Notes under the pieces: model-generated | The model's input: only the letters and a program-made list of their open reading frames with translations | Database searches by the model: none | What the model was told of the DNA's origin: nothing | Made by a program: the position numbers and the translations under genes | Shown here: one piece after another, positions 1 to 64,000 of the stretch | How positions within the stretch are numbered: the stretch's first letter is position 1 | Layout of the letters: each line of letters starts with the position of its first letter | Source: Takakia lepidozioides | Lineage: Eukaryota > Plantae > Bryophyta | Direction of reading: 5' to 3' | Assembly (NCBI GenBank): GCA_030704615.1 | Contig: CM060731.1 | Coordinates: 14,942,001 to 15,006,000, forward strand | Length of the DNA: 64,000 nt

Positions 1-133
1 TAGGTGACTTTACTTATGATATGCTCTTATTTGCTTGGTGCATATTTGAAGTTGATGAGCACTGTTTGAGCTGCCAAATAGTGGAGGATTGAACAGGGCA
101 TAGTCACAAGCATGAGTGAGGGCTATCTTTTGA

Positions 134-541
<408 letters not shown>

Positions 542-1777
542 CAATGATGAAAATATGTACCCTTGTTTCCATGCTAGTTTGGAGTTTGGTCCCTGAAAAA
601 GTGATCAAAGTTGTTGCGTTCCTCAAACATCTGTGAGTTGCTGCAAGTGGGGGGGGCTCTGGTGGGGTCTGGTTTCATGTCGTCCGGACATCCGCAGGGT
701 ATGGTGGATGCGAGTGGCGAGTGCTGTCTTGTCTCCCAGTGATCCTCAGCATGGACTGTTCCTCAAACAGGTTTTGAGAAACAGGGATGTGAATATTGGT
801 TGGTTTTAGTACTGGTAATGATAGGATGATGAGCATCGCCAACAGCAATCATTTACAGTCGTTTTATGCTTCCCAGAAGTACCCCAGTTTAATGCTCTTG
901 CTGTGGCGTGCTTCCAATTCTCTGCTGATTCAATGCGAGACTTAAGTCATACCATAAGCATAGTAGAGGCCACGGCTGGAGATGAGGTGAGGTTAGTTAT
1001 TATGAAGTTTTTCAGCTCTGGGCCGGTTAACACAAGCAGCCTCTTTATGGTGCTTGCCCCCCTTGACCAACCCCTTGAGTTGTTATACATTTTCTTCTTT
1101 TTGGTATGCTTCACATCTCTAATTGAGCTTATAGCAAACAGTAGAGAAAATACTCCAAAAAAAATAGAGCTCAAGGGGAGAACTCTTTGAGAGATTAGTT
1201 CTCTTTGGATTACTTTGTAGTCATGTAAAGAATGGTGTGCACTCTTATACATATTGTACAGTTCAATTAAATTAAACAACTCATGTAACACCTCTAATGA
1301 ATATTTCATATACTAAACATGATCTTCAAACAAGTGGGTAAGCTGCATTGCCAGTAGCATTTCTTGATGAGTTACTGCCCAGCCACGAGATCATGGTTGT
1401 TCTTACATTATTATTATTTGTGTTTATGTATTTCCAAATATACAATGTACTTGCAATAAAGATTTTCAGCTACTGTGGGGAACATGGACTCCTTTCAAGA
1501 GTAGTATGAGATAGTCCCACAGAGTGAGTGGTTGCAAATTAGAGCCCTGTTCAGGAAAAATACAACTTGAGAGCCTTCACCCTCATTATGTGGTGCCTTT
1601 GCAGATGTTTACCATCATTCTTCATGTGCCACTTTTTTATCTTAAACAGGTGAACGCCCTTGCTCCAGCTCTTTACCGAGCGTAAAAAATAATTTTAAAT
1701 TTTTTGTCACTCCTCTTCATCTTTTCGCGCTCCTCTGTGCAGTAAACAGTGTGGTAGAATTGTTGCTGAGTGGACTA

Positions 1778-1863
1778 GTGTTCCGGTAAGCAACTCTCCG
1801 GGCTGGCGTGGGTGTTCCGCTGTGTAATGCACCGCACCAGCCTGGAGAGTTGCTTACGGGCAC
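1778..1863. other. Long imperfect hairpin (possible miRNA-like precursor or tiny foldback element)
   Basis: GTGTTCCGGTAAGCAACTCTCCGGGCTGG pairs with CCAGCCTGGAGAGTTGCTTACGGGCAC. Stem about 35 bp with G-U wobbles and a short loop. Confidence 0.5.
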
Positions 1864-2137
1864 CCGGCCTGCTTTCGCGTTAGATTATGCCTTGTAAGGC
1901 CATGCAAAATACACTACAAAAATTTGAAGCGTTTCTTTACGTGTCATGCCCGCCTTCCCACGAGCCCCTGGCGGAAAGTTTTTAATTGAAACTTGGGCTA
2001 CATGGAAACACCTGGGAGCGACAGCTCACAAATCAGGCCCCTTAATGGTGAGAGGAGAAAATAATATCTTTCAGAGTAACCTCTCCGTGAAGGCTTACGT
2101 ATGGGACACCGCCCAGGGAAGAGGGAGAAGAACATAC

Positions 2138-2485
2138 CAGTGTTGGGCGGTTATTTGATTTTTTTCATAACCGGCGGTTCCGGTTGCTTCAAAAATTTCG
2201 AAACTATTAACCTGCGGTTGCGGTTACTAAATTTTTTATGGCTAGATATAACCTGCGGTTTGGTTTCTTGCAAAAACCTCAAATAAATTGTTTTCATCAA
2301 ATAACCGTGGGTATTGGGCGGTTCTTTAAGGTTCTTTGCTCAGTATTTGAATGCCTGACCTCCACCGGTTCCTAACCGGACCGATTACTTCATTTTTTCA
2401 CCTTCGCCGGTTATATATATATATATATAACCGAATAGGCAACCGCCGGGTAGTAGAGAGAAATTTAAATAACCGCCCAACATTG
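2138..2485. mobile_element. Non-autonomous hAT-like DNA transposon (MITE)
   Basis: TIRs CAGTGTTGGGCGGTTATTT / AAATAACCGCCCAACATTG. Perfect 8-bp TSD GAACATAC at 2130-2137 and 2486-2493. Internal AACCG/CGGTT subterminal repeats. Confidence 0.85.
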
Positions 2486-2534
2486 GAACATACACTCAAT
2501 GCACCATCCAACTGAACTACTGGCTGTTGGTACA

Positions 2535-3890
2535 TCAATATAGGTTGTTTTGTTTTGTTTTGTAGCGTCCTTGAAATCTCCCAAACCATGGGGCCAGCCT
2601 TGGTGCTTGGTGCCCTTGGAAAGCCCTCGATGAGGAGGGGTGCACCGGCTTGGTCTCGTAATTTTTGGACCCGCGGTGTGGGAGATAGGGCGCAAAGATA
2701 TATTTCAATATATGAAGCCTCGACATGGGAGATTCCAAAAATAGCAAAGTGGGCATTCCTGGACCGTTGGAGCCTCGACATGAGAGATATCAACAGGAAG
2801 GTCTCTGATTCAAATCAGGTCGTAGGCTCTGTGAAAAAAATGATTAGATGACATTGGACACTTGAGCCAACGGCACAGGCTACCCTAGTCAATATACGAA
2901 GCGGGACGTTTGTTTTGTTTTGTTTTGTTTTGTCACGTTGAGATGTCCCAAACCGCGAGGCCCTAGCCCTGGTTGCTTGGTACTTTTGGAAAACCCTCGA
3001 CCGGGTGCACGGGCTTGGTTTCATGATTTTTGGACCTGCGGTGTGGGAGATGTGGAATTTCAAGTATTTTGGGTCGCTGGAATCTCACGAAAAATAGCAA
3101 AGTGGGCATTCCTAGACAATGGTTGGAGCCTTGATAGGAGAGATATAAAGGGAAGGGTCTAGGCTCTGTGGAAAAAAAAAATGATTAGACTTGGATGACT
3201 TAGATGACATTGGACACTTAGATGGAGATCATACTTGGGCCTAGACATAGGAGACGCACTTGAATACATAGGAGATTGCACTTGGGCTTACATGACCCTG
3301 GGCACTTGAGCCAACGGCAGAGGCTACCCCAGTCAATATATGAAGCGAGACGATTGTTTTGTTTTGTTTGTCACATTGAGATGTGCCAAACCGCGAGGCC
3401 CCAGCCTTGGTTTGGTACCGTTGGAAAGCCCTTTGACGAGGAGGGGTGCACGGTCTTGGTCTCATGATTTTTGGATGTGCGGTGTGGGAGATGTGGAATT
3501 CCAAGTACTTTTGGTCGCTGGAAATTCCTGAAAAATAGCAAAATATGCATTCTTGGACAATGGTTGGAGCCTCAACATGAGAGATCTCAAGAGAAAGGTC
3601 TCCGGTTCAAATCTGGTCGTAAGCTCAATGGAAAAAAAAGATGGGATATGGCTAAAACAAATTTGAAGTACTTTTGGTCGCTGCACAATGATTGGAGCCT
3701 CAACAGGAGAGGTAGCAAAAGAAAGGTCTCCGGTTCAAATCTGGTCGTAGGCTCTGTGGTCGCCTTGGGCCTCGACATAGGAGGCGCACTGGGATACATA
3801 CGAAATTGCACTTGCTCTTAGATTTCAATTTTTCGCACTTGGGCCTCCACATAGGAGATACATAGAAGATCCTACACTTGGGCTTAGATG
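2535..3890 (+). repeat. Tandem array of about 3.5 diverged 350-450 bp units, interrupted by the Copia element and resuming at about 6845-6875
   Basis: Recurring blocks TTTGTTTTG..CCAAACC, GGAAAGCCCT, GCGGTGTGGGAGAT, AAAAATAGCAAA, TTGGAGCCT and AAGGTCTCCGGTTCAAATCTGGTCGTAGG. The motif GACATTGGACACTT..GCCAACGGCAC recurs on the far side of the Copia. Confidence 0.8.
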
Positions 3891-3893
3891 ACA

Positions 3894-6844
3894 TGTTAGA
3901 ATTGAACAAGAACATGAACAAGAACTAAAGTCTTAGACTAAAGCTAAAACTAAAGCTCTCATCCCAACCATAGAAGCCACCATCATACTTTTACACTTAG
4001 ACTAGTGGCTTCACCCCCGAGCTTGTACAAGAAGGTCTCTAGAAAGTCCTACTTGGTCACTTCCACTTCCACTATGGTGACCATCCACCTTCTAGCCATT
4101 CACCTTCCAAAGATGAGTTAAACAAGATAGTCTCTTAGACTTCTAAACCTTTGGCGTTCAAGACTCTTTAGTCTTCTAGATATGTTTAATTACTTCCAAC
4201 ACTCCCACTCAATTAAACCATATCATTGAGCTACTTCGTTTGTCTTTGAAGAAGAGACACCAAGTAAGGCTGAACACTTCATGTGTTTTGTTTGTGGTAG
4301 ACTCTTCGTCAAAACATCTGCAACCATATCTCCTGTAGCACAATAGATCATGTTGATCTCTCCCTTGCATACAACTTCTCGTATGTAGTGATGTTGCACT
4401 TCAATGTGCTTCGTCCTTAAATGATACTTCGGATTCTGACTTAGTGCAATTCCACTTTGATTGTCACAATAGAGAGTCGTAGGTAGTGATTGGAGATGAT
4501 CCAAATTTCCAAGCAACTTCCGTAACCAAATAACCTCATTTGCTGCTTGTGTAATGGACATGTACTCAACTTCTGTTGATGACAACGCTGTTGCAACTTG
4601 TCGTTTGCTAGACCAAGATACAGCTCCACCTACTAGGAGAAAACAATGGCCTGAAGTTGATTTTCTACTATCAACGTCTCCTGCCCAGTCAGCATCAGCA
4701 AACCTCAACAAACTTGGATCTTCCACTCTCTTGTAGAGTAGACCAGAGGTTGATGTTCCTCTTAGATATCGAAATATCATCTTCACTGCTTTCCAATGGG
4801 TTTGTCCGGGATTTGAAAGAAATTGTGAGACCACTCCCACTGAATGTGCAATGTCTGGCCTAGTACAAACCATGCAATACATCAAACTGCCGACTGCGCT
4901 TTGATAAGGAGTTTTCCTCATATCTTATTGCTCTTCTTGAGTCTTAGGTGCCATATCATTCGTAAGTTTCAAACCAACTTTGAGAGGAGTTGATGTTGGC
5001 TTACCATCTCCAACTTAAACCTTTGTAGAATTGTCTCAATGTATTGTCGTTGATGCATGAATATTGTATGGTTCACTCGATCTCTGCTGATTTGAATACC
5101 AAGACAGAACCGAATCTCACCCATGTCAGTCATGGCAAACTCTCGATGTTGCTTCCCTTCCAAGCAACCTTTGCATAGACGCATATCGCTCATCTCTTTC
5201 AATGGTAGTCCTTCCACAAGATGGCTTGAGAGTTGCATCTGTCTCAACTTTTTAATGCTCAAATGACCTAACCTTCTATGCCACAACTCTGTTTCTGACA
5301 TGACAGGTGTAGATCTCAACTGTGGTGAAAATATGGTAAGAGCACTAGAGACATGATGTTGTAATCTATACAAACAATTATCAAGAATAGCTCTTGCTAC
5401 CACAGCTCCTGAGCTATCTGTGATAGTACAACTCTCATCTTGGAATACCACTTTGTATCCCTTTGCAACAATTTGCCTTACAGACAGCAGGTTCTTTGTT
5501 AAAATAGGGACATGTATGACATTTTCCACCTCTATGGTTTCCCCTTCATTGAGCATAAGAGAGACTGAGCCTTCCCCACCAATGACATGCTTGCTATCAT
5601 CTCCCAAAAGAACATATTGTGTAGGTGAAAGAGATCTATAGGATAAGAAATGTCTCTCTCTGTGAACTCATATGTGCTCCTGAATCAACATACCACACAT
5701 GCTTCTGTCTAGTAGTGGCTGAGAGAGACACAACAAATAGAATAGCATTCCTCTGATGAGTAGCTATGTTCCCTTGACTCTCTCTGCTGCGCTCATCTGC
5801 AATGCGCTTTCTACAATCCTTGATCATGTGACCAAGTTTATTGCAATAAAAGCACCTCACTTTGGCATTTTTGATCTTTGAGTTAGATTGAGGTTTCTGA
5901 AACCTCTGGGACTTCTGAGACATATGTGAAGAGAGTCTTCTATTCAAGACTACTCCAGTCATGTCTGTGAACAAAGCTCTGTCTACCTCTGTAGACGTAC
6001 CTTGACCTTTTCTTCTTGTTTCCTCCTTGAGGAGAAGTCCTATGACAACATCAATAGTTAAGTTGGTTTGTCCTGCTAGAGACACCACAAAACCATCATA
6101 GGATTCAGGTAAGGTTGCCAATAACACCACTGCGGCGTGTTCATCAGTCACATTAGTTCCCACAGAGACTAGTTGATCTCGCAACACACGAAACAAATTC
6201 AAGTGTTGTTCAACTGAGTCTGACTCGGTCATCTTCAGACCATAGAACTTTTGCGTCGCATACACTTGCGATGTGACATCCTTCGTCTCATATATGTTTG
6301 CTAGCTTGTCCCAAACATCCTTAGCATTCTTTGCACTTATAATGAAATGCAACTGATTGTCTCTCAAGCTTGTGATGCTAGCTCTTGCTTTCTGATCTTT
6401 CCTATCCCATATGGCTTGGCCAACAATAGTGTCAGGTCTTGGGACTGATCCATCAACCACTCCCCATAGATCTTTGTCTAGAACGACCATCTCCATCCTA
6501 AACTTCAAAGTTTGATAGTTAGCTCCATTGAATCGATCTTCCACTCTCACATCTAATGCACTCGTCATAGACATAGAATGAGGATTGCTAGAAGACGACG
6601 CTCCAGCCATAATCAAGTTCTCAATCTCAACTACCAACTCTCACCTAGAGAAGAATGGCTCTGATACCATGTTAGAATTGAGCAAGAACATGAACAAGAA
6701 CTAAAGTCTTAGACTAAAGCTAAAACTAAAGCTCTCCTCCCAACCATAGAAGCCACCATCATACTCTTACACTTAGACTAGTGGCTTCACCCCCGAGCTT
6801 GTACAAGAAGGTCTCTAGAAAGTCCTACTTGGTCACTTCCAACA
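3894..6844 (-). mobile_element. Ty1/Copia LTR retrotransposon, internally deleted and non-autonomous
   Basis: TG..CA LTRs at 3894-4201 and 6670-6844. 5-bp TSD TGACA (3889-3893, 6845-6849). tRNA-iMet PBS TGGTATCAGAGCCA on - (6656-6669). PPT TTGAGTGGGAG next to the 3' LTR. Confidence 0.95.
4223..6637 (-). pseudogene. Copia gag-pol remnant: Gag with CCHC knuckle, protease, GAG-pre-integrase, partial RT, RNase H
   Basis: CFYCNKLGHMIKDC, WYVDSGA, LWHRRLGH..CKGC, then directly MTDMGEIRFCLGIQI; YQSAVGSLMY..TRPDI; ADADWAGD..RKSTSG; TKHIEVQHHYIRE. Frameshifts near 5640 and 4975. Confidence 0.93.
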
Positions 6845-7174
6845 TGACATTGGACACTTCGGCCAACGGCACATGAACACTGACCCGAGGGCTTACAATC
6901 AAAGCATGGTATCAGCAGAAAGTCCACTGTACCCAAAGATCTAACATAGCCGAGTAGTTTCCAGAGATCTCCCAGTACCTGAAACCCGATGCACCTAGTC
7001 CAAATCTTGTAGGATCACAAGAAACTCTTGAAGCTATAGGTTATTTCAAATGATTCAGGCTCTTGGATCACTGAGTAGATCATCAAGCGCCATATTGATG
7101 CTTCAATGGTTTGAATGTTGCTATTTAAATCCAAACATGTTCCTCTCAACATATGCAAGCGAAATTATTTCCAC

Positions 7175-9618
7175 TCACGAGTTGGAGAGACATTCAGGGG
7201 GTGGTGTGGGGTACCTATACACATCTGTACAATAGTTGTAAATCATGAAATTTTCCTCAACTTGCTTCAACTTGTCAACTTGGCCAATGCTCAGAGACTG
7301 GAATCCAGGCTGGCCCCACCACTGACTCCCAGAAGATGATGCACACATTTCCATGGAACCTCCTTCAGGACAGCCATCAAGCATGAACTTAGTGTAGGAT
7401 GCAATAAAAGGTGCATCGTTCCAGTCGATCTTTACATTTCCATGCTGTGTTGCCCAATCCTCTCCATTCCAAATGGTCGAGTAGATTCCCATGCTTTGGT
7501 ACATGGGGTAGGGAACCCCCAAAACTTGGTTATTTTTGAAGACTCGAATTGGTACATCATCAACAAAGAAGCTACATGCACAAGCATTCATGATGGTAAG
7601 AAACATTGCAAACATAGGTGTTAAAGTACACTGATTTAGATCATTTGCAGTCTTACAGGATTGAAGTGTCTAGAGAGGATCAGGTTGATGCATTCTGGCG
7701 CAGACGAACTGGATGTTTAACTGTTGTTGTAATACTTGTGGACCAAGTGGTGCTTAACCTGGGCTAGTGCTTGGGTTATGATTCCAAGTCATGCTCCTTA
7801 ATAAACCAATTTAAGATACATTCTCATTGCAGATGATGACCTGATAGTATTTCCTAAATTTGTGGGCATTTGATTACTGAAGGTTCCTGCTTTATGAAGT
7901 ACTTAGCAGCATGTCTACTTTTACAGTCTGAAAATTCGAATAATATTTGAAGGAGTATCTTCACTGAATGTTTTCATGGCTGGCAAGAACAGGATTGTAT
8001 CATATTGCTGCTTCCATGAATGAAATGAGTCCAGCATGCCTTGTACTGCATGCACAATCCAACATTTGTACTTTATGCTCTGAGCAAAAGGCATAGTAGA
8101 CTCACACAATTTGCTGTTGGTTCCACAGGAAAGAATATGTGTGAAAATATTCTGTAGGGTCAAACCACAGATAGATTCGCTGCTCCCGGCCCCCTTGTCC
8201 ACTGACAAAGACATTTGTTTGCAGAATGTAAGGCTGTCCTGAGGTGTTACCAAGGAACTCAAAGTCCAGCTCATCGTGGTTTGCAGTCTGAGAGTGCATC
8301 TGGAATTGACAACATTACAAGACTTGAGGAAATTAGAAGCTTTGAAATCCCATGTCTTGTGCTTCAACTTTACAACTTTCCAAGGAGCTTGACATAAGAT
8401 TTATCTAAAAATCCTTTGCAGATGGAGACGAATTTACGACACATTGAAACCACTTTTTGAGTCCCAGTCAAATAATGACAGCTACGGTCGGGAAAACCTT
8501 CAAGTTCAGATTTCTGTAATCCCTAGAAAATCCATACATGACTAAACTCTGCGCAGAGGTGCAGCCTGGACATCAGGGCAGTTGCAAGAATTTAGATGCA
8601 GTTTAAAGCCTGTTGCAGAGCACGATGTTAAACGCAGGTCAGCATCCAGGGCATTGGGAATCCAGGAACAATTGAGGTGGTTTGGCATCCTTGTACTGTG
8701 CCAATTTCCTCCCCAATTCCAAGGAAGCTCCTTATTGTCATCTGGAAATTTTCACCGAGTATGTGAAAGCCCTTCTCTAGTTTGAAAAGGGCATCAATTT
8801 TTCAAAATTTGAACATACACATTGACTGAGATCTCTCACGGAAAATTAGTAGAACTTTCTGGTCAATGGCAGTGAATGGAGTATAGCTAGACATTGAAAT
8901 CAGAACTCAGAAGGACTAGGGATGATCTTACATAGTAAGCAGTGACTGTGCCTGCAGAATTTCCAGGGACCAACTTTAGTTGAGTGCTAACGTATCCAAA
9001 TAGGTACTTGTTCAATGACCTGTATCCACATCCTGCAGCCCACAGAGGCACTTCACGTTGATTGAGTGCAAATTGGAACCATCAACTGATTTTATACACC
9101 TTGAGGCTTGGAGACTCCACCACATCCCACTGAGAAGGGAGAATGCAATGGAGATGTTCTGCATAAGGAGCCTCATGAATGCAAGTCTGTCTCTCTTTCA
9201 GAAAATGATAGTCTCTCATTCAAGTATCAAGACTGTTGATAGTCATGCATGTGAGAGGCAGATTGTAGTGACAGTTCAGGAAGTAGCACTTAGAGACAAA
9301 CAACAGAATCACATCAAGGACAGGTGTACTAAATTCATGCCGAGGATGAATAAGGCGGACAAAATTGAAGCTTCATATTGCATGGAACTCACCAGACTTC
9401 TGATCGAGGACAAGCTGCACGGTATTGCCATTATCCAGGGTGATGAAGTGGTCTGCAGACCATGCGACCGTGTAAATATTTGCAAAAGGTTCAGCCTGGA
9501 CTCCAGCAGTTCCATGGTCGGAGAATAAAAAGAAAAGCAACAGCGTTGTCAACCACCCACTCTGGCGCTGTTGAGATTTTCTGTGGCCTCCCTGGGAAGT
9601 TTCATGTAGCTCCCCCAT
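7175..9618 (-). CDS. XTH: Xyloglucan endotransglucosylase/hydrolase (GH16). Exons 9393-9618, 8932-9032, 8106-8299, 7175-7571
   Basis: Catalytic motif [11 protein letters not shown], plus [40 protein letters not shown] and C-terminal [17 protein letters not shown]. All introns are GT-AG and in phase. Internal exons of 101 and 194 bp match the usual XTH structure. Start ATG (9618) is the least certain point. Confidence 0.95.
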
Positions 9619-12600
9619 CGACAAGTACCCCCAAATGCTATGCCAGATGCTCAAATTCAAAAGAGGTTTCCAAGTATGGCTTCAACTTTGTCTCTCTCCA
9701 ACCTCCATCACTTACCCACCGTTAGTATGCACTGAAGAAGGAAACCTTATAACATATATATATGGGTTCATCTCCAGAATGCCTGGAACAGGTTCTGAGG
9801 TTATTGTTATACGCAATTGACTAACCCACGATTGAAAGGATAACATCCTAAAGCAAGAAGTCTGTGCATAGCACAGAGACTGAAAGAGAAAAAATGTGTG
9901 TACTTCAGATTTTGAGTCGAACTTGGGCCACCCTTATACATCTTCATTTCCAGAAAAAACTCCTCGGGGAGGAAGCTTGGAATTAGAAGAGAGGCACGAA
10001 TTAGAGCCTGACAAGGACCGACCTTTGTCGGTCTTAACTTCTTATGCTGGATGTCCAGTTCAATTATCAACCACTATTCCCTCGCAGTCGTCGATCTAGC
10101 AGCTTTGTTGAGGTGGGTGGCATTTAACGGCACTGCTCACTGGATGCCTGCCTGCTGCTTCTGACGGATTCAAATAATGTCCGCATTCGAAGCTGTTGAA
10201 GAAACTCGTACATGTTTGGACCGCACTCCAAATCCTTCACTGCCACACACGCTCTTCTCCCCCAGGATTCTCTCTGTCTTCCTTGTCATTCCAAGAGAGT
10301 AGAGAGGTTCAGAGGTCAAATCTCCTTTCAAGCTCATGAAAGCTCTTAAGACTGCATATTTATGGTCCGATAGGTACTAACGTCCTCTCACCGCTAGAAC
10401 CTTGGGTATTTTAGTGGACAAAAGCGATCACAGTCATCACAGCACATTTGATAAGAGAGGTTGATGACTGTCAGCTCAGACATCTCCAGAGGCAAGCTAT
10501 GATTGAGAGAAGGGGAGACTGAGAAGATTGCATGGCCAGAGTGGGCAGATTATGAGCCAAGCTTCTTCACATGTCAGAGTCCTCAATCTTGTTTCCAACA
10601 CATTGGTGGTACCCTGTCCTTAACACTTGCACTTCCTTCAGTTTTATCACATCGAGTTCCATTATATTCAGTTCCGTATAGTCCCATACAATCTCACCCA
10701 GTAGTTTCTCCTTAGTGGAAACTAGAAGCCCATTCTTGAACTCGCATGAACAAGAAACTTTATAATCGGATAGACCTTAAGCTGTTTGCAAATATGCATG
10801 GCAAGTATTGGAGTGACTGGCTTCCAGCTTTTACACCCTGGACCAGCTCAATGCTTTGTTGAAGGGTCCCACAAAATTGAAGCCTCATGAAGAAGGTGGT
10901 GAACCTCCCTGTCTGCACCAGTACGGTCCTTCAGCCCAATGTAGCATGTAGCATCCTCTCAGTGCCCACTCGCTCACTCAACGCCTGACAATGTACGATG
11001 TAAGATGTCATGAGTGATAGATTGTCTTATGACAACTCTCTCGATGAATCCACCTGGATTCAATCAAGTGTTGAGCTTACAGTAGTCTCAATCGAGTATT
11101 AAATTGCCAACGGATTGCTTTGGCATGAAGAGATATGGGACTGGCCAGACTCGTAAACACGGCTACGGTGGTAGCTACACAAGACATGTTACAGTACAAA
11201 TCCTGACTGACTTCACAACTACTCATTTGGCCGTGACGTCGTCAATTGAAGATCCACTTTCGCGTAACCATTTCTCTGCAGAAAGCATTTTCTGTGTTGA
11301 GTGCGTGGGAAGAGCGGCTGGTAGAATGTAAGAAGTACGTATTCCGTGCTTCTATCTATTAACTGCGTTTCATTATACATCCCCGAATCAAAGGCCTCCC
11401 ACTACCCGGCAGCCCAGGCCCCAAATCATGGGTATCATGTGCTTCGCAGATCAGCTCAGTGCCATTTACTTATGTTAGAAGTCTGACAAGTGCCGACTGG
11501 AGGAAGGGAGAAGGGTATCCACCAAGCATCCCCAAATCAAAGGCTTCAAGTCATGTAATCACGTGCTTCTTAGATGAGATTACAGGCTTCTCAGACTGTG
11601 GTTTTGTCTGGAAATTTTAAGCAGATAGTCTGCAGCAAGCGTTGAAGGCTTCCCACCCATCATATGCTTATGCGCTGCTCGGGTAAGGTTGCTGTTTTCG
11701 AGTCTGACAAATCTGCGCAACGTTTAAGACCAAGGTGAGGAAAGCGTGTGAGATAAACATATGAGTGGGCTAGAAATGTTTGTCATTGGTGCTGTGTTTC
11801 AGGTACATCGCAAGCAGGGTGCCCTGGCGACGCGTTTTGCTGACGCAAACGCAGTGCGGTTTCAATCAGACGATCATCTTGGCTCAGATGACTCGTGTCA
11901 AGTTGCTCGGCTTTGATCAATAATCTTCTTTCGTCTGGAGATTGAAGAAAGCTACACAGGGTTTGATGATTTCAATCTTCAGTTGATTTTCGAAGAAGAT
12001 ATGGTTACACTAGGCAAAATCAGAAGGTCGACCCCAAGTGCATCACAGCATGGTTGTTTTCTCTTTCTTTCTTTCTTCTCTTTGTTTCGGAGCTTTCGGT
12101 TGGCTAGGCCCGGAGTTTCACGCTCCACGCTCCACAATGTTCCGAAACTGCGCTGTTTTTGCGATGGTCGTGATTTGGGTGAGGGGAGGACAGATGGAGG
12201 CATGATTCATCAGCAGCAATGGAACAACGGAAAGTGCAGTGGAACACGATGGAGGCTCAGTTTGGGAATGCCGATGCTCCTCGTATGGTACTCCTTGTCC
12301 CTCATGCCCAGTGTTTGCGTTGCAGTCTATGAGGAACTTTGCTGATCCGCAATTACTCTGATTGTTTTTTGTTCTCACTTCTCTTATGTGCTGGAATCTT
12401 ATTGTGAGCTATGTCTACTAAGCTGTATCAGACCTTCAAGTGCTTCACAAGCCTTTCACAAGGGAGCTCTATCACCGTGGGCGTTCAGAATCTTTCTTTG
12501 TCCTTCACTCACACCCAAAGACAACTCCAGTAACTTGAATCACATCTGTTTCATGCTAGAAAGCAGTCTAGTATCAACCTCACCCCATACTTCTACCGCG

Positions 12601-12702
12601 AACTGGATTGCGCTCGAGTTGTTGCATTGTTATGCGTTTTGTCTCATAGGCCGTTTAGATTGTTGGTGGACATTCTAAACTTTGGCAATTTCTTTTCTTT
12701 CA

Positions 12703-13338
12703 GATTGGGAGTCTCTACAGTCATCAAGTGGAACTGATGGTGGACTGCATCCACTAGACGCATATGGCTGCATGCAGAGAGAACCTCGTCCGGCTTCACC
12801 CCAGGCTGCTCCTGAAGAGTTGGAGGGCCTCCTTACCACACCCCTGCTGCGCATGACCTGCAATCATCACATTCCAGGAGACCACATCTCGTTCCAGAAT
12901 TCAAACACCTGCCCTGCATCCTCACACACTTGGAGTACATGTCCAATCCCCCACTTTGAATATGTGGGCATGGACCCCTTTGCCGTCTTCCAGGGCTGCT
13001 GGGCTAGCGCTTGCTGTGATAATGCTCATGGAAGTGACATTGTCAGCATTCACACCTTCCCGGTGCATGAGCCAAAGTACCTCCTGTGGATTGACCCTGC
13101 TGACCTAACCCTATTCGGGAATTTTAGAGAACAATACACCACACTCCCGCACTTGCCATGCATGACAAGTGCATTCCCCACCTCAACATACGACTCACAT
13201 CGAGATTCACCTTCTATACCTTATGGAGCATATCATCACTTGCACAGTATGGTTTCTAGAAACTCAGCACCACTGCCTTTCGAGTGTGACAACACCGGAA
13301 TCATCATAAGAGAGCATCTACCAGGATTGATTGATTGA
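12703..13338 (+). other. Unassigned open frame of about 210 codons after a possible TTTCAG acceptor
   Basis: Long ORF in unique-looking sequence with no recognisable domain. Downstream frames contain stops. Confidence 0.2.
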
Positions 13339-16300
13339 AAACCTCACAATGAATGCCGAGAAAGAAAAACAAACCCAAACCCAGTATATACCACCAGCCA
13401 CTAATACACCAAAAGTGATTGTGGTTTGTTGTGATGCACTGCCAGTGTCCAAGCATTTGCACAGTCACCCATTTTTGCAACCGCCTCGAATCGTGCAACA
13501 CTGAAGTCAAAGGTGCTGCATGCTACAGCCATTCTCTGCAACTGAGCTTCTTTCCAAGCTGGTGCAAGAGAGTCACAACTTGATGTCTTTCTTCCTTCCA
13601 TACAGGGGCAGTGAGGAAGCCCCAAAGAACTCCACGATGCCTCGTTATCTACTCGCGCAGATCATGTACAGGTTACTTTTAAGAGAATGGTGGCAGCTCG
13701 TCGGACGCGTCAAGAAATTCGGAGGGGTAGCTCAACTGTCAGTACTCACTCTACCCCATTTGTGAAGGAGGAAACCTTTGGGATGGTCGTCAATGAGAAA
13801 TCCACACCAGCGGTTGCAGTGAGACAAGGAGAGTAAAATATGCATCATCAAGTTAGTAGTGGGTTGGACTTTCATCTCACGGAGTTGAGTAGCTTTGTGA
13901 TTTGAGAGGGGGAAGCACCTCCTTAAGCCATGTGACTCCACGACAGCAGTGGGAGTCACATTGTATGTCGGTCATTTTATGCACCGGGTCGAAGAGTGGA
14001 TGAACCCTTCTCCATAACCCAAAGGAAGATGGTGGGCCGTGCTTGTAGTAAAGAATTTATTTAGTATAGAGTGGGGTCGGAAATGGTGGGGTAGTAGCGG
14101 GTCAATATGCAAACTTCTTGTCTGCACCTTACCCACTTGAGTCTTCTTGTCATCGAGAGTCATGATATGAAGAGTTCCTGTGGAAATTGTAGTGCAAGCA
14201 AGTTCAGGTATCTATGGCTGCTTTGATTGCGATGCTTTCTTTTGGGTTTCAATCTTGATGGTTTTTTCCTTCTATTGCTGCCCATGACACTTAGTAGGAA
14301 CGCAGTAGTTGCTAGCCTTACTTCTCTGGCGATGCCCACCGCATGAATTTACATGTACCTAATGTTTCTGTCATTTACTTCACCAACCATGCACGACCTA
14401 AATGTCTCAGCAGATTGGTCCACAGGATTGTGAGCAGAGCATCTTTGTCTTGAGCGCCGGTTCAGGACCGATGTAAATGTCTCTCTTGTGAATGGATATC
14501 CACACGTTGAAAGGAGATTGTTCTTGCTTTCACTGGCTCCCTTTTGAATAGTTTTTGTTTTCAGACTCATCCCTCAGTTGCCTCTTCCTAGGTCCTCAAG
14601 TTAGCACAACTGACTTCAGAGGCTAGCTTGGACTCCATAGACTGTGTCCTTAGGAGGTCCTTAGTGACAGCAAAAGAGGAAGAAATGTTAAATTTTACAA
14701 GGATTATAATAGCCTGCATAGTCTTGACCCTTGTCCTGTTCTGTTTTGGGTCCTTCGTGGGTGGTACAACGTTGTTCTGTGGAGTCTACTCATTGAACAT
14801 TTGTGTAGATCTCCTTTTCTTTGTGAAGCCAGTCGAATCTGTGTTTGCAAGAATGGGAGAGTCAATGAACCAAAAATAGGACTTGGGCCACGGAAACAGA
14901 AAGTTTTGTTACTGGAAATGCTGACCAGTCCTTGTAATTCTCAACTCCCTCTGAGGATTCCCTGGACACCGATATGTGCAATTCAACTTACTTCAAACTT
15001 GTAAGGCGAAATTCACCTTCCTAATCTCAGGCACCTGGCCAAGATTCATCGTGCTTGTCTTTCTGTTGAATTATAAAATTCAAAGGAAGCCTAGGATCAA
15101 TGTTGAGAGGATCGTCGGTGCGACATCGGATAGATGTGCGTGCAGAGTTTACCTATGTATCGAAGTCCAAGTAATCGCATAATAAAAAAATGCTCCATTT
15201 TTTTTTTCCTGTTACATGTGAGGTTCTGAATTTCTTGCAAAAGAAAGGAGCTTAGTGACAGTTCTCTGTTGTTTGATGGTTTTGATGTTCAAGTGGCCAG
15301 GTGCATGTGGCTCAGGGTCTTGTGTTATTAGGCTTTGTGCTGTGGGAGTGGGTCGAAATGGGTTCAGTCAAACCCACACTCTACTGGAGAGCCTTGCAGT
15401 ACTTCTGGCCTGTAGGCCCATTGATATGCTCGGGCAGGGTCTTTGCACATATTTCTCTAGAAATGAGTAAGAGGTATAACAGGAAAGACAAGTCCGACTA
15501 AACCCAGGTAGGACAAATTTGCACCTGCGGAAACCAAAGTTGTTGGCTCAGGATTAAACAAGGTCTTATAAAAAACCCCAATGGAAGGCAGTCCAATGCT
15601 CAGGAAGCTCAAATTGGTTGGGCGTCTCGAATTTTTTTTATTCGAAGGTACCCCCAAATTTTTTGGCAGATACTCCCTTTAAATTCAGAACATGTAGCGT
15701 TAAGTCCAATCCTTTTGTTGGGCAGCCAAGAAATTCTCTAGCATTTTCGGAATGCTCGGCATTTGGAACATTGAAGCTCCCCTCACATGGGAGAGACAGA
15801 GAGCAGCTGCAACAACAAGAACAATGCATAATGTTGGAATTCAACAGAAAAGATCAAAGATGAAATGATTTACTGAGAACTCCACCCAAAAAGGATTTTC
15901 TTTTTTGTTGTTGGACAAAGGGATTTTTTTATTTTTTTGGGTTGACGGCCAAAGAAAAGGATATATTTTTTTCTTTTGGTTTTGCAAATAAATTTAAATA
16001 TATAACTTTTTTTCCCCTTTTTGGTGGTTTTGAGAAGGGCATACGCACACACACCCAAAAAGAAAACAAAAAAAAACCCCATTTTTTAAATCTTTTTTGT
16101 GGTTTTAACGAGGGCTGGAAAACATGTGCGCGTCAATGCACACTTGTTTTATAGCACACTCATGTATTCCATTCCTCTTCCTCCCCCTCTTAAAGGGCAA
16201 TGCCTTCATGGCCATATTCACCTTTCGGCATACGGTTTGTTTTGTTTCTACAAAATTCCGTTATGATTAACAAAAAAACATGCACTTCGCACTTATCAAA

Positions 16301-16911
16301 ATCATTGATTTCCGACATTATAAATCCGCAGTAATAGGCCCCTCCTGTCCACGGTGGATATAGGCTTTGCTTATCGGATCTGCTCTCGTTTAGGATTCGC
16401 TCACACAGAATCGGGTTTTGTTCACGCAATACGTAGTGTATTGGGGTGAAAGCAAGCTACGGTGACTCAAAAAAGTCCACTGTGTGGCATATGTGAGAAG
16501 TCCCAAGGTTTTTGAGAATTTTGATTTGATGATTATGGAAAAATTATAGTCGCTAGATTCATCCATGCGGAAAGATATGAACCATCTAAAGTTGACAGTA
16601 ATAGACACTATGACATTATTTCTATTTTTCCTAATACAAGACATTATTTCTATTATTTTATATTTTCGTTATATCGCAGCGGGAGTGAGGCTACTCTTCA
16701 TCTACATGAAATGTACTTTTAGTGAAACAAGTCCATTGTTTTACTTTGTTTCCATGCATTCATGTACTTGGCAAAATCAGTTTTTCGAGGCTCACAATAA
16801 TATATAGAAGTAAAAAATTTCACATTTTTTATGTTTTCTGTAGGAATTTAGTACCTTTAAGAGTAGAGCAATATTAATATGAGTCTTTTTTTATCATATT
16901 TGTTTTCTATA

Positions 16912-17209
16912 CCGTACTTGCCTATGCTATTCGTCAGGACCTTGCCGGAGTAATTAATTTTTCTTAAAGAAGGGATCCGGCAGCATTTTTTTTAATTTCT
17001 GCAGTTCCGGCAGTTTCACGATAAATAATAGAAAAGCACTCTTGTTGTGTGTATGTGTGGCTAGTGCAATGGTATTGCAAGTAAACATGGTGAGGTAGGT
17101 TTGGGGTTCGAATTTCTCTGACATTCGTTCCTGGGAAGGTTTTATTTTAAATTTTTCCGGCAGTCTGTTTTTGCATTAAATTATCATCGGACAACATAGG
17201 CAGGTACGG
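16912..17209. mobile_element. Tc1/mariner-pogo-type MITE
   Basis: TIRs CCGTACTTGCCTATG / CATAGGCAGGTACGG, flanked by TA on both sides (16910-16911, 17210-17211). Confidence 0.75.
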
Positions 17210-19293
17210 TAGTGAGTGCAAAAAGTCAACAAGTCCTTTTATGGACTGTGACACTGTCGTTTGTATTTTTCTACCGTCCATTACTTCGACAAATCAACTT
17301 CATTTCTTGGTGAGAATTTAAATATTAGAGCTTGTAGTAGTCGGAAACATAAGAGTGAGTCCCATTTCATCAGTAATAAAATTTTGTCTCTTAGGTACAA
17401 TTGAATCAAACTATGTCGTGTAAAACACGTGCTGTGACACAAAAATTGAGCCACCATAGTCTGCTTTCACCCATTGCTCTCTCAGGAGGGCAAAAAAAAC
17501 CTCCATACATGTCTGCACACAGAAAACCAATTGTTTTAATTGTCCTTGGCCCAATGCAAACAACCTCCATAGGGAAAAGTCCAAACCAAAAGAGAATTGT
17601 ACATACCTCAAGGTCATTGAAAAACTGTGACCATGCCTCAGTAAGGGTCTGTCGCAGTGGACCCCCCAAATCAGCAGTATGATTCTTCACGAGTATGAAT
17701 TCTTCGCCTCCAAGTAGATATTCAATTTCAGATGAGGGAACATAGTTTGAGAAGATTTCACTCTCAAGAATTGTCGTTGCAAATCTCGTAACTCGATGCC
17801 TTTTGACACCTGCAATGAGAATAGATCTTCGTATGTTAAAAAAACAATACAAGTTCTATAACTCCATCCTCCGGTCCCTTCGAGAAAAATTTCTTTCCAA
17901 AAAATACTTCGGTGGATCTGATAATTAGGTTCATGTTTGCTCCTCAAAAGACGAATATAAGCTTGAATGTTGTAAGTAGCTTTTCACTTTCTAGTTTTAA
18001 TTTGTAGAAAATGAATCTCGAATTTCGTCGTATCTTCAAGATTGTTGGTGGTTAAAAATTGATGGCACGCCGAGAGTGCTTTACAACATTGATATGGAAA
18101 TTGCAGATTTGAAGATTATACCAAGCTTCATTTTGTCGCTGGTACTTTGTGACAACTTTAAATTCCTCAGCATCGTCACTGACTTGCAAGTCGTTGGGAT
18201 CTCTGTCACTCATGTAACCTACTTATCATTCCGGCTATAATTTCCTCTCGAAACATATCATAAATATGTGTTGGTGCAAGCAATCCCATTAGTTCTATAG
18301 GCACAAATTGATGAAGAATCGGGAGAGGAACAAAGAGCTTCAAAGCTAACATTGGATGTAATAAAAATCCCAAACCTGCTGAATCACATTATGTTACGTT
18401 ATTCTGACAATTAATTTTTGTTAAGCGAGAACTCATGTTTACGACAAGTAAACAATCATCAAGACCTGGCAATGGGATCTCAAGGAGAAGCTAATCGAGA
18501 TGGGGACATGTCACAAAGCTCGTCTTTGGAGAGTTTTTGATGAAGTTGCTACACGCATTTATGAATTTGCGAACGAGGATATCATGGAGTCTTTTTAAAC
18601 ATTATGTGCAAAATCGAAGGTTGGGGGATGTTTCTATGTTGCCATTGATTTTATTACATCCAATCATGAATTCACATAGACGGAGTTGCTATAGGCATTC
18701 TCCAATCATGAAGTCCACCCATGTAAAGTCAATGTTATACGATTATATAAATCCACATATAATGTAGGAGGATGAACTTTCACACAGATGAAAACATGTC
18801 TTATAGTGTTATTTTGAGACGTCAATTTTGTAGATTTCGTGATCTTTGCATAATTCGATTTTCAACTTGAAAGAGATTTCAAACTACTATTTTGAGTTTG
18901 TGACCGTTTTGGTGCCCCTACTCAAACCATCTTTATGCAAAGCTCTCAACATTTCATTCTTTTTGTTTGTGTTTGCAATACCTTCGTTTGCCCTGCAAAG
19001 CTACTCTCATTATTATTTTTTGTGCTTCAAGTACATTATTTTTCCTACTTTGCTTTGACACTCTCAATCTCTTTGTATCATATTTCAAGCTCTATTTGTG
19101 CATCTCTATGTACTTCAAGTTCAGCTTAGTACAGTGTCTTTTCTCACTAATACTATTTTGTTTAGTTCAAGGTACAAATTGTCACATCTAACTACTACAA
19201 ATGAAGTTGCAGTTCATCTTCTACAATCCTGCAAGTACAAGGAGACAACCTAGTAGACGTATTAGTCAAGAGACAATTTGCACAATATGACTA

Positions 19294-19817
19294 TGTCGTG
19301 CGCATACATATCGCTACACAACTACATCGCTGTCCAAACCACACCACACATATATGCACAATAAAGTAGTCTAGCACAATGATAACCAAACTAGATAACA
19401 CACACTCTCACACAAAACATGCAATCCCTCAACATCACTCTTTAGATAATAGTCGAGCCAGGGGCACCCCAAGCTATGGGGACTCCACCCCACAACAACC
19501 TACACTCCCATCATAAGCACACTCAGATCTGAAGAATGCAGGAGCTCGGTCGCGCAGGCTCAACTCGAGAGAGATGAGCTGCGCGACTGCCGCTCTCGTG
19601 AAGATAAGACGGACCAGGTGTCAAACTAAACTTGACACCTGATTTAACACTTGACCTAAATCCAAGTGTTAAATACAAATAACTAGTTTTATGCTAGCTG
19701 TTTTCACACTGTGCTTATTTAACTTGACAGCTGTCGTGCGCATACATATCGCTACACAACTACATCGCTGTCCAAACCACACCACATATATGCACAATAA
19801 AGTAGTCTAGCCACAAT
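19294..19817 (-). repeat. G1 3' terminal repeat block B-GC-A-B
   Basis: TGTCGTGCGCATAC...CACAAT occurs at 19294 and 19732. GATAACCAAAC...TTGACA (19381-19729) recurs at 29050-29404. Confidence 0.95.
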
Positions 19818-20072
19818 CGCCCCCCTAGCTGGTGGATAGGTCCCTCTACCTCCAGATAGCTACTACAAGATGTAATAGCCACAGCCGTACTAAGTCCTCT
19901 ATCACTGTCTTATCGTGCTCAAACTACCAACCAAGAGGCCGGGTACAAGAGTAGCCCCATCGTTAGTCGCCGTCTTGCAATCTGTGAACTTGAGCCAGAT
20001 CTCGTGTGTTCAAGGTCTCCTAGTAGCTGGGCCTTGCGTTTCTTGTTAGCCTCCATGGTTGTATCCACTCCA

Positions 20073-23000
20073 CTATCCAATGCAATGTGGACATAACCAA
20101 TCCCCATCCGGAACCATCTCAAGAGGTGGAGTCAAGCATCCCATATGCCAACCTCTAGAGCACCGATCACACACCAGCATGGTGGCTGCCCTTTAGCAGA
20201 CCCACACAACATGCACCTCAAACCTGCAGATACCACTGCCAGGTTTGGGTCAATCCTGCCATCGACATTCGGAAGGTGACATGGCGCACAATTACGCACA
20301 TGGTCCTTCCAAGTTATGCCATCCCGACCCTCCAAGACCAAGACGCCTGAGGGCAAGACCCTCTCGAACCCTCAAAAATAACACGTCCTGCAGTCACATC
20401 CAGGGTCGTAGGAGCAGTCTGCTGCAGATAGACATAGTCACCAGGGTTGAATCTCCGAACCCCAGGACGATAGCCCCCACCACGTATGGTAGCATACCTC
20501 AACGTATCACGGTGTTGTGCAATGGCAAGGTTCTCGAAAGCCATGGGCATGACTCTCTTGAACAACTCTGCACGCTGCTCACATGCACGTGCCCACGTCC
20601 GGATCGTCAAGGTTAAGAACTGTAGCAGCTTCTCTGCGAATGGATGTAGGCAAATCCGGCTCTCGGCCAAAGAGAAGAAAGTATGGTGAGAAGGAGGCAA
20701 GTGATGCTTGCTTGCTGAACCTGTAGCCCATGGCTCCAGGTAACTGAAGGTCCCAATCTCCTAGGTGTCCCTTCTGCAAGCCATACTTGCGCAAACCCCT
20801 CTTTACTGTCTGAACAACTCTCTCTGCCAAGCCATCGGCCTCAGGATGATCCGAGAAGTGGTGCGGTGGTCTATCAAGGCCTTGTCACACAAAGCCTGAA
20901 ACTCCCCCAAGAACTCTCTCCCTTGGTCCGTGAGTACCTCAGCTGGAGCACCGAATCGCTAAGCACACAATCCAAGAATGCATACGCAGCTCCCTCACTA
21001 GCCTTATCAGGCAATGGAACCAATTCAATCCACTTGGAGAAGTGCTCCACCATCACCAACACGTACTTGTTGTGGCGCATGGTCAGTGGCAACGGCCCTG
21101 CGAAGTCAAGACTCACCTGTAGCCCAATCCCATGATCGGAAGAGGGTGCAATTGTGGAGTAGGGGCGTTGAATGAAGCACGCACCCTGTCACACACCATG
21201 CACCTAGCCACAAATTGTTGCACCTCTGTGTGCATACCACGCCACCAATACTGCCCTGCACTGAGTGCGTCGCACCCCAAAATGCCCCAACTCCTCATGG
21301 GCATGCCGCACTAACCGTGCCCGCTGTGTTGGGTGAGGCACAATCCTCACTCGACCATCCTCCCACACTCGGAGCAGGTGTGTCCCCTCCCACCTGAACC
21401 TCTTGGCTCGTTGTAGGATCCGATCCCTCTCCTTGGCAGTCATAGTGGCTGCCGTGTCTCCACTGCGGAGGTAGTCCAACACAACTGAATCCTCATGTAT
21501 ATCTTTGGCGCCACCCTGCTCATTGCTGGCCTCAGGGTCCTCAGACACTTGATCTACAGTCATCCCTGTTGTAGGTCCAACCTGGCCTTCCGCTGCCAAG
21601 ATACACAGAAATGCAGATGCATGCCATCCGGGCACCATCTCCTCGTCCGTCTCACCATGCCACCGAGCTCCAGTGTCATCCTGCTGGCTCGTGCATGGAT
21701 TGCGACTCAACCCATCTGCATTTCGATTGACCAAACCCGGTCGATGCACCACCTGAAAGTCATACTCTTGAAGGATGAGTGCCCACCGTGCAAGCTTCCC
21801 CGTAAGCTTGTCTGACTCCATCAACCACTTGAGTGGTTGGTGATCCGTGACAAGGGTGAAGAGATTGCCGTATAAATAGCACCTGAAGTGTGCCACGGCC
21901 CACACTGCAGCTAAGCATTCTCCCTCATATGAGCTATACTTAGACTCTGCAGCATTGTTCGAGCGGCTAGCATAAGCCACTACGAACTCTCTTCCCTCAT
22001 CATCCACCTGTGTGAGCACCGCTCCAAGCCCCAGCATGCTCCAATCTGTATGCAGCTGAAAAGGACGCCCCCTGATAGTCGTCTCAAGATGGGCGCCGAG
22101 GTCAACCTCGCCTTGAGCTCTTGAAAAGCTTGTTCTTGCTCATCTTCCCACTGCCACTCCTGGTCCACCTTGGTCAGCTTGGTTTAGAGCCTTTGCAATG
22201 GCACTAAATCCCTTAACAAACCGTCTGTAATAGTTTGCTAACCCCATGAAAGCTCGAACTCGGCTCACATCCGTGGGGCGTGGAACCTGTGCAATGGACT
22301 CTACCTTAGTCTGCTGTACCCCCAATCCTCCAGGATATATCATGTGACCCAGATACTCAATCTGGTTGTGGAAAAACTTGCACTTGCCCGGATGTAACTT
22401 CAATCCGTGCGTCCTCAAGCGCTCAAATACCCCCTGAAGGTGTCTCTCATGCTCCTCCACCGTAGCACTAAAGATGATGATGTCATCTATGTAGCACCGA
22501 GCAAACTCCACCCCTGCTAGAATCCTGTCCATGACTCTTTGAAACTCAGCGGGAGCGTTTTTAAGCCCAAATGGTAAGAACCGCCACTGGTATAGGCAAT
22601 CCTTCCCGTGCTCATTGATCCCCCAGAATGCCGTCTTTTGCTTATCCGCCTCCTTGATCGGCAACTGGTGATATCCGGATCGTAAATCCAACGTGCTAAA
22701 GACCTTGGAATGCCCAATGGCATCAAAGATCTCCTCTGGTGTTGGCATGGCATACCTATCGGACTTGGTCTGACGATTTACAGGCCGGTAATCACCGCAC
22801 ATACGTCTCTCCGTCCAATTGCCATAGACATCCTTCTTAGCTGGCATCACTGTGGCTGAAGCATACTCTCCACCAGAGAGCTCCACCAAACCTGCCTCCC
22901 AGAGATCTTGAGTCCTCATCTGAATCAAAGACCTCTCCATGTCACTGTATCTATAGGGTCCGAAAGATTGGCGTGTCAGTGGCCAACTCAATACGGATCT

Positions 23001-26000
23001 CTTGACCCTTCAGTGCTCCCAAGTCCTTCAAACTGAAGGCAAAGCAATTCCTGTAAGCCCTCAGGAACCGCCGTATACGTCGTCTCTCTCCTCCGGTGAC
23101 AATGGGTCCAATATCAGGCTCCCAATTGTCCTCCGTAACTGCAACCTTAAGTCCAGTGGGCTTAGAGGTAGAGAGGACCGTCCCGTGGTTGCTATGCTGC
23201 AACCTCTTGAGCAGTACCCCCTTCCTGCTCAGTCAATGACAAGGCCTCATCCTGCCCCATCATCTCATCATTGAGAACCTCCTCATCCATCACAGCTGCC
23301 TTCGCTGCCAACTCCCTCTGAACCTCGAGCACCTCCCACATGTGCCATGGATGTCTACACCTCGTGGTCCTCACCGGCTCGCCCCACTCGCTGCCTGTAC
23401 CGTCTCGGTAGGCAGAGAGACCGTCAAGGGAAGTGCACTCCGCACTCTACGTTGCTCAGCCATAGCCAAGCTGACAATCCAGGTCAAGCAATTGAGATCC
23501 ATTGCTTGCCCCAACACCTGACGACGTGATGCCTCAGAAAGAGAAGGCACCGCCGTGGTCCCAGTGGAAAACCCCATAGCCCGCTCTCGCTCGTCGGCAT
23601 TAGGCTCCACTAACTGCTGCAACTGAGCATCCCACAGGAGGCCAGGTCCACCATCCCGAAAAGCATGGGATCCTGGGAAGCTGAGCAGTGTAGGTAATGC
23701 TGCTCGTGGTTGACCCACCCTGTTGACCACTGCCAAAGGCGAACGGTCATCGTGTCTCACACGTTGAGACTGCCTTCCTGTGTCCAAAATGCCATCCACG
23801 GTGAGGTGTGCTGGCCGCTGCACCCCATCAAATGCACGCTTGAGCAGTGCGGGTGGCATCAAGTTAGTCCACCATAGTCGTGGACGATGAGCCCGTGACC
23901 CCACTGCAGCTGCATCCAGCAATACTGCTGACCCAAGCCACGACCGGACTTGATGCACACTGGCCATCACCCTGGCCCGAGAATCACCCATCAGTGGCAC
24001 ATTCTCCAAGATGTATGCCGGAGATACAGCCTGATGAAGCTGCAAGTGGCGCAAAATCCGCACCATCTCCCAAAACAGACCCGTCCTCGAGTCTCGCAAT
24101 CCATTGCCATGCCCGGCTGATGAATGCCCTTGGCAGGGCCAACCTGCCACTACCAGATCAATGGAGCCAACCCGCTCCAAATCCTGCGCCCCCAGCAACG
24201 CAATGTCTGCTGGCAAGGCCTGCTGATATCCACGAACTGCAGACACGGCAACAACTCAGGGTGCTGCTGCACCACTGAGCAACATGGCGCAGTGAGACGC
24301 GTCGTGCAGTCTCATCCCTCTCCACATACAGGTAACGTCGAACTCGTACACCTGCCTGCAGCACTGCAGCCAATCCAGTGCTGATCCCGCCAAATAAGTC
24401 CAGAAGGCATATGCCTTCATCCGGTCGCTGCCACACAAGAGGTGTGGTGTCCAATGGCGACAACTGAGGTGGCCCTGGTGCAATCACCGCACTCTCCTCC
24501 TCTCCTGACGGTACAAAAGCTTCTACCCAAGCTTGTTGCACCCGTCCATCAGCAGCGTGCTGCAAATCCTTGCTCGTACCCCACAACGAGTGTGAGCAAC
24601 CATGGCAGGCAACTCCGCCGTACCATGCATGTCATCCTGCTCTGCTGGAGGTGGCACATCCTCTGCATGGGCATTGCCTTCCAGCAACTCTCCAGGCCAA
24701 CTAACTGCAGCTGTGAAGGCGGCTAGTGTTGGCATCTTGCCCCGCTGGCAGCTGCAATACCCCCAATGAATGTCACAGGGAGCTGTGCACGGCGACCATC
24801 CCCTGACTGCCATCCAGGCCTGTAGGATGCTGACTCCTCCCAAAATCCAGGGTGAAGCCCATGGGGTATAACACTGCCCCCACCAACGAGGACATCGTAA
24901 GAGACCGCGTCTGTCACAATGGCCTTGGCTCGCATCACTGAGCCATCTACAGGATGATCCGGCTGCAGTCTAATAGCCAACTGATGCCGTGTCATGCCGC
25001 GAGCCTGCTCTGATCCTCCCAGAGATGTCTGTATCTGGAAAGGACAAGGCTCCATATCCGCCTCCATGAGGCCCAAACCTGCAATAGCAGCTCTGCCCAA
25101 CATCAGTGGCTGAGCTCCTGAGTCCAACAAGACCCGCAGTGGCCCTACTTCTTTGCCCCGGTCCACTCAAAGTGAAAATGCCTCCCTGGTTGTCTAACAA
25201 GACAACTCCAGGTGTCACCATGGCGCGCTCAATGGCTGGCCTAGCTGGCAGCTCCGTCAAAGCTGCAACTTGCCATGGCGCAGCCGTGGCAGTCTTGACC
25301 CTCAAATCCGAGGATCCCTCTGCCACTACACCTTCCACTAACTCCGCAGAAGATGAAGTGACCTCCCCACTCTCACAGAGTGTTGCTGCTAGTCTGAACA
25401 CTGCAGCTGGTCTCACCCCCGGCGTCGCAATCATGTTGCCGAGAACAGTGGGGCCTGACACACAGAGGTGGCTGCCCCAATAACACACCGGCCGCACTAG
25501 CCTTGGCAGCAGGAGTCAATGCTGCACGTGTAGCTCTCCCCAATGGCATAGTAACCTCCGCCTCGGTAACAGTCAGAACTAGGTGCCATGGATGGCGTCG
25601 ACACAGTCTCCGCCAATGTGAATGACTGAGGAAGCCTTGCCTGACGGCTTGCCTCCCCACGCTGTGGATCCAATTCCACCTCTGCACCTCGTGGCTCAGG
25701 AACTCGTGCTGCTCCTCGAGTCACGGCTGCAGCAGACTCCACCTGCTCTAGTGGTAGTGCTGCTCCGCACATAAATCCCATGCCTCCCATATCTCCTCCC
25801 TCAGGAGCAGGAGGTGGACCATCCCGCCTGGGAGCCTACCGCCTGAGCTATAGCCATGGCAGCGAGCCTCGCTTGAAGCCTTGGCCATGCCTTGGTCAAC
25901 ACCCTGACCTCCGCGTCCTTGGCCATGTGAGCTTGCCCTTGGCCTGCACCTCGTGCCCGACCACCTCGTCCTCTTTGGGCTGGTCCACCTCGCCCCCGGC

Positions 26001-27292
26001 CACCATTGTTCCCTTGGAACTGGCCTGGGCGCAACTCAGGATGCAAGTCATAACACTGGGCATCTCCATGCCCATACTTGCCACAATGCCCACACTGCAA
26101 CTGTGCAGGCTGTGCTTGTGCCGGCCTTCTGCCACTCTCTGGGCAATCTCTCTTGACATGGGGTCCTCCACATGTCCAACATATCACCCCTGGTTGCTGT
26201 TGGCCTGCAAAAGATGCCACGGGCCTCTGCACCTGAGGTCCCCTGTAAGCTCCATGGAACTTGGGCTGGGCAACCTTGCCCCCCTGACCACGCTGTTGGG
26301 CAGTCCCTTGTGCTTGTGGGCTGACAGCTGTGCCCGTACAGGCATGTCCTTGCCAAATCCAATTGTAACAACTCGCTCCTCCACCATGTTGAGCTCAATC
26401 CGCTCAGCCAGCAGAAACACATCTGCTAATGTGGGTTGGGCTGCTTGTAACAGGGTTGCATCTCGCACCCTTCTCTTGAGCTCCTTGTCCAGAATTCCAT
26501 ACCAAAACTGGATTGCCTGAGCTTCAGTAACCCCTTGGGTCACACTTATCAAGCGCCTCATACGAGTGTACGCCTCTCGCAGGCTCTCACTGGGTTTGCG
26601 CTGGAAGTCTTGCAAACTTCGCAGCTTCTCTGTCCGTACACCTTGGTAGTTCCTCCGCAACTCCTGGAAGAACTCCACCACCGGGTTGAATCTAGGCACA
26701 TGTGTTGTAGTCGTGGCAGTAGTACCTTTTGAACTGGTACCACCTTCTACCAGCACTACTTGCTCCACTACTAGTGCTGGCAGTGGGAGCTATTGGTACT
26801 GATGCAGCTACTGGTCGCGTCGTGCCTCGAGTAATGGAGACGTAGTCAGGGTGACCAATACATCCTCCACTCCTCAATCTCTGCTTCATGTCCTCGCCTG
26901 AACTCGTGGTAATCGTCCATAGGCGGGGCTTCCAAATGCTGGAACAGTCCCTTCCACGCCATGAATGGGGTGAATAGCTGTGGATTGCGCATCTGCTGCA
27001 AATCACACCAGCTGTCGAACTCTGGATAAAGTCATCCAACTCGATTGTGCCCACAGCTCCAGAGTACCTACGAGGCCCCTTGGTAGCTCCACATCTCCTC
27101 CATGTCGTCCACAACAATGGCGAATGAAAGTGCACACCTGTTGATGAAGCCTCCGAGTCTGTGTCTGACTCTACAGTAATTGAGGGTGGCGGTGAAGGTG
27201 GTCTGAACGAATACCTCGTCTGTGAACCCACTCTCACTGTACTGCTGTAGCCGTACTCCCCTCAAAACCCTTGGGTAACTCCGTAATGACAC
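20073..27292 (-). pseudogene. G1 gag-pol polyprotein (Gag, 2 zinc knuckles, protease, DNMT, RT, RNase H, integrase, PHD), broken by small indels
   Basis: CWTCGGPHVKRDC and CGHCGKYGHGDAQC; VLLDSGAQ; LDLRSGYHQ, PFGLKNAP, YIDD; YSSYEGECLA, TDHQPL; H-H-C-C integrase zinc finger, SLDFAGP, AERVVQTVK; stop after WLCPHCIG. Start position approximate. Confidence 0.92.
23450..24420 (-). CDS. DNMT3-like C5 cytosine DNA methyltransferase domain inside G1 pol, between protease and RT
   Basis: Motif I LLDLFGGISTG, II YVERD, IV IDLVVAGWPCQGHS (catalytic Cys), VI ILENV, VIII AHRPRLWWTN, IX ERERAMGF..GTT, X RRQVLGQAMD, in canonical order. One frameshift near 24275. Confidence 0.92.
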
Positions 27293-29049
27293 TCACAATG
27301 TGCACCTCCTCCACGTGACACTATAAGGCTCTAGTACTAATCTAATAGTGACACGGGTGGGCACCTGTTGCAGTCTAAGGGTCATATCCCAATGGCTCAG
27401 GGCACCTGCACCTGCATCCACCGCAAGAACTCCTATGGTTGGCTGGTCATCAACCCAGCCTCACCAAGAAGAAACACTGGTGGTCTTGCTGGTCATCACT
27501 CCAGCCTCACCACCGACAGCATACTCTAGGATTGACCGGTGATCAAATCCGGCCTAATCCCTATGAAAGCAAGCGCCCACACAAAACCAACATGGCGCAC
27601 AGTCAAGCATGCAGGTGTTGGGGGGGATCCAAACACAAGAAATCAAAACATCAACACCCCCACACCAAAATCCAGCAGCAACGCTGATCCTGCAGAATAT
27701 CCCAGCCCAAAACCCCGGACTGACTGGCCTCCACCAAGAGAGGCTTTGGCAACTACAAGTACAAGGTAATGAAAATAGTACAGAGATGGGGGGAAGAATA
27801 GAAGCCGCCCAAGCAAGATCTAATCCTGATCTATGCTATCAACTTCCAGACTTCTCTCAAAGTGCCTCGCTCTGCATGATGGTAAGGTGTAGGAGGTATA
27901 TCTATGTCCAGAAACCTGCCACTAACTTGTCCCAAGCTACAGTAGCTCGCTCTAACCAACCCTCCTCCTCTTTCTGCCAGGTAGAGACAAAGCAACACTC
28001 TGCTATCTCCCGCTCACTGAACACTAAAGAAAACAAAGGTAGGGTCTGATAGTCTCTCAACTCGAAAGCTTTGAGACGGTTGCGGGTGTCCTTCATTGCG
28101 AATGACTGCATCGCCTTCAAACAGAACAAACTTGTCATTGCTAATGAACCCCCGCTCGTGGTTGCCTTGTGCAGAGCGGTCCGCTGCAACACTGTCTAAT
28201 TGCACAAACTTGTGCAGCTCCTGCTCCTCTGCTCCAGTACACCACGGCCTTGTGGCTGAACACCTTGGTCCCCGGGGCTGTTTGGCTGTGTTCCAAGCCT
28301 AGCTTTCACCCACTTTGGTATTTCACCTACAGCTGCAGAACTGCTGGCTCCAACAGAGTTCTGACTGTCCAAGGCGATATTGAGGCCCTCAATGCCAACT
28401 ACAGCAGTCTGTTGTCTACTGCTAATGCCTGACTCCCAGTATGCAATCAACTCGTCCAACTGTTCTCCACTCAAATCAGTCTGAGTTCCTTGGGAAACAT
28501 AAATCGTGTCCCCTTGTGTGCACAGCTAAGAGAAGAGACCTGCCCTTCAATTACGTCCTCATTTCCCCCAGCCATGCAAGAGTACATCCACCAATTTGTC
28601 TCTCATATAGACCAGCACAGGTTCTAGAGACAGATTGTGGATCTTTTGATGGCACACTCACACTCTAAAAATTCCATAGATTTTTAGCAGAGTCCCCAAA
28701 ACAGAAACCTGCATCCAGCCGTCCTCAACATAGCGTCCCACTCCCTCTGGGCCTTGCCATCACACCACCAGCTGCCATCGACATATCCTCCGCAGCCGGC
28801 GACGCCCTTACAGTGGAAGCACACCTCGCCAATGCCAACAGAAATATGGGCAGACCACCATTACTCTCTCTTCTACCACACCATTGCGACTGGAGATGTG
28901 AGATGAACTCAAGCTAGAGCCGTTCTATGCTCCTTGCTTGAGCTGCGTACAAGACCATGACCATCTATATTATAATAGTGCTTAAAAAAACAAAAACATC
29001 ATATCTAGCTTAGCACTGGAAAACTAGATAGTGCTCATCTCTCTCGAGT

Positions 29050-29404
29050 GATAACCAAACTAGATAAGGACACACACTCTCAACACAAGAAATATGCAAT
29101 CCCTCAACATCACTCTTTAAGATAATAGTCGAGCCAGGGGCACCCCAAGCTATGGGACTCACCCCACAAACAACCTACACTCCCATCATAAGCACACTCA
29201 GATCTGAAGAATGCAGGAGCTCGGTCGCGCAGGCTCAACTCGAGAGAGAGGAGCTGCGCGACTGCCGCTCTCGTGAAGATAAGACGGACCAGGTGTCAAA
29301 CTAAACTTGACACCTGATTTAACACTTGACCTAAATCCAAGTGTTAAATACAAATAACTAGTTTTATGCTAGCTGTTTTCACACTGTGCTTATTTAACTT
29401 GACA
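29050..29404 (-). repeat. G1 5' terminal repeat (A only)
   Basis: Near-identical to 19381-19729. Ends TTGACA on +, followed by the TSD. Confidence 0.95.
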
Positions 29405-29654
29405 ACTATTACAAATGGATACACACTCTGAAAAAAAACCATCTTGGAAGAAGAACTGAATCAGTGAGAAGGTGGCTGCCAAAGCGATTATTAATGATGG
29501 TGAGGAAGATTATCTTGATTGGAATAAGTTCAAATTGTTCCACAAGTTTATAGAAGGAGAGCTACTATACAAGAGTACCTATGCTCAGCAAAACCACAAA
29601 TTGGTATGAGTTTATACACTAGAGTTGGGTATGTCAATATAGATCTCCCACCTC

Positions 29655-29975
29655 TGTTGGATGATGAGGCATTGGAAGCGATAATGGATGCAATTGAGAG
29701 TGGAAACATGAACATATGCAAAGCTGCACAACATTGGAAAATTCTTTTTTTAATCTTTGAACGATCATTTGACAGGTAAGACTAGACATCGGAAACTAGT
29801 GCAACAGTACTCTCAAAGGAAGAGGAGGCTATGGTGGTGGCACGGATACTGAAGATGCAAGACACTGACCACTCAGTTACAGTTCAACAACTGAAATTGA
29901 AGGTGGGGGAATTAACTCAAATAAGAGACACCATTTTCTGATGGTGTCCCAAGAAATTCTTGGTGGCATTCTACA
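29655..29975 (+). pseudogene. Degenerate pogo/Tigger-type transposase N-terminus (HTH-psq plus CENP-B HTH)
   Basis: Across frameshifts: DEALEAIMDAIESGNMNICKAAQHWKI..LNDHLTGK..VLSKEEEAMVVARILKMQ..VTVQQLKLKVGELTQ..FSDGVP.NSWW. Confidence 0.75.
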
Positions 29976-30207
29976 ACTTGGTTGTCGAATGGAAAAGATA
30001 ATGAGAGTGGGGGAATTCTCGTCGATCATATATCACATATGTGATAGTATGGATGAGGTGCAAATGGAAACATACTCTTATTTACACTAACTTCGGTTGG
30101 CGTTCTCTCTCATAGTATGGATGAGGGATGAAAACCTCTCTACATAAACCTTGGGGAAGGATTTTAACTTAATGTTTCTTCAAAGTGAATACCACAGTCA
30201 TTCTAAA

Positions 30208-30352
30208 GTAAAAGGTATGACACCTCCGCAAGGAGGTTGGATCACAGCAGGATGGTGGATAACTTTGTGACACCAATTGTGGATTGACCACCGCGACCAC
30301 TTCCAATAAAGTTTGTGCCCATTGCCAGTGGTGGATAACCAGCGGATATAGA
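30208..30352 (-). repeat. Dispersed repeat of about 145 bp; a paralogue at 47005-47141 + 52081-52090 is split by element G4
   Basis: Shared GGTTATCCAC..TGGCAATGGGCACAAACTT..TGGAAGTGGT..AATTGGTGTCACAAAGTTATCCACCATCCT..GGAGGTGTCATACCTT. Confidence 0.85.
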
Positions 30353-31667
30353 GGATCAAGCACCCTGGGAAAGTTATGGCTCCAGTCAACTCGGCTCTGA
30401 ACCTTCTATTGCGGGTTCCGCTCGGATTGTCCGTGAAATCGGGATTTCCCTTGTCTGCGTTGTTGGTACTTCTATTTCCATTTCCCACAAAAGGTGTTAA
30501 GGGGCAGTTGTTTCACCTCTTTCTTATCTCGCTTGTCTAGCTGCCTCCGGAGAATTATCGACATGATCTGAAACCAGTCCATGTTTTGCCGCAAAGATGT
30601 TTAATTTTCCCTAGCCTTGCAGACGCTGGTCATGACATGTTTTATTGGGTGATACCCAAGCCTATGAGGGTAAGTTATTGTATGTCGTAGTTTGTTGTAT
30701 CTCCTTCATGTTGTCGTGCGCATACATATCGCTACACAACTACATCGCTGTCCAAAACCACACAACACATGTGCACACCACACACTAGTATACCACTAGT
30801 CTACCACTAGTCCAGGTCCAACCACTAGGCTACAACTAGTCAGTCACTAGGCTGCCACTACGCTGCCCACTATGGCAGTCACTAGTCCACACAATGATAA
30901 AGAAGAAGAATACAAGCACAAGCTCATGCGAGCTCACAAAGCTGAAGCATAAACTCATGCATATATAACCTCATCACTCAAATACAAGTCAAGCCAAGTG
31001 CACCCCACGCCATGGGGAATCCACACTACGGCGCCATAGCTAGGCGCGGTGAGGCTCAACTCGAGAAAGATGAGCCTCCCGCGCTTGCCGTGAAGATAAC
31101 CACTCCAGGGCCTAAATCTGCCTTGACCCCTGGATTGACACTTGGGCCAATCCCAAATGTCAATATGTAAAAGCTAGCTATTTCCTAGCTAGTTTCACAC
31201 TAGTGGTAAAATAACTTGACAGCTGTCGTGCGCATACATATCGCTACACAACTACATCGCTGTCCAAAACCACACAACACATGTGCACACCACACACTAG
31301 TATACCACTAGCCACTAGTCCAGCCACTAGTCCAACCACTAGGCTACAACTAGTCAGTCACTAGGCTGCCACTACGCTGCCCACTATGGCAGTCACTAGT
31401 CCACACAATCGCCCCCCTAGCTGGTGCTTAGGTCCCTCTAAGTCCAGGTAGCCACAAGATGTGATAGTGACCATAGCCTCACTAAGTCCTCCACCACTAT
31501 CCCTACTACACTCAAACTCGATAGATCAAGAGGCCGGGTGCAAGAGTTGCCCCATCGTTAGTCGCCGTCTTGCAACCTGTGAACTTGAGCTTGGGATCTC
31601 ATGTATTGACTCCTATGAGCTTGGCCTCCCATGTCTTGTTAGCTGCCTCCAGTCATGTCCACTGCCA

Positions 31668-38950
<7,283 letters not shown>

Positions 38951-39631
38951 GACACTCAACCGGTCATGAACATGTCCCTAACCCCTCTCACAAGGTAACC
39001 GAGAACCTGTTGCGGCTTATGGTTTGGAATACTAAGTTCCTAACATAGCCTACACCTGTACCTGCATCCACCGCAAGCACTCCTATGGTGGCTGGTCATC
39101 ACCCCAGCCTCACCATCGACAGCATGCTCTAGGACTGGCCGGTGATCAAATCCGGACCAATCACCTATAAAAACAAGCGCCCACACAAAACTAGCATGGC
39201 GCACAGTCAAGCATGCAGGTATGGAGGGGATCCAAACACAAGAAATCAGACGACAACTCCCCCCACCAAAAACAACTCCACGGTGTTGCTCCTGCAAGGA
39301 CACCCCAGCCCAAACCCGGACTGACTCTTGCCTCCACCTACGGAAAGGTCTTGGCCTAATGAGAGGGTGGAAACTACGAGGAAGAGAAGCTAAAGCAATG
39401 CCTAACCCCAGCATGCCCTCATCCCAACACTCTTCCTCTCCTCTCCCTCACTTGCATGACCATGGGAATATCATGAAGATACTCCTCAAACCGCCCTCCA
39501 CGAGCTTCAAAATTCGGCCTTCCAGACCACATGCCAGTCCTTAGGCAGTCCACCAGTGCCTCCACGAGTCAGCACAGGCCGTCCACAGGTCAACACGGGC
39601 CACACCAGCACAGGCCCACACAGCTCACTTC

Positions 39632-40168
39632 CACAGGGCACAGCCTGTCACAGCCCCTCACAGCCCGTCACAGCCCCAAAGGCCCAGGCACGCCTGTCAC
39701 AGCCCCTCACAGCCCGTCACAGCCCCAAAGGCCATGGGCACGGCCTGTCACAGCCCCTCACAGCCCGTCACAGCCTCAAAGGCCATGGGCACAGCCTGTC
39801 ACAGCTCGCCACAAGCCTGTCACAGCCCGTCACAGCCGCACAGGCCTCAGGCACAGCCTGTCACAGCCCGCACAGCCCGTCACAGCCCCAAAGGCCACTG
39901 GGCACAGCCTGTCACAGCCTGACACAGCCCGTCACAGCCCCACAGGGCACAGGGCACAGCCTGTCACAGCCCATCACAGCCCATCACAGGTCACAGCTTG
40001 CCACAGCCTGTCACAGCCCGTCACAGCCCCACAGGCCACAGGGCACAGCCTGTCACAGCCCCTCAAGCCCGTCACAGCCTCAAAGGCCTCAGGCACGGCC
40101 TATCACAGCCTGACACAGCCCGTCACAGCCCCACAGGGCACAGGGCACAGCCTGTCACAGCCCATCAC
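39632..40168. repeat. Minisatellite of 9-10 bp CACAGCC(T/C)GT units with a roughly 50-bp higher-order period, in the G2 5' internal region
   Basis: Dozens of CACAGCCTGT / CACAGCCCGT / CACAGCCCCT units. Confidence 0.95.
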
Positions 40169-40664
40169 ATGGCCGCTCTGGCAGTTTAGCCATTTCTCCA
40201 AGGGGTTAGCCACGCCAAGCTAGGGTTGTGTGTCTCTGGACTCTAGGCTTCTTTCCACCGAGCTATGGTGGCTGTGAGGAAATCAGCAAGGTATCCTTGC
40301 TCTTTCGGCTCCCACACACCACCATAGTAGCCCCAAGCCATGAGGTGGTTGCCACAACCAAGCCTTCTTTCTCACTTAGCCTCCCCAAACACGCCACTAA
40401 ACTCAATGGCAAACAACCAAGCCCTGCTGGTTCCCAGCCCTTGTGAGCACTCATTCAAGCACTCCCCTCATTGGCCATAGCATCTGTCTTAGAGCCTATT
40501 CCAGCCCTCTACACCTGTTGCTTCAAGAGTTGCGCTCCCTTCAAGCTTGAAGTTGAAACCCCAACTCACATAGGCCCTACAAGTGCTTTCTTTCACTCCA
40601 AGTGGAAACCAGCCCTAGACCTTCCGTTCTAGCTCTCTAAGGCTTGAAAACAAGAGCCTCAATG

Positions 40665-41000
40665 GGCTGAAGGCATGCTCCACACATGCCCCACTCTCAC
40701 CATAAGAGAATCAGCTCCTTTGCTTCATTTCTTGCACCCACAAACCTGATAATACAAGCTTCAGCAGGCTGAAAGCATGCTCTACATGCCCTACAGGGAA
40801 ACCAGCCCCTTCCTTCCTTTCTTGCACTCCCACACCTAAAAGTGCAAGCCTTCACCAGGCTGATAGCATGCTCCACACATACATTGCCCTCACATAAGGG
40901 AAGTCAGCCCTTCCCTCTTCCTTGCTTGCCCTCCAAGCTTGAAGATGGAAGCTTCAATGAGCTGAATACATGCTCCACACATGCAACCTCTTCACACAAG
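40665..41000. repeat. Four diverged tandem units of about 95-100 bp in the G2 5' internal region
   Basis: GCTGA..(G/A)CATGCTC(C/T)ACA..CAGCCC recurs near 40669, 40771, 40862 and 40964. Confidence 0.7.
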
Positions 41001-44000
41001 AGATATCAGCCCCCTATCTTGGCTCCTTGGCTCCTTGATGCTCTCTCTATGACAAGACTAAGCACTCCATAGCCTTTGCCAAGCTCCTGAAACCCTAAGG
41101 CTTACATTTCCAGCCACAAGACACTTCTCTTGTGGTGCAAGAACTCTTCTTCCAAGCTCTGAAACCTAGGTGCACATTCCATGGCCTTGCCGCACCTCTT
41201 AGCTCCTGATCCAGCCCTGCTCTTGCCATGACAAGAGCCCTCTCAATGCTGAAGCTCGAGATTGAAACCCAATCTCACCATACTCCACAAAGTGCACTGA
41301 TTTGCCCCAAGCAAAATCAGCCCTTTCGCTTGGTCTTGCAATCCTTCACACAATGAAAGCTCGCATTCCCAAGTCCAGTTCTCAGCTTTGCCACCAAAGC
41401 CACTATAACCTGCTCTTGACTGGTCCTCTTCCCAATCGTGCTTGCTCATGCATGTACACAATCTGGAACCATCAAGGTGCTCTGGAATTACCTGCAGCAT
41501 GGTGCTTTCATCTCTGAAGCTGAAGATCGAATGCCAAGGTCTACCACCTCGTAACCCACATCGCCTCCGCTTCTAACAACTAAGAGCTCCACGGTGCTCC
41601 TTGCATAACAACTTGGTTTCTCTCATTCTCAAGCAAAAACCACAAGTGCTACAACTAACTCGTATCTGGCACTCACAGATACGAGCTGATCTTTCTCGAG
41701 TGATAAAGAAGAAGAATACAAGCACAAGCTCATGCGAGCTCACAAAGCTGAAGCATAAACTCATGCATATATAACCTCATCACTCAAATACAAGTCAAGC
41801 CAAGTGCACCCCACGCCATGGGGAATCCACACTACGGCGCCATAGCTAGGCGCGGTGAGGCTCAACTCGAGAAAGATGAGCCTCCCGCGCTTGCCGTGAA
41901 GATAACCACTCCAGGGCCTAAATCTGCCTTGACCCCTGGATTGACACTTGGGCCAATCCCAAATGTCAATATGTAAAAGCTAGCTATTTCCTAGCTAGTT
42001 TCACACTAGTGGTAAAATAACTTGACAATGTTGTTAATTTGCATCATATTTTATTTGTTTGTAATATTATGTGGTTTGTTTGTAAGATGTTTTAGAAACT
42101 AACATTGCAGTGTGATTTGCAGTCCCAATTGGCATGGGTTGGGCAGATTGGTCCAACCCCTTTTGCATGCAGGCGACCCGGATTATGCTTTGATGTGCCC
42201 AGAAGACTAGTGAAGGATTGGCCATCAATAGCGTACATCCCCAATCCCAAAGATTGTTGGGATGACAATACCATCTTGGAGTACACATAGCTATGTGAAT
42301 CTATGTTGACAATCCGACTTGCTGTCTCTTATGATCCATTGCTGAATTCCACCGATTCTTCACACGACGATGATTTGTTCGTCGCGCCTCCACGCGGAGT
42401 TGCTGCCATCCGTAATTTTGTGCTCTATTATCAACGTGAGCTTTATGTCAGAAAGCCAATCTTCTCAATCACTAGATGTGGGATGAAGCAACATATTGCC
42501 CATGATGGATTGATCCGTGGAGTTTCACGATCAAATCAACGATGAAATCAATCATTGACATGAATATGAATATTCCGAGGAATTAGATACGAGGGAATTG
42601 GAAAAATATCTAGTATGCTGCACAAGTAATACATAATATGTCATAAGCTCATTTGAGGCATTTTAATCAACCATCTTACATAACATTTGGTTCTTAAAAG
42701 AGACAAAGAGTCTAGCCTAAAATAAGAGATTGTTTAATTCTTCTAACTAGACTTTCTTTAGCTTCCCATGGCTTCTCAATGGGTGAGGCGCCTTTGGGTG
42801 GTTCACTGTACCTTCTGGTTCGCGCCTTTCCAGAGGAGATTTGTGTTTTGTCGATTAGAAGACGTAACTCTTCCAATGGAAATCTTAGTTGAAAGTGTCC
42901 AATTCCCGAAAGTGGGCGGATCCTAAAACGAGTGTTGTTTGACTAATCATAGCTGGAAAGAGATGACTTTTTGATGTGGAAACGTGGTCGGAAGTAGTCT
43001 GAAAGGGAGTTTGAAGAAATTTCTGCCCTTTACAACTTTACTGTGACAATGATGGGCTACTTGGAATACTGTCAGCAAAGCTTGAAACATGTTGATACAA
43101 TGAGTTGCAAAATTTGTCTTGCTGGTGCTACAGCCTTGACGCCTGGGGTTCAAGTTATTGATTGGCATGCAATTTTAGAACTACACCCTTGTTTGCAAGA
43201 GGATCTGCACAGCTGTTTGCCTGAAATGGCCATAGGGGATTTGCTGGCAACCTTTTGGAGACGTTAGCACTCTAGACTATGGTCATATATCTGTGAAGAA
43301 CCTACAGCTTCACTATGGGGTGACGTCAACTGATCTCTAGCCAATCTTGCCTCAGCATCACACAACATTCTCCCTCTAGGATTTGCACGGATCCGACGAT
43401 AATCATGTTACAGGTTCATTTAATGTCAGTGTAAGGGTTGGCTTTGGCATCATACCAGGAAGCAAAATGTTGATTCTTTGCCGATGTAACCCTCTATGTT
43501 ATACAGAGGTGACACATGTGGTTGCACTCTCAGTCAAACCGTCCTGAGAAATGGCTAGAGAGGTGAACTTAAATATGTCATGGGAAAGACAAAGATAGAA
43601 ACAGTTTGATGACGACAAGGGCCCATGGAACAAAGTAGAAAAACGAATTTAAATTTGTGGGAAGGCCAAAGCACCCAAGAGACATAAGAACAAGAACCCA
43701 TGAACCACACAAGAAACAAATGGTAGTACGAACAACTAAGCGTTGTGTGAAGGCAAAATGCCTCAGAAAGACAGTAAGAAAGAAAATCTGCAATGTCGTG
43801 TGTGTTTGTAACAGTGCACAAAGTCCACATTACTGGACATCAGAAGAAGTGAAGAATAAAGAATGAAGTTGGGAACAAGCGGAAGTGGTGGTTGGACTAG
43901 CTCCAACCAACGTCTTCTAGTTGTGCATGCCCATGTGTATGCAAAGATTCTGAGAATTTATAATATGTCCTTGTCAACATCTGTTGATGTTGGTAATACT

Positions 44001-45119
44001 CAACCAGTACTACAAACTGTAGTTTTGGCAACGTGTCTGAGAGAGGTATGACAATGGACAATCCAAGTTACACCGTTGGCAACTTAGTTCTTAACTAAAA
44101 GTTCCACAAGGAGAGTGAGCCTTCAACGGCCATAGTGACCCCATTCCATCTCCTCTTTTTTATCCAGTTTTTGTGCTCTGCCCAATCTGGTTGAAGAGTC
44201 TATTGTCAGAAGGCCAAGGCATGCAAAGTCCTGTCTGCAGTCTTACAAGAGGCAAGTACATAACTCTCTCTGTGCTCATCTCCTTGGTAATGTGGCATGA
44301 TTAGCTTGAGCAGGGAAGTTGTGGTCAGATTGGAACTATTAGCTACCATCTACCATACTCGCAATAATTCCTTTTAACTATTGAGGTAAATGCAGCTTTC
44401 AGAAGGGGGAACGGTGCGGTGGATGAATCATTCAACCTTGGAGAGCATCTGGCCAGTCTTCCTGGAAAGCTTCGCCTCCCAAATTATCTTGTTCCCTATT
44501 TCCCCATGGTTTTTGAACAAATACAAACCCTTGACTGTGGTATGAAGTTATTTAAGAGTTTGAAGGCAGTCTCCTTTATGTCGAGGTGCATCATTTGAAT
44601 CTGGGATTTGGTGGAGAGGTGGACGTGCATTTCCAAGGCAGCACCAATTGTTAGTCTTGTTACGTTTCTTGCTGTCATTGTAAATTCAATTGCAGCTGGG
44701 AATCCCAGCCTCGTCTTTTGGTGGTGTTTGATGCTAGATCCGCATCAGCTTGCTTAAAAATAAATCCTTGAATCGTTGAAGGCGTCATCTAATGGTTTCA
44801 GTAACAATAAATCATTCCTTGGTGAGTCTTAAGTCTTTCATCCCAAGTAGCATTGGAGCATAATGTCTCATGGAATACCCAATCAGGTGCGTTGTTGTTA
44901 TGTCTTTTTGAGTAAATAATTGATTGGTCACCATGCAACGAATATACCGTGTCCAATCTTGGTTCGGATCCACTGGGTAGTGAGCGGTCATAGAGCGTTC
45001 TACCCTATTGGAATCCTCCCGTTGTTGCATATGGTTGACATGCAACAAACCCCAGAGAGGCACCTATAGAGAGTAGTCTCCCATCTATAAATCCCTCTTT
45101 TTGCTATAATATAAGGCGG

Positions 45120-45121
<2 letters not shown>

Positions 45122-45150
<29 letters not shown>
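45122..45150. repeat. (TA)n microsatellite
   Basis: About 14 TA units. Shorter runs at about 2412-2428 and 60895-60912. Confidence 0.95.
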
Positions 45151-45153
<3 letters not shown>

Positions 45154-45391
45154 GCCTCCCACATTAGAAACGTAAATTAGGATGTCATCTTGAGGGACTA
45201 CCTACGTATGACTATGACTACTGCCTTTTTGTAGGAAAGTGGACACGTTGAACCCTAGATCACCTTATAATGTACAGGCAAGGCAATAGAAATCCCAACC
45301 ACCGGGCTACCTACTCTAGTGGTAAGAAGGGTATATAGCATGGCTTTGTGTTGCTCCACACTATAAATGTGGTGGCTTCTTCAGGGTTTAA

Positions 45392-46025
45392 CCCTTAAAC
45401 GCCCGCGAGGCCGAAACTGGGCCTCGAAAGATTTTTCAGGAGCCATAACTTTTTCATATCTTGATCAAATTTTGCAAAATCAGGGCCATGGATTTTCTCC
45501 CATCGTCTAGTTTGCAGATGGGAACCCTGAAAGCCCTAATTCCTGATTAGCTAGTTGCAATTGCGATTTTTCTGGAGGGGGGTATGTGGCAAAGCTTGGA
45601 GGTTCCCGCGTTGTGGTTGTGCACGCTCCAGTTGGTCTGACACCCCTGCTTTGACCAACCACCAGCAGATGTACACTTGGCCAATTTGAGCACTTTTTGG
45701 CTTGTTGGATGTAGGATGCGGTGGGGATGACCAGTGAGATGCATCAGCCCAATCGAGTTCCATCCCGTCATCCAAATTTCAGGAAAACCACTTACAATTT
45801 TATTTTTATTTTTTTTGCCCCGAAAAATGCACCCCACAAGCAGGGCGTTTTTCTGATTTCCATCCGATTGGCCTGGATTTTGGCAGGTGTATGCAGGGGG
45901 TAATTAGGAAGATAATGTCCGGTCAAATTTTCAAAATCCCTTCTTTCCCGGAAATTACAGGGTTTTTTCACCCCAGGGGTACTGATTTTGGGAAAAGTCA
46001 AACTTACCCAGTGGGCGTTTTAGGG
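45392..46025. mobile_element. Non-autonomous piggyBac-like element
   Basis: TTAA|CCCTTAAACGCCC ... GGGCGTTTTAGGG|TTAA. TIRs match 12/13, with CCC/GGG ends and TTAA on both sides. Confidence 0.75.
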
Positions 46026-47141
46026 TTAACGACATCATAAATTACACTTCCTTAGGCAAGAGTGTTTTTCTTTTTAACATACATCTATCTATTAAAATTT
46101 GTTGATGTGTATTTGTAATATATTAATAGATCTAAATTTTCAAAAAGAGCAAGAATGAAGTATTAAGAGTTTTGGCATTAATCATTGTCCTATTTATAAC
46201 ATATTTATTGCTATTGTAATTTGTTGCACAGACTATACATTTGTGCAACGATTTTAGATTCAAAATGTATATCAGTCACATTTGTTATTGGCTTTGTAAA
46301 TAAACAAAAGAACAAAAAAATATTTGACGCTATCCATTTCATCCTACTATGCTGACTCATGAGCATTTAAATTGATTCTTCATGTCCAATCATGTGTGGT
46401 TAAAAAAACAAAAACTTAGACTTACTTTTCTAACTTATTTTAACAGTATATGGATAAATAAAGTAGTATTTAGAGCAGTAATGATTAGAGCAGATTTTTA
46501 CAAAAACAATCTTTTTGCATTATTTCATTTTATTTCCTTGGTTTTTGGTCTGGAAATTCGAGCAGCTTCAGAACAAAGATGAAGATGACATTGAGGCTGC
46601 CAATGATTGATTAGAATGATTGTTTGAAATGATTCAATTTTCTTAATGGAAATTCCGGTAGAGTTTAAAACAAACGGCGATTATATGGAGGCTGCCGATA
46701 AAAATGATTACTTTGGAGTTATTCGATTTCTTTTGGGCAATTTGGGTAGCTTAAAAAAGGATGGTGATGATGTGGCACTATGGCACCATATTTCCGCTCT
46801 CCGATAAAACTAGTCTCCGACTTTTCAGATTTCACTAAAATTACATTGCAATGGACGTACAGAAGTGGTGGGACCTTTCCACTATCTTAGGTTTAAGACA
46901 TTGTGTACAAAGGATTGGGACCAATGTTGGGTACAAAGGATATCCGCCGGGTATTGACGAGTATTGGCCGGATATCCGCCAGGTGTATAGAATATTTCTT
47001 TCACATTGTCATAACCCTTGGTTATCCACTAGTGGCAATGGGCACAAACTTCCTTGGAAGTGGTTGTGGGTTCAATCCACCAATTGGTGTCACAAAGTTA
47101 TCCACCATCCTACTGTAATTAAGCTTCCTTGGGAGGTGTCA

Positions 47142-50100
47142 TGTAAAGCCTCAAAACGAGCCCGAGGCATATACTCCCTTCCTCTCAAGAAACGTGTTTT
47201 CACAACAAAGGGGCAAGCAAAAGAGCAGGCAATGCGCGAGGGGAGGATCAAGCGGGCGAATCTGACACACATAGGAGCTCTCATCCAAAGTTTGTATACT
47301 CGAAACACATATACACTAACACCTGAATACACCGCCCTGACCTTGTGTCAGGGCGCCGTCTTTATACAAAAGCCCTAAACATGGTGCCCTGCCGCGTGGC
47401 GAGGCATCATAGGCCAAAGCCCACAACGCCGCGTTGTAGCCCTAGATCTGATGAAGGGCCAGGATCTGATGAAACGGGTTATTTCCAAGCGTAAGCAGGT
47501 ATGGGGCTTTACATCTGTGAAACCTACCCCCTACGAAAAATCCTGAGCTCCGTGAAGGAAAACAAATAATGGGAAAATATCACCCTCCGCTGCTTGGTGA
47601 AAAACCTACCAAGGGAAAACCTGGCACCTGCAAGTTGGGCCGAGGACAAAACCCCTGGCTAGGAAAACCGTGCAGGGAGTACAAATGGTGAGATGTCATA
47701 AAATATGCAAAGTCCTAGAGATGTCAAGTCCGAGGACCCCAAGAGGCATCAGCTGCAAACTAAGACTAAGCCGCAGTGGAGTAAGCTGAAGTAGATCGCT
47801 AAGAAGATCAAGACATCACCCCACCGTGCGCCCCTCCACATTGATACATGTGAGATCAAAAACTAGCTCGGAATGCACCAAGGCTGTCAAGGAAACAGGT
47901 TCATCCCGCTCTTCAGTGTTAGAGCCTTGGGGAAGAAGAAGAGCACGTTGCCCACGTAAAATCTGATAGATCAAATATGGACTGTCGATCTTGAGCTTAG
48001 ATTTGCATGCATGCTTGCCATGCTGTAATCGACCGCACACGGTCTGTCCCACGTGAAACATGTTAGATTAATACTTGACACGCTTGTAAAAATTACAGGC
48101 CTGGGTTAGTTGAGCCTTACCAATGTTCGTCTTGGCATCATGGATAGACACCACATGGCGAGCATGAAGATCCTCAACAAAGGTCTCAAGATCAACCGGA
48201 TCAGCAATATTAGAGATAAGAAGGGTAGAATGCAAATGAGAAACACACTTGCGACCATACAACAATTCAAAAGGTCTTCTTAGTACTAGCATGCATGGCG
48301 GTGCAATAAGCAAAGAGAATAGGGGAAGAAAGGTATCCCACTCCCTGGTAAGTGCGCCATTCTTCTCCAACATTCGGCAAAGAGTTTGGTTGAAGCGTTC
48401 CGTGAGGCCATTGGTCTGGGGATGGTACGGGGGCGGTGGTGGAATGCTTGACACCGAAGTTGAAGCAAACTACCGTGAGGAACTGGTTACAAAACTCCTT
48501 GCCCTGATCCGTTATTATCTCCCGAGGACACCCATGCCGCATAAGGATCTCATTGAAGAAGAACTGAGCTACAACATCACTAGCCTTGGAACGCAAAGGC
48601 CGGACTTCTATCCACTTAGTCAAGTAGTCGGTAGCAACACAAAGGTAGCTTCGACCCTTTGATGTGAGTGCGAGGGGTCCTACCAAGTCAATGCCAACAC
48701 GAGCAAAAGCATGGGTGACAAGCAAAGGCTGCAGCTCATATAAGATTCGGGCCCTAGGGAGAGCAATGTGAGCACGACAACCTTCACATTTAGAGATGAA
48801 CTCGGTGACGTCTCGGTGAATTCCCAGCCAATATTATACCTCTTGGATGCGGGCCACAGTTTTCTTGATACTAAGGTGACCTGCATATAAGAAACAATGG
48901 AAACGCTCCAATAAAGCATTCAGGTGGCTCCGTGGTGACACCTCCAAGTAGCATGGCACTCCCCCTCTAGCGAGCTCCTTGAAAAGTTTATCACCCATAA
49001 AACGGTGAGTAGACACATGGTAGAGAATTTGTTTACGCAAGGACTCGGAAAGGCCAGCTGGCGAACACCCTGATTGGCATCGCTGGAGTAACGCATCATG
49101 TAGTTGATCATCCATGACTGCACTACACATAAGAGGTAGACAATGGGATTTAGAGAAGGTGGTCTGGAGTGCCTGCACCTATGATCTCCAGCCAGGGATA
49201 CCTTCACCTCATTTGTTATTACTCATGGACAGTCAAATCAGGCCTTGAGGCTCAAGCCAATAGTCACACCGGAGTGCAGCAGCTGAATCACAACAAACTC
49301 GGGGGCCTAGGAAAGAGAAGGACTGAAACTCAACAAGGAACTTCCACCAAACTATCCGAATTCTCGCGAAGCGATAGATCCACCACACATACTAACACAC
49401 GAATAAATCAACCAGGATCATCTAATAGGCTGAACCAGCCCCAAGCAGACAATATGCCATGTGAATCCAGGGACAAGGGTTGCTGATCTGCACAAAGAAG
49501 GTTGAGAAGAGGGGCAGGATTAGGAGGAGGGGCAGCATCAGCAGCAACCAGGTCATCCAAGGTGAGCATAGGCCTGCTGACAGGAGGATCAACCCGTGTG
49601 AGTGCATCAACATTCGTGTTTTCTTTGCCCTTCTTGTAGACTATATCCATGTCAAATTCCTGCAGGTACATAGCCCATCTAGCAAGTCTGCCATGAAGTT
49701 CCATAGGCTTAACAAGAGCCTTCAGTGGAAGATGATCAGTCTTTACCACAAACCAGCTGCCATGTAAATATTGCCGAAAATGCTTCACACCAAAGACCAG
49801 GGCTAGACCCTCCTTATCAGATATGGAATAATTCCTTTCATGACGATCTAGATGACGAGATGCATAAGCTATGACATGATCCTTGCCTTCTATTACTTGA
49901 CATAAGATTGCGGAGATGGCAACATCAGATGCATCAGTCTGAAGCAAGAAATGTAACTCAAAGTTGGGAAATATCAGGATGGGAGCTGAATACAAAGCCT
50001 TGCGAAGGGTGTCAAAGGCAGCATGCTGGGAGAAAGTCCATTCAAACCTGACATCTTTGCATAACACCTTGGTCAGAGGGTGAGCAAGCTCGGCAAAGTT

Positions 50101-52076
50101 CTTTATGAAGCGCCTATAATAAGAAGCCAGACCAAGGAAGGATTTTATACAATGTTTATCCCTGGGGATAGGAAAGCCCCAAACAGACTCAAGTTTGGCA
50201 GGATCAGGAAGCAAACCATCTTTGGACAGAATATGACCAAGAAAGTGTAGCTCAAGCATGAACAGCTCACATTTCTTGGGCTTTACTTGCAGTGCGCAAT
50301 TTGCTGGAAACACGCTGCAGATCAGCTAAGTGAGCATCAAAGCTGGCTGAGTGAACATTGATATCATCGACATAAATTAAAGCACACTCCCAGCGAAGAT
50401 TGCCCAAGACAATGTCCATGAGGCGTTGGAAAGTAGAGGTGTCATTGCACAAAAGACATGGTCTCATATTGGTACTTACGCTGTTTCAAAAGCAGGTACC
50501 TGACAAAATCACGATGTTGGATGACTGCACATGTAAACTACCTCCCACGAGACCATCCACCAAGTCCACCGCCGTGGGCTTGTCACGACAGACCCGAGCG
50601 TGAAATCAAAGAGCTCGCAATAACAAGGCTCCAGAGCCTTCAAGCAGCAACGAGAGCCGCGAGCCTGCTGTCCGTTCAGTCGTCTGCCACAGGCCCGACT
50701 CACGGCGAACTGATAATGGTAGGTGGAGCCCGAGCGCTTCCCAGGCCACCTGCCAATGATGAAGAAGACGAGCCTTGAACACCTTTGGTCGCAAGCACAT
50801 GGAGTTTCTGACGGCCACGATGGCTCGAGTCTGGCACAACGCACTCTCTCTCCCAAAGCCAGAACTAGACCTAGGTCGCACAAAGATTGCTTCGTGATGA
50901 CAGTTTAGACGATGAGCATCCTCACGAATAGATTCTTCAAACTTTTCAAACCACTGCACATCCTCCGGAAGCAATTCTCCTAGAGACTCATCATACTCTT
51001 GAGAGCGCTCAATATCCCTCTCAAACTCTCTCTCCCGTTCTCTCGGACACTCGTAATCAGGACCTGGATCATAGAAATTGTCAAAATTATAGTACTCAGG
51101 ATCGCAGCTATCTAAAGAGCTGGGTGACCTCTCCTCTTTTGGTGACCAGTCAACATCATATCTAGGGCTATTTGAATTCAGATGCACGACAAGACCAGGA
51201 CCATCAGTGATGGGTTGAGGCAGGGGTGACACTGGCAAGACAATAATGCCAAGTAGCGCATGTCGAGAGGGGTTAGTGACAGCAAGATCAGTTGCTACTG
51301 CCAAAGCAGGGTTAGTCTCAATCTCAAAAACCAAATCAACTTGCACCGACAGACTTTCTCCCTCTCTGCGTGCTACACAGCTAGTACTACGTACCGAGGC
51401 CATCGTCCTGCAGCACAACACAACGAGCAGGGTGAGAAAGCAAATACGAAACAGCAGGAGAAAACATCGCAAGGTGGCTGGCCGCCATCAGACAAGACTG
51501 ATTAGAGAGCAAAAAGCAGAAGATTAGCGCGCAGATCCCTCAACAACCCAACAAATGGTGTCAGGGCGGGTAGCGGATGCTAAAACACCTAGATAGCTAC
51601 TCGGCTTCTCTCAACCACAAAATGAGCCCGAGGCATATATTCCCTTCCTCTCAAGAAACGTGTTTTCACAACAAAGGGGCAAGCGAAAGAGCAGGCAATG
51701 CGCGAGAGGAGGATCAAGCGCGCGAATCTGACACACACATGAGCTCTCATCCAAAGTTTGTACACTCAAAACACATATACACTAACACCTGAATACACCG
51801 CCCTGACCTTGTGTCAGGGCGCCGTCTTTATACAAAAGCCCTAACCATGGTGGCCTGCCGCGTGGCGAGGCATCATAGGCCAAAGCCCACAGCGCCGCCT
51901 TGTAGCCCTAGATCTGATGAAGGGCCAGGATCGAGCCACCGGCCTAAACTAACCCTAACCTAGACATCATTGTAACGGATTAACGGCTTTATACGCCAAA
52001 AATATACTATGAATGTGTATCGCCGTTTTGGATGAAACGGGTTATTTCCAGGCGTAAGCAAGTATGGGGCTTTATA
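47142..52076 (-). mobile_element. G4: decayed, internally deleted Ty3/Gypsy retrotransposon of a second family
   Basis: Terminal repeats 47142-47513 and about 51614-52076. 4-bp TSD GTCA (47138-47141, 52077-52080), supported by the uninterrupted paralogue at 30208-30352. The CA end at 52075-52076 (+ strand) is mutated to TA. Confidence 0.9.
48000..50445 (-). pseudogene. G4 pol remnant: RT C-terminal half, RNase H, integrase
   Basis: TFQRLMD..LIYVDDI, KCE..FLGH, FLGLASYYRRFI, LQTDAS, TDHLPL, RVGIDLVGPL, IITDQGKEF, YHPQTNGLTERFN. Several frameshifts. Gag, protease and the RT N-terminus are not visible. Confidence 0.9.
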
Positions 52077-52641
52077 GTCATACCTTCTTTTGTCTCCCAG
52101 AAGAGGGGATAGCAGTCCTCGAATTGTACTGCAGATGGTGGGAAAAATAACCACCAAAAGGCAGTACCCATCCATTTTTTTTATATTTCTGCCTACTCGT
52201 GGACGTGGCGAAATTTGTTTGGGTTTAAGTGCAGAGGTGGCGACTTGCACAATGTCCACCTGGATCCTACCTGGCTACATGGTGATAGGTGCAGGTGACG
52301 AAATCGTATTGATTCTTGATGCGATGGGGCGCCAGCCCTTGGATTTAGGACGCAATGCTCCCCGATTCCCAGGCGAAATGGGTGGTTCCTCTGCTGCTTT
52401 CTGGCACCAGTTGCCCAGGAACTGCCACTTTCTGGCGAAGTTTTTTATTTTTGGCCCTGTTTTTTGCATAGTAGTTGTCGCATGCCAACATTTTTTGGGT
52501 GCTTTCAGGTTTTTTTTCGCCTAAAAAGATAGGGCAAAAAAAGACACACCATATTTCCTTGGGAGGCATCGAACCCTTTTCTTTCCCATACCATTCTATG
52601 GTGGGATGGGTATGTATGAAGCATGTATGAAATGGTATACC

Positions 52642-53696
52642 GACAACCGTTTAGGCGATAATTAATTCAAAATGAAAGTGCCTAACCAATTCTGTGAATT
52701 TTTCAGATTTTGGCCTAATTCCTTGGAAACTATGGGACCAAAGTGCCTAATTCCTAAAAATTCAAGCAAAAAACTTGCAAGCCTCTTCTCATGTTGTTTG
52801 TAATAAGATGAAATAAGTTGAAAAAAAACAAAAATTTCATTGAACAAAAATCAATACAAATATATGCATGCGAAAATAACTTCCTACAAATCGTAATTTA
52901 TTTGCGAGAGCTCCATGTAACTTCGAAAGGCCCCTGCATGGACTCGACAATGTCATCATATTCATCTTCCTTGCTAATCATCATGATCTCTCCATCTACC
53001 TTGTCCACCACATTGAGATCAAGGATCTCCTCATTTTCAATATGCAGATTTGCAAGACACCTACACATAGTTTTCTCTACACTAAGGTCAAGGTAGATAT
53101 CAGGGATATCCTGAGTGTCTTCAACATTTCCGTCCACCAAATCATCATTCACTACAAACAAATTGTGAACAAAATTTGCTCGCATAGCTTCTCCCTGGAA
53201 AGTGTGCTCAAAAGCCCGTAATATCCCACATTGTTCCACCCAGAGACAATCATGTCTGTATGCACATTCACCTGCACCCAAGCCTCCCACATCCAAATTG
53301 CTACATGTTCACGCATGGAAGGCAAGTCCGTCTTCACCAACCTCTTCAGCAGGCACACCTGCTTCCAATTGCGGTTTCACGTGCTGACCATAGTGCAGCA
53401 AAAGCACACTTGAGAGGTCGTTGCAACTTGATCACATCGCTTCCGCCTTGGAGCACCGCGTACAACTTAGGGTTTCAAAGGAAATGAATGATAGCTGGAG
53501 CTTGGAAGGGCCTATGGGCATTGGGTTTCTATTTTGTATTTTTACTCTTAAGAAAATAATTTTTTTCTCTTCTCATGTGCCTACTTCATAAATTATAGCA
53601 TGAAGATGCCCAAAATGAGAAATGGTTTTTCAAAAGTGCCTAATTTTTTGAATGATTAATTTTATTATCAGGCGCAAAAATGCCTAAACGGTTGTC
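52642..53696 (-). mobile_element. Deleted pogo/Tc1-like DNA transposon with a transposase C-terminal remnant (about 52900-53400)
   Basis: Inverted repeats GACAACCGTTTAGGC / GCCTAAACGGTTGTC. Remnant reads REHVAIWMWEAWVQV..MIVSGW..CGI followed by an acidic tail, typical of pogo DDE_1 C-termini. Confidence 0.65.
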
Positions 53697-56600
53697 CAGG
53701 AACGGTAGGCTGCAGAGGCGGTTGTACCTTCAGGGTGGTTAGAGACTGAGTCATAGACAGCTTGGCTGCTTGACAGCTGGCCCTAGTTGCATGAGCTCAA
53801 ACCCACAAGATTTGAAGCTTCTAGGACTTGGAACACTGGACAGGGAGAGACCCGGGCCCAGCAACAAGATCACAATGAAGTTGGAGAAACTGGGAGAACT
53901 CTTGGCAGTTTGAGGCCAGGAAGCCTCAACAACATTCTGGCCCCCACGTGGCGCCACAGCTTTGGATGCAGAGTCAAGCGCCTTTTGCTCTTGATTCGCT
54001 GGCCCAACAAACGAGAAATCCCAACGGTCTCTGAGCAAGCAAATGGCCCCATATCATTTGCAGAGCCTACTGGGTGTCAGCATGATACTGGGGAGAGGAC
54101 CCTGTCAAGTGGGCGTGGCCCATGTTGCCTTGTCCCGTTCTGTAGAGGTCTGTAGCAGTCCTGGTGCTAGACAGTTCCTTGCTTCGAGGATGTTGAAACA
54201 CCTCTTCTTGGCCAATCACCAGCTTGCAGGTGACTTTGCAGCCTATAGTGGGGGCTTTCGTGGAGGAGCTCCCCTCTTGTGCCTTTTTTCTTTGTTTTAA
54301 AGCAACATGTGCTTGTGTCGGTGCTGTGTGCAGCGCACAGAGGCAGCGGGCTCATGTCTCCGCAGATTTTCACCAGCGTCTGCAGCTTGTGTTCGCTGTT
54401 CTTCTCAGGTCAAAACATACTTAATTAGGTGAGCCAAAGTTGGGTAAGCTTGGTGATGGTGATGCTCAATCTAAATGAAACGAAATGAAATGACACTTCA
54501 TTACGTCCCCGGAAACCTCCCAGAGTTCGTGGGAGAAGAGAAAGCAGGAAGTTCAAGGAAGCGAGTGGGGCCGCAACAAGCAGCCCAAAAACAACTGTTG
54601 ATCAAGAGATTGTCACCTGACATGTAACCCTCATGCAAAGAGCATTACTAATACTCGTGGTGGAACACCTCTGTAACGGAACATTGAATAGGCAATAGGC
54701 TATAATTACTATAATTCACAGACTGTTCCATTTAGAAGAATGGGAGAGACGTGAACTCTTAATCTGAAGCTGCTACATCAGTCTCTGTTTTAATATGATC
54801 CAGGCTCCCTAAGCGGGGGTGGCAGAATTACCCTGCCCGAGAGTTTCAAGATTATCCATTCTAGGATTGGTTTCAATCTGGTTACAACTTACAAGGAGCA
54901 GCGTGCGAATTGGTCAAGATTCCTCCGCGATTTTAGTGCATCGCCAACATCATCAGGCCCGTCTCACCTGGGGTTGCACCTCTTGGACTACATACCGTGC
55001 AAGGGTAAAATTTTACTTGTACTTCGGAGTAACTATCAGCTTCTCTACACTGAACAGGGCCTAGCGGGCCCCTTTTCTGCAATCTTTGGTCGGTAGTCGG
55101 TGCGTCGTTGGCCCACCGCTAGCGTTTGTCTGGCCTGGAGGTGCCTTTTAACTTGGACAACAGGACCCACAAGCAGGATTCAGCGTTGAATCTCTGATGG
55201 GCTATCTGTGCACAGAATTCTGATCTAAGAGACTGTCAGTACCTCAAGTTCAAAAAGAGAAATGAAGTGACAGTTAACCTGAAAAGCAAGAGTCAGTAAA
55301 GAAAGTGGGGCCCCCACTAGTATCCCAAAAACAACTAGTATCAAGGGACCATTAACTAGTCTAATAAGGGCGTCCTTCCATAAGATGCGTAAGGCCTCGT
55401 GCAGATATGCTGCTAAGTATTTCTGATCACAGAAAAGCAAACAATGAGTTGGATTACCCAACCCTATGGAGCAGACCTGATCCTATTCTTCGGTAGCTCG
55501 CATGGCACCGTCACTAGCTAATCTTAAGGAGACCTCATTACCAGCTCCGAAATATCTTTAAGAACATCCAAAGAATGAGATTACCTGCTGTGACCTGTCC
55601 CATGCATGACAAGGCACCTCGGTGCATGCAGGGAGGGCTCTGTGTTAATTCAAGTGTACAGTCGACTGGAGCTCAAATCACGTGGCGTGGGCAGTGATTG
55701 AAGAAGCATGGAATTTGTGTGGGAGGAGAGGAGCTGGCTGCTGGGCATTGGCAACTCTATCCTAGAGATGGTACATGTTCATCTATTCAAACAGTAATTC
55801 TCCTGGGGTAAATTCTCATGGAGTAAGTGTTTTCTTTACAAAAAGGATCTGAAACCAGGCGGCGGAAGGTGTGGAATCTGGAACTTAATTGCACATGAAT
55901 GTGGCGGGTACATGGCCAACAAATGCGCTGTATGTCCACTCCCACCCAAGTGCCAACCACGTGTATGAGGATCGTTGGCCAAGAACACTTATGATAGAAG
56001 AATAGTGGATGCCGAACCGGGCGAGTGGACAGGAACTAGCCATCCACAGTAGTGTCGATAATGATCACACACTCGTGAACAGCAGGGAATCACGGTGTCA
56101 GGTAACCGCCTTCACAGAAGATCACAATCAAGTTGGGGAGTTGAAACACGATCGTAACCGAGTGGTAACTCTCAATTGTAAGTACTCCTGGATTGGCTTG
56201 CAACTTCCATTGTTCACGAATAAAAAATGACACACCGTCCAAGAAACACGGTACCATCTCGATGCTTGCAGAGCTCCGTAGCAACTGTTTCTATGTATTC
56301 TATAAGCCCATTGCGACCCGCAGTTCCCGACAAATCAGATCGCTATATCTACAAAGACTGGCCCACTGCTTGCGAGATGCTTGCCAAAGGCTGGGATTAT
56401 TAAAGCACTCTCGCTTCACATGGGTCAATGCAACAACTTTAGCTCACTTACATGTAAAAGAAATCATCGAAATATTAGTAAGTAAAATTTTAGAACGGAT
56501 GGTGAGAGCATACGAGCATACCTCCATGAAGGTAGGGTATGGACTTCGAAGTTTCTTAGTAAGTTCCCGAGGAGCAGGTACTTGCCCAAAATAGGGAACA

Positions 56601-59414
56601 TGCAACTTCGAGATTTGTTGAGGTGGCTATCTTCAGAGGGAGGAGGTGTCAGGGGCAGCTGTCAGTGTTGTCCCCTGTACAGCGACACGTCTCAATTCAC
56701 CTCGCCTCGTAATCGCCCGTGCAAATAAAAGGAGAATGGGAGGCATTGTCTTCCACAGAACTCAGTGAAGACGATGGGAAAGCACGCAAATGCTGGGGAG
56801 GCTGTTCAGTTTTCGATCGTTAGCGGGTGGTTCGTGGTTGAGATTGTGTGATATTTCCGGTAAGGTCTACTGGCGCCGGTGCAACAAGTCCTGGAATCAG
56901 ACTGCAGCTCCTCTGTAGCACTGCATGTCAGATTCGAGGGCTTGTTTCACAGGCTCCAGTCGACTTTGACCGGCGTCCTTCCCACATCATACTTCGAAAC
57001 GGAGTGGAGATTGAAAATTATCACCAACCGACATGGCTCGCGACTTTGACCTTCCGTGCGTGCACCAAAAAGACCTCTCGTCTTTCTGCGGGCAAGCCAT
57101 TGGTAAGAGATCAACAGAGATGAATAGCAGACGTCCCCAGAGGTAAGTTAAGATCCAAACTGCGAACTGGAAGGGAAAAACAAGAGCATTGCAAGTCCCC
57201 AGAATAATTCATTAAGTCTGGTTTGCAGCTTGCACATGTACCTGTAGCTCTAGATTGTCAAAGGTAGCGAATGGCTAGAGCTGATAAATGGGGGCATGAG
57301 GGCGGGCTTGCAGCTGAGCACTTGCAGTTTCTCGACCAGTTTGTAATTGTTTTATACAGGCCAGTACCCAGCACATGTTGACAGACATGACGTGCAGCAT
57401 ATGGCTATAGCTAATTATGTTTCTCATCTTCAGGCCATTAGTCAGACCTTGATTGAGAGTTGTTGGAAGCTCAACGGATAGTAGACGGCCAAAACCAAAA
57501 CCAGCCCAATATGTTCGAGATCCACGAAAGTATTTTACGTTTGGTCTAGATATGCAGGGGAAGAAAAGAGGTCCGTAAGAGTTGGTGTGGTGACCTCTTA
57601 CCTGATTCAGTTTGCTGTGCCTAACTGAGAGAACTCGGAATGTAACTGATCTGAACAAAGTTGGAGGACGAAAGGGTACAATTTGCCGAAGTGGATGTAA
57701 AAGATATAAGTACTTTCTAGCAAAAGATTAGTCTCCGGATTAGAAGGAACTTGCGTAACGTAATGTGAATCTTGGCTCAAGCATCCATTGGAGATAGAAG
57801 ACTGGAGTAGAAGTGATAGTAAAGCCAGCAATCAGTATCAATTACTTCTTAGAGACCACCTTCGATTATGCTGTCAGAGTGTTTTGACCCGAGTTGGAAG
57901 GATTGTAGTTCCCAGGCATGACTGTTAATGCAGGCTTCCTGGCCAGGGCATACACATCGTTTCCAGATGATTGAGTGAATAGCAGACATCTGAGAAGCTC
58001 GCAGGAAGAACCTTTAGCGGTCATGTTCTGATTGATTGAATGATCTATCAAGTGTTCCAAACACGTTCAGGTGGAATTTTGGTGCCCAATACTGGAGGAT
58101 TTGTTGAGAATCCATTACAAGGCCTGCCCGAGTCCTGCCCGCTGTTCAGAGTAATGTTGATATGCATGCTTTGCATCTGCTGTGCTGTTATAACTTACCC
58201 AGAAGAACATCTGGTCCAGTCTGATCATGTCCACACCTGTAATATTGTTTGCCGTCTGTGGGGTGAGGTTCACGTGCGGAGATGGTTCTGGAAGAATATG
58301 GACAAGGCTTGATCTCTCGCTTTCTCTGTGGAGGGGAAAGCTGTGGGCCACATGATTGCTCTGTCCAGAGAGAGATCTGCCTTTTGATATAAATCAAAGT
58401 CGTAGCGCTCGTACGCAGTGACACAAGCTCACGGAAGTACATATCCAGGCCTTCTACTTCAGGTACTCTTAGCGCCACTGGAGATGTTATGTACAGAAGT
58501 TGCAGATCTTTTAAAAACACATGTGATTGAAGCTTTCCAAGTGCATCTTAATAATAGTTATAACTGCTTAATCTTTTGACTTGTTCGAGCTTGTGGAAGC
58601 AGGTCGAGCTGGCCTATCTAGGCTTACAGAAAGGAAGGCCCTCGCAATGATGTCAGGAGTGGCCCACCTCCTTCTGCACATCGCAAAAAAGCCGCGGATG
58701 CAGCCAGGCTTGCAGTGCATCTTGAACACGTAAACACACAGTGATAGCTCTTTTTTTGCCTGTTCGGATGCTTAATGTGGTTGACACACAATATATCCCA
58801 GTCATGAATGCATCGTGAGCCTTTGAGGAATGGAAGAAGCACAAACTGATCATCCGATCGCCCAAAAACTGCATTAGGATAGAGTTGTGAATCGTAATTC
58901 AGCGAGAATTGCCAAACACAAGTAGCACAGAGTGATTAGATCGCCTTCAGGAGAAGTTTGGATTGTAGAGAGAAAACAAAGACATTAGTTCAATTCTCGA
59001 GCTTAAATAGGCTTTCTTGCTTAAGCAAAACATAAGAGGGAGGGAAGATTAGGGAGCATAACTGATGCAACTAATCGGTGACAAAATGTAAATTCCTTTA
59101 ACCACATTTTCTCCGTTGAATTGAACATGATGCATAGTTTCTAAGGTTTTTTCAGTGTTTTTCTTTTCTTTTCCAAAATCGCCATAAGAGCTACATTTAA
59201 ATTCTACCCAGCGGCCATGTGGCGAGAATAACGAGGTGGTATAGTTAGAAAAATGACTATATAACAAGTGTCACAATTTAACAAGTCCATGCAGGACTAG
59301 TTAACCAGTAATATTTAACCAGTGATGTTTTCTGGCGATCTTTTTTATTTTTCTCCCCATAATCCTTTTTTTTAATTGTTTTTTAAAGATAAATGGGAGG
59401 AAATTCTTGAAGCG

Positions 59415-59610
59415 TTAGTACATCATGCCGCCTATCCGCGCCCTAGACTGTGCAGAGTAAGAGTAGGGGTTCTCAAGATTCACCACGTCGTGGGTCAGAG
59501 GAAGAGGGCGATCGGGGAGTTCAGGAATGGGGCAATCCCCTTCCAGCATTTTCAGCACTTCTGTCATTGTGGGTCGAAAGGCTACCAACAAGTGGGAGTT
59601 CTTTTGTAAA
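59415..59610 (-). pseudogene. Receptor-like kinase C-terminal fragment (subdomain XI and tail, RKF3-like family)
   Basis: SHLLVAFRPTMTEVLKMLEGDCPIPELPDRPLPL. No intact upstream kinase subdomains seen. Confidence 0.65.
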
Positions 59611-60935
59611 AGTAGCACCAACAGTCAGTACCTCAGATGGTAAGATACACTGAGTGCCATCCGGATGACCCTGGGGTCAAATCCTGCTATTTGACGGTTG
59701 TGGTAGAGAGAAGGGGCCTGATTTGTGAGCTGTCGCTCCCAGGTGTTTCCCTTCTCAAAAAAAAAAACAAAGTAGCTGACCCATTTTCCAGGTCGAAATT
59801 CGCCACATCTAATTGTGTAATTCGTGCGTGTTATCCATTTATAAAATTATGCGATGTATAATTGTGTAATTACATAGAATTACAAAGATGTGTAATTCGC
59901 CACCTTTTGTAAAGGGGTTTCAAAAAAGATGGTAGAAAGGCGATAGTTATTAAATGGAGGATGTAACATACCAGGGCCACAAAGGACGCAGGAACGCAGC
60001 TGGACGGCCGCAAGCATAGTACCGTACGTTGTTGTGTTCCCTATGGTTGGTCGAGATCGTGGCCCATCCAACGTCCCACATTTTTTCACCCTTTCATCTT
60101 CTATCTTGTATAGTTATCCTGCAATGCATCCCGGCAGGTTATCCACTTGAGTTTCGGAGGCCTTAGAGAGGCACCGTACACCAGGTTCGAAACACAAAAT
60201 CAGTTCGAAACACAAAATCATACCTGCCGTCGTCGCTATTGTCGACCTCCTCCCTTCCCTATCGCACGTCACAGTGGGTGGGTTTCGAAAAATCATTATA
60301 TGTGTTGTGTACATAAATTACTAAGGTGGAAATGGTTCACCTTGGACATGTGTCACGATCTTATATGGTGCGCCTGATTTTGAGACGTCAAGAGGCTCTG
60401 GCGGCACTCTTGGGGGACGCACTGACACTGCTGCGCCCCCGGCGATGTGGGAGCTCCGTTCGGACGCTTGCGTCACTGTGGCCCTGGCATCAGGCACCAA
60501 ATTGTGTGAGCAGAATATATGTGTCAAGTGGTAGTTTCTAGGGGTGACATGTGTTGGGCAACCTTCTACAAAGGTTGAGCCGCCATCTTGCGATGGTATA
60601 TAAATGAGAGACTACTCCCTCAGCCCCTTCCTCTTTTGACTTGTTTTCTAAGTTAGTACCTACTTTTGTGAGCTATGCACATGCAGGCCCACACAAAATG
60701 ACGTAAACATGAACCATGGCTATATTAATTAATAGAAGAGCTGAGCTGAAATAAGGGTCCCAAATTTTGGGAGGGGTTACTCTTGAAGGTCGAAAACAAA
60801 AGAGCAGCCAATGGGGACGTCACGTAACAACATTTCTAAGACACTATAGACTAACCAAAACATCTACGCTACATCTACGTAGAAGCAATCTAAATATATA
60901 TATATATATATACATATGAAGATTTCCTTAAAGGG

Positions 60936-63900
60936 TGTCGTGCACCTAAGCATCGTGCCACAACATACATCGCTGTCCACCACACAATCTAAGCACACAA
61001 TCCTAGAAAGCTATACCACAATAGATAAGAGATGAGAAATGAGAGAAGTAGAAGACAATGAAAGCTCTCAAAACATGAAGCAATCACATGAAGAACAAGC
61101 CCTAGTCCTTCCAAGTAAAATCCACTCTATCACAAACTAAGTCAAGCCAATGGCACCTTTGCTAAAGGAATCCACCCTACAAAGCCCTCAACACACTCCC
61201 TCTCAATACCTAGAGCTATGGAGGTGAGAAAAACTCATGGAGGCTCAACTACAAGAAGATGAGCCTCCTCACCACTCACAAGGGGAAAACCTATCTCCAT
61301 GTCTCAAGTGAGGCTCGACACCTCACTTGGCATGTGAGACCAAATGAAGTCCCAACACACGAAATATAGATATAAATATCTAAAATGTCCTAGTTAACTA
61401 TAAGTAGGTAATTCTAGATAACCATGACTAAAACCATGACAGCTGTCGTGCACCTAAGCATCGTGCCACAACATACATCGCTGTCCACCACACAATCTAA
61501 GCACACAATCCTAGAAAGCTATACCACAATCGCCCCCCTAGCTGGTGGTTAGGTCCATCTAACTCCAGATAGCTACAAGATGTAATAGCCACAGCCATAC
61601 TAAGTCCTCTATCACTGTCCCTATTGTACTCAAACTCTATAGACCAAGAGGCCGGGTACAAGAGCAACCCCATCGTTAGTCGCCGTCTTGCAATCTATGA
61701 ACTTGAGTCAGGATCTCGTGTGTTGGTCTCCTAGTAGCTTGGCCTTGCATTTCTTGTTAGCCTTCCATGGTTGTATCCACTCCCACTATCCAATGCAATG
61801 CGGACATAACCAATCCCCATCAGGAACCATCTCAAGAGGTGGAGTCAAGCACCCATATGCCAACCTCTAGAGCATTGATCACACACCAGCATGGTGGCTG
61901 CACTTCTAGCAGACCCACACAACATGCACCTCAAACTTGCAGGTACCACTGCCAGGTTTGGGTTAACCCTTCCATCAACATTTGGAAGGTGACATGGTGC
62001 GCAATTACGCACATGGTCCTTCCAAATCATGCCATCCCGACCCTCCAAGATCAGGACTCCTGAGGGCAACACCTCTTGAACCCTCAAAATAGTACGTCCT
62101 GCAGTCACATCCAAGGTCATAGGAGCAGTCTGCTACAGATAAACATAGTCACCAGGGTTGAATCTCCAAACCCCGGGACGATAGCCCCCACCACGTATGG
62201 TAGCATACCTCAACGTATCACGATGTTGTGCAATGGCAAGGTTCTCGAAAGCCATGGGCATGACTTTCTTGAACAACTCTGCACGCTGCTCACATGCACG
62301 TGCCCACACGTCCGGATCGTCAAGGTTAAGAACTGTAGCAGCTTCTCTGCGAATGGATGTAGGCAAATCCGGCTCTCGGCCAAAGAGAAGAAAGTATGGC
62401 GAGAAGGAGGCAAGTGATGCTTGCTTGCTGAACCTGTAGCCCATGGCTAACCAGGGTAACTGAAGGTCCCAATCTCCTAGGTGTCCCTTCTGCAAGCCAT
62501 ACTTGCGCAAACCCCTCTTTACTGTCTGAACAACTCTCTCTGCCAAGCCATCGGCCTCAGGATGATCCCGAGAAGTGGTGCGGTGGTCTATCAAGGCCTT
62601 ATCACACAAAGCTTGAAACTCCCCCAAGAACTCTCTCCCTTGGTCCGTGAGTACCTCAGCTGGAGCACCGAATCGGCTAAGCACACAATCCAAGAATGCA
62701 TACGCAGCTCCCTCACTAGCCTTATCAGGCAATGGAACCAATTCAATCCACTTGGAGAAGTGTTCCACCATCACCAACACGTACTTGTTATGGCGCATGG
62801 TCAGTGGCAACGGCCCTGCGAAGTCAAGACTCTACCTGTAGCCTAATCCCATGATCGGAAAAGGGTGCAATTGTGGAGTAGGGGCGTTGAATGAAGCACG
62901 CACCCTGTCACACACCATGCACCTAGCCACAAATTGTTGCACCTTTGTGTGCATACCACGCCACCAATACTGCCCCTGCAGTAGACTATGAGTGCGTCGC
63001 ACCCCAAAATGCCCCAACTCCTCATGGGCATGCCGCACTAACCGTGCCCGCTGTGTTGGGTGAGGCACAATCCTCACTCGACCATCCTCCCACACTCGGA
63101 GCAGGTGTGTCCCCTCCCACTTGAACCTCTTGGCTCGTTGTAGGATCCGATCCCTCTCCTTGGCAGTCAGAGTGGCTGCAGTGTCTCCAGTGCGGAGGTA
63201 GTCCAACACAACTGAATCCTCATGTATATCTTTGGTGCCACTTTGCTCATTGCTGGCCTCAGGGTCCTCAGACACTTGATCTACAGTCATCCCTATTGTA
63301 GGTCCAACCTGGCCTTCCGCTGCCAAGATACACGGAAATGCAGATGCATGCCATCCGGGCACCATCTCCTCGTCTGTCTCACCATGCCACCGAGCTCCAG
63401 TATCATCCTGCTGGCTCGTGCATGGATTGCGACTCAATCCATCTGCATTGCGATTGACCAAACCCGGTCGATGCACCACCTGAAAGTCATACTCTTGAAG
63501 GATGAGTGCCCACCGTGCAAGCTTCCCCGTAAGCTTGTCTGACTCCATCAACCACTTGAGTGGTTGGTGATCCGTGAAGGGTGAAGAGATTGCCGTATAG
63601 ATAGCACCTGAAGTGTGCCACGGCCCACACTGCAGCTAAGCATTCTCCCTCATATTAGCTATACTTAGACTCTGCAGCATTGTTCGAGCGGCTAGCATAA
63701 GCCACTACGAACTCTCTTCCCTCATCATCCACCTGTGTGAGCACCGCTCCAAGCCCCAGCATGCTCCAATCTGTATGCAGCTGAAAAGGACGCCCCCTGA
63801 TAGGTCGTCTCAAGATGGGCGCCGAGGTCAACCTCGCCTTGAGCTCTTGAAAAGCTTGTTCTTGCTCTCTCCCACTGCCACTCCTGGTCCACCTTGGTCA

Positions 63901-64000
63901 GCTTGGTTAGAGCCTTTGCAATGGCACTAAATCCCTTAACAAACCATCTATAATAGTTTGCTAACCCCATGAAAGCTCGAACTCGACTCACATCCGTGGG
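60936..64000 (-). mobile_element. G3: 3' part of a third member of the G1/G2 Gypsy family (runs off the window; the DNMT region would lie outside)
   Basis: Repeat B at 60936-61022 and 61444-61530 (identical); repeat A at 61023-61441. Junction TGACA-GC-TGTCG. PPT at 61531-61541. Pol nearly identical to G1. Confidence 0.93.
61786..64000 (-). pseudogene. G3 pol C-terminal part: RT connection, RNase H, integrase, PHD finger
   Basis: [69 protein letters not shown]. Contains frameshifts and a premature stop. Confidence 0.92.

Follow-up and report, generated by a model that had tools for sequence, protein, structure and literature searches.

Elements with LTRs are generally held to carry two equal LTRs, the outer tips of which are the substrates of integrase. 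A different arrangement was noted in 2018 for KnitGypsy-Dnmt3 of Klebsormidium nitens, an element described in the legend of Fig. 4c as having "DIRS-like repeats, Gypsy domains" (de Mendoza et al., PMC5890265). On target duplications, a palindrome, a primer site and the mechanism the same paper is silent, its survey is without liverworts and Closterium, and its supplements are without element sequences. As to the steps of replication that concern us here, self-priming has been described for the Tf1/Sushi and plant Tcn1 clades (PMC6317226), and the integrases of PFV and HIV-1 cleave the palindromic LTR-LTR junction of 2-LTR circles, producing processed ends (PMC1180852, PMC1905944). Judged from pairwise similarity, domains and layout, the elements described below probably belong to the same lineage as KnitGypsy-Dnmt3. 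Their split-repeat layout is not new, and the first-pass annotation of this DNA overstated its novelty.

The window that we analysed is a stretch of 64,000 nucleotides from Takakia lepidozioides (assembly GCA_030704615.1, contig CM060731.1, positions 14,942,001 to 15,006,000). Self-BLAST of the window, with the ends read directly, revealed three Gypsy-type copies, G1 (19294-29404), G2 (30712-42027) and G3 (60936 to the window end), all on the minus strand; the coordinates given are those of the plus strand. In element sense, the order is A-PBS-internal-PPT-B-GC-A-B in G1 and G2, and the 3' part of the same series is found in G3. The features of the three copies are as follows.

19294..29404, minus strand: G1, complete but degenerate copy of 10.1 kb with broken ORFs (self-BLAST, ends read)
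29405..29408, minus strand: G1 target duplication, 5' side, TAGT in element sense (ACTA on the plus strand), identical to 19290-19293
29050..29404, minus strand: G1 repeat A1, begins TGTC, 96.6% identity with A2
29238..29249, minus strand: G1 predicted self-primer site within A1, probable transcript start region; exact 12-nt complement of 29038-29049, a length reached by 0/300 shuffles
29038..29049, minus strand: G1 primer binding site ACTCGAGAGAGA, flush with the A1 end; no tRNA-type TGG site
26184..26768, minus strand: G1 gag fragment, weak (Retrotrans_gag, E 5e-4)
23371..24246, minus strand: G1 C-5 cytosine DNA methyltransferase domain in pol (PF00145, E 2e-13, passes the curated cut-off)
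22140..22991, minus strand: G1 reverse transcriptase (RVT_1, E 3e-33)
21204..22037, minus strand: G1 RNase H and start of the integrase zinc domain (RT_RNaseH E 4e-32; Integrase_H2C2 weak)
20874..21116, minus strand: G1 integrase core fragment (rve, E 5e-4)
19818..19826, minus strand: G1 polypurine tract core AGGGGGGCG, flush with the B1 start; kept in G2, G3 and all fetched relatives
19732..19817, minus strand: G1 repeat B1, last bases GACA (self-BLAST, ends read)
19730-19731: G1 spacer GC
19726..19735, unstranded: G1 palindrome GACA-GC-TGTC, in which a 2-bp spacer separates the two integrated ends
19381..19729, minus strand: G1 repeat A2 (self-BLAST, ends read)
19294..19380, minus strand: G1 terminal repeat B2, last bases GACA (self-BLAST, ends read)
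19290..19293, minus strand: G1 target duplication, 3' side, TAGT (ends read)
30712..42027, minus strand: G2, complete but degenerate copy of 11.3 kb, layout as G1 (self-BLAST, ends read)
42028-42031 and 30708-30711: G2 target duplication, ACAT in element sense (ATGT on the plus strand)
41702..42027, minus strand: G2 repeat A1, 100% identity with A2
41865-41877, minus strand: G2 predicted self-primer site, 13-nt complement of the primer binding site
41689..41701, minus strand: G2 primer binding site ACTCGAGAAAGAT
33313..34638, minus strand: G2 RT-RNase H ORF (RVT_1 E 1e-33; RT_RNaseH_2 E 2e-33)
31965..32951, minus strand: G2 integrase in pieces (H2C2 and rve)
31410-31418, minus strand: G2 PPT, adjoining B1
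31224..31409, minus strand: G2 repeat B1, 186 bp
31222-31223: G2 spacer GC
31218..31227, unstranded: G2 palindrome GACAGCTGTC
30896..31221, minus strand: G2 repeat A2
30712..30895, minus strand: G2 repeat B2, 184 bp, 94.7% identity with B1, the indels lying within a short micro-repeat
60936..64000, minus strand: G3, 3' part of a third copy cut by the window end, ...integrase-PHD-PPT-B1-GC-A2-B2 (rve E 6e-13; Integrase_H2C2 E 2e-16; PHD weak)
61444-61530, minus strand: G3 repeat B1
61442-61443: G3 spacer GC
61438-61447: G3 palindrome
61023-61441, minus strand: G3 repeat A2
60936-61022, minus strand: G3 repeat B2

Two equal LTRs around the internal region were found in none of these copies, all of which have A...B-NN-A-B. 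Both G1 and G2 begin with TGTC (start of A) and end with GACA (end of B), and exact target duplications of 4 bp bracket TGTC(A...)...(...B)GACA in the two. The A sequence diverges strongly between the copies of the window, and B measures 86/87 bp in G1, 184/186 in G2 and 87 in G3. Within the window, the palindrome GACAGCTGTC is found at the three B1/A2 joints and nowhere else; from shuffles one would expect 0.08 occurrences, and none of 100 shuffles reached three. On these points the first-pass annotation, which had described the same order in G1 and G2 with the same 3' block in G3, B repeats of about 87, 185 and 87 bp, a palindrome at every B/A joint and duplications around the whole A...B structure, was well founded. 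The "precise TTATC/ATTGTG join" that it had reported between A2 and B2 is present as TTATC|ATTGTG in G1 and G2 but not in G3, which reads TTATCT|ATTGTGG, with one T more. The A1 repeat of G3 lies beyond the window, and its A may end one base later.

The elements encode gag, a protease, a cytosine DNA methyltransferase, reverse transcriptase (RT), RNase H, an H2C2/DDE integrase and a PHD finger. The broken ORFs of the window copies were searched piece by piece, and intact relatives were examined as well. Pfam domains on the minus strand follow the order PR-RT-RNase H-integrase, as in Ty3/Gypsy; the best solved relatives are the Ty3 Gag-Pol 7q5b (E 9e-97) and the Ty3 RT 4ol8, and RT, RNase H and integrase are all nearest to Ty3. 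Alignment with the PFV integrase places D, D and E at the conserved acidic motifs (..ID.., ..SDQG.., ..G..ER..), positions that we take to be its catalytic triad. Moreover, TGTC/GACA integration sites together with a 4-bp staggered target cut are the signature of a DDE integrase. The earlier assignment to Gypsy with a DDE integrase is in agreement with these Ty3-like H2C2 and rve domains. A tyrosine recombinase, singled out beforehand as the find that would speak against that assignment, was found in no ORF of at least 90 aa of an intact Marchantia copy (L026), and no ORF searched, whether of the window copies or of their relatives, matched the Phage_integrase domain. The methyltransferase (PF00145) lies inside the polyprotein, upstream of RT, in G1 (E 2e-13) and in three relatives (L001, L003 and L026). 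Neither this domain nor self-priming had been mentioned in the first-pass annotation. In Marchantia and Sphagnum, annotations treat ORF1 as belonging to ordinary genes of the host. Judged from their sequences, the window elements are Ty3/Gypsy-type LTR retrotransposons of a streptophyte lineage with a Dnmt3-like methyltransferase, that is, KnitGypsy-Dnmt3-like.

In seven of seven copies the first base of the primer site directly follows the A repeat, and the site is the exact complement, over 12-25 nt, of a stretch inside A; for each copy, 0/300 shuffles gave a complement as long. Positions 1-12 of this pairing are Watson-Crick in 84 of 84 cells, and two to three pair types occur at positions 2-12, indicating covariation. 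RNAs running from the primer site to the PBS fold with their 5' end onto the primer binding site (z = -4.3, -3.2 and, for G2, -7.05). Priming by a tRNA was dropped and self-priming adopted instead, since no TGG-type site follows A and no tRNA gene is found within the window. Taken together, the pairing data point to minus-strand synthesis primed, in the manner of Tf1, by the element's own A-internal RNA on a primer site of 12-15 nt; the positions of the transcript start and of the polyadenylation site are likewise predicted. In all copies (G1, G2, G3 and the fetched relatives), a G-run PPT directly precedes the first base of B. Because the primer site is flush with the end of A and the PPT with the start of B, the LTR unit of reverse transcription is B-NN-A, and the LTR proposed earlier for the window, B-GC-A as set by PPT and PBS, is upheld. 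With LTRs delimited in this way, one would expect a full-length cDNA of the form (B-NN-A)-PBS-internal-PPT-(B-NN-A), and inside every LTR unit the integrated ends TGTC/GACA are abutted as GACA-NN-TGTC.

The split-repeat architecture was also found in assemblies of Calypogeia, Marchantia, Closterium and Klebsormidium. The best match of the window elements is in the liverwort Calypogeia fissa (80% protein and ~75% DNA identity), the window RT is ~52% identical to a K. nitens protein, and the best protein matches include K. nitens, Closterium, Marchantia and Calypogeia. The same layout is present in C. fissa (L001, duplication GTCA), Closterium (L003, TCCA) and Marchantia (L026, GGTT); in a second C. 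fissa copy (L024, ATGT) the spacer is AT and the joint is still palindromic, GACAATTGTC. Perfect 4-bp duplications thus flank six of the six complete copies (G1, G2, L001, L024, L003 and L026), which extends to relatives what had been claimed for the window, and the A|B joint is perfectly blunt in the same proportion (6/6). The sample is small, with six complete copies from four genera and 10 independent 3' ends. A 5-bp duplication with an element ending in GAC was possible in the liverwort copies and was ruled out by the Closterium copy.

Two K. nitens loci (L030 and L031) show 3' blocks PPT-B-GACAGCTGTC-A-B; the K. nitens loci are 3' blocks only, L029 being too short, L030 containing a gap in the assembly and L031 running into the start of its contig. 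The B repeat is always the shorter arm, with 86-186 bp versus 297-692 bp in A. An apparently intact, very young copy is held by Marchantia polymorpha, a genetic model. Repeats were undetectable in a Marchantia sequence (L002) and in L004-L023 from a JGI metagenome, which represent two old insertions, each assembled repeatedly; all of these were left unscored, and L004 and L014 keep the GACAGTTGTC joint. In Sphagnum L027 the order is PPT-B-GC-A-PBS, suggestive of a shared LTR or of elements in a tandem array. L028, a self-closing metagenome contig, has in its leader two complementary stretches of 12 nt that may be the primer pair, with no A|B joint to place them. A metagenome scan with the PPT motif retrieved one contig only (L025), which is unrelated, and a scan of viral contigs with the pol protein gave no match.

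The terminal A|B joint, in which the end of A is joined bluntly to the start of B, is a blunt join of the two cDNA ends defined by reverse transcription, as the first-pass annotation had suggested. Our main reading, to which we give a probability of about 0.55, is that the integrated form is a circular permutation of the reverse-transcription DNA, arising from an end-joined intermediate opened by integrase. The two cDNA ends would join head to tail in a 2-LTR circle or an equivalent end-joined form, and an integrase multimer would then cut one internal palindrome on both strands after CA, which would directly give 3'-recessed CA ends with 2-nt 5' overhangs. Insertion of these ends by the usual concerted reaction would produce A-PBS-internal-PPT-B-NN-A|B. 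We infer the 2-LTR circle and the cut at the internal palindrome from the topology of the copies, which the cycle fits. A free 2-LTR circle would carry two identical palindromes, and a cut at the PPT-proximal one would give A|B-NN-A-PBS-internal-PPT-B. This product was seen in none of the six complete copies and none of the 10 independent 3' ends, an absence with a binomial p of ~0.001 if both cuts were equally likely, which counts against a symmetric circle. It would follow that cutting is directional, or else that the intermediate has some form other than a symmetric circle. Two other observations count against the proposed cycle, namely that six blunt A|B joints are tidier than usual host end-joining and that B1 and B2 of G2 differ (94.7% identity) while its A1 and A2 are identical.

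Since A1-internal-B1-A2-B2 defines the split-direct-repeat DIRS elements (PMC8969392), the copies might be taken for elements of DIRS/PAT/Ngaro type that integrate by a tyrosine recombinase, the integrase being incidental. This explanation is already contradicted, and its chances are negligible: the recombinase domain is absent from all ORFs searched, the perfect 4-bp duplications in 6/6 copies contrast with the lack of any duplication made by DIRS elements (PMC8969392), and RT, RNase H and integrase resemble those of Ty3. Hardly any weight can be given either to the view that a conventional LTR element was misassembled, took part in a nested insertion or was rearranged locally. Repeats do get mishandled by assemblers, as the self-closing metagenome contig may remind us, but the layout recurs with different A and B sequences in three window copies and in independent assemblies from the four other genera, and each complete copy has a target duplication of its own. 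Furthermore, conventional LTR pairs in the same window (47149-47466/51615-51932 and 3892-4065/6668-6841) were assembled normally, so there is no general repeat problem in the assembly.

A less likely order of events would put the cut before the join. Integrase would cleave the left-LTR palindrome on the linear cDNA, keep the two products, a short B fragment and an A-...-A body, within a single intasome and insert both, after which host end-joining would close A to B with no circle formed. The final layout, the target duplications and the blunt A|B joint would be the same, and the asymmetry could be accounted for, because B is the shorter arm and the left palindrome therefore lies nearer a DNA end. 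However, the preference for an end-proximal site is speculation, every insertion would need the precise repair of a chromosome break, and we found no precedent for it. It is more improbable still that the A|B joint is passed on from copy to copy instead of being formed anew, with non-canonical reverse transcription of a read-through RNA yielding a linear A...B cDNA with TGTC/GACA ends. Such a cDNA would agree with the perfection of six joints in six, and its ends would be ideal integrase substrates. Nevertheless, no canonical strand-transfer scheme copies B2 when the primer site follows A1 and the PPT precedes B1, and the place of the would-be primer site after B1 and of the would-be PPT before A2 is taken by the palindrome itself, which is neither one.

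From Klebsormidium to liverworts, this lineage departs from the equal-LTR rule and yet keeps a normal DDE integrase. If the end-joined cycle is true, integrase cleavage of an internal palindrome can serve as the main pathway of a retroelement, and the split-repeat layout of DIRS/PAT would have been reached independently with a different enzyme. We suggest tentatively, and with some doubt, that the whole ancient DDE-integrase lineage (Klebsormidium, Closterium, mosses and liverworts) obligatorily uses an end-joined 2-LTR intermediate, opened directionally at the palindrome built into its LTR. Were this so, there would be a third way to end the retroelement cycle, convergent with that of the tyrosine-recombinase DIRS/PAT elements, and a dead-end by-product of retroviruses would become a productive substrate. 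The young copy of M. polymorpha makes the mechanism directly testable. On the practical side, LTR finders will miss or mis-delimit elements of this kind.

The closest described element, KnitGypsy-Dnmt3, shares with those of the window a Gypsy-type pol, a Dnmt3-like C-5 methyltransferase upstream of RT and the combination of DIRS-like split direct repeats with Gypsy domains, and differs in its host. PAT/Ngaro/TOC1-like DIRS elements have the same A1-internal-B1-A2-B2 order, open at the B/A joint and likewise imply an end-joined, circle-like intermediate. Their integration relies on a tyrosine recombinase and leaves the target unduplicated (PMC8969392), whereas the window lineage has a DDE integrase, TG...CA ends, 4-bp duplications and a Ty3-like RT. 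With Tf1/sushi and Tcn1 the likeness is one of priming: a tRNA-type primer site is lacking, and a stretch of ~11-15 nt in the RNA of the element itself pairs with the LTR-adjacent primer site, as predicted here, but Tf1/sushi and Tcn1 have two equal LTRs. The circle junctions of bacterial IS3/IS30-type elements, in which abutted ends with a 2-3 bp spacer form a reactive substrate of a DDE transposase, belong to DNA elements without reverse transcription, and their spacer comes from flanking DNA. In the 2-LTR circles of retroviruses such as PFV and HIV-1, a DDE integrase multimer cuts an internal palindrome of abutted ends, as we propose for the window lineage, and one study reportedly found these circles able to feed integration. 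There, however, the palindrome forms when the ends of the cDNA are ligated, and the pathway is a minor branch, whereas the palindrome of the window elements is built into every LTR unit and their ligated A|B joint is not palindromic.

The window holds a Gypsy-type family that combines a DDE integrase with permuted split repeats, an observation that our analysis confirmed and that lies far beyond chance. Self-comparison of the window and direct reading of the element ends revealed three related elements, together with two conventional ones:

19294-29404, minus strand: G1, complete element
30712-42027, minus strand: G2, complete element
60936-64000 (window end), minus strand: G3, of which only the 3' block lies inside the window
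3892-6841: internally deleted Copia-type element with a conventional LTR pair (98.3% identical), gag and RVT_2
47149-51932: Gypsy-type remnant with a conventional LTR pair (95.6% identical) and RNase H and rve ORFs

The presence of two conventional LTR pairs, one Gypsy and one Copia, in the same window shows that the split layout is not an assembly habit. In element sense, G1 and G2 read A - internal - B - GC - A - B (A1, B1, A2 and B2 for the successive repeats), and G3 shows a matching 3' block. The B repeats measure 86/87 bp in G1, 184/186 bp in G2 and 87 bp in G3, while the A repeats span about 327-420 bp and are almost unalignable between copies except for a central motif; within G2, the A copies are identical and the B copies differ by indels inside a micro-repeat. 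The 10-bp palindrome GACAGCTGTC, composed of the integrated ends and a 2-bp spacer, occurs at three sites in the 64 kb (0.08 expected from shuffles), each exactly at a B1/A2 joint. Perfect 4-bp direct repeats, that is, TAGT (G1) and ACAT (G2) in element sense, lie directly outside the TGTC that starts A1 and the GACA that ends B2. The first-pass annotation had described the three copies in this way and its account stands, except that the A2/B2 joint TTATC/ATTGTG, common to G1 and G2, has one additional T in G3.

The 5' leader of G2 contains tandemly repeated CACAGCC-type units of roughly 10 bp (39570-40170), which G1 lacks and which explain part of the length difference between the two copies. 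Over B1 and the integrase region, reading inwards from the palindrome (19725-22277 versus 61437-64000), G1 and G3 share 94.7% identity, whereas their A repeats can essentially not be aligned. This contrast suggests that subfamilies have recombined, the breakpoint lying at the B/A palindrome or close to it.

The reading frames of G1-G3 are broken, and their pieces were searched separately for domains as they stand, unrepaired and not merged into a consensus. On the minus strand they gave, in order, gag, aspartic protease, methyltransferase, RVT_1, RT_RNaseH, Integrase_H2C2, rve and a PHD finger, the matches to gag, aspartic protease and the PHD finger (in G3) being weak. The same domain content was found in intact relatives: an intact Marchantia copy has one ORF of 1346 aa with the methyltransferase and another of 1043 aa with RT, RNase H, H2C2, rve and the PHD finger. 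Among solved structures, Ty3 Gag-Pol and Ty3 RT come closest, and alignment to foamy-virus integrase places D, D and E at the conserved acidic positions, which we take to be the catalytic triad. The elements are thus integrase-encoding Gypsy elements, as first proposed, with H2C2 and rve present; no recombinase domain, tyrosine recombinase included, was detected in the other ORFs of at least 90 aa searched on both strands of the intact Marchantia copy. Two domains were located as follows:

Methyltransferase, upstream of RT in the polyprotein: window 23371-24246 (minus strand); Calypogeia fissa locus L001, 5840-9859; Closterium locus L003, 8948-12139; Marchantia locus L026, 9797-13837
PHD finger, after the integrase core: window 61845-62120 (minus strand); L001, 12266-13012; L026, ORF2 residues 994-1038

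The PHD finger occupies the place where chromoviruses bear a chromodomain and may be a chromatin-targeting module. The methyltransferase, a C-5 cytosine DNA methyltransferase domain (PF00145, E 2e-13 in the window copy) that the first-pass annotation had missed, identifies the lineage. KnitGypsy-Dnmt3 of Klebsormidium nitens is a Gypsy element whose pol includes a Dnmt3-like domain (de Mendoza et al. 2018; PMC5890265), and a figure legend in that paper already records DIRS-like repeats with Gypsy domains for it. The window elements belong to this published lineage and their layout is itself on record. In the literature searched we found no treatment beyond that legend sentence, no other paper using the name KnitGypsy-Dnmt3, and nothing else relevant on split direct repeats combined with integrase, Gypsy or DDE; Marchantia and Klebsormidium both go unmentioned in the plant LTR survey on which REXdb is based. 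As far as we searched, the anatomy and mechanism of the layout are not on record, and what is new is the presence of the lineage in liverworts, a moss and Closterium, its target duplications, conserved palindrome, self-priming and exact blunt joint, and an apparently intact Marchantia copy that makes the mechanism testable.

The proteins most similar to the window RT came from C. fissa, Marchantia, Sphagnum, several Closterium species and K. nitens, with 80% protein and about 75% DNA identity to the liverwort C. fissa. The DNA surrounding the matched proteins was fetched and read for repeat order, which yielded four further complete copies with the layout A-int-B-NN-A-B (NN, the 2-bp spacer between B1 and A2):

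L001, C. fissa: target duplication GTCA
L024, C. fissa: target duplication ATGT; spacer AT, joint GACAATTGTC, palindrome kept
L003, Closterium sp.: target duplication TCCA; repeats 100% identical
L026, M. polymorpha Tak-1, AP019869.1 about 10,229,953-10,240,783 (L026 6826-17656): target duplication GGTT; A copies 99% and B copies 100% identical; ORFs of 1346 and 1043 aa open

Counting G1 and G2, TGTC...GACA ends and perfect 4-bp duplications enclose A...B in six of six complete copies from four genera, and a predominance of symmetric LTRs was not found. Two K. nitens loci (L030, L031) show the 3' block PPT-B-GACAGCTGTC-A-B followed by flanking DNA, PPT being the polypurine tract adjoining B1. 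L026 looks intact and very young, which makes it a candidate for an active element in a plant used as a genetic model. An unusually long 2.7-kb leader separates its primer site from ORF1 (7123-9796), with no ORF family detectable in it.

A lineage so far described only from Klebsormidium also occurs in liverworts, Sphagnum and Closterium, and many annotated Marchantia "genes" are its ORF1 (e.g., Mp_4g09160, Mp_8g17980, Mp_6g11220). In Sphagnum fallax (L027 17275-18110, CM038202.1), PPT-B-GC-A leads directly into a 25-nt self-priming site. A complete B-GC-A unit thus has internal sequence on both sides, an order resembling that of tandemly arrayed elements which share an LTR; the other A copy at this locus (8654-9344) has no primer site and no clear B after it. 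The metagenome contig L028 (ENA, 14540 bp) closes on itself, bases 1-141 being equal to 14400-14540; an assembler that collapses the A and B repeats would give such a closure, and elements of this kind can thus pass as circular contigs.

No tRNA-type primer site was found just 3' of A1, and no tRNA gene in the window. Wherever A leads into internal sequence, which is the case in seven copies, the 12-15 nt that start right after it (25 nt in Sphagnum) form an exact reverse complement to a site inside A; in 300 shuffles per copy, no complement of that length arose. In 7/7 copies each of positions 1-12 forms a Watson-Crick pair, and positions 2-12 show two to three pair types, so that the primer site and its complement covary. 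When RNAs that begin at the internal site and stop at the primer site are folded, their 5' end comes to lie on the latter (z = -4.3, -3.2 and -7.05, for an RNA start that we chose and that favours this pairing). This complementarity is the signature of self-primed reverse transcription; Tf1/sushi elements are known to prime in this way, and the plant Tcn1 clade is predicted to do so (PMC6317226). Transcription is predicted to begin at the complementary site inside A, and polyadenylation to take place downstream of that site in the 3' A-B block. At the other end, B1 directly follows a G-run in every copy; this run reads AGGGGGGCG in liverworts, GGAGGGGGC in Closterium, and CTGGGGGGG and AGGGGGGA in Klebsormidium. 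Given these primer-site and PPT positions, the unit at the cDNA ends should be B-NN-A; the covarying self-primer and the PPT thus support the earlier definition of the LTR as B-GC-A. Moreover, the A2/B2 joint unites the last base before the primer site with the first base after the PPT in 6/6 complete copies.

The origin first proposed for the layout, integration of a 2-LTR circle at the internal palindrome, is a reasonable inference from the layout, integrase, target duplications, primer-site and PPT positions, blunt A/B joint and palindrome of integrated ends with its 2-bp spacer, with one asymmetry unaccounted for. A full-length cDNA, (B-NN-A)-internal-(B-NN-A), would have its two ends joined head to tail, and the integrase would then cleave both strands of one internal palindrome, each time after CA. 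Given the 2-bp spacer, such a cut would directly give 3'-recessed CA ends with 2-nt 5' overhangs, the normal strand-transfer substrate, and concerted insertion with a 4-bp stagger would produce A-PBS-internal-PPT-B-NN-A/B (PBS, the primer site).

The asymmetry concerns the two identical palindromes that a free 2-LTR circle would contain: cutting the other one predicts A/B-NN-A-PBS-internal-PPT-B, which was found in 0/6 complete copies and 0/10 independent 3' ends. With both cuts equally likely, 0/10 has a probability of about 0.001, so the integrase either chooses between the palindromes in a directional way or works on an intermediate other than a symmetric circle. In an alternative route that we consider rather unlikely, the integrase would cut the left-LTR palindrome on linear cDNA, where the short arm is always B, and would hold both products in one complex; the host would join the A end to the B start afterwards. 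The A/B joint might conceivably be inherited through some reverse-transcription path, but no canonical scheme copies B2.

For the 2-LTR-circle reading, the chemistry of the palindrome cut has a precedent, since foamy-virus and HIV-1 integrases cut 2-LTR circles at their palindromic junction (PMC1180852, PMC1905944). In contrast to those circles, the palindrome is here built into each LTR unit and the ligated joint is non-palindromic. The outcome is topologically the same as in the split-repeat model of DIRS elements, in which a tyrosine recombinase takes the place that the DDE enzyme has here.

Follow-up and report, generated by a model that had tools for sequence, protein, structure and literature searches.

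Results

A DNMT3-like domain ends the Gag-protease frame of Ty3/Gypsy elements in Takakia

The 64,000-nucleotide stretch of Takakia lepidozioides DNA analyzed here (contig CM060731.1; hereafter the window) contains three copies of a Ty3/Gypsy retrotransposon, two of which, G1 and G2, carry a complete DNMT3-like cytosine methyltransferase domain at the end of a Gag-protease-DNMT frame that is closed by a conserved stop codon. Judged by its codon substitutions, the domain is under purifying selection. Elements of this kind (Gypsy-DNMT3) are already known, and every feature of the published KnitGypsy-Dnmt3 that could be tested is present in the Takakia copies. We consider it fairly probable that such an element packages its methyltransferase at the capsid level and methylates its own new cDNA before integration.

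All features described below lie on the (-) strand. G1 (19294..29404) and G2 (30712..42027) have the TG..CA termini of Ty3/Gypsy elements, here TGTC...GACA, and are flanked by 4-bp target duplications, TAGT and ACAT, respectively. G3 is represented by its 3' part only (RNase H, integrase and B-GC-A-B; 60936..64000), and its DNMT region would fall beyond the window. In G1 we located gag with zinc-knuckle-like motifs (26030..27100; G2 counterpart 38754 to ~37700), an aspartyl protease region (24760..25180) with the motif LLDSGA at 25130 (G2 36762), RT and RNase H (21700..23130; G2 33316-34719), and an HHCC integrase (20100..21300; D 21107, D 20928, E 20824) followed by a C-terminal PHD-like finger from 20171 (G2 integrase-PHD 32909 to ~31690). 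The order protease-RT-RNase H-integrase, with the DDE triad, is that of Ty3/Gypsy in both copies.

Two full matching LTRs were not found at the element ends; all three window copies have instead the split arrangement A-coding-B-GC-A-B, with a purine tract adjoining B1 and the palindrome GACA-GC-TGTC at the internal B-A joint. In G1, repeat A1 (29049..29404) is 96% identical to A2, and the 3' end (19294..19831) consists of the polypurine tract (19831-19818), B1 (19817-19732), A2 (19729-19381) and B2 (19380-19294). In G2, A1 (41701..42027) is 100% identical to A2 over 327 nt, and the 3' end (30712..31423) comprises the polypurine tract (31423-31410), B1 (31409-31224), the palindrome, A2 (31221-30896) and B2 (30895-30712). 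The G3 3' end (60936..61544) repeats this order, polypurine tract, B1 (61530-61444), palindrome, A2 and B2 (61022-60936), with B copies that are 100% identical. LTR finders would miss such split repeats. An assignment to the DIRS, PAT or Ngaro elements, for which a tyrosine recombinase and the absence of target duplication are the criteria, was rejected on the rve integrase and the 4-bp duplications.

The domain resembles DNMT3A and DNMT3B

The methyltransferase domain spans 23446..24418 in G1 and 35077..36049 in G2, ~324 codons in each, between the protease motif and the RT motif YIDD (22493 in G1, 34098 in G2). The first-pass annotation had described a complete C5-methyltransferase domain with motifs I to X at this place, and the motifs could all be located. 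In G1 they are DLFGGISTG (24400), YVERDE (24331), WPCQG (24141), YILENV (24015), AHRPRLWWTN (23892), ERERAMGF (23592) and LGQAMD (23514), and the same motifs are found in G2. Motifs I, IV (PC), VI (ENV), VIII (RxR), IX and X are thus present in the normal order, together with a significant Pfam score: the open G1 piece 23374-24255 matches PF00145 with E=2.2e-13 and 50.8 bits (cut-off 22), the match that the annotation had proposed as a check. None of three G2 domain pieces, submitted singly, gave a Pfam match. An atlas search returned matches to PF00145 clusters only. For the catalytic Cys, 76 of 78 aligned positions across related sequences keep the residue, and for the ENV Glu 79 of 81 do; the failures of G2 are alignment edges at its frameshifts.

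By single-sequence comparison the best solved relatives are DNMT3A and DNMT3B (E of 3e-7 for DNMT3 vs 0.11 for the DNMT2 type). A family profile built from 35 sequences matched DNMT3A with E=5e-24, DRM2 with 1e-8 and M.HhaI with 4e-7, and when the closest whole domain, P0001, was modeled (pLDDT 88), DNMT3A/3B again ranked first among the structural matches. By this similarity ranking the domain belongs with DNMT3A/3B rather than with DRM, DNMT2 or bacterial enzymes. The earlier comparison to a DNMT3/DRM family in non-permuted order therefore holds for its DNMT3 half and for the order, whereas a DRM identity was rejected: DRM enzymes are rearranged, with VI-X before I-V. Fold and motifs are shared with the solved DNMT3A/3B and plant DRM2 structures (PDB), but identity is 20-23%, and the element domain has no PWWP, ADD or UBA.

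Frameshifts and selection

The open frame is interrupted in both window copies, with two frameshifts per DNMT domain in the assembly (near 24274 and 24246 in G1, near 35773 and 35619 in G2). These breaks are likely to be long-read assembly errors, since the gaps in the well-aligned part of G1 and G2 are mostly of 1-2 nt, many within short runs, no in-frame stop occurs among 1075 filtered G1/G2 codon pairs, and at both G1 breaks contigs publicly available for this organism show small insertions relative to the window. Alternatively, they may reflect copy-specific decay.

The two domains had been described as well conserved, and their dN/dS, which was to lie near 1 had the domain been free of constraint, is 0.15 (286 codons), beside values of 0.09 (RT-RNase H) and 0.155 (integrase-PHD); these values come from a filter that retains well-matching codons, so that dN may come out too low, and a looser filter gave 0.22 for the DNMT domain. 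Between divergent intact loci the ratio for the domain is 0.08-0.17, and for old moss copies, which decay, it is 0.45-0.62. The family is present in very high copy, as 17,277 and 20,835 contigs from two runs of one sample match a 1.8-kb piece of it. Exons of hexokinase and xyloglucan endotransglycosylase identify the host as a plant.

A conserved stop codon separates DNMT from RT

The domain had been thought to be embedded in the Pol polyprotein. Its position between protease and RT is as proposed, but the domain closes a Gag-protease-DNMT frame, followed by a stop and then, in the same frame, by RT-RNase H-integrase-PHD. The stop lies ~85-95 codons past the domain in G1 and G2. It reads TAG-CAA-CCA in either copy; in G1 (23186..23194) it is a predicted readthrough site, and in G2 the stop (34802-34794) and a predicted stem (arms ~34790-34777 and ~34705-34688) together occupy 34688..34802.

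A DNMT C-terminal match was present in 79 related loci, of which 71 had sufficient DNA. In 60 of these the codon corresponding to the stop was identified, and it is a stop every time, in the contexts TAG-CAA (37), TAA-CAA (16), TAG-TAA (4), TAG-CAG (2) and TAG-TAG (1); most of the 60 are one moss family sampled repeatedly, and they amount to about five independent families. Ten of the other 11 loci were re-examined, and the codon could be read in three of them: TAG in L025 and a sense codon, TAC, in L039 and L068. The intact locus L074 has 1369 open codons up to TAG-CAG-TTA and a further 1047 beyond it without a change of frame; L082 is arranged likewise, with TAG-CAA-TCA. Among 26 proteins inspected, 25 terminate shortly past the DNMT domain. 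Some distant relatives lack the stop, and in P0281, P0158, P0160 and the Closterium protein P0197 DNMT is joined to RT.

UAG-CAR-YYA is the plant readthrough consensus, known from tobamoviruses and frequently helped by 3' stems, as described in the consulted part of PMC3159437. The element stops resemble it in context and 3' stem and differ in position, as they follow Gag-protease-DNMT and precede RT. The predicted arms begin ~12 nt past the stop and have energies of -22.7 to -32.6 kcal/mol in G2, L074, L079 and L082, below all 99 controls in each case; L080 comes near this level, and the test is weak in L012 (13 of 99 controls as low) and L006 (10 of 95). The arms pair within clades and not across them. 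Folding energies and z-scores computed over entire folding segments did not make the post-stop segment stand out. From the conserved stop and the clade-specific stem downstream of it, we infer that RT-RNase H-integrase-PHD is made by readthrough. Two other routes were rejected: an internal Met start, as the first Met of the RT frame comes only at 117 in L074 and L082, inside RT in L074, and ribosomal frameshifting, as RT is in frame with the stop. Readthrough is also used in SIRE1 env and MLV gag-pol.

Putative self-priming and split ends suggest integration from circles

The G1 primer site (29033..29048), adjoining A1, is complementary at 15 of 16 positions to a motif inside A (near 29254-29239), and so is the G2 site (41685..41700; motif 41881-41866). 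L004 gives the same 15/16 with a different sequence, as G1 and G2 do from each other, and controls reach at most 12. Complementarity of this sort is likewise found in L074 and L082, cross-family swaps pair poorly, and the site sequences differ among three groups of families. Of 11 5' ends tested, four, mostly belonging to old copies, lacked the match, and one was borderline.

The full split form also occurs in L009, L013 and L073, while L004 is cut by a contig end. The purine tract leads into B-GC-A in G1, G2, G3, L004, L009, L013 and L073. The palindrome is identical in G1, G2, G3, L004, L013, L079 and L082, and its middle bases vary in L009, L073 and L074. A shorter A-coding-B form, in which B after the purine tract is followed directly by flanking DNA, was seen in ~13 distinct loci. 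Exact 4-bp duplications flank G1, G2 and L073 among the split forms and L020, L038 and L051 among the A-coding-B forms; for the latter both ends were available in six loci, the remaining three having one mismatch (L039 and L049) or no duplication (L057). L039 is internally deleted. B precedes A1 in none of 19 5' ends (17 loci plus G1 and G2), so that the cut is one-sided.

In the established LTR scheme of reverse transcription, the purine tract before B and the self-primer site imply that the reverse-transcribed LTR would be B-GC-A. The integrated form would then be a circular permutation of the reverse-transcribed form, and the ends are most simply explained if circles with one or two LTRs were opened at the palindrome to integrate. 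The A-coding-B forms could also be deletions between the B1 and B2 copies, or assembly collapse. Integration of linear cDNA is the rule for LTR elements, from which an LTR element integrating from circles by a DDE integrase would, if real, be a departure. Palindromic junctions can be cleaved by a retroviral (HIV-1) integrase, according to the available part of PMC1905944. The appearance of L074, L079 and L082 is that of collapsed assemblies, L082 having terminal repeats of 127 nt, and we do not count them as proof of circles. None of 78 loci with the junction 14-mer in viral contigs encodes RT or DNMT.

Related elements recur across bryophytes and green algae

The first-pass annotation had regarded methyltransferases as outside the standard make-up of land-plant LTR elements. 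The Takakia copies are not a one-off: homologue searches returned 253, 82 and 54 proteins, and bryophytes and green algae commonly carry relatives, with named homologues from Marchantia, Calypogeia, Riccia and Sphagnum (~55-75% identity), Closterium, Chromochloris, Monoraphidium and Haematococcus. No protein named Klebsormidium was in the three sets. A profile search gave 626 clusters with E up to 1e-30, part of which were inspected. In relatives down to ~50% identity the domain is intronless and at the same place.

FastTree phylogenies, drawn with midpoint rooting, group G1 and G2 with L004 and with sequences from Marchantia and Calypogeia (support 100); the first part of the L004 RT frame matches the Sphagnum fallax protein P0162 exactly. 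In a second clade, of chlorophyte type, DNMT lies between RNase H and integrase. The DNMT and RT trees concur on these two main clades. As the trees contain element sequences without host DNMT3, DNMT1, bacterial rows or reference RTs, we claim no donor, and they support no order of events. Viral contigs gave one weak match, and none with the chlorophyte-type query. The one match in prokaryote genomes, L082, is from a genome bin labelled cyanobacterium and is read as plant or algal contamination of that bin.

Discussion

Comparison with known retroelements

The annotation had pointed to a charophyte precedent, which is KnitGypsy-Dnmt3 of Klebsormidium nitens (de Mendoza et al. 2018; PMC5890265). 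As far as the consulted text goes, that element combines Gypsy domains with a Dnmt3-related domain that is intronless, not rearranged and in frame with the polyprotein; its repeats are DIRS-like (A-coding-B-A-B; Fig. 4c legend), and its DNMT is under purifying selection (Ka/Ks under 0.2). All of these features recur in Takakia; the likeness is to the published description and does not imply common descent. The Takakia elements differ in residing in a land plant, in their high copy number and in a DNMT placed last in the Gag-protease frame, ahead of a conserved stop, so that it is in frame with RT only across that stop. The same text has no self-priming site, purine tract, palindromic att junction or A-coding-B forms. 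SymbioDIRS-Dnmt3, described there too, shares a retroelement-borne DNMT3 and split direct repeats but is a DIRS element with a tyrosine recombinase, and the sole Symbiodinium match in our searches, P0293, forms a very long branch outside the family.

Tf1/Sushi and plant Tcn1 are reported to prime from their own 5' region, to which the primer site is complementary, in place of a tRNA (Neumann et al. 2019, PMC6317226); the likeness is one of sequence complementarity. Those elements have ordinary LTR pairs and a chromodomain, whereas the present elements have a PHD finger instead, and no chromodomain was matched in 20 relatives scanned. The main text of Neumann et al., as far as consulted, mentions neither PHD nor an element-borne methyltransferase. 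The EpiLTRs/DAM-LTRs (bioRxiv 10.64898/2026.05.21.726589, seen in part) are likewise Ty3-type with methyltransferases and chromatin readers, but their DNMT is sister to DNMT4 and lies at the 3' end of pol; the preprint treats streptophyte Gypsy-DNMT3 as a separate, known acquisition, and it is cited as known in later papers. Our literature search turned up no description of the circle model, the chlorophyte variant, the spread in land plants, the stop, the self-primer site or the att palindrome, some of which subscription papers, Repbase reports or the PMC5890265 supplement may hold. The available portions of PMC11982613, PMC6673714, PMC10952607, PMC8566409, PMC9477723, PMC12344493 and 10.1101/2023.09.13.557621 contain nothing on these elements.

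What the methyltransferase may do

The mechanism we favor starts from the observed domain, its position, the stop and the selection on it. Readthrough of UAG-CAR-YYA, aided by the 3' stem, would yield RT-RNase H-integrase-PHD in such a proportion that DNMT outnumbers RT and integrase. The minus strand would be self-primed and the plus strand started from the purine tract before B, giving the LTR B-GC-A. The cDNA would then circularize, and the DDE integrase would open the palindrome ACA-GC-TGT, a two-LTR circle producing A-coding-B-GC-A-B and a one-LTR circle A-coding-B. In the last and weakest step, DNMT released by the protease would methylate the long-lived double-stranded intermediate, and new copies would arrive methylated, quiet and resembling host heterochromatin. 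Packaging had been suggested on the assumption of a Pol-encoded enzyme, and the idea is strengthened by the domain's place in the Gag-protease frame, as the enzyme would be made with Gag. Methylation of cDNA is our best guess because such an enzyme would be packaged in many copies beside the double-stranded intermediate. Dosage at the Gag level is nevertheless unnecessary family-wide, given the sense codon in L039 and L068, the stop-less relatives and the chlorophyte-type order. CpG observed/expected is 0.51 in the elements vs 0.51-0.60 in the flanks, and an element-specific methylation footprint, as CpG depletion relative to the flanks, was not found. The Klebsormidium enzyme, which was inactive in yeast, likewise counts against methylation of cDNA, although its authors call that result inconclusive. 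In favor of it, the DNMT3 of a Symbiodinium retrotransposon carries out de novo CG methylation in yeast (PMC5890265, consulted in part).

The enzyme might instead control integration: with one of two att palindromes marked, integrase would open the left copy and leave the internal copy intact for the next round. The att palindrome CACGACA-GC-TGTC does contain a CG and a CAG/CTG, and the cut is one-sided in that B-GC precedes A1 in 0 of 19 5' ends, yet B-GC-A follows the purine tract in 7 copies. DNMT and split repeats also co-occur in Klebsormidium and in all families whose DNA was examined, each of them DNMT-bearing and outside the chlorophyte type. One-sidedness could, however, stem from circle formation or integrase loading, and we hold this role to be rather unlikely. 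Just as unlikely is its broadest version, an old green-plant Ty3 lineage that integrates from circles, with a capsid-level DNMT3 that would methylate the circle and decide which palindrome is cut, in a logic like that of restriction-modification; the palindrome would here lie inside U3, and integrase would reopen one-LTR and two-LTR circles.

Action in trans appears unlikely. In this reading, surplus Gag-protease-DNMT would work alongside the PHD finger in the nucleus, methylating host chromatin or the resident copies and thereby limiting copy number or shaping insertion sites. Expression at the Gag level would leave surplus enzyme, integrase carries the PHD finger, and a brake beneficial to the host was raised as an idea in PMC5890265 (part consulted). 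The DNMT frame, however, has no targeting domain, the family is at very high copy in its host, and the benefit would be poorly heritable for the element, yet the dN/dS of DNMT is as low as that of integrase.

We think it quite improbable that the substrate is element RNA (m5C), or that the domain is a nucleic-acid-binding structural part of the particle. Stoichiometry at the Gag level would fit, and DNA activity was not seen for the Klebsormidium enzyme, a result from yeast that its authors call inconclusive, human DNMT3B having failed there too (PMC5890265, same part); on the other hand, RNA enzymes of the DNMT2 type rank far below DNMT3, and the catalytic motifs are all kept. That the domain plays no role in transposition, whether as a passenger that was captured recently or is decaying or as an independent nested gene, is very improbable and largely refuted already, for while both window copies are frameshifted and old moss copies decay, the domain keeps its intronless place in distant relatives, its low dN/dS between divergent intact loci and the same two main clades as RT.

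The role of retrotransposon-borne DNA methyltransferases, a question since 2018, becomes testable in Marchantia, a genetic model, and the elements make specific predictions: DNMT at the Gag level, methylated cDNA circles and a defined att palindrome. Several proteins of Marchantia, Sphagnum and Calypogeia that are annotated as 'DNA methyltransferase' or hypothetical (e.g. Mp4g09160, Mp8g17980) are frames of such retroelements, and when annotated as host proteins such frames can inflate host DNMT counts.

Mosaic Structure of G1 and G2

The two Ty3/Gypsy elements that carry the DNMT3-like methyltransferase (DNMT) domain, G1 (29404-19294, minus strand) and G2 (42027-30712, minus strand), have not diverged evenly along their length. 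While synonymous divergence between them is 0.14-0.18 in protease, DNMT, RT and integrase, it reaches 1.1 in gag (window 26030-27100 versus 37700-38754), and their A repeats are only ~70% alike. G1 and G2 are mosaics, a pattern suggestive of recombination between subfamilies. The 2.9-kb leader of G2 also contains a tandem array (39636-40169) with a 10-nt core and a 51-nt unit.

Repeat Joints in Related Loci

At the joint of the second A and second B copies, one related locus, L073, carries a 19-nt filler (10838-10856) where other loci show a direct join, as would be expected from end joining. The CG of the att motif is often decayed in terminal B copies and is kept at the internal junctions seen in related loci; this apparent contrast may reflect either age or unequal methylation.

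Relatives of the DNMT Domain

A second clade of DNMT relatives (36 rows, support 99) has the domain between RNase H and integrase, and most of its members contain a PHD finger. Those carrying organism names are chlorophytes; examples from the clade are P0171, P0174, P0265, P0266, P0285 (Haematococcus) and P0172 (Chromochloris). Our literature search found no description of a clade with this arrangement. L082, a 9.3-kb element of the G1/G2 family, lies inside a genome bin that bears a cyanobacterial label; its presence there is probably due to contamination. The additional Pfam matches in the related proteins P0192 and P0270, to G-patch and peptidase S26, may be annotation fusions.

Neighboring Elements and Host Genes

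The window also contains an ordinary Gypsy element (47149-51932, minus strand) with two 318-nt LTRs (95.6%), in which no DNMT match was found; a segment of this LTR appears again in inverted orientation near 30217-30349. An internally deleted Copia element with LTRs of 174-185 nt occupies 3881-6841 (minus strand). Two host genes identify the host as a plant: one is represented by a hexokinase exon (134-538, plus strand), the other is a xyloglucan endotransglycosylase (7178-7669, minus strand), for which a further exon probably lies upstream, near 9376-9681.

Follow-up and report, generated by a model that had tools for sequence, protein, structure and literature searches.

We found that G4, a decayed and internally deleted Gypsy element coded on the minus strand at positions 47142–52076 of the window (the whole 64,000-nt stretch of Takakia lepidozioides DNA analyzed here), is one copy of a multicopy plant Gypsy retrotransposon family with an unusual layout, which in the coding sense reads A – PBS – internal – PPT – B – GA – A – B, with a B of exactly 10 bp. 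It is not a canonical LTR element: its 5′ repeat ends without B or CA (2/2 copies), and its PPT lies 13 nt from TG. Our main reading, to which we give a probability of about 60%, is that G4 is a dead member of a Gypsy family primed by tRNA, in which the ends of the insertion are shifted from those of reverse transcription, likely via end-joining of the cDNA and an integrase cut at a CA-GA-TG palindrome ten bases inside the repeat.

Ends and repeat layout

The ends of G4 are fixed by a 4-bp target duplication, as claimed in the initial annotation, together with an empty paralogous site. GTCA stands on both sides of the element (47138–47141 and 52077–52080, no strand) and is present once at 30198–30241, an inverted paralog of the flanking repeat in which the left flank is matched ahead of GTCA and 6 nt of the right flank are matched after it. 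The left repeat (47142–47513) begins TGTAAAGCCT and ends CTTTACA; it is followed by TC and then by TGTGAAACCT at 47516–47525, identical in the window copy to the terminal 10-mer at 8 of 10 positions, and the run of C past 47525 on the plus strand is a G-run PPT on the coding strand. This succession (47142–47534), noticed earlier, was borne out from the sequence, as was the absence of the 10 bp of 47142–47151 from the right repeat, which starts at 51618.

All parts of the repeats lie on the minus strand. The 3′ end of the inserted element is the terminal B (10 bp, 47142–47151), ending in CA on the coding strand, preceded by the 3′ repeat A (362 bp, 47152–47513), which begins with TG, by a 2-nt spacer (47514–47515), GA on the coding strand and the centre of a CA-NN-TG palindrome, and by the internal B (10 bp, 47516–47525), immediately past the PPT (47526–47534). 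The 5′ end is the 5′ repeat A (459 bp, 51618–52076), and the right terminus reads TA, not CA, on the plus strand (52075). The two A copies compare with 345 matches, 11 transitions, 6 transversions and one 97-bp gap in the left copy; the missing piece is present in other copies and, judging from public contigs, is normal for the family. The PBS next to the 5′ copy and B next to the 3′ copy place the A boundary at one and the same base, and the A|B joint is exact, with zero bases lost or added. The spacer is likely where integrase would cut.

The 10-bp match is weak by itself, because matches of 8/10 to the terminal 10-mer recur at 31 of 64,000 plus-strand positions in the window and at 3 of 4,086 positions within G4. 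What is unlikely by chance is its position, 2 nt from the start of A and directly behind the PPT (approximately 5e-4 per fixed position). With the family base described below, a 9/10 match occurs at 2 of 64,000 positions, including the terminus.

As controls, we used 82 loci from protein-guided scans (80 + 1 + 1; another scan gave 0), none of which fell in the G4 clade. An integrase was present at 66 of them, 16 of these with a G-run behind it, and at 12 of the 16 unrelated Gypsy loci TG followed 1–5 nt on, against 13 nt in G4. A PPT with a CA-NN-TG palindrome was found at 0 of the 82 loci, bar one resembling an ordinary LTR end plus PBS; control L025 has plain TG..CA LTRs. The palindrome scan (arms of 7, one mismatch) is a blunt control, because the decayed window copy was missed at the same setting.

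Other copies of the family

Evidence on the family came from public contigs from four runs (X1, X3, X4 and X5) and two studies, X5 being the second study. Position 47522 is G in more than 99% of the summed depth in 4/4 runs, at 18790.6 of 18844.7 in X1 (30 contigs), 11483.5 of 11593.8 in X3 (19 contigs), 1448 of 1458.1 in X4 (11 contigs) and 13.6 of 13.6 in X5 (3 contigs), which raises the internal B to 9/10 against the terminal B. Likewise, the plus strand carries C at 47532 in about 97–100% of the depth in 4/4 runs, indicating that the polypurine run of the family is longer than that of the window copy. The spacer at 47514–47515 is TT on the plus strand in one other contig. Contigs starting at the terminal B, one at 47142 and two at 47146, then run into other sequence; because the alignment of a 1272-nt contig begins exactly at 47142, with a further 1122 nt of other sequence, probably genomic flank, beyond it, B appears to be terminal elsewhere too. 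Other family copies share the PPT-B-NN-A junction, and the A-internal-PPT-B-NN-A-B order with a B of about 10 bp, proposed in the initial annotation, gains support and occurs in other family copies as well.

Depth over the leader and gag side (50520–51605) is approximately 10-fold below that over pol, suggesting that in most copies matching pol the 5′ part is either more distant or unseen. Exact DNA patterns gave 0 matches both for the G4 repeat end in metagenome contigs and for the junction in viral contigs.

The 5′ junction and primer site

The absence of a tRNA PBS, as first annotated, proved wrong. At 51600–51617 (minus strand), a decayed tRNA PBS opens with TGG on the coding strand right at the A end, with no B or CA between. 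A 371-nt X5 contig aligns along the leader and A at 51433–51765 and has, in the matching stretch, a clean 16-nt tRNA-Ala-type site that abuts A directly; it departs from the left repeat exactly at 47152, into this site, so a second copy is likewise without B at its 5′ repeat. The 16 nt are identical to the 3′ end of tRNA-Ala(CGC), the reference tRNA being phage-encoded and possibly different from that of the host. In a primer-motif scan (15 nt, viral loci), 79 of the 80 loci listed from at least 120 matches were not tRNA ends and one was tRNA-Ala(CGC), the 15-nt match being given by construction and only the tRNA identity and one further base being informative. Rfam and ARAGORN found nothing relevant. 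Self-priming was rejected for G4: the best leader complement is 10 nt, about 48 nt from the A end, and the fold has a z of −1.14.

The weak point of the layout is that the 5′ junction rests on only two copies, the window copy and one X5 contig (depth 4.66), both B-less. It is quite improbable, in our view, that G4 is an ordinary Gypsy element in which both LTRs are complete (A+B), that 10 bp have dropped off the end of the 5′ LTR in some copies and that the 10-mer after the PPT is just a conserved look-alike of the LTR end. Taken alone, the 3′ repeat does have the form of a textbook LTR, running from TG to CA and bearing a terminal inverted repeat of 9 bp, and only two 5′ junctions were seen. 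In addition, Selgy, a non-chromovirus Gypsy of Selaginella, is described in the accessible text of Neumann et al. 2019 (PMC6317226) with a 4-bp TSD (96%), a tRNA-Ala PBS (90%), a mean of 5,044 bp and no chromodomain; it thus shares with G4 the TSD length, the tRNA-Ala-type PBS, a size of about 5 kb and the lack of a chromodomain, and it was collected with full TG..CA LTRs. Only elements with both LTRs bounded by TG and CA passed the filter for that set (PMC6317226), a filter that the 5′ repeat of G4 fails, and no named Selaginella protein was present among the matches listed. Against this reading, the two copies, about 90% alike and from different studies, have the same 10 bp gone at the same base, with the PBS flush on A; a B-less 5′ LTR would be unable to transmit B through normal reverse transcription; and PPT-to-TG is 13 nt family-wide, the missing 10 bp being those behind the PPT.

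Proposed route of integration

In LTR reverse transcription, the minus strand begins at the PBS and the plus strand at the PPT. From these start points, the cDNA repeat of G4 would be B-GA-A, starting with AG and ending with TG, and would offer no CA end to integrase. We propose that the right end (A) would be joined to the left end (B), giving an A|B junction as at 47151/47152, and that integrase would open the palindrome adjoining the joint, shed the 2-nt spacer and insert with a 4-bp stagger. The terminal B would then never be the template of the next round and would be remade from the internal B every cycle. Judged from sequence, end-joining and integrase re-cutting are the likely route. 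Retroviral integrase is described, in the accessible parts of PMC1905944 and PMC4372172, as cleaving palindromic LTR-LTR junctions, and 2-LTR circles as able to feed integration. As proposed for G4, the HIV-1 integrase cuts a facing CA/TG palindrome within continuous DNA; in HIV-1 it is the joint between the two ends that is cut, as a side route (PMC1905944, PMC4372172), whereas in G4 the palindrome is genetically fixed inside the repeat, off the joint, and appears to be the sole CA/TG pair. The G4 junction folds no better than shuffles (z −1.24).

One point counts against a closed symmetric circle, since its two equal palindromes would also be expected to yield the mirror product A-B-NN-A...PPT-B, and the window elements have the same polarity in 4/4 cases (1 in 16 by chance). 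The same layout could arise without a closed circle if RT, after plus-strand synthesis, jumped from the right end to the left end and copied B, and integrase trimmed the left end at the internal TG, so that only the end-adjacent palindrome was used. Such a jump would account for the single polarity, an argument that rests on few elements (four), and for the A|B joints, exact in G4 and with an overlap or addition of at most 1 nt in the other window elements, G1–G3; non-covalent circular intermediates are also described as part of normal second-strand synthesis in the accessible text of bioRxiv 10.1101/2022.09.25.509424. Nevertheless, we consider it unlikely: a signal would be required to halt synthesis where the copied B ends, something the double palindrome cut provides for free, and the literature searched gave no direct precedent for it.

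If end-joining and re-cutting are true, G4 would be the cleanest case, its tRNA site and PPT marking both cDNA ends to the base, and neither cDNA end coincides with an inserted end. In DDE-integrase retroelements, the linear cDNA end is taken as the substrate, and end-joined circles are regarded as a dead end or a side route. Where the sole facing CA/TG pair of a family sits within its repeat, every cycle would depend on end-joining or on a template jump from end to end, and the old question of whether circles integrate could be tested on an element found in nature. We suggest tentatively, at somewhat less than even odds, that integration of re-cut, end-joined cDNA has more than one origin among Gypsy elements, whichever of the two ways they are primed, and that the ten-base offset hides it: to the eye such families pass for normal LTR elements, and finders that require CA at the 5′ LTR end discard them. 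The REXdb filter, as described in the accessible text of PMC6317226, requires CA at both LTR ends, so such families would escape catalogues.

Coding content and relationships

The Pfam order of G4 (RT_RNaseH, Integrase_H2C2, rve) is that of Ty3/Gypsy (Metaviridae) with a DDE integrase, and the best solved relative is Ty3 pol (E 4.9e-38); a short TSD (GTCA), a tRNA-type primer site and a PPT are further Ty3/Gypsy traits. The integrase (47816–49178, minus strand), recognized by translation and Pfam (H2C2 zinc finger, rve core), is broken by stops and a frameshift, and Pfam gave no chromodomain match after its core. The C-terminal part of RT, in two frames, and RNase H occupy 49408–50461 (minus strand; Pfam, translation), the RT piece having 67–75% identity to clade relatives; nothing remains of protease or the N-terminal RT, and little of gag. 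A 293-codon open frame at the gag position (50606–51487, minus strand) has no Pfam family and matched none of the fetched proteins. As first annotated, G4 shows no DNMT similarity, the relevant interval being deleted; P0007, the one clade relative with the whole protease-to-RT interval, has a dUTPase there and no DNMT.

G1–G3 have the same repeat order as G4, with a B of 85–184 bp and the spacer GC, their B copies being 95–100% alike within an element and 81–86% between elements; G4 has a tRNA site, whereas G1–G3 have a self-complementary leader. An RT/RNase H tree was built from 44 of at least 179 eligible sequences (LG+G4 model, no outgroup), comprising 5 of the G4 clade, 12 of the G1–G3 clade, 13 named others and 14 drawn at random, with G4 and P0241 represented by only about 234 residues. 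The G1–G3 clade was supported at 100/100 with G4 outside it, and the G4 clade, in which P0005, P0007, P0241 and P0257 are sister families, at 100/98. Sisterhood of G4 and G1–G3, raised in the initial annotation for an RT tree to decide, was absent from the best tree, and a joint clade was not rejected (AU p = 0.22). Its idea of a wider Gypsy lineage independent of the methyltransferase thus stands for independence as far as testable (none in G4, dUTPase in P0007) and is unsupported by the tree as to one clade. This second lineage, distant, primed by tRNA and with a miniature B, shows that the layout does not depend on belonging to the clade that bears the methyltransferase. The pattern is better explained by separate origins, or by retention of an old trait in scattered lineages, than by a single compact lineage. 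A profile search of 1.84 billion representatives returned mostly long multi-RT proteins and no clade member beyond those known.

Comparison with known elements

As far as the accessible text goes, the same layout is in print once, for the distantly related algal element KnitGypsy-Dnmt3 of Klebsormidium nitens, a Gypsy domain set in the DIRS-type order A-coding region-B-A-B (de Mendoza et al. 2018, PMC5890265). It shares the A-internal-B-A-B repeat order with G4, which differs in its 10-bp B, tRNA-type primer site and lack of DNMT similarity; the accessible text of PMC5890265 gives no mechanism, PPT/PBS mapping or CA-NN-TG junction. The RT/RNase H of G4 falls in another clade than the KnitGypsy-Dnmt3/G1–G3 lineage, and the Klebsormidium protein within the G1–G3 clade, P0206, may differ from KnitGypsy-Dnmt3 itself. 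Neither a tRNA-primed Gypsy with the G4 layout nor a mechanism for KnitGypsy was found in the openly accessible papers searched.

The split-direct-repeat retrotransposons PAT, Ngaro and Viper have the order A1-B1-A2-B2, as in G4, in the accessible text of PMC4157794; they use a tyrosine recombinase, whereas G4 encodes a DDE integrase and shows a target duplication, a PPT and a tRNA site, and the scanned frames of G4, part of which is deleted, gave no Pfam match to a tyrosine recombinase. The self-priming chromoviruses Tcn1 and Tf1 have an LTR-complementary leader right after the LTR, a chromodomain and a 5-bp TSD, whereas G4 has no adjoining complementary leader, no chromodomain and a TSD of 4 bp.

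Results and Discussion

We examined the ends of G4, a decayed Gypsy element at 47142–52076 of the window. GTCA borders the element at 47142 and at 52076. Its left flank is a repeat, and an inverted paralog of this flank at 30198–30241 has GTCA once, followed by the first 6 nt of the G4 right flank, so that the two element ends and the 4-bp duplication are established. Read in its coding direction (minus strand, as in all four Gypsy elements of the window), G4 comprises a 5′ repeat A (52076–51618), a primer site (51617–51600), an internal part ending in a G-run polypurine tract (PPT), an internal B (47525–47516), a GA spacer, a 3′ repeat A (47513–47152), and a terminal B (47151–47142). This is the order A-internal-PPT-B-NN-A-B with a 4-bp target site duplication proposed in the initial annotation.

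Alignment of the two A repeats shows 17 differences over 362 positions, together with a 97-bp gap in the 3′ copy. Internally, the integrase survives in broken form, alongside RNase H and a C-terminal portion of the reverse transcriptase (RT); protease, N-terminal RT, and recognisable gag are absent. Contig depth over the gag/leader side (50520–51605) was about one tenth of that over pol and the repeats, indicating that this region is subfamily-specific or fast-evolving; a 293-codon frame within it had no family match. In addition, A holds a 9-bp hairpin (CGCCCTGAC..GTCAGGGCG; 47330–47360), one arm of which recurs in the leader at 51557–51569, approximately 48 nt beyond the end of A, and could compete with the hairpin; the hairpin/leader region folds no better than shuffled sequences. 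G4 is inserted at the edge of a short repeat of very high depth (47011–47141 and 30217–30349), which has what we take to be A-box/B-box-like motifs and is perhaps a SINE. In the contig alignments, flanks at other G4 termini had no match to this repeat.

Matches of at least 8/10 to the terminal 10-mer occur at 31 of the 64,000 window positions and at 3 of 4,086 positions inside G4. Taken alone, the match between internal and terminal B is weak evidence, and the family data decide. Parts of G4 were present in five of the ten listed runs, from two studies, and contigs of four runs were aligned to 47122–47590 (X1, X3, and X4 from one sample; X5 from the second study). Position 47522 was G in nearly all of the summed depth, which is not copy number and indicates only that the junction is common to many contigs (X1: 18790.6/18844.7, 30 contigs; X3: 11483.5/11593.8, 19 contigs; X4: 1448/1458.1, 11 contigs; X5: 13.6/13.6, 3 contigs). 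The family internal B is therefore a 9/10 match to the window's terminal B, and the window copy has a private transition at 47522. The family data speak against a chance match. Positions 47514, 47515, and 47519 showed no differing base among the rows listed for contigs of the family, and one contig joined the repeat end via CA-TT-TGTGAA, that is, a G4-type junction with a different spacer. Among 82 unrelated Gypsy loci used as controls, 66 had an integrase and 16 of these had a G-run behind it; TG followed the G-run by 1–5 nt in 12 of the 16, and the remaining four were doubtful PPTs. The corresponding distance in G4 is 13 nt. In one complete control locus (L025), the LTRs are plain TG..CA and the sequence at the primer-binding site (PBS) reads CA-TT-TGG. 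That G4 is itself an ordinary LTR element appears unlikely.

The initial annotation also held that G4 lacks a tRNA PBS, and this part was incorrect. One contig from the second study, 371 nt long, aligns over the leader and A at 51433–51765, leaves the left repeat exactly at 47152, and goes on as leader with a terminal CCA motif. Sixteen nucleotides of it are identical to the 3′ end of tRNA-Ala(CGC) from a viral locus, the sole tRNA end among the matches listed (80 viral loci with the primer motif), and window 51600–51617 is the same primer site, altered by two substitutions and longer by two bases. This correction strengthens the permuted layout, because the PBS lies flush against A with no B or CA between them, and the 10 bp absent from the 5′ repeat are the 10 bp found after the PPT; the 5′ junction evidence comprises two copies (G4 and the 371-nt contig), at a leader-side depth about one tenth of the pol depth. 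At the other end, the alignment of a 1272-nt contig starts exactly at 47142, with 1122 further letters outside, and those of two more contigs start at 47146. B would thus be terminal in other copies, provided that the letters beyond 47142 are flank; the 1122 letters are probably so, because the contig is absent from the long pieces on the G4 leader.

In standard LTR reverse transcription, the cDNA repeat spans PPT to PBS. For G4, this repeat would be B-GA-A, starting with AG and ending with TG, and its facing CA and TG ends would lie ten bases internally. The inserted form would result if the right end of the cDNA were joined to its own left end, the palindrome beside the joint opened with loss of the 2-nt spacer, and the freed ends inserted with a 4-bp stagger. 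We put the probability of this joined-and-re-cut route at roughly 60%. Palindromes of this kind can be cleaved by HIV-1 integrase, and integration can draw on 2-LTR circles (PMC1905944, PMC4372172). However, a freely symmetric circle fits poorly with the single polarity in 4/4 window elements, which is better explained by an end-guided cut or by a template jump. A jump from the right to the left cDNA end would also produce the G4 layout, but we regard it as rather unlikely overall, and favor joining and re-cutting of the cDNA.

G1–G3, the other Gypsy elements of the window, belong to a lineage bearing a cytosine methyltransferase (DNMT) and have the order A-leader-internal-PPT-B-GC-A-B, with B of 85–87, 184, and 85 bp, respectively (G3 runs off the edge of the window). 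Similarity between B copies is 96.6, 94.7, and 100% inside one element and 80.6–85.9% across elements, as expected if one template yields both in each round. The leaders of G1 and G2 open, from their first base, with exact complements of 12 and 13 nt to a stretch within their own A (29038–29050; 41689–41702), and the same position differs between G1 and G2 in both partners. Because these complements co-vary with A, Tf1-type self-priming is likely in G1 and G2, whereas the G4 leader has no complement to A adjoining the end of A. In G2, but not in G1, the 5′ internal part (39460–40180) contains tandemly arrayed units based on 10 bp (CACAGCC).

The RNase H of G4 is 41–46% identical to that of G1/G2, and many unrelated Gypsy proteins have a higher identity to G4. 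In the tree, G4 grouped with four metagenome proteins (support 100/98) and G1–G3 with bryophyte and algal proteins (100/100). Among named proteins, those nearest to G1–G3 come from Calypogeia (liverwort, 80%), followed by Marchantia, Closterium, Klebsormidium, and Volvox, which makes a bryophyte host likely. The two clades were not sisters in this tree or in three further analyses, although a constraint uniting them came at a cost of just 14 log units and is not rejected (AU p = 0.22). P0007, a G4-clade protein from an ENA metagenome, is a Gypsy polyprotein with the order protease-dUTPase-RT and no DNMT.

KnitGypsy-Dnmt3 combines DIRS-type repeats with Gypsy domains, according to a figure legend of De Mendoza et al. 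2018 (PMC5890265), and the text consulted there gives no mechanism for the layout. Selgy is similar to G4 in target site duplication length, tRNA-Ala, and size, but the catalogue containing it admitted only elements whose two LTRs both end in CA (PMC6317226). G4 differs from the layout known once in print by its ten-base B, tRNA priming, and separate RT clade, and no description of a miniature-B, tRNA-primed Gypsy form was found in the literature searched.

Elsewhere in the window, a Copia element (3881–6841) has matching repeats of 185 bp, the left one falling short of the expected length at its PBS-side end. Its primer site is, by motif, presumably of the tRNA-Met type. A piece of a xyloglucan endotransglycosylase, which marks the window as plant DNA, lies at 7175–7669, and 2004–2043 matches 59711–59750 as an exact 40-bp inverted repeat with 57 kb between.
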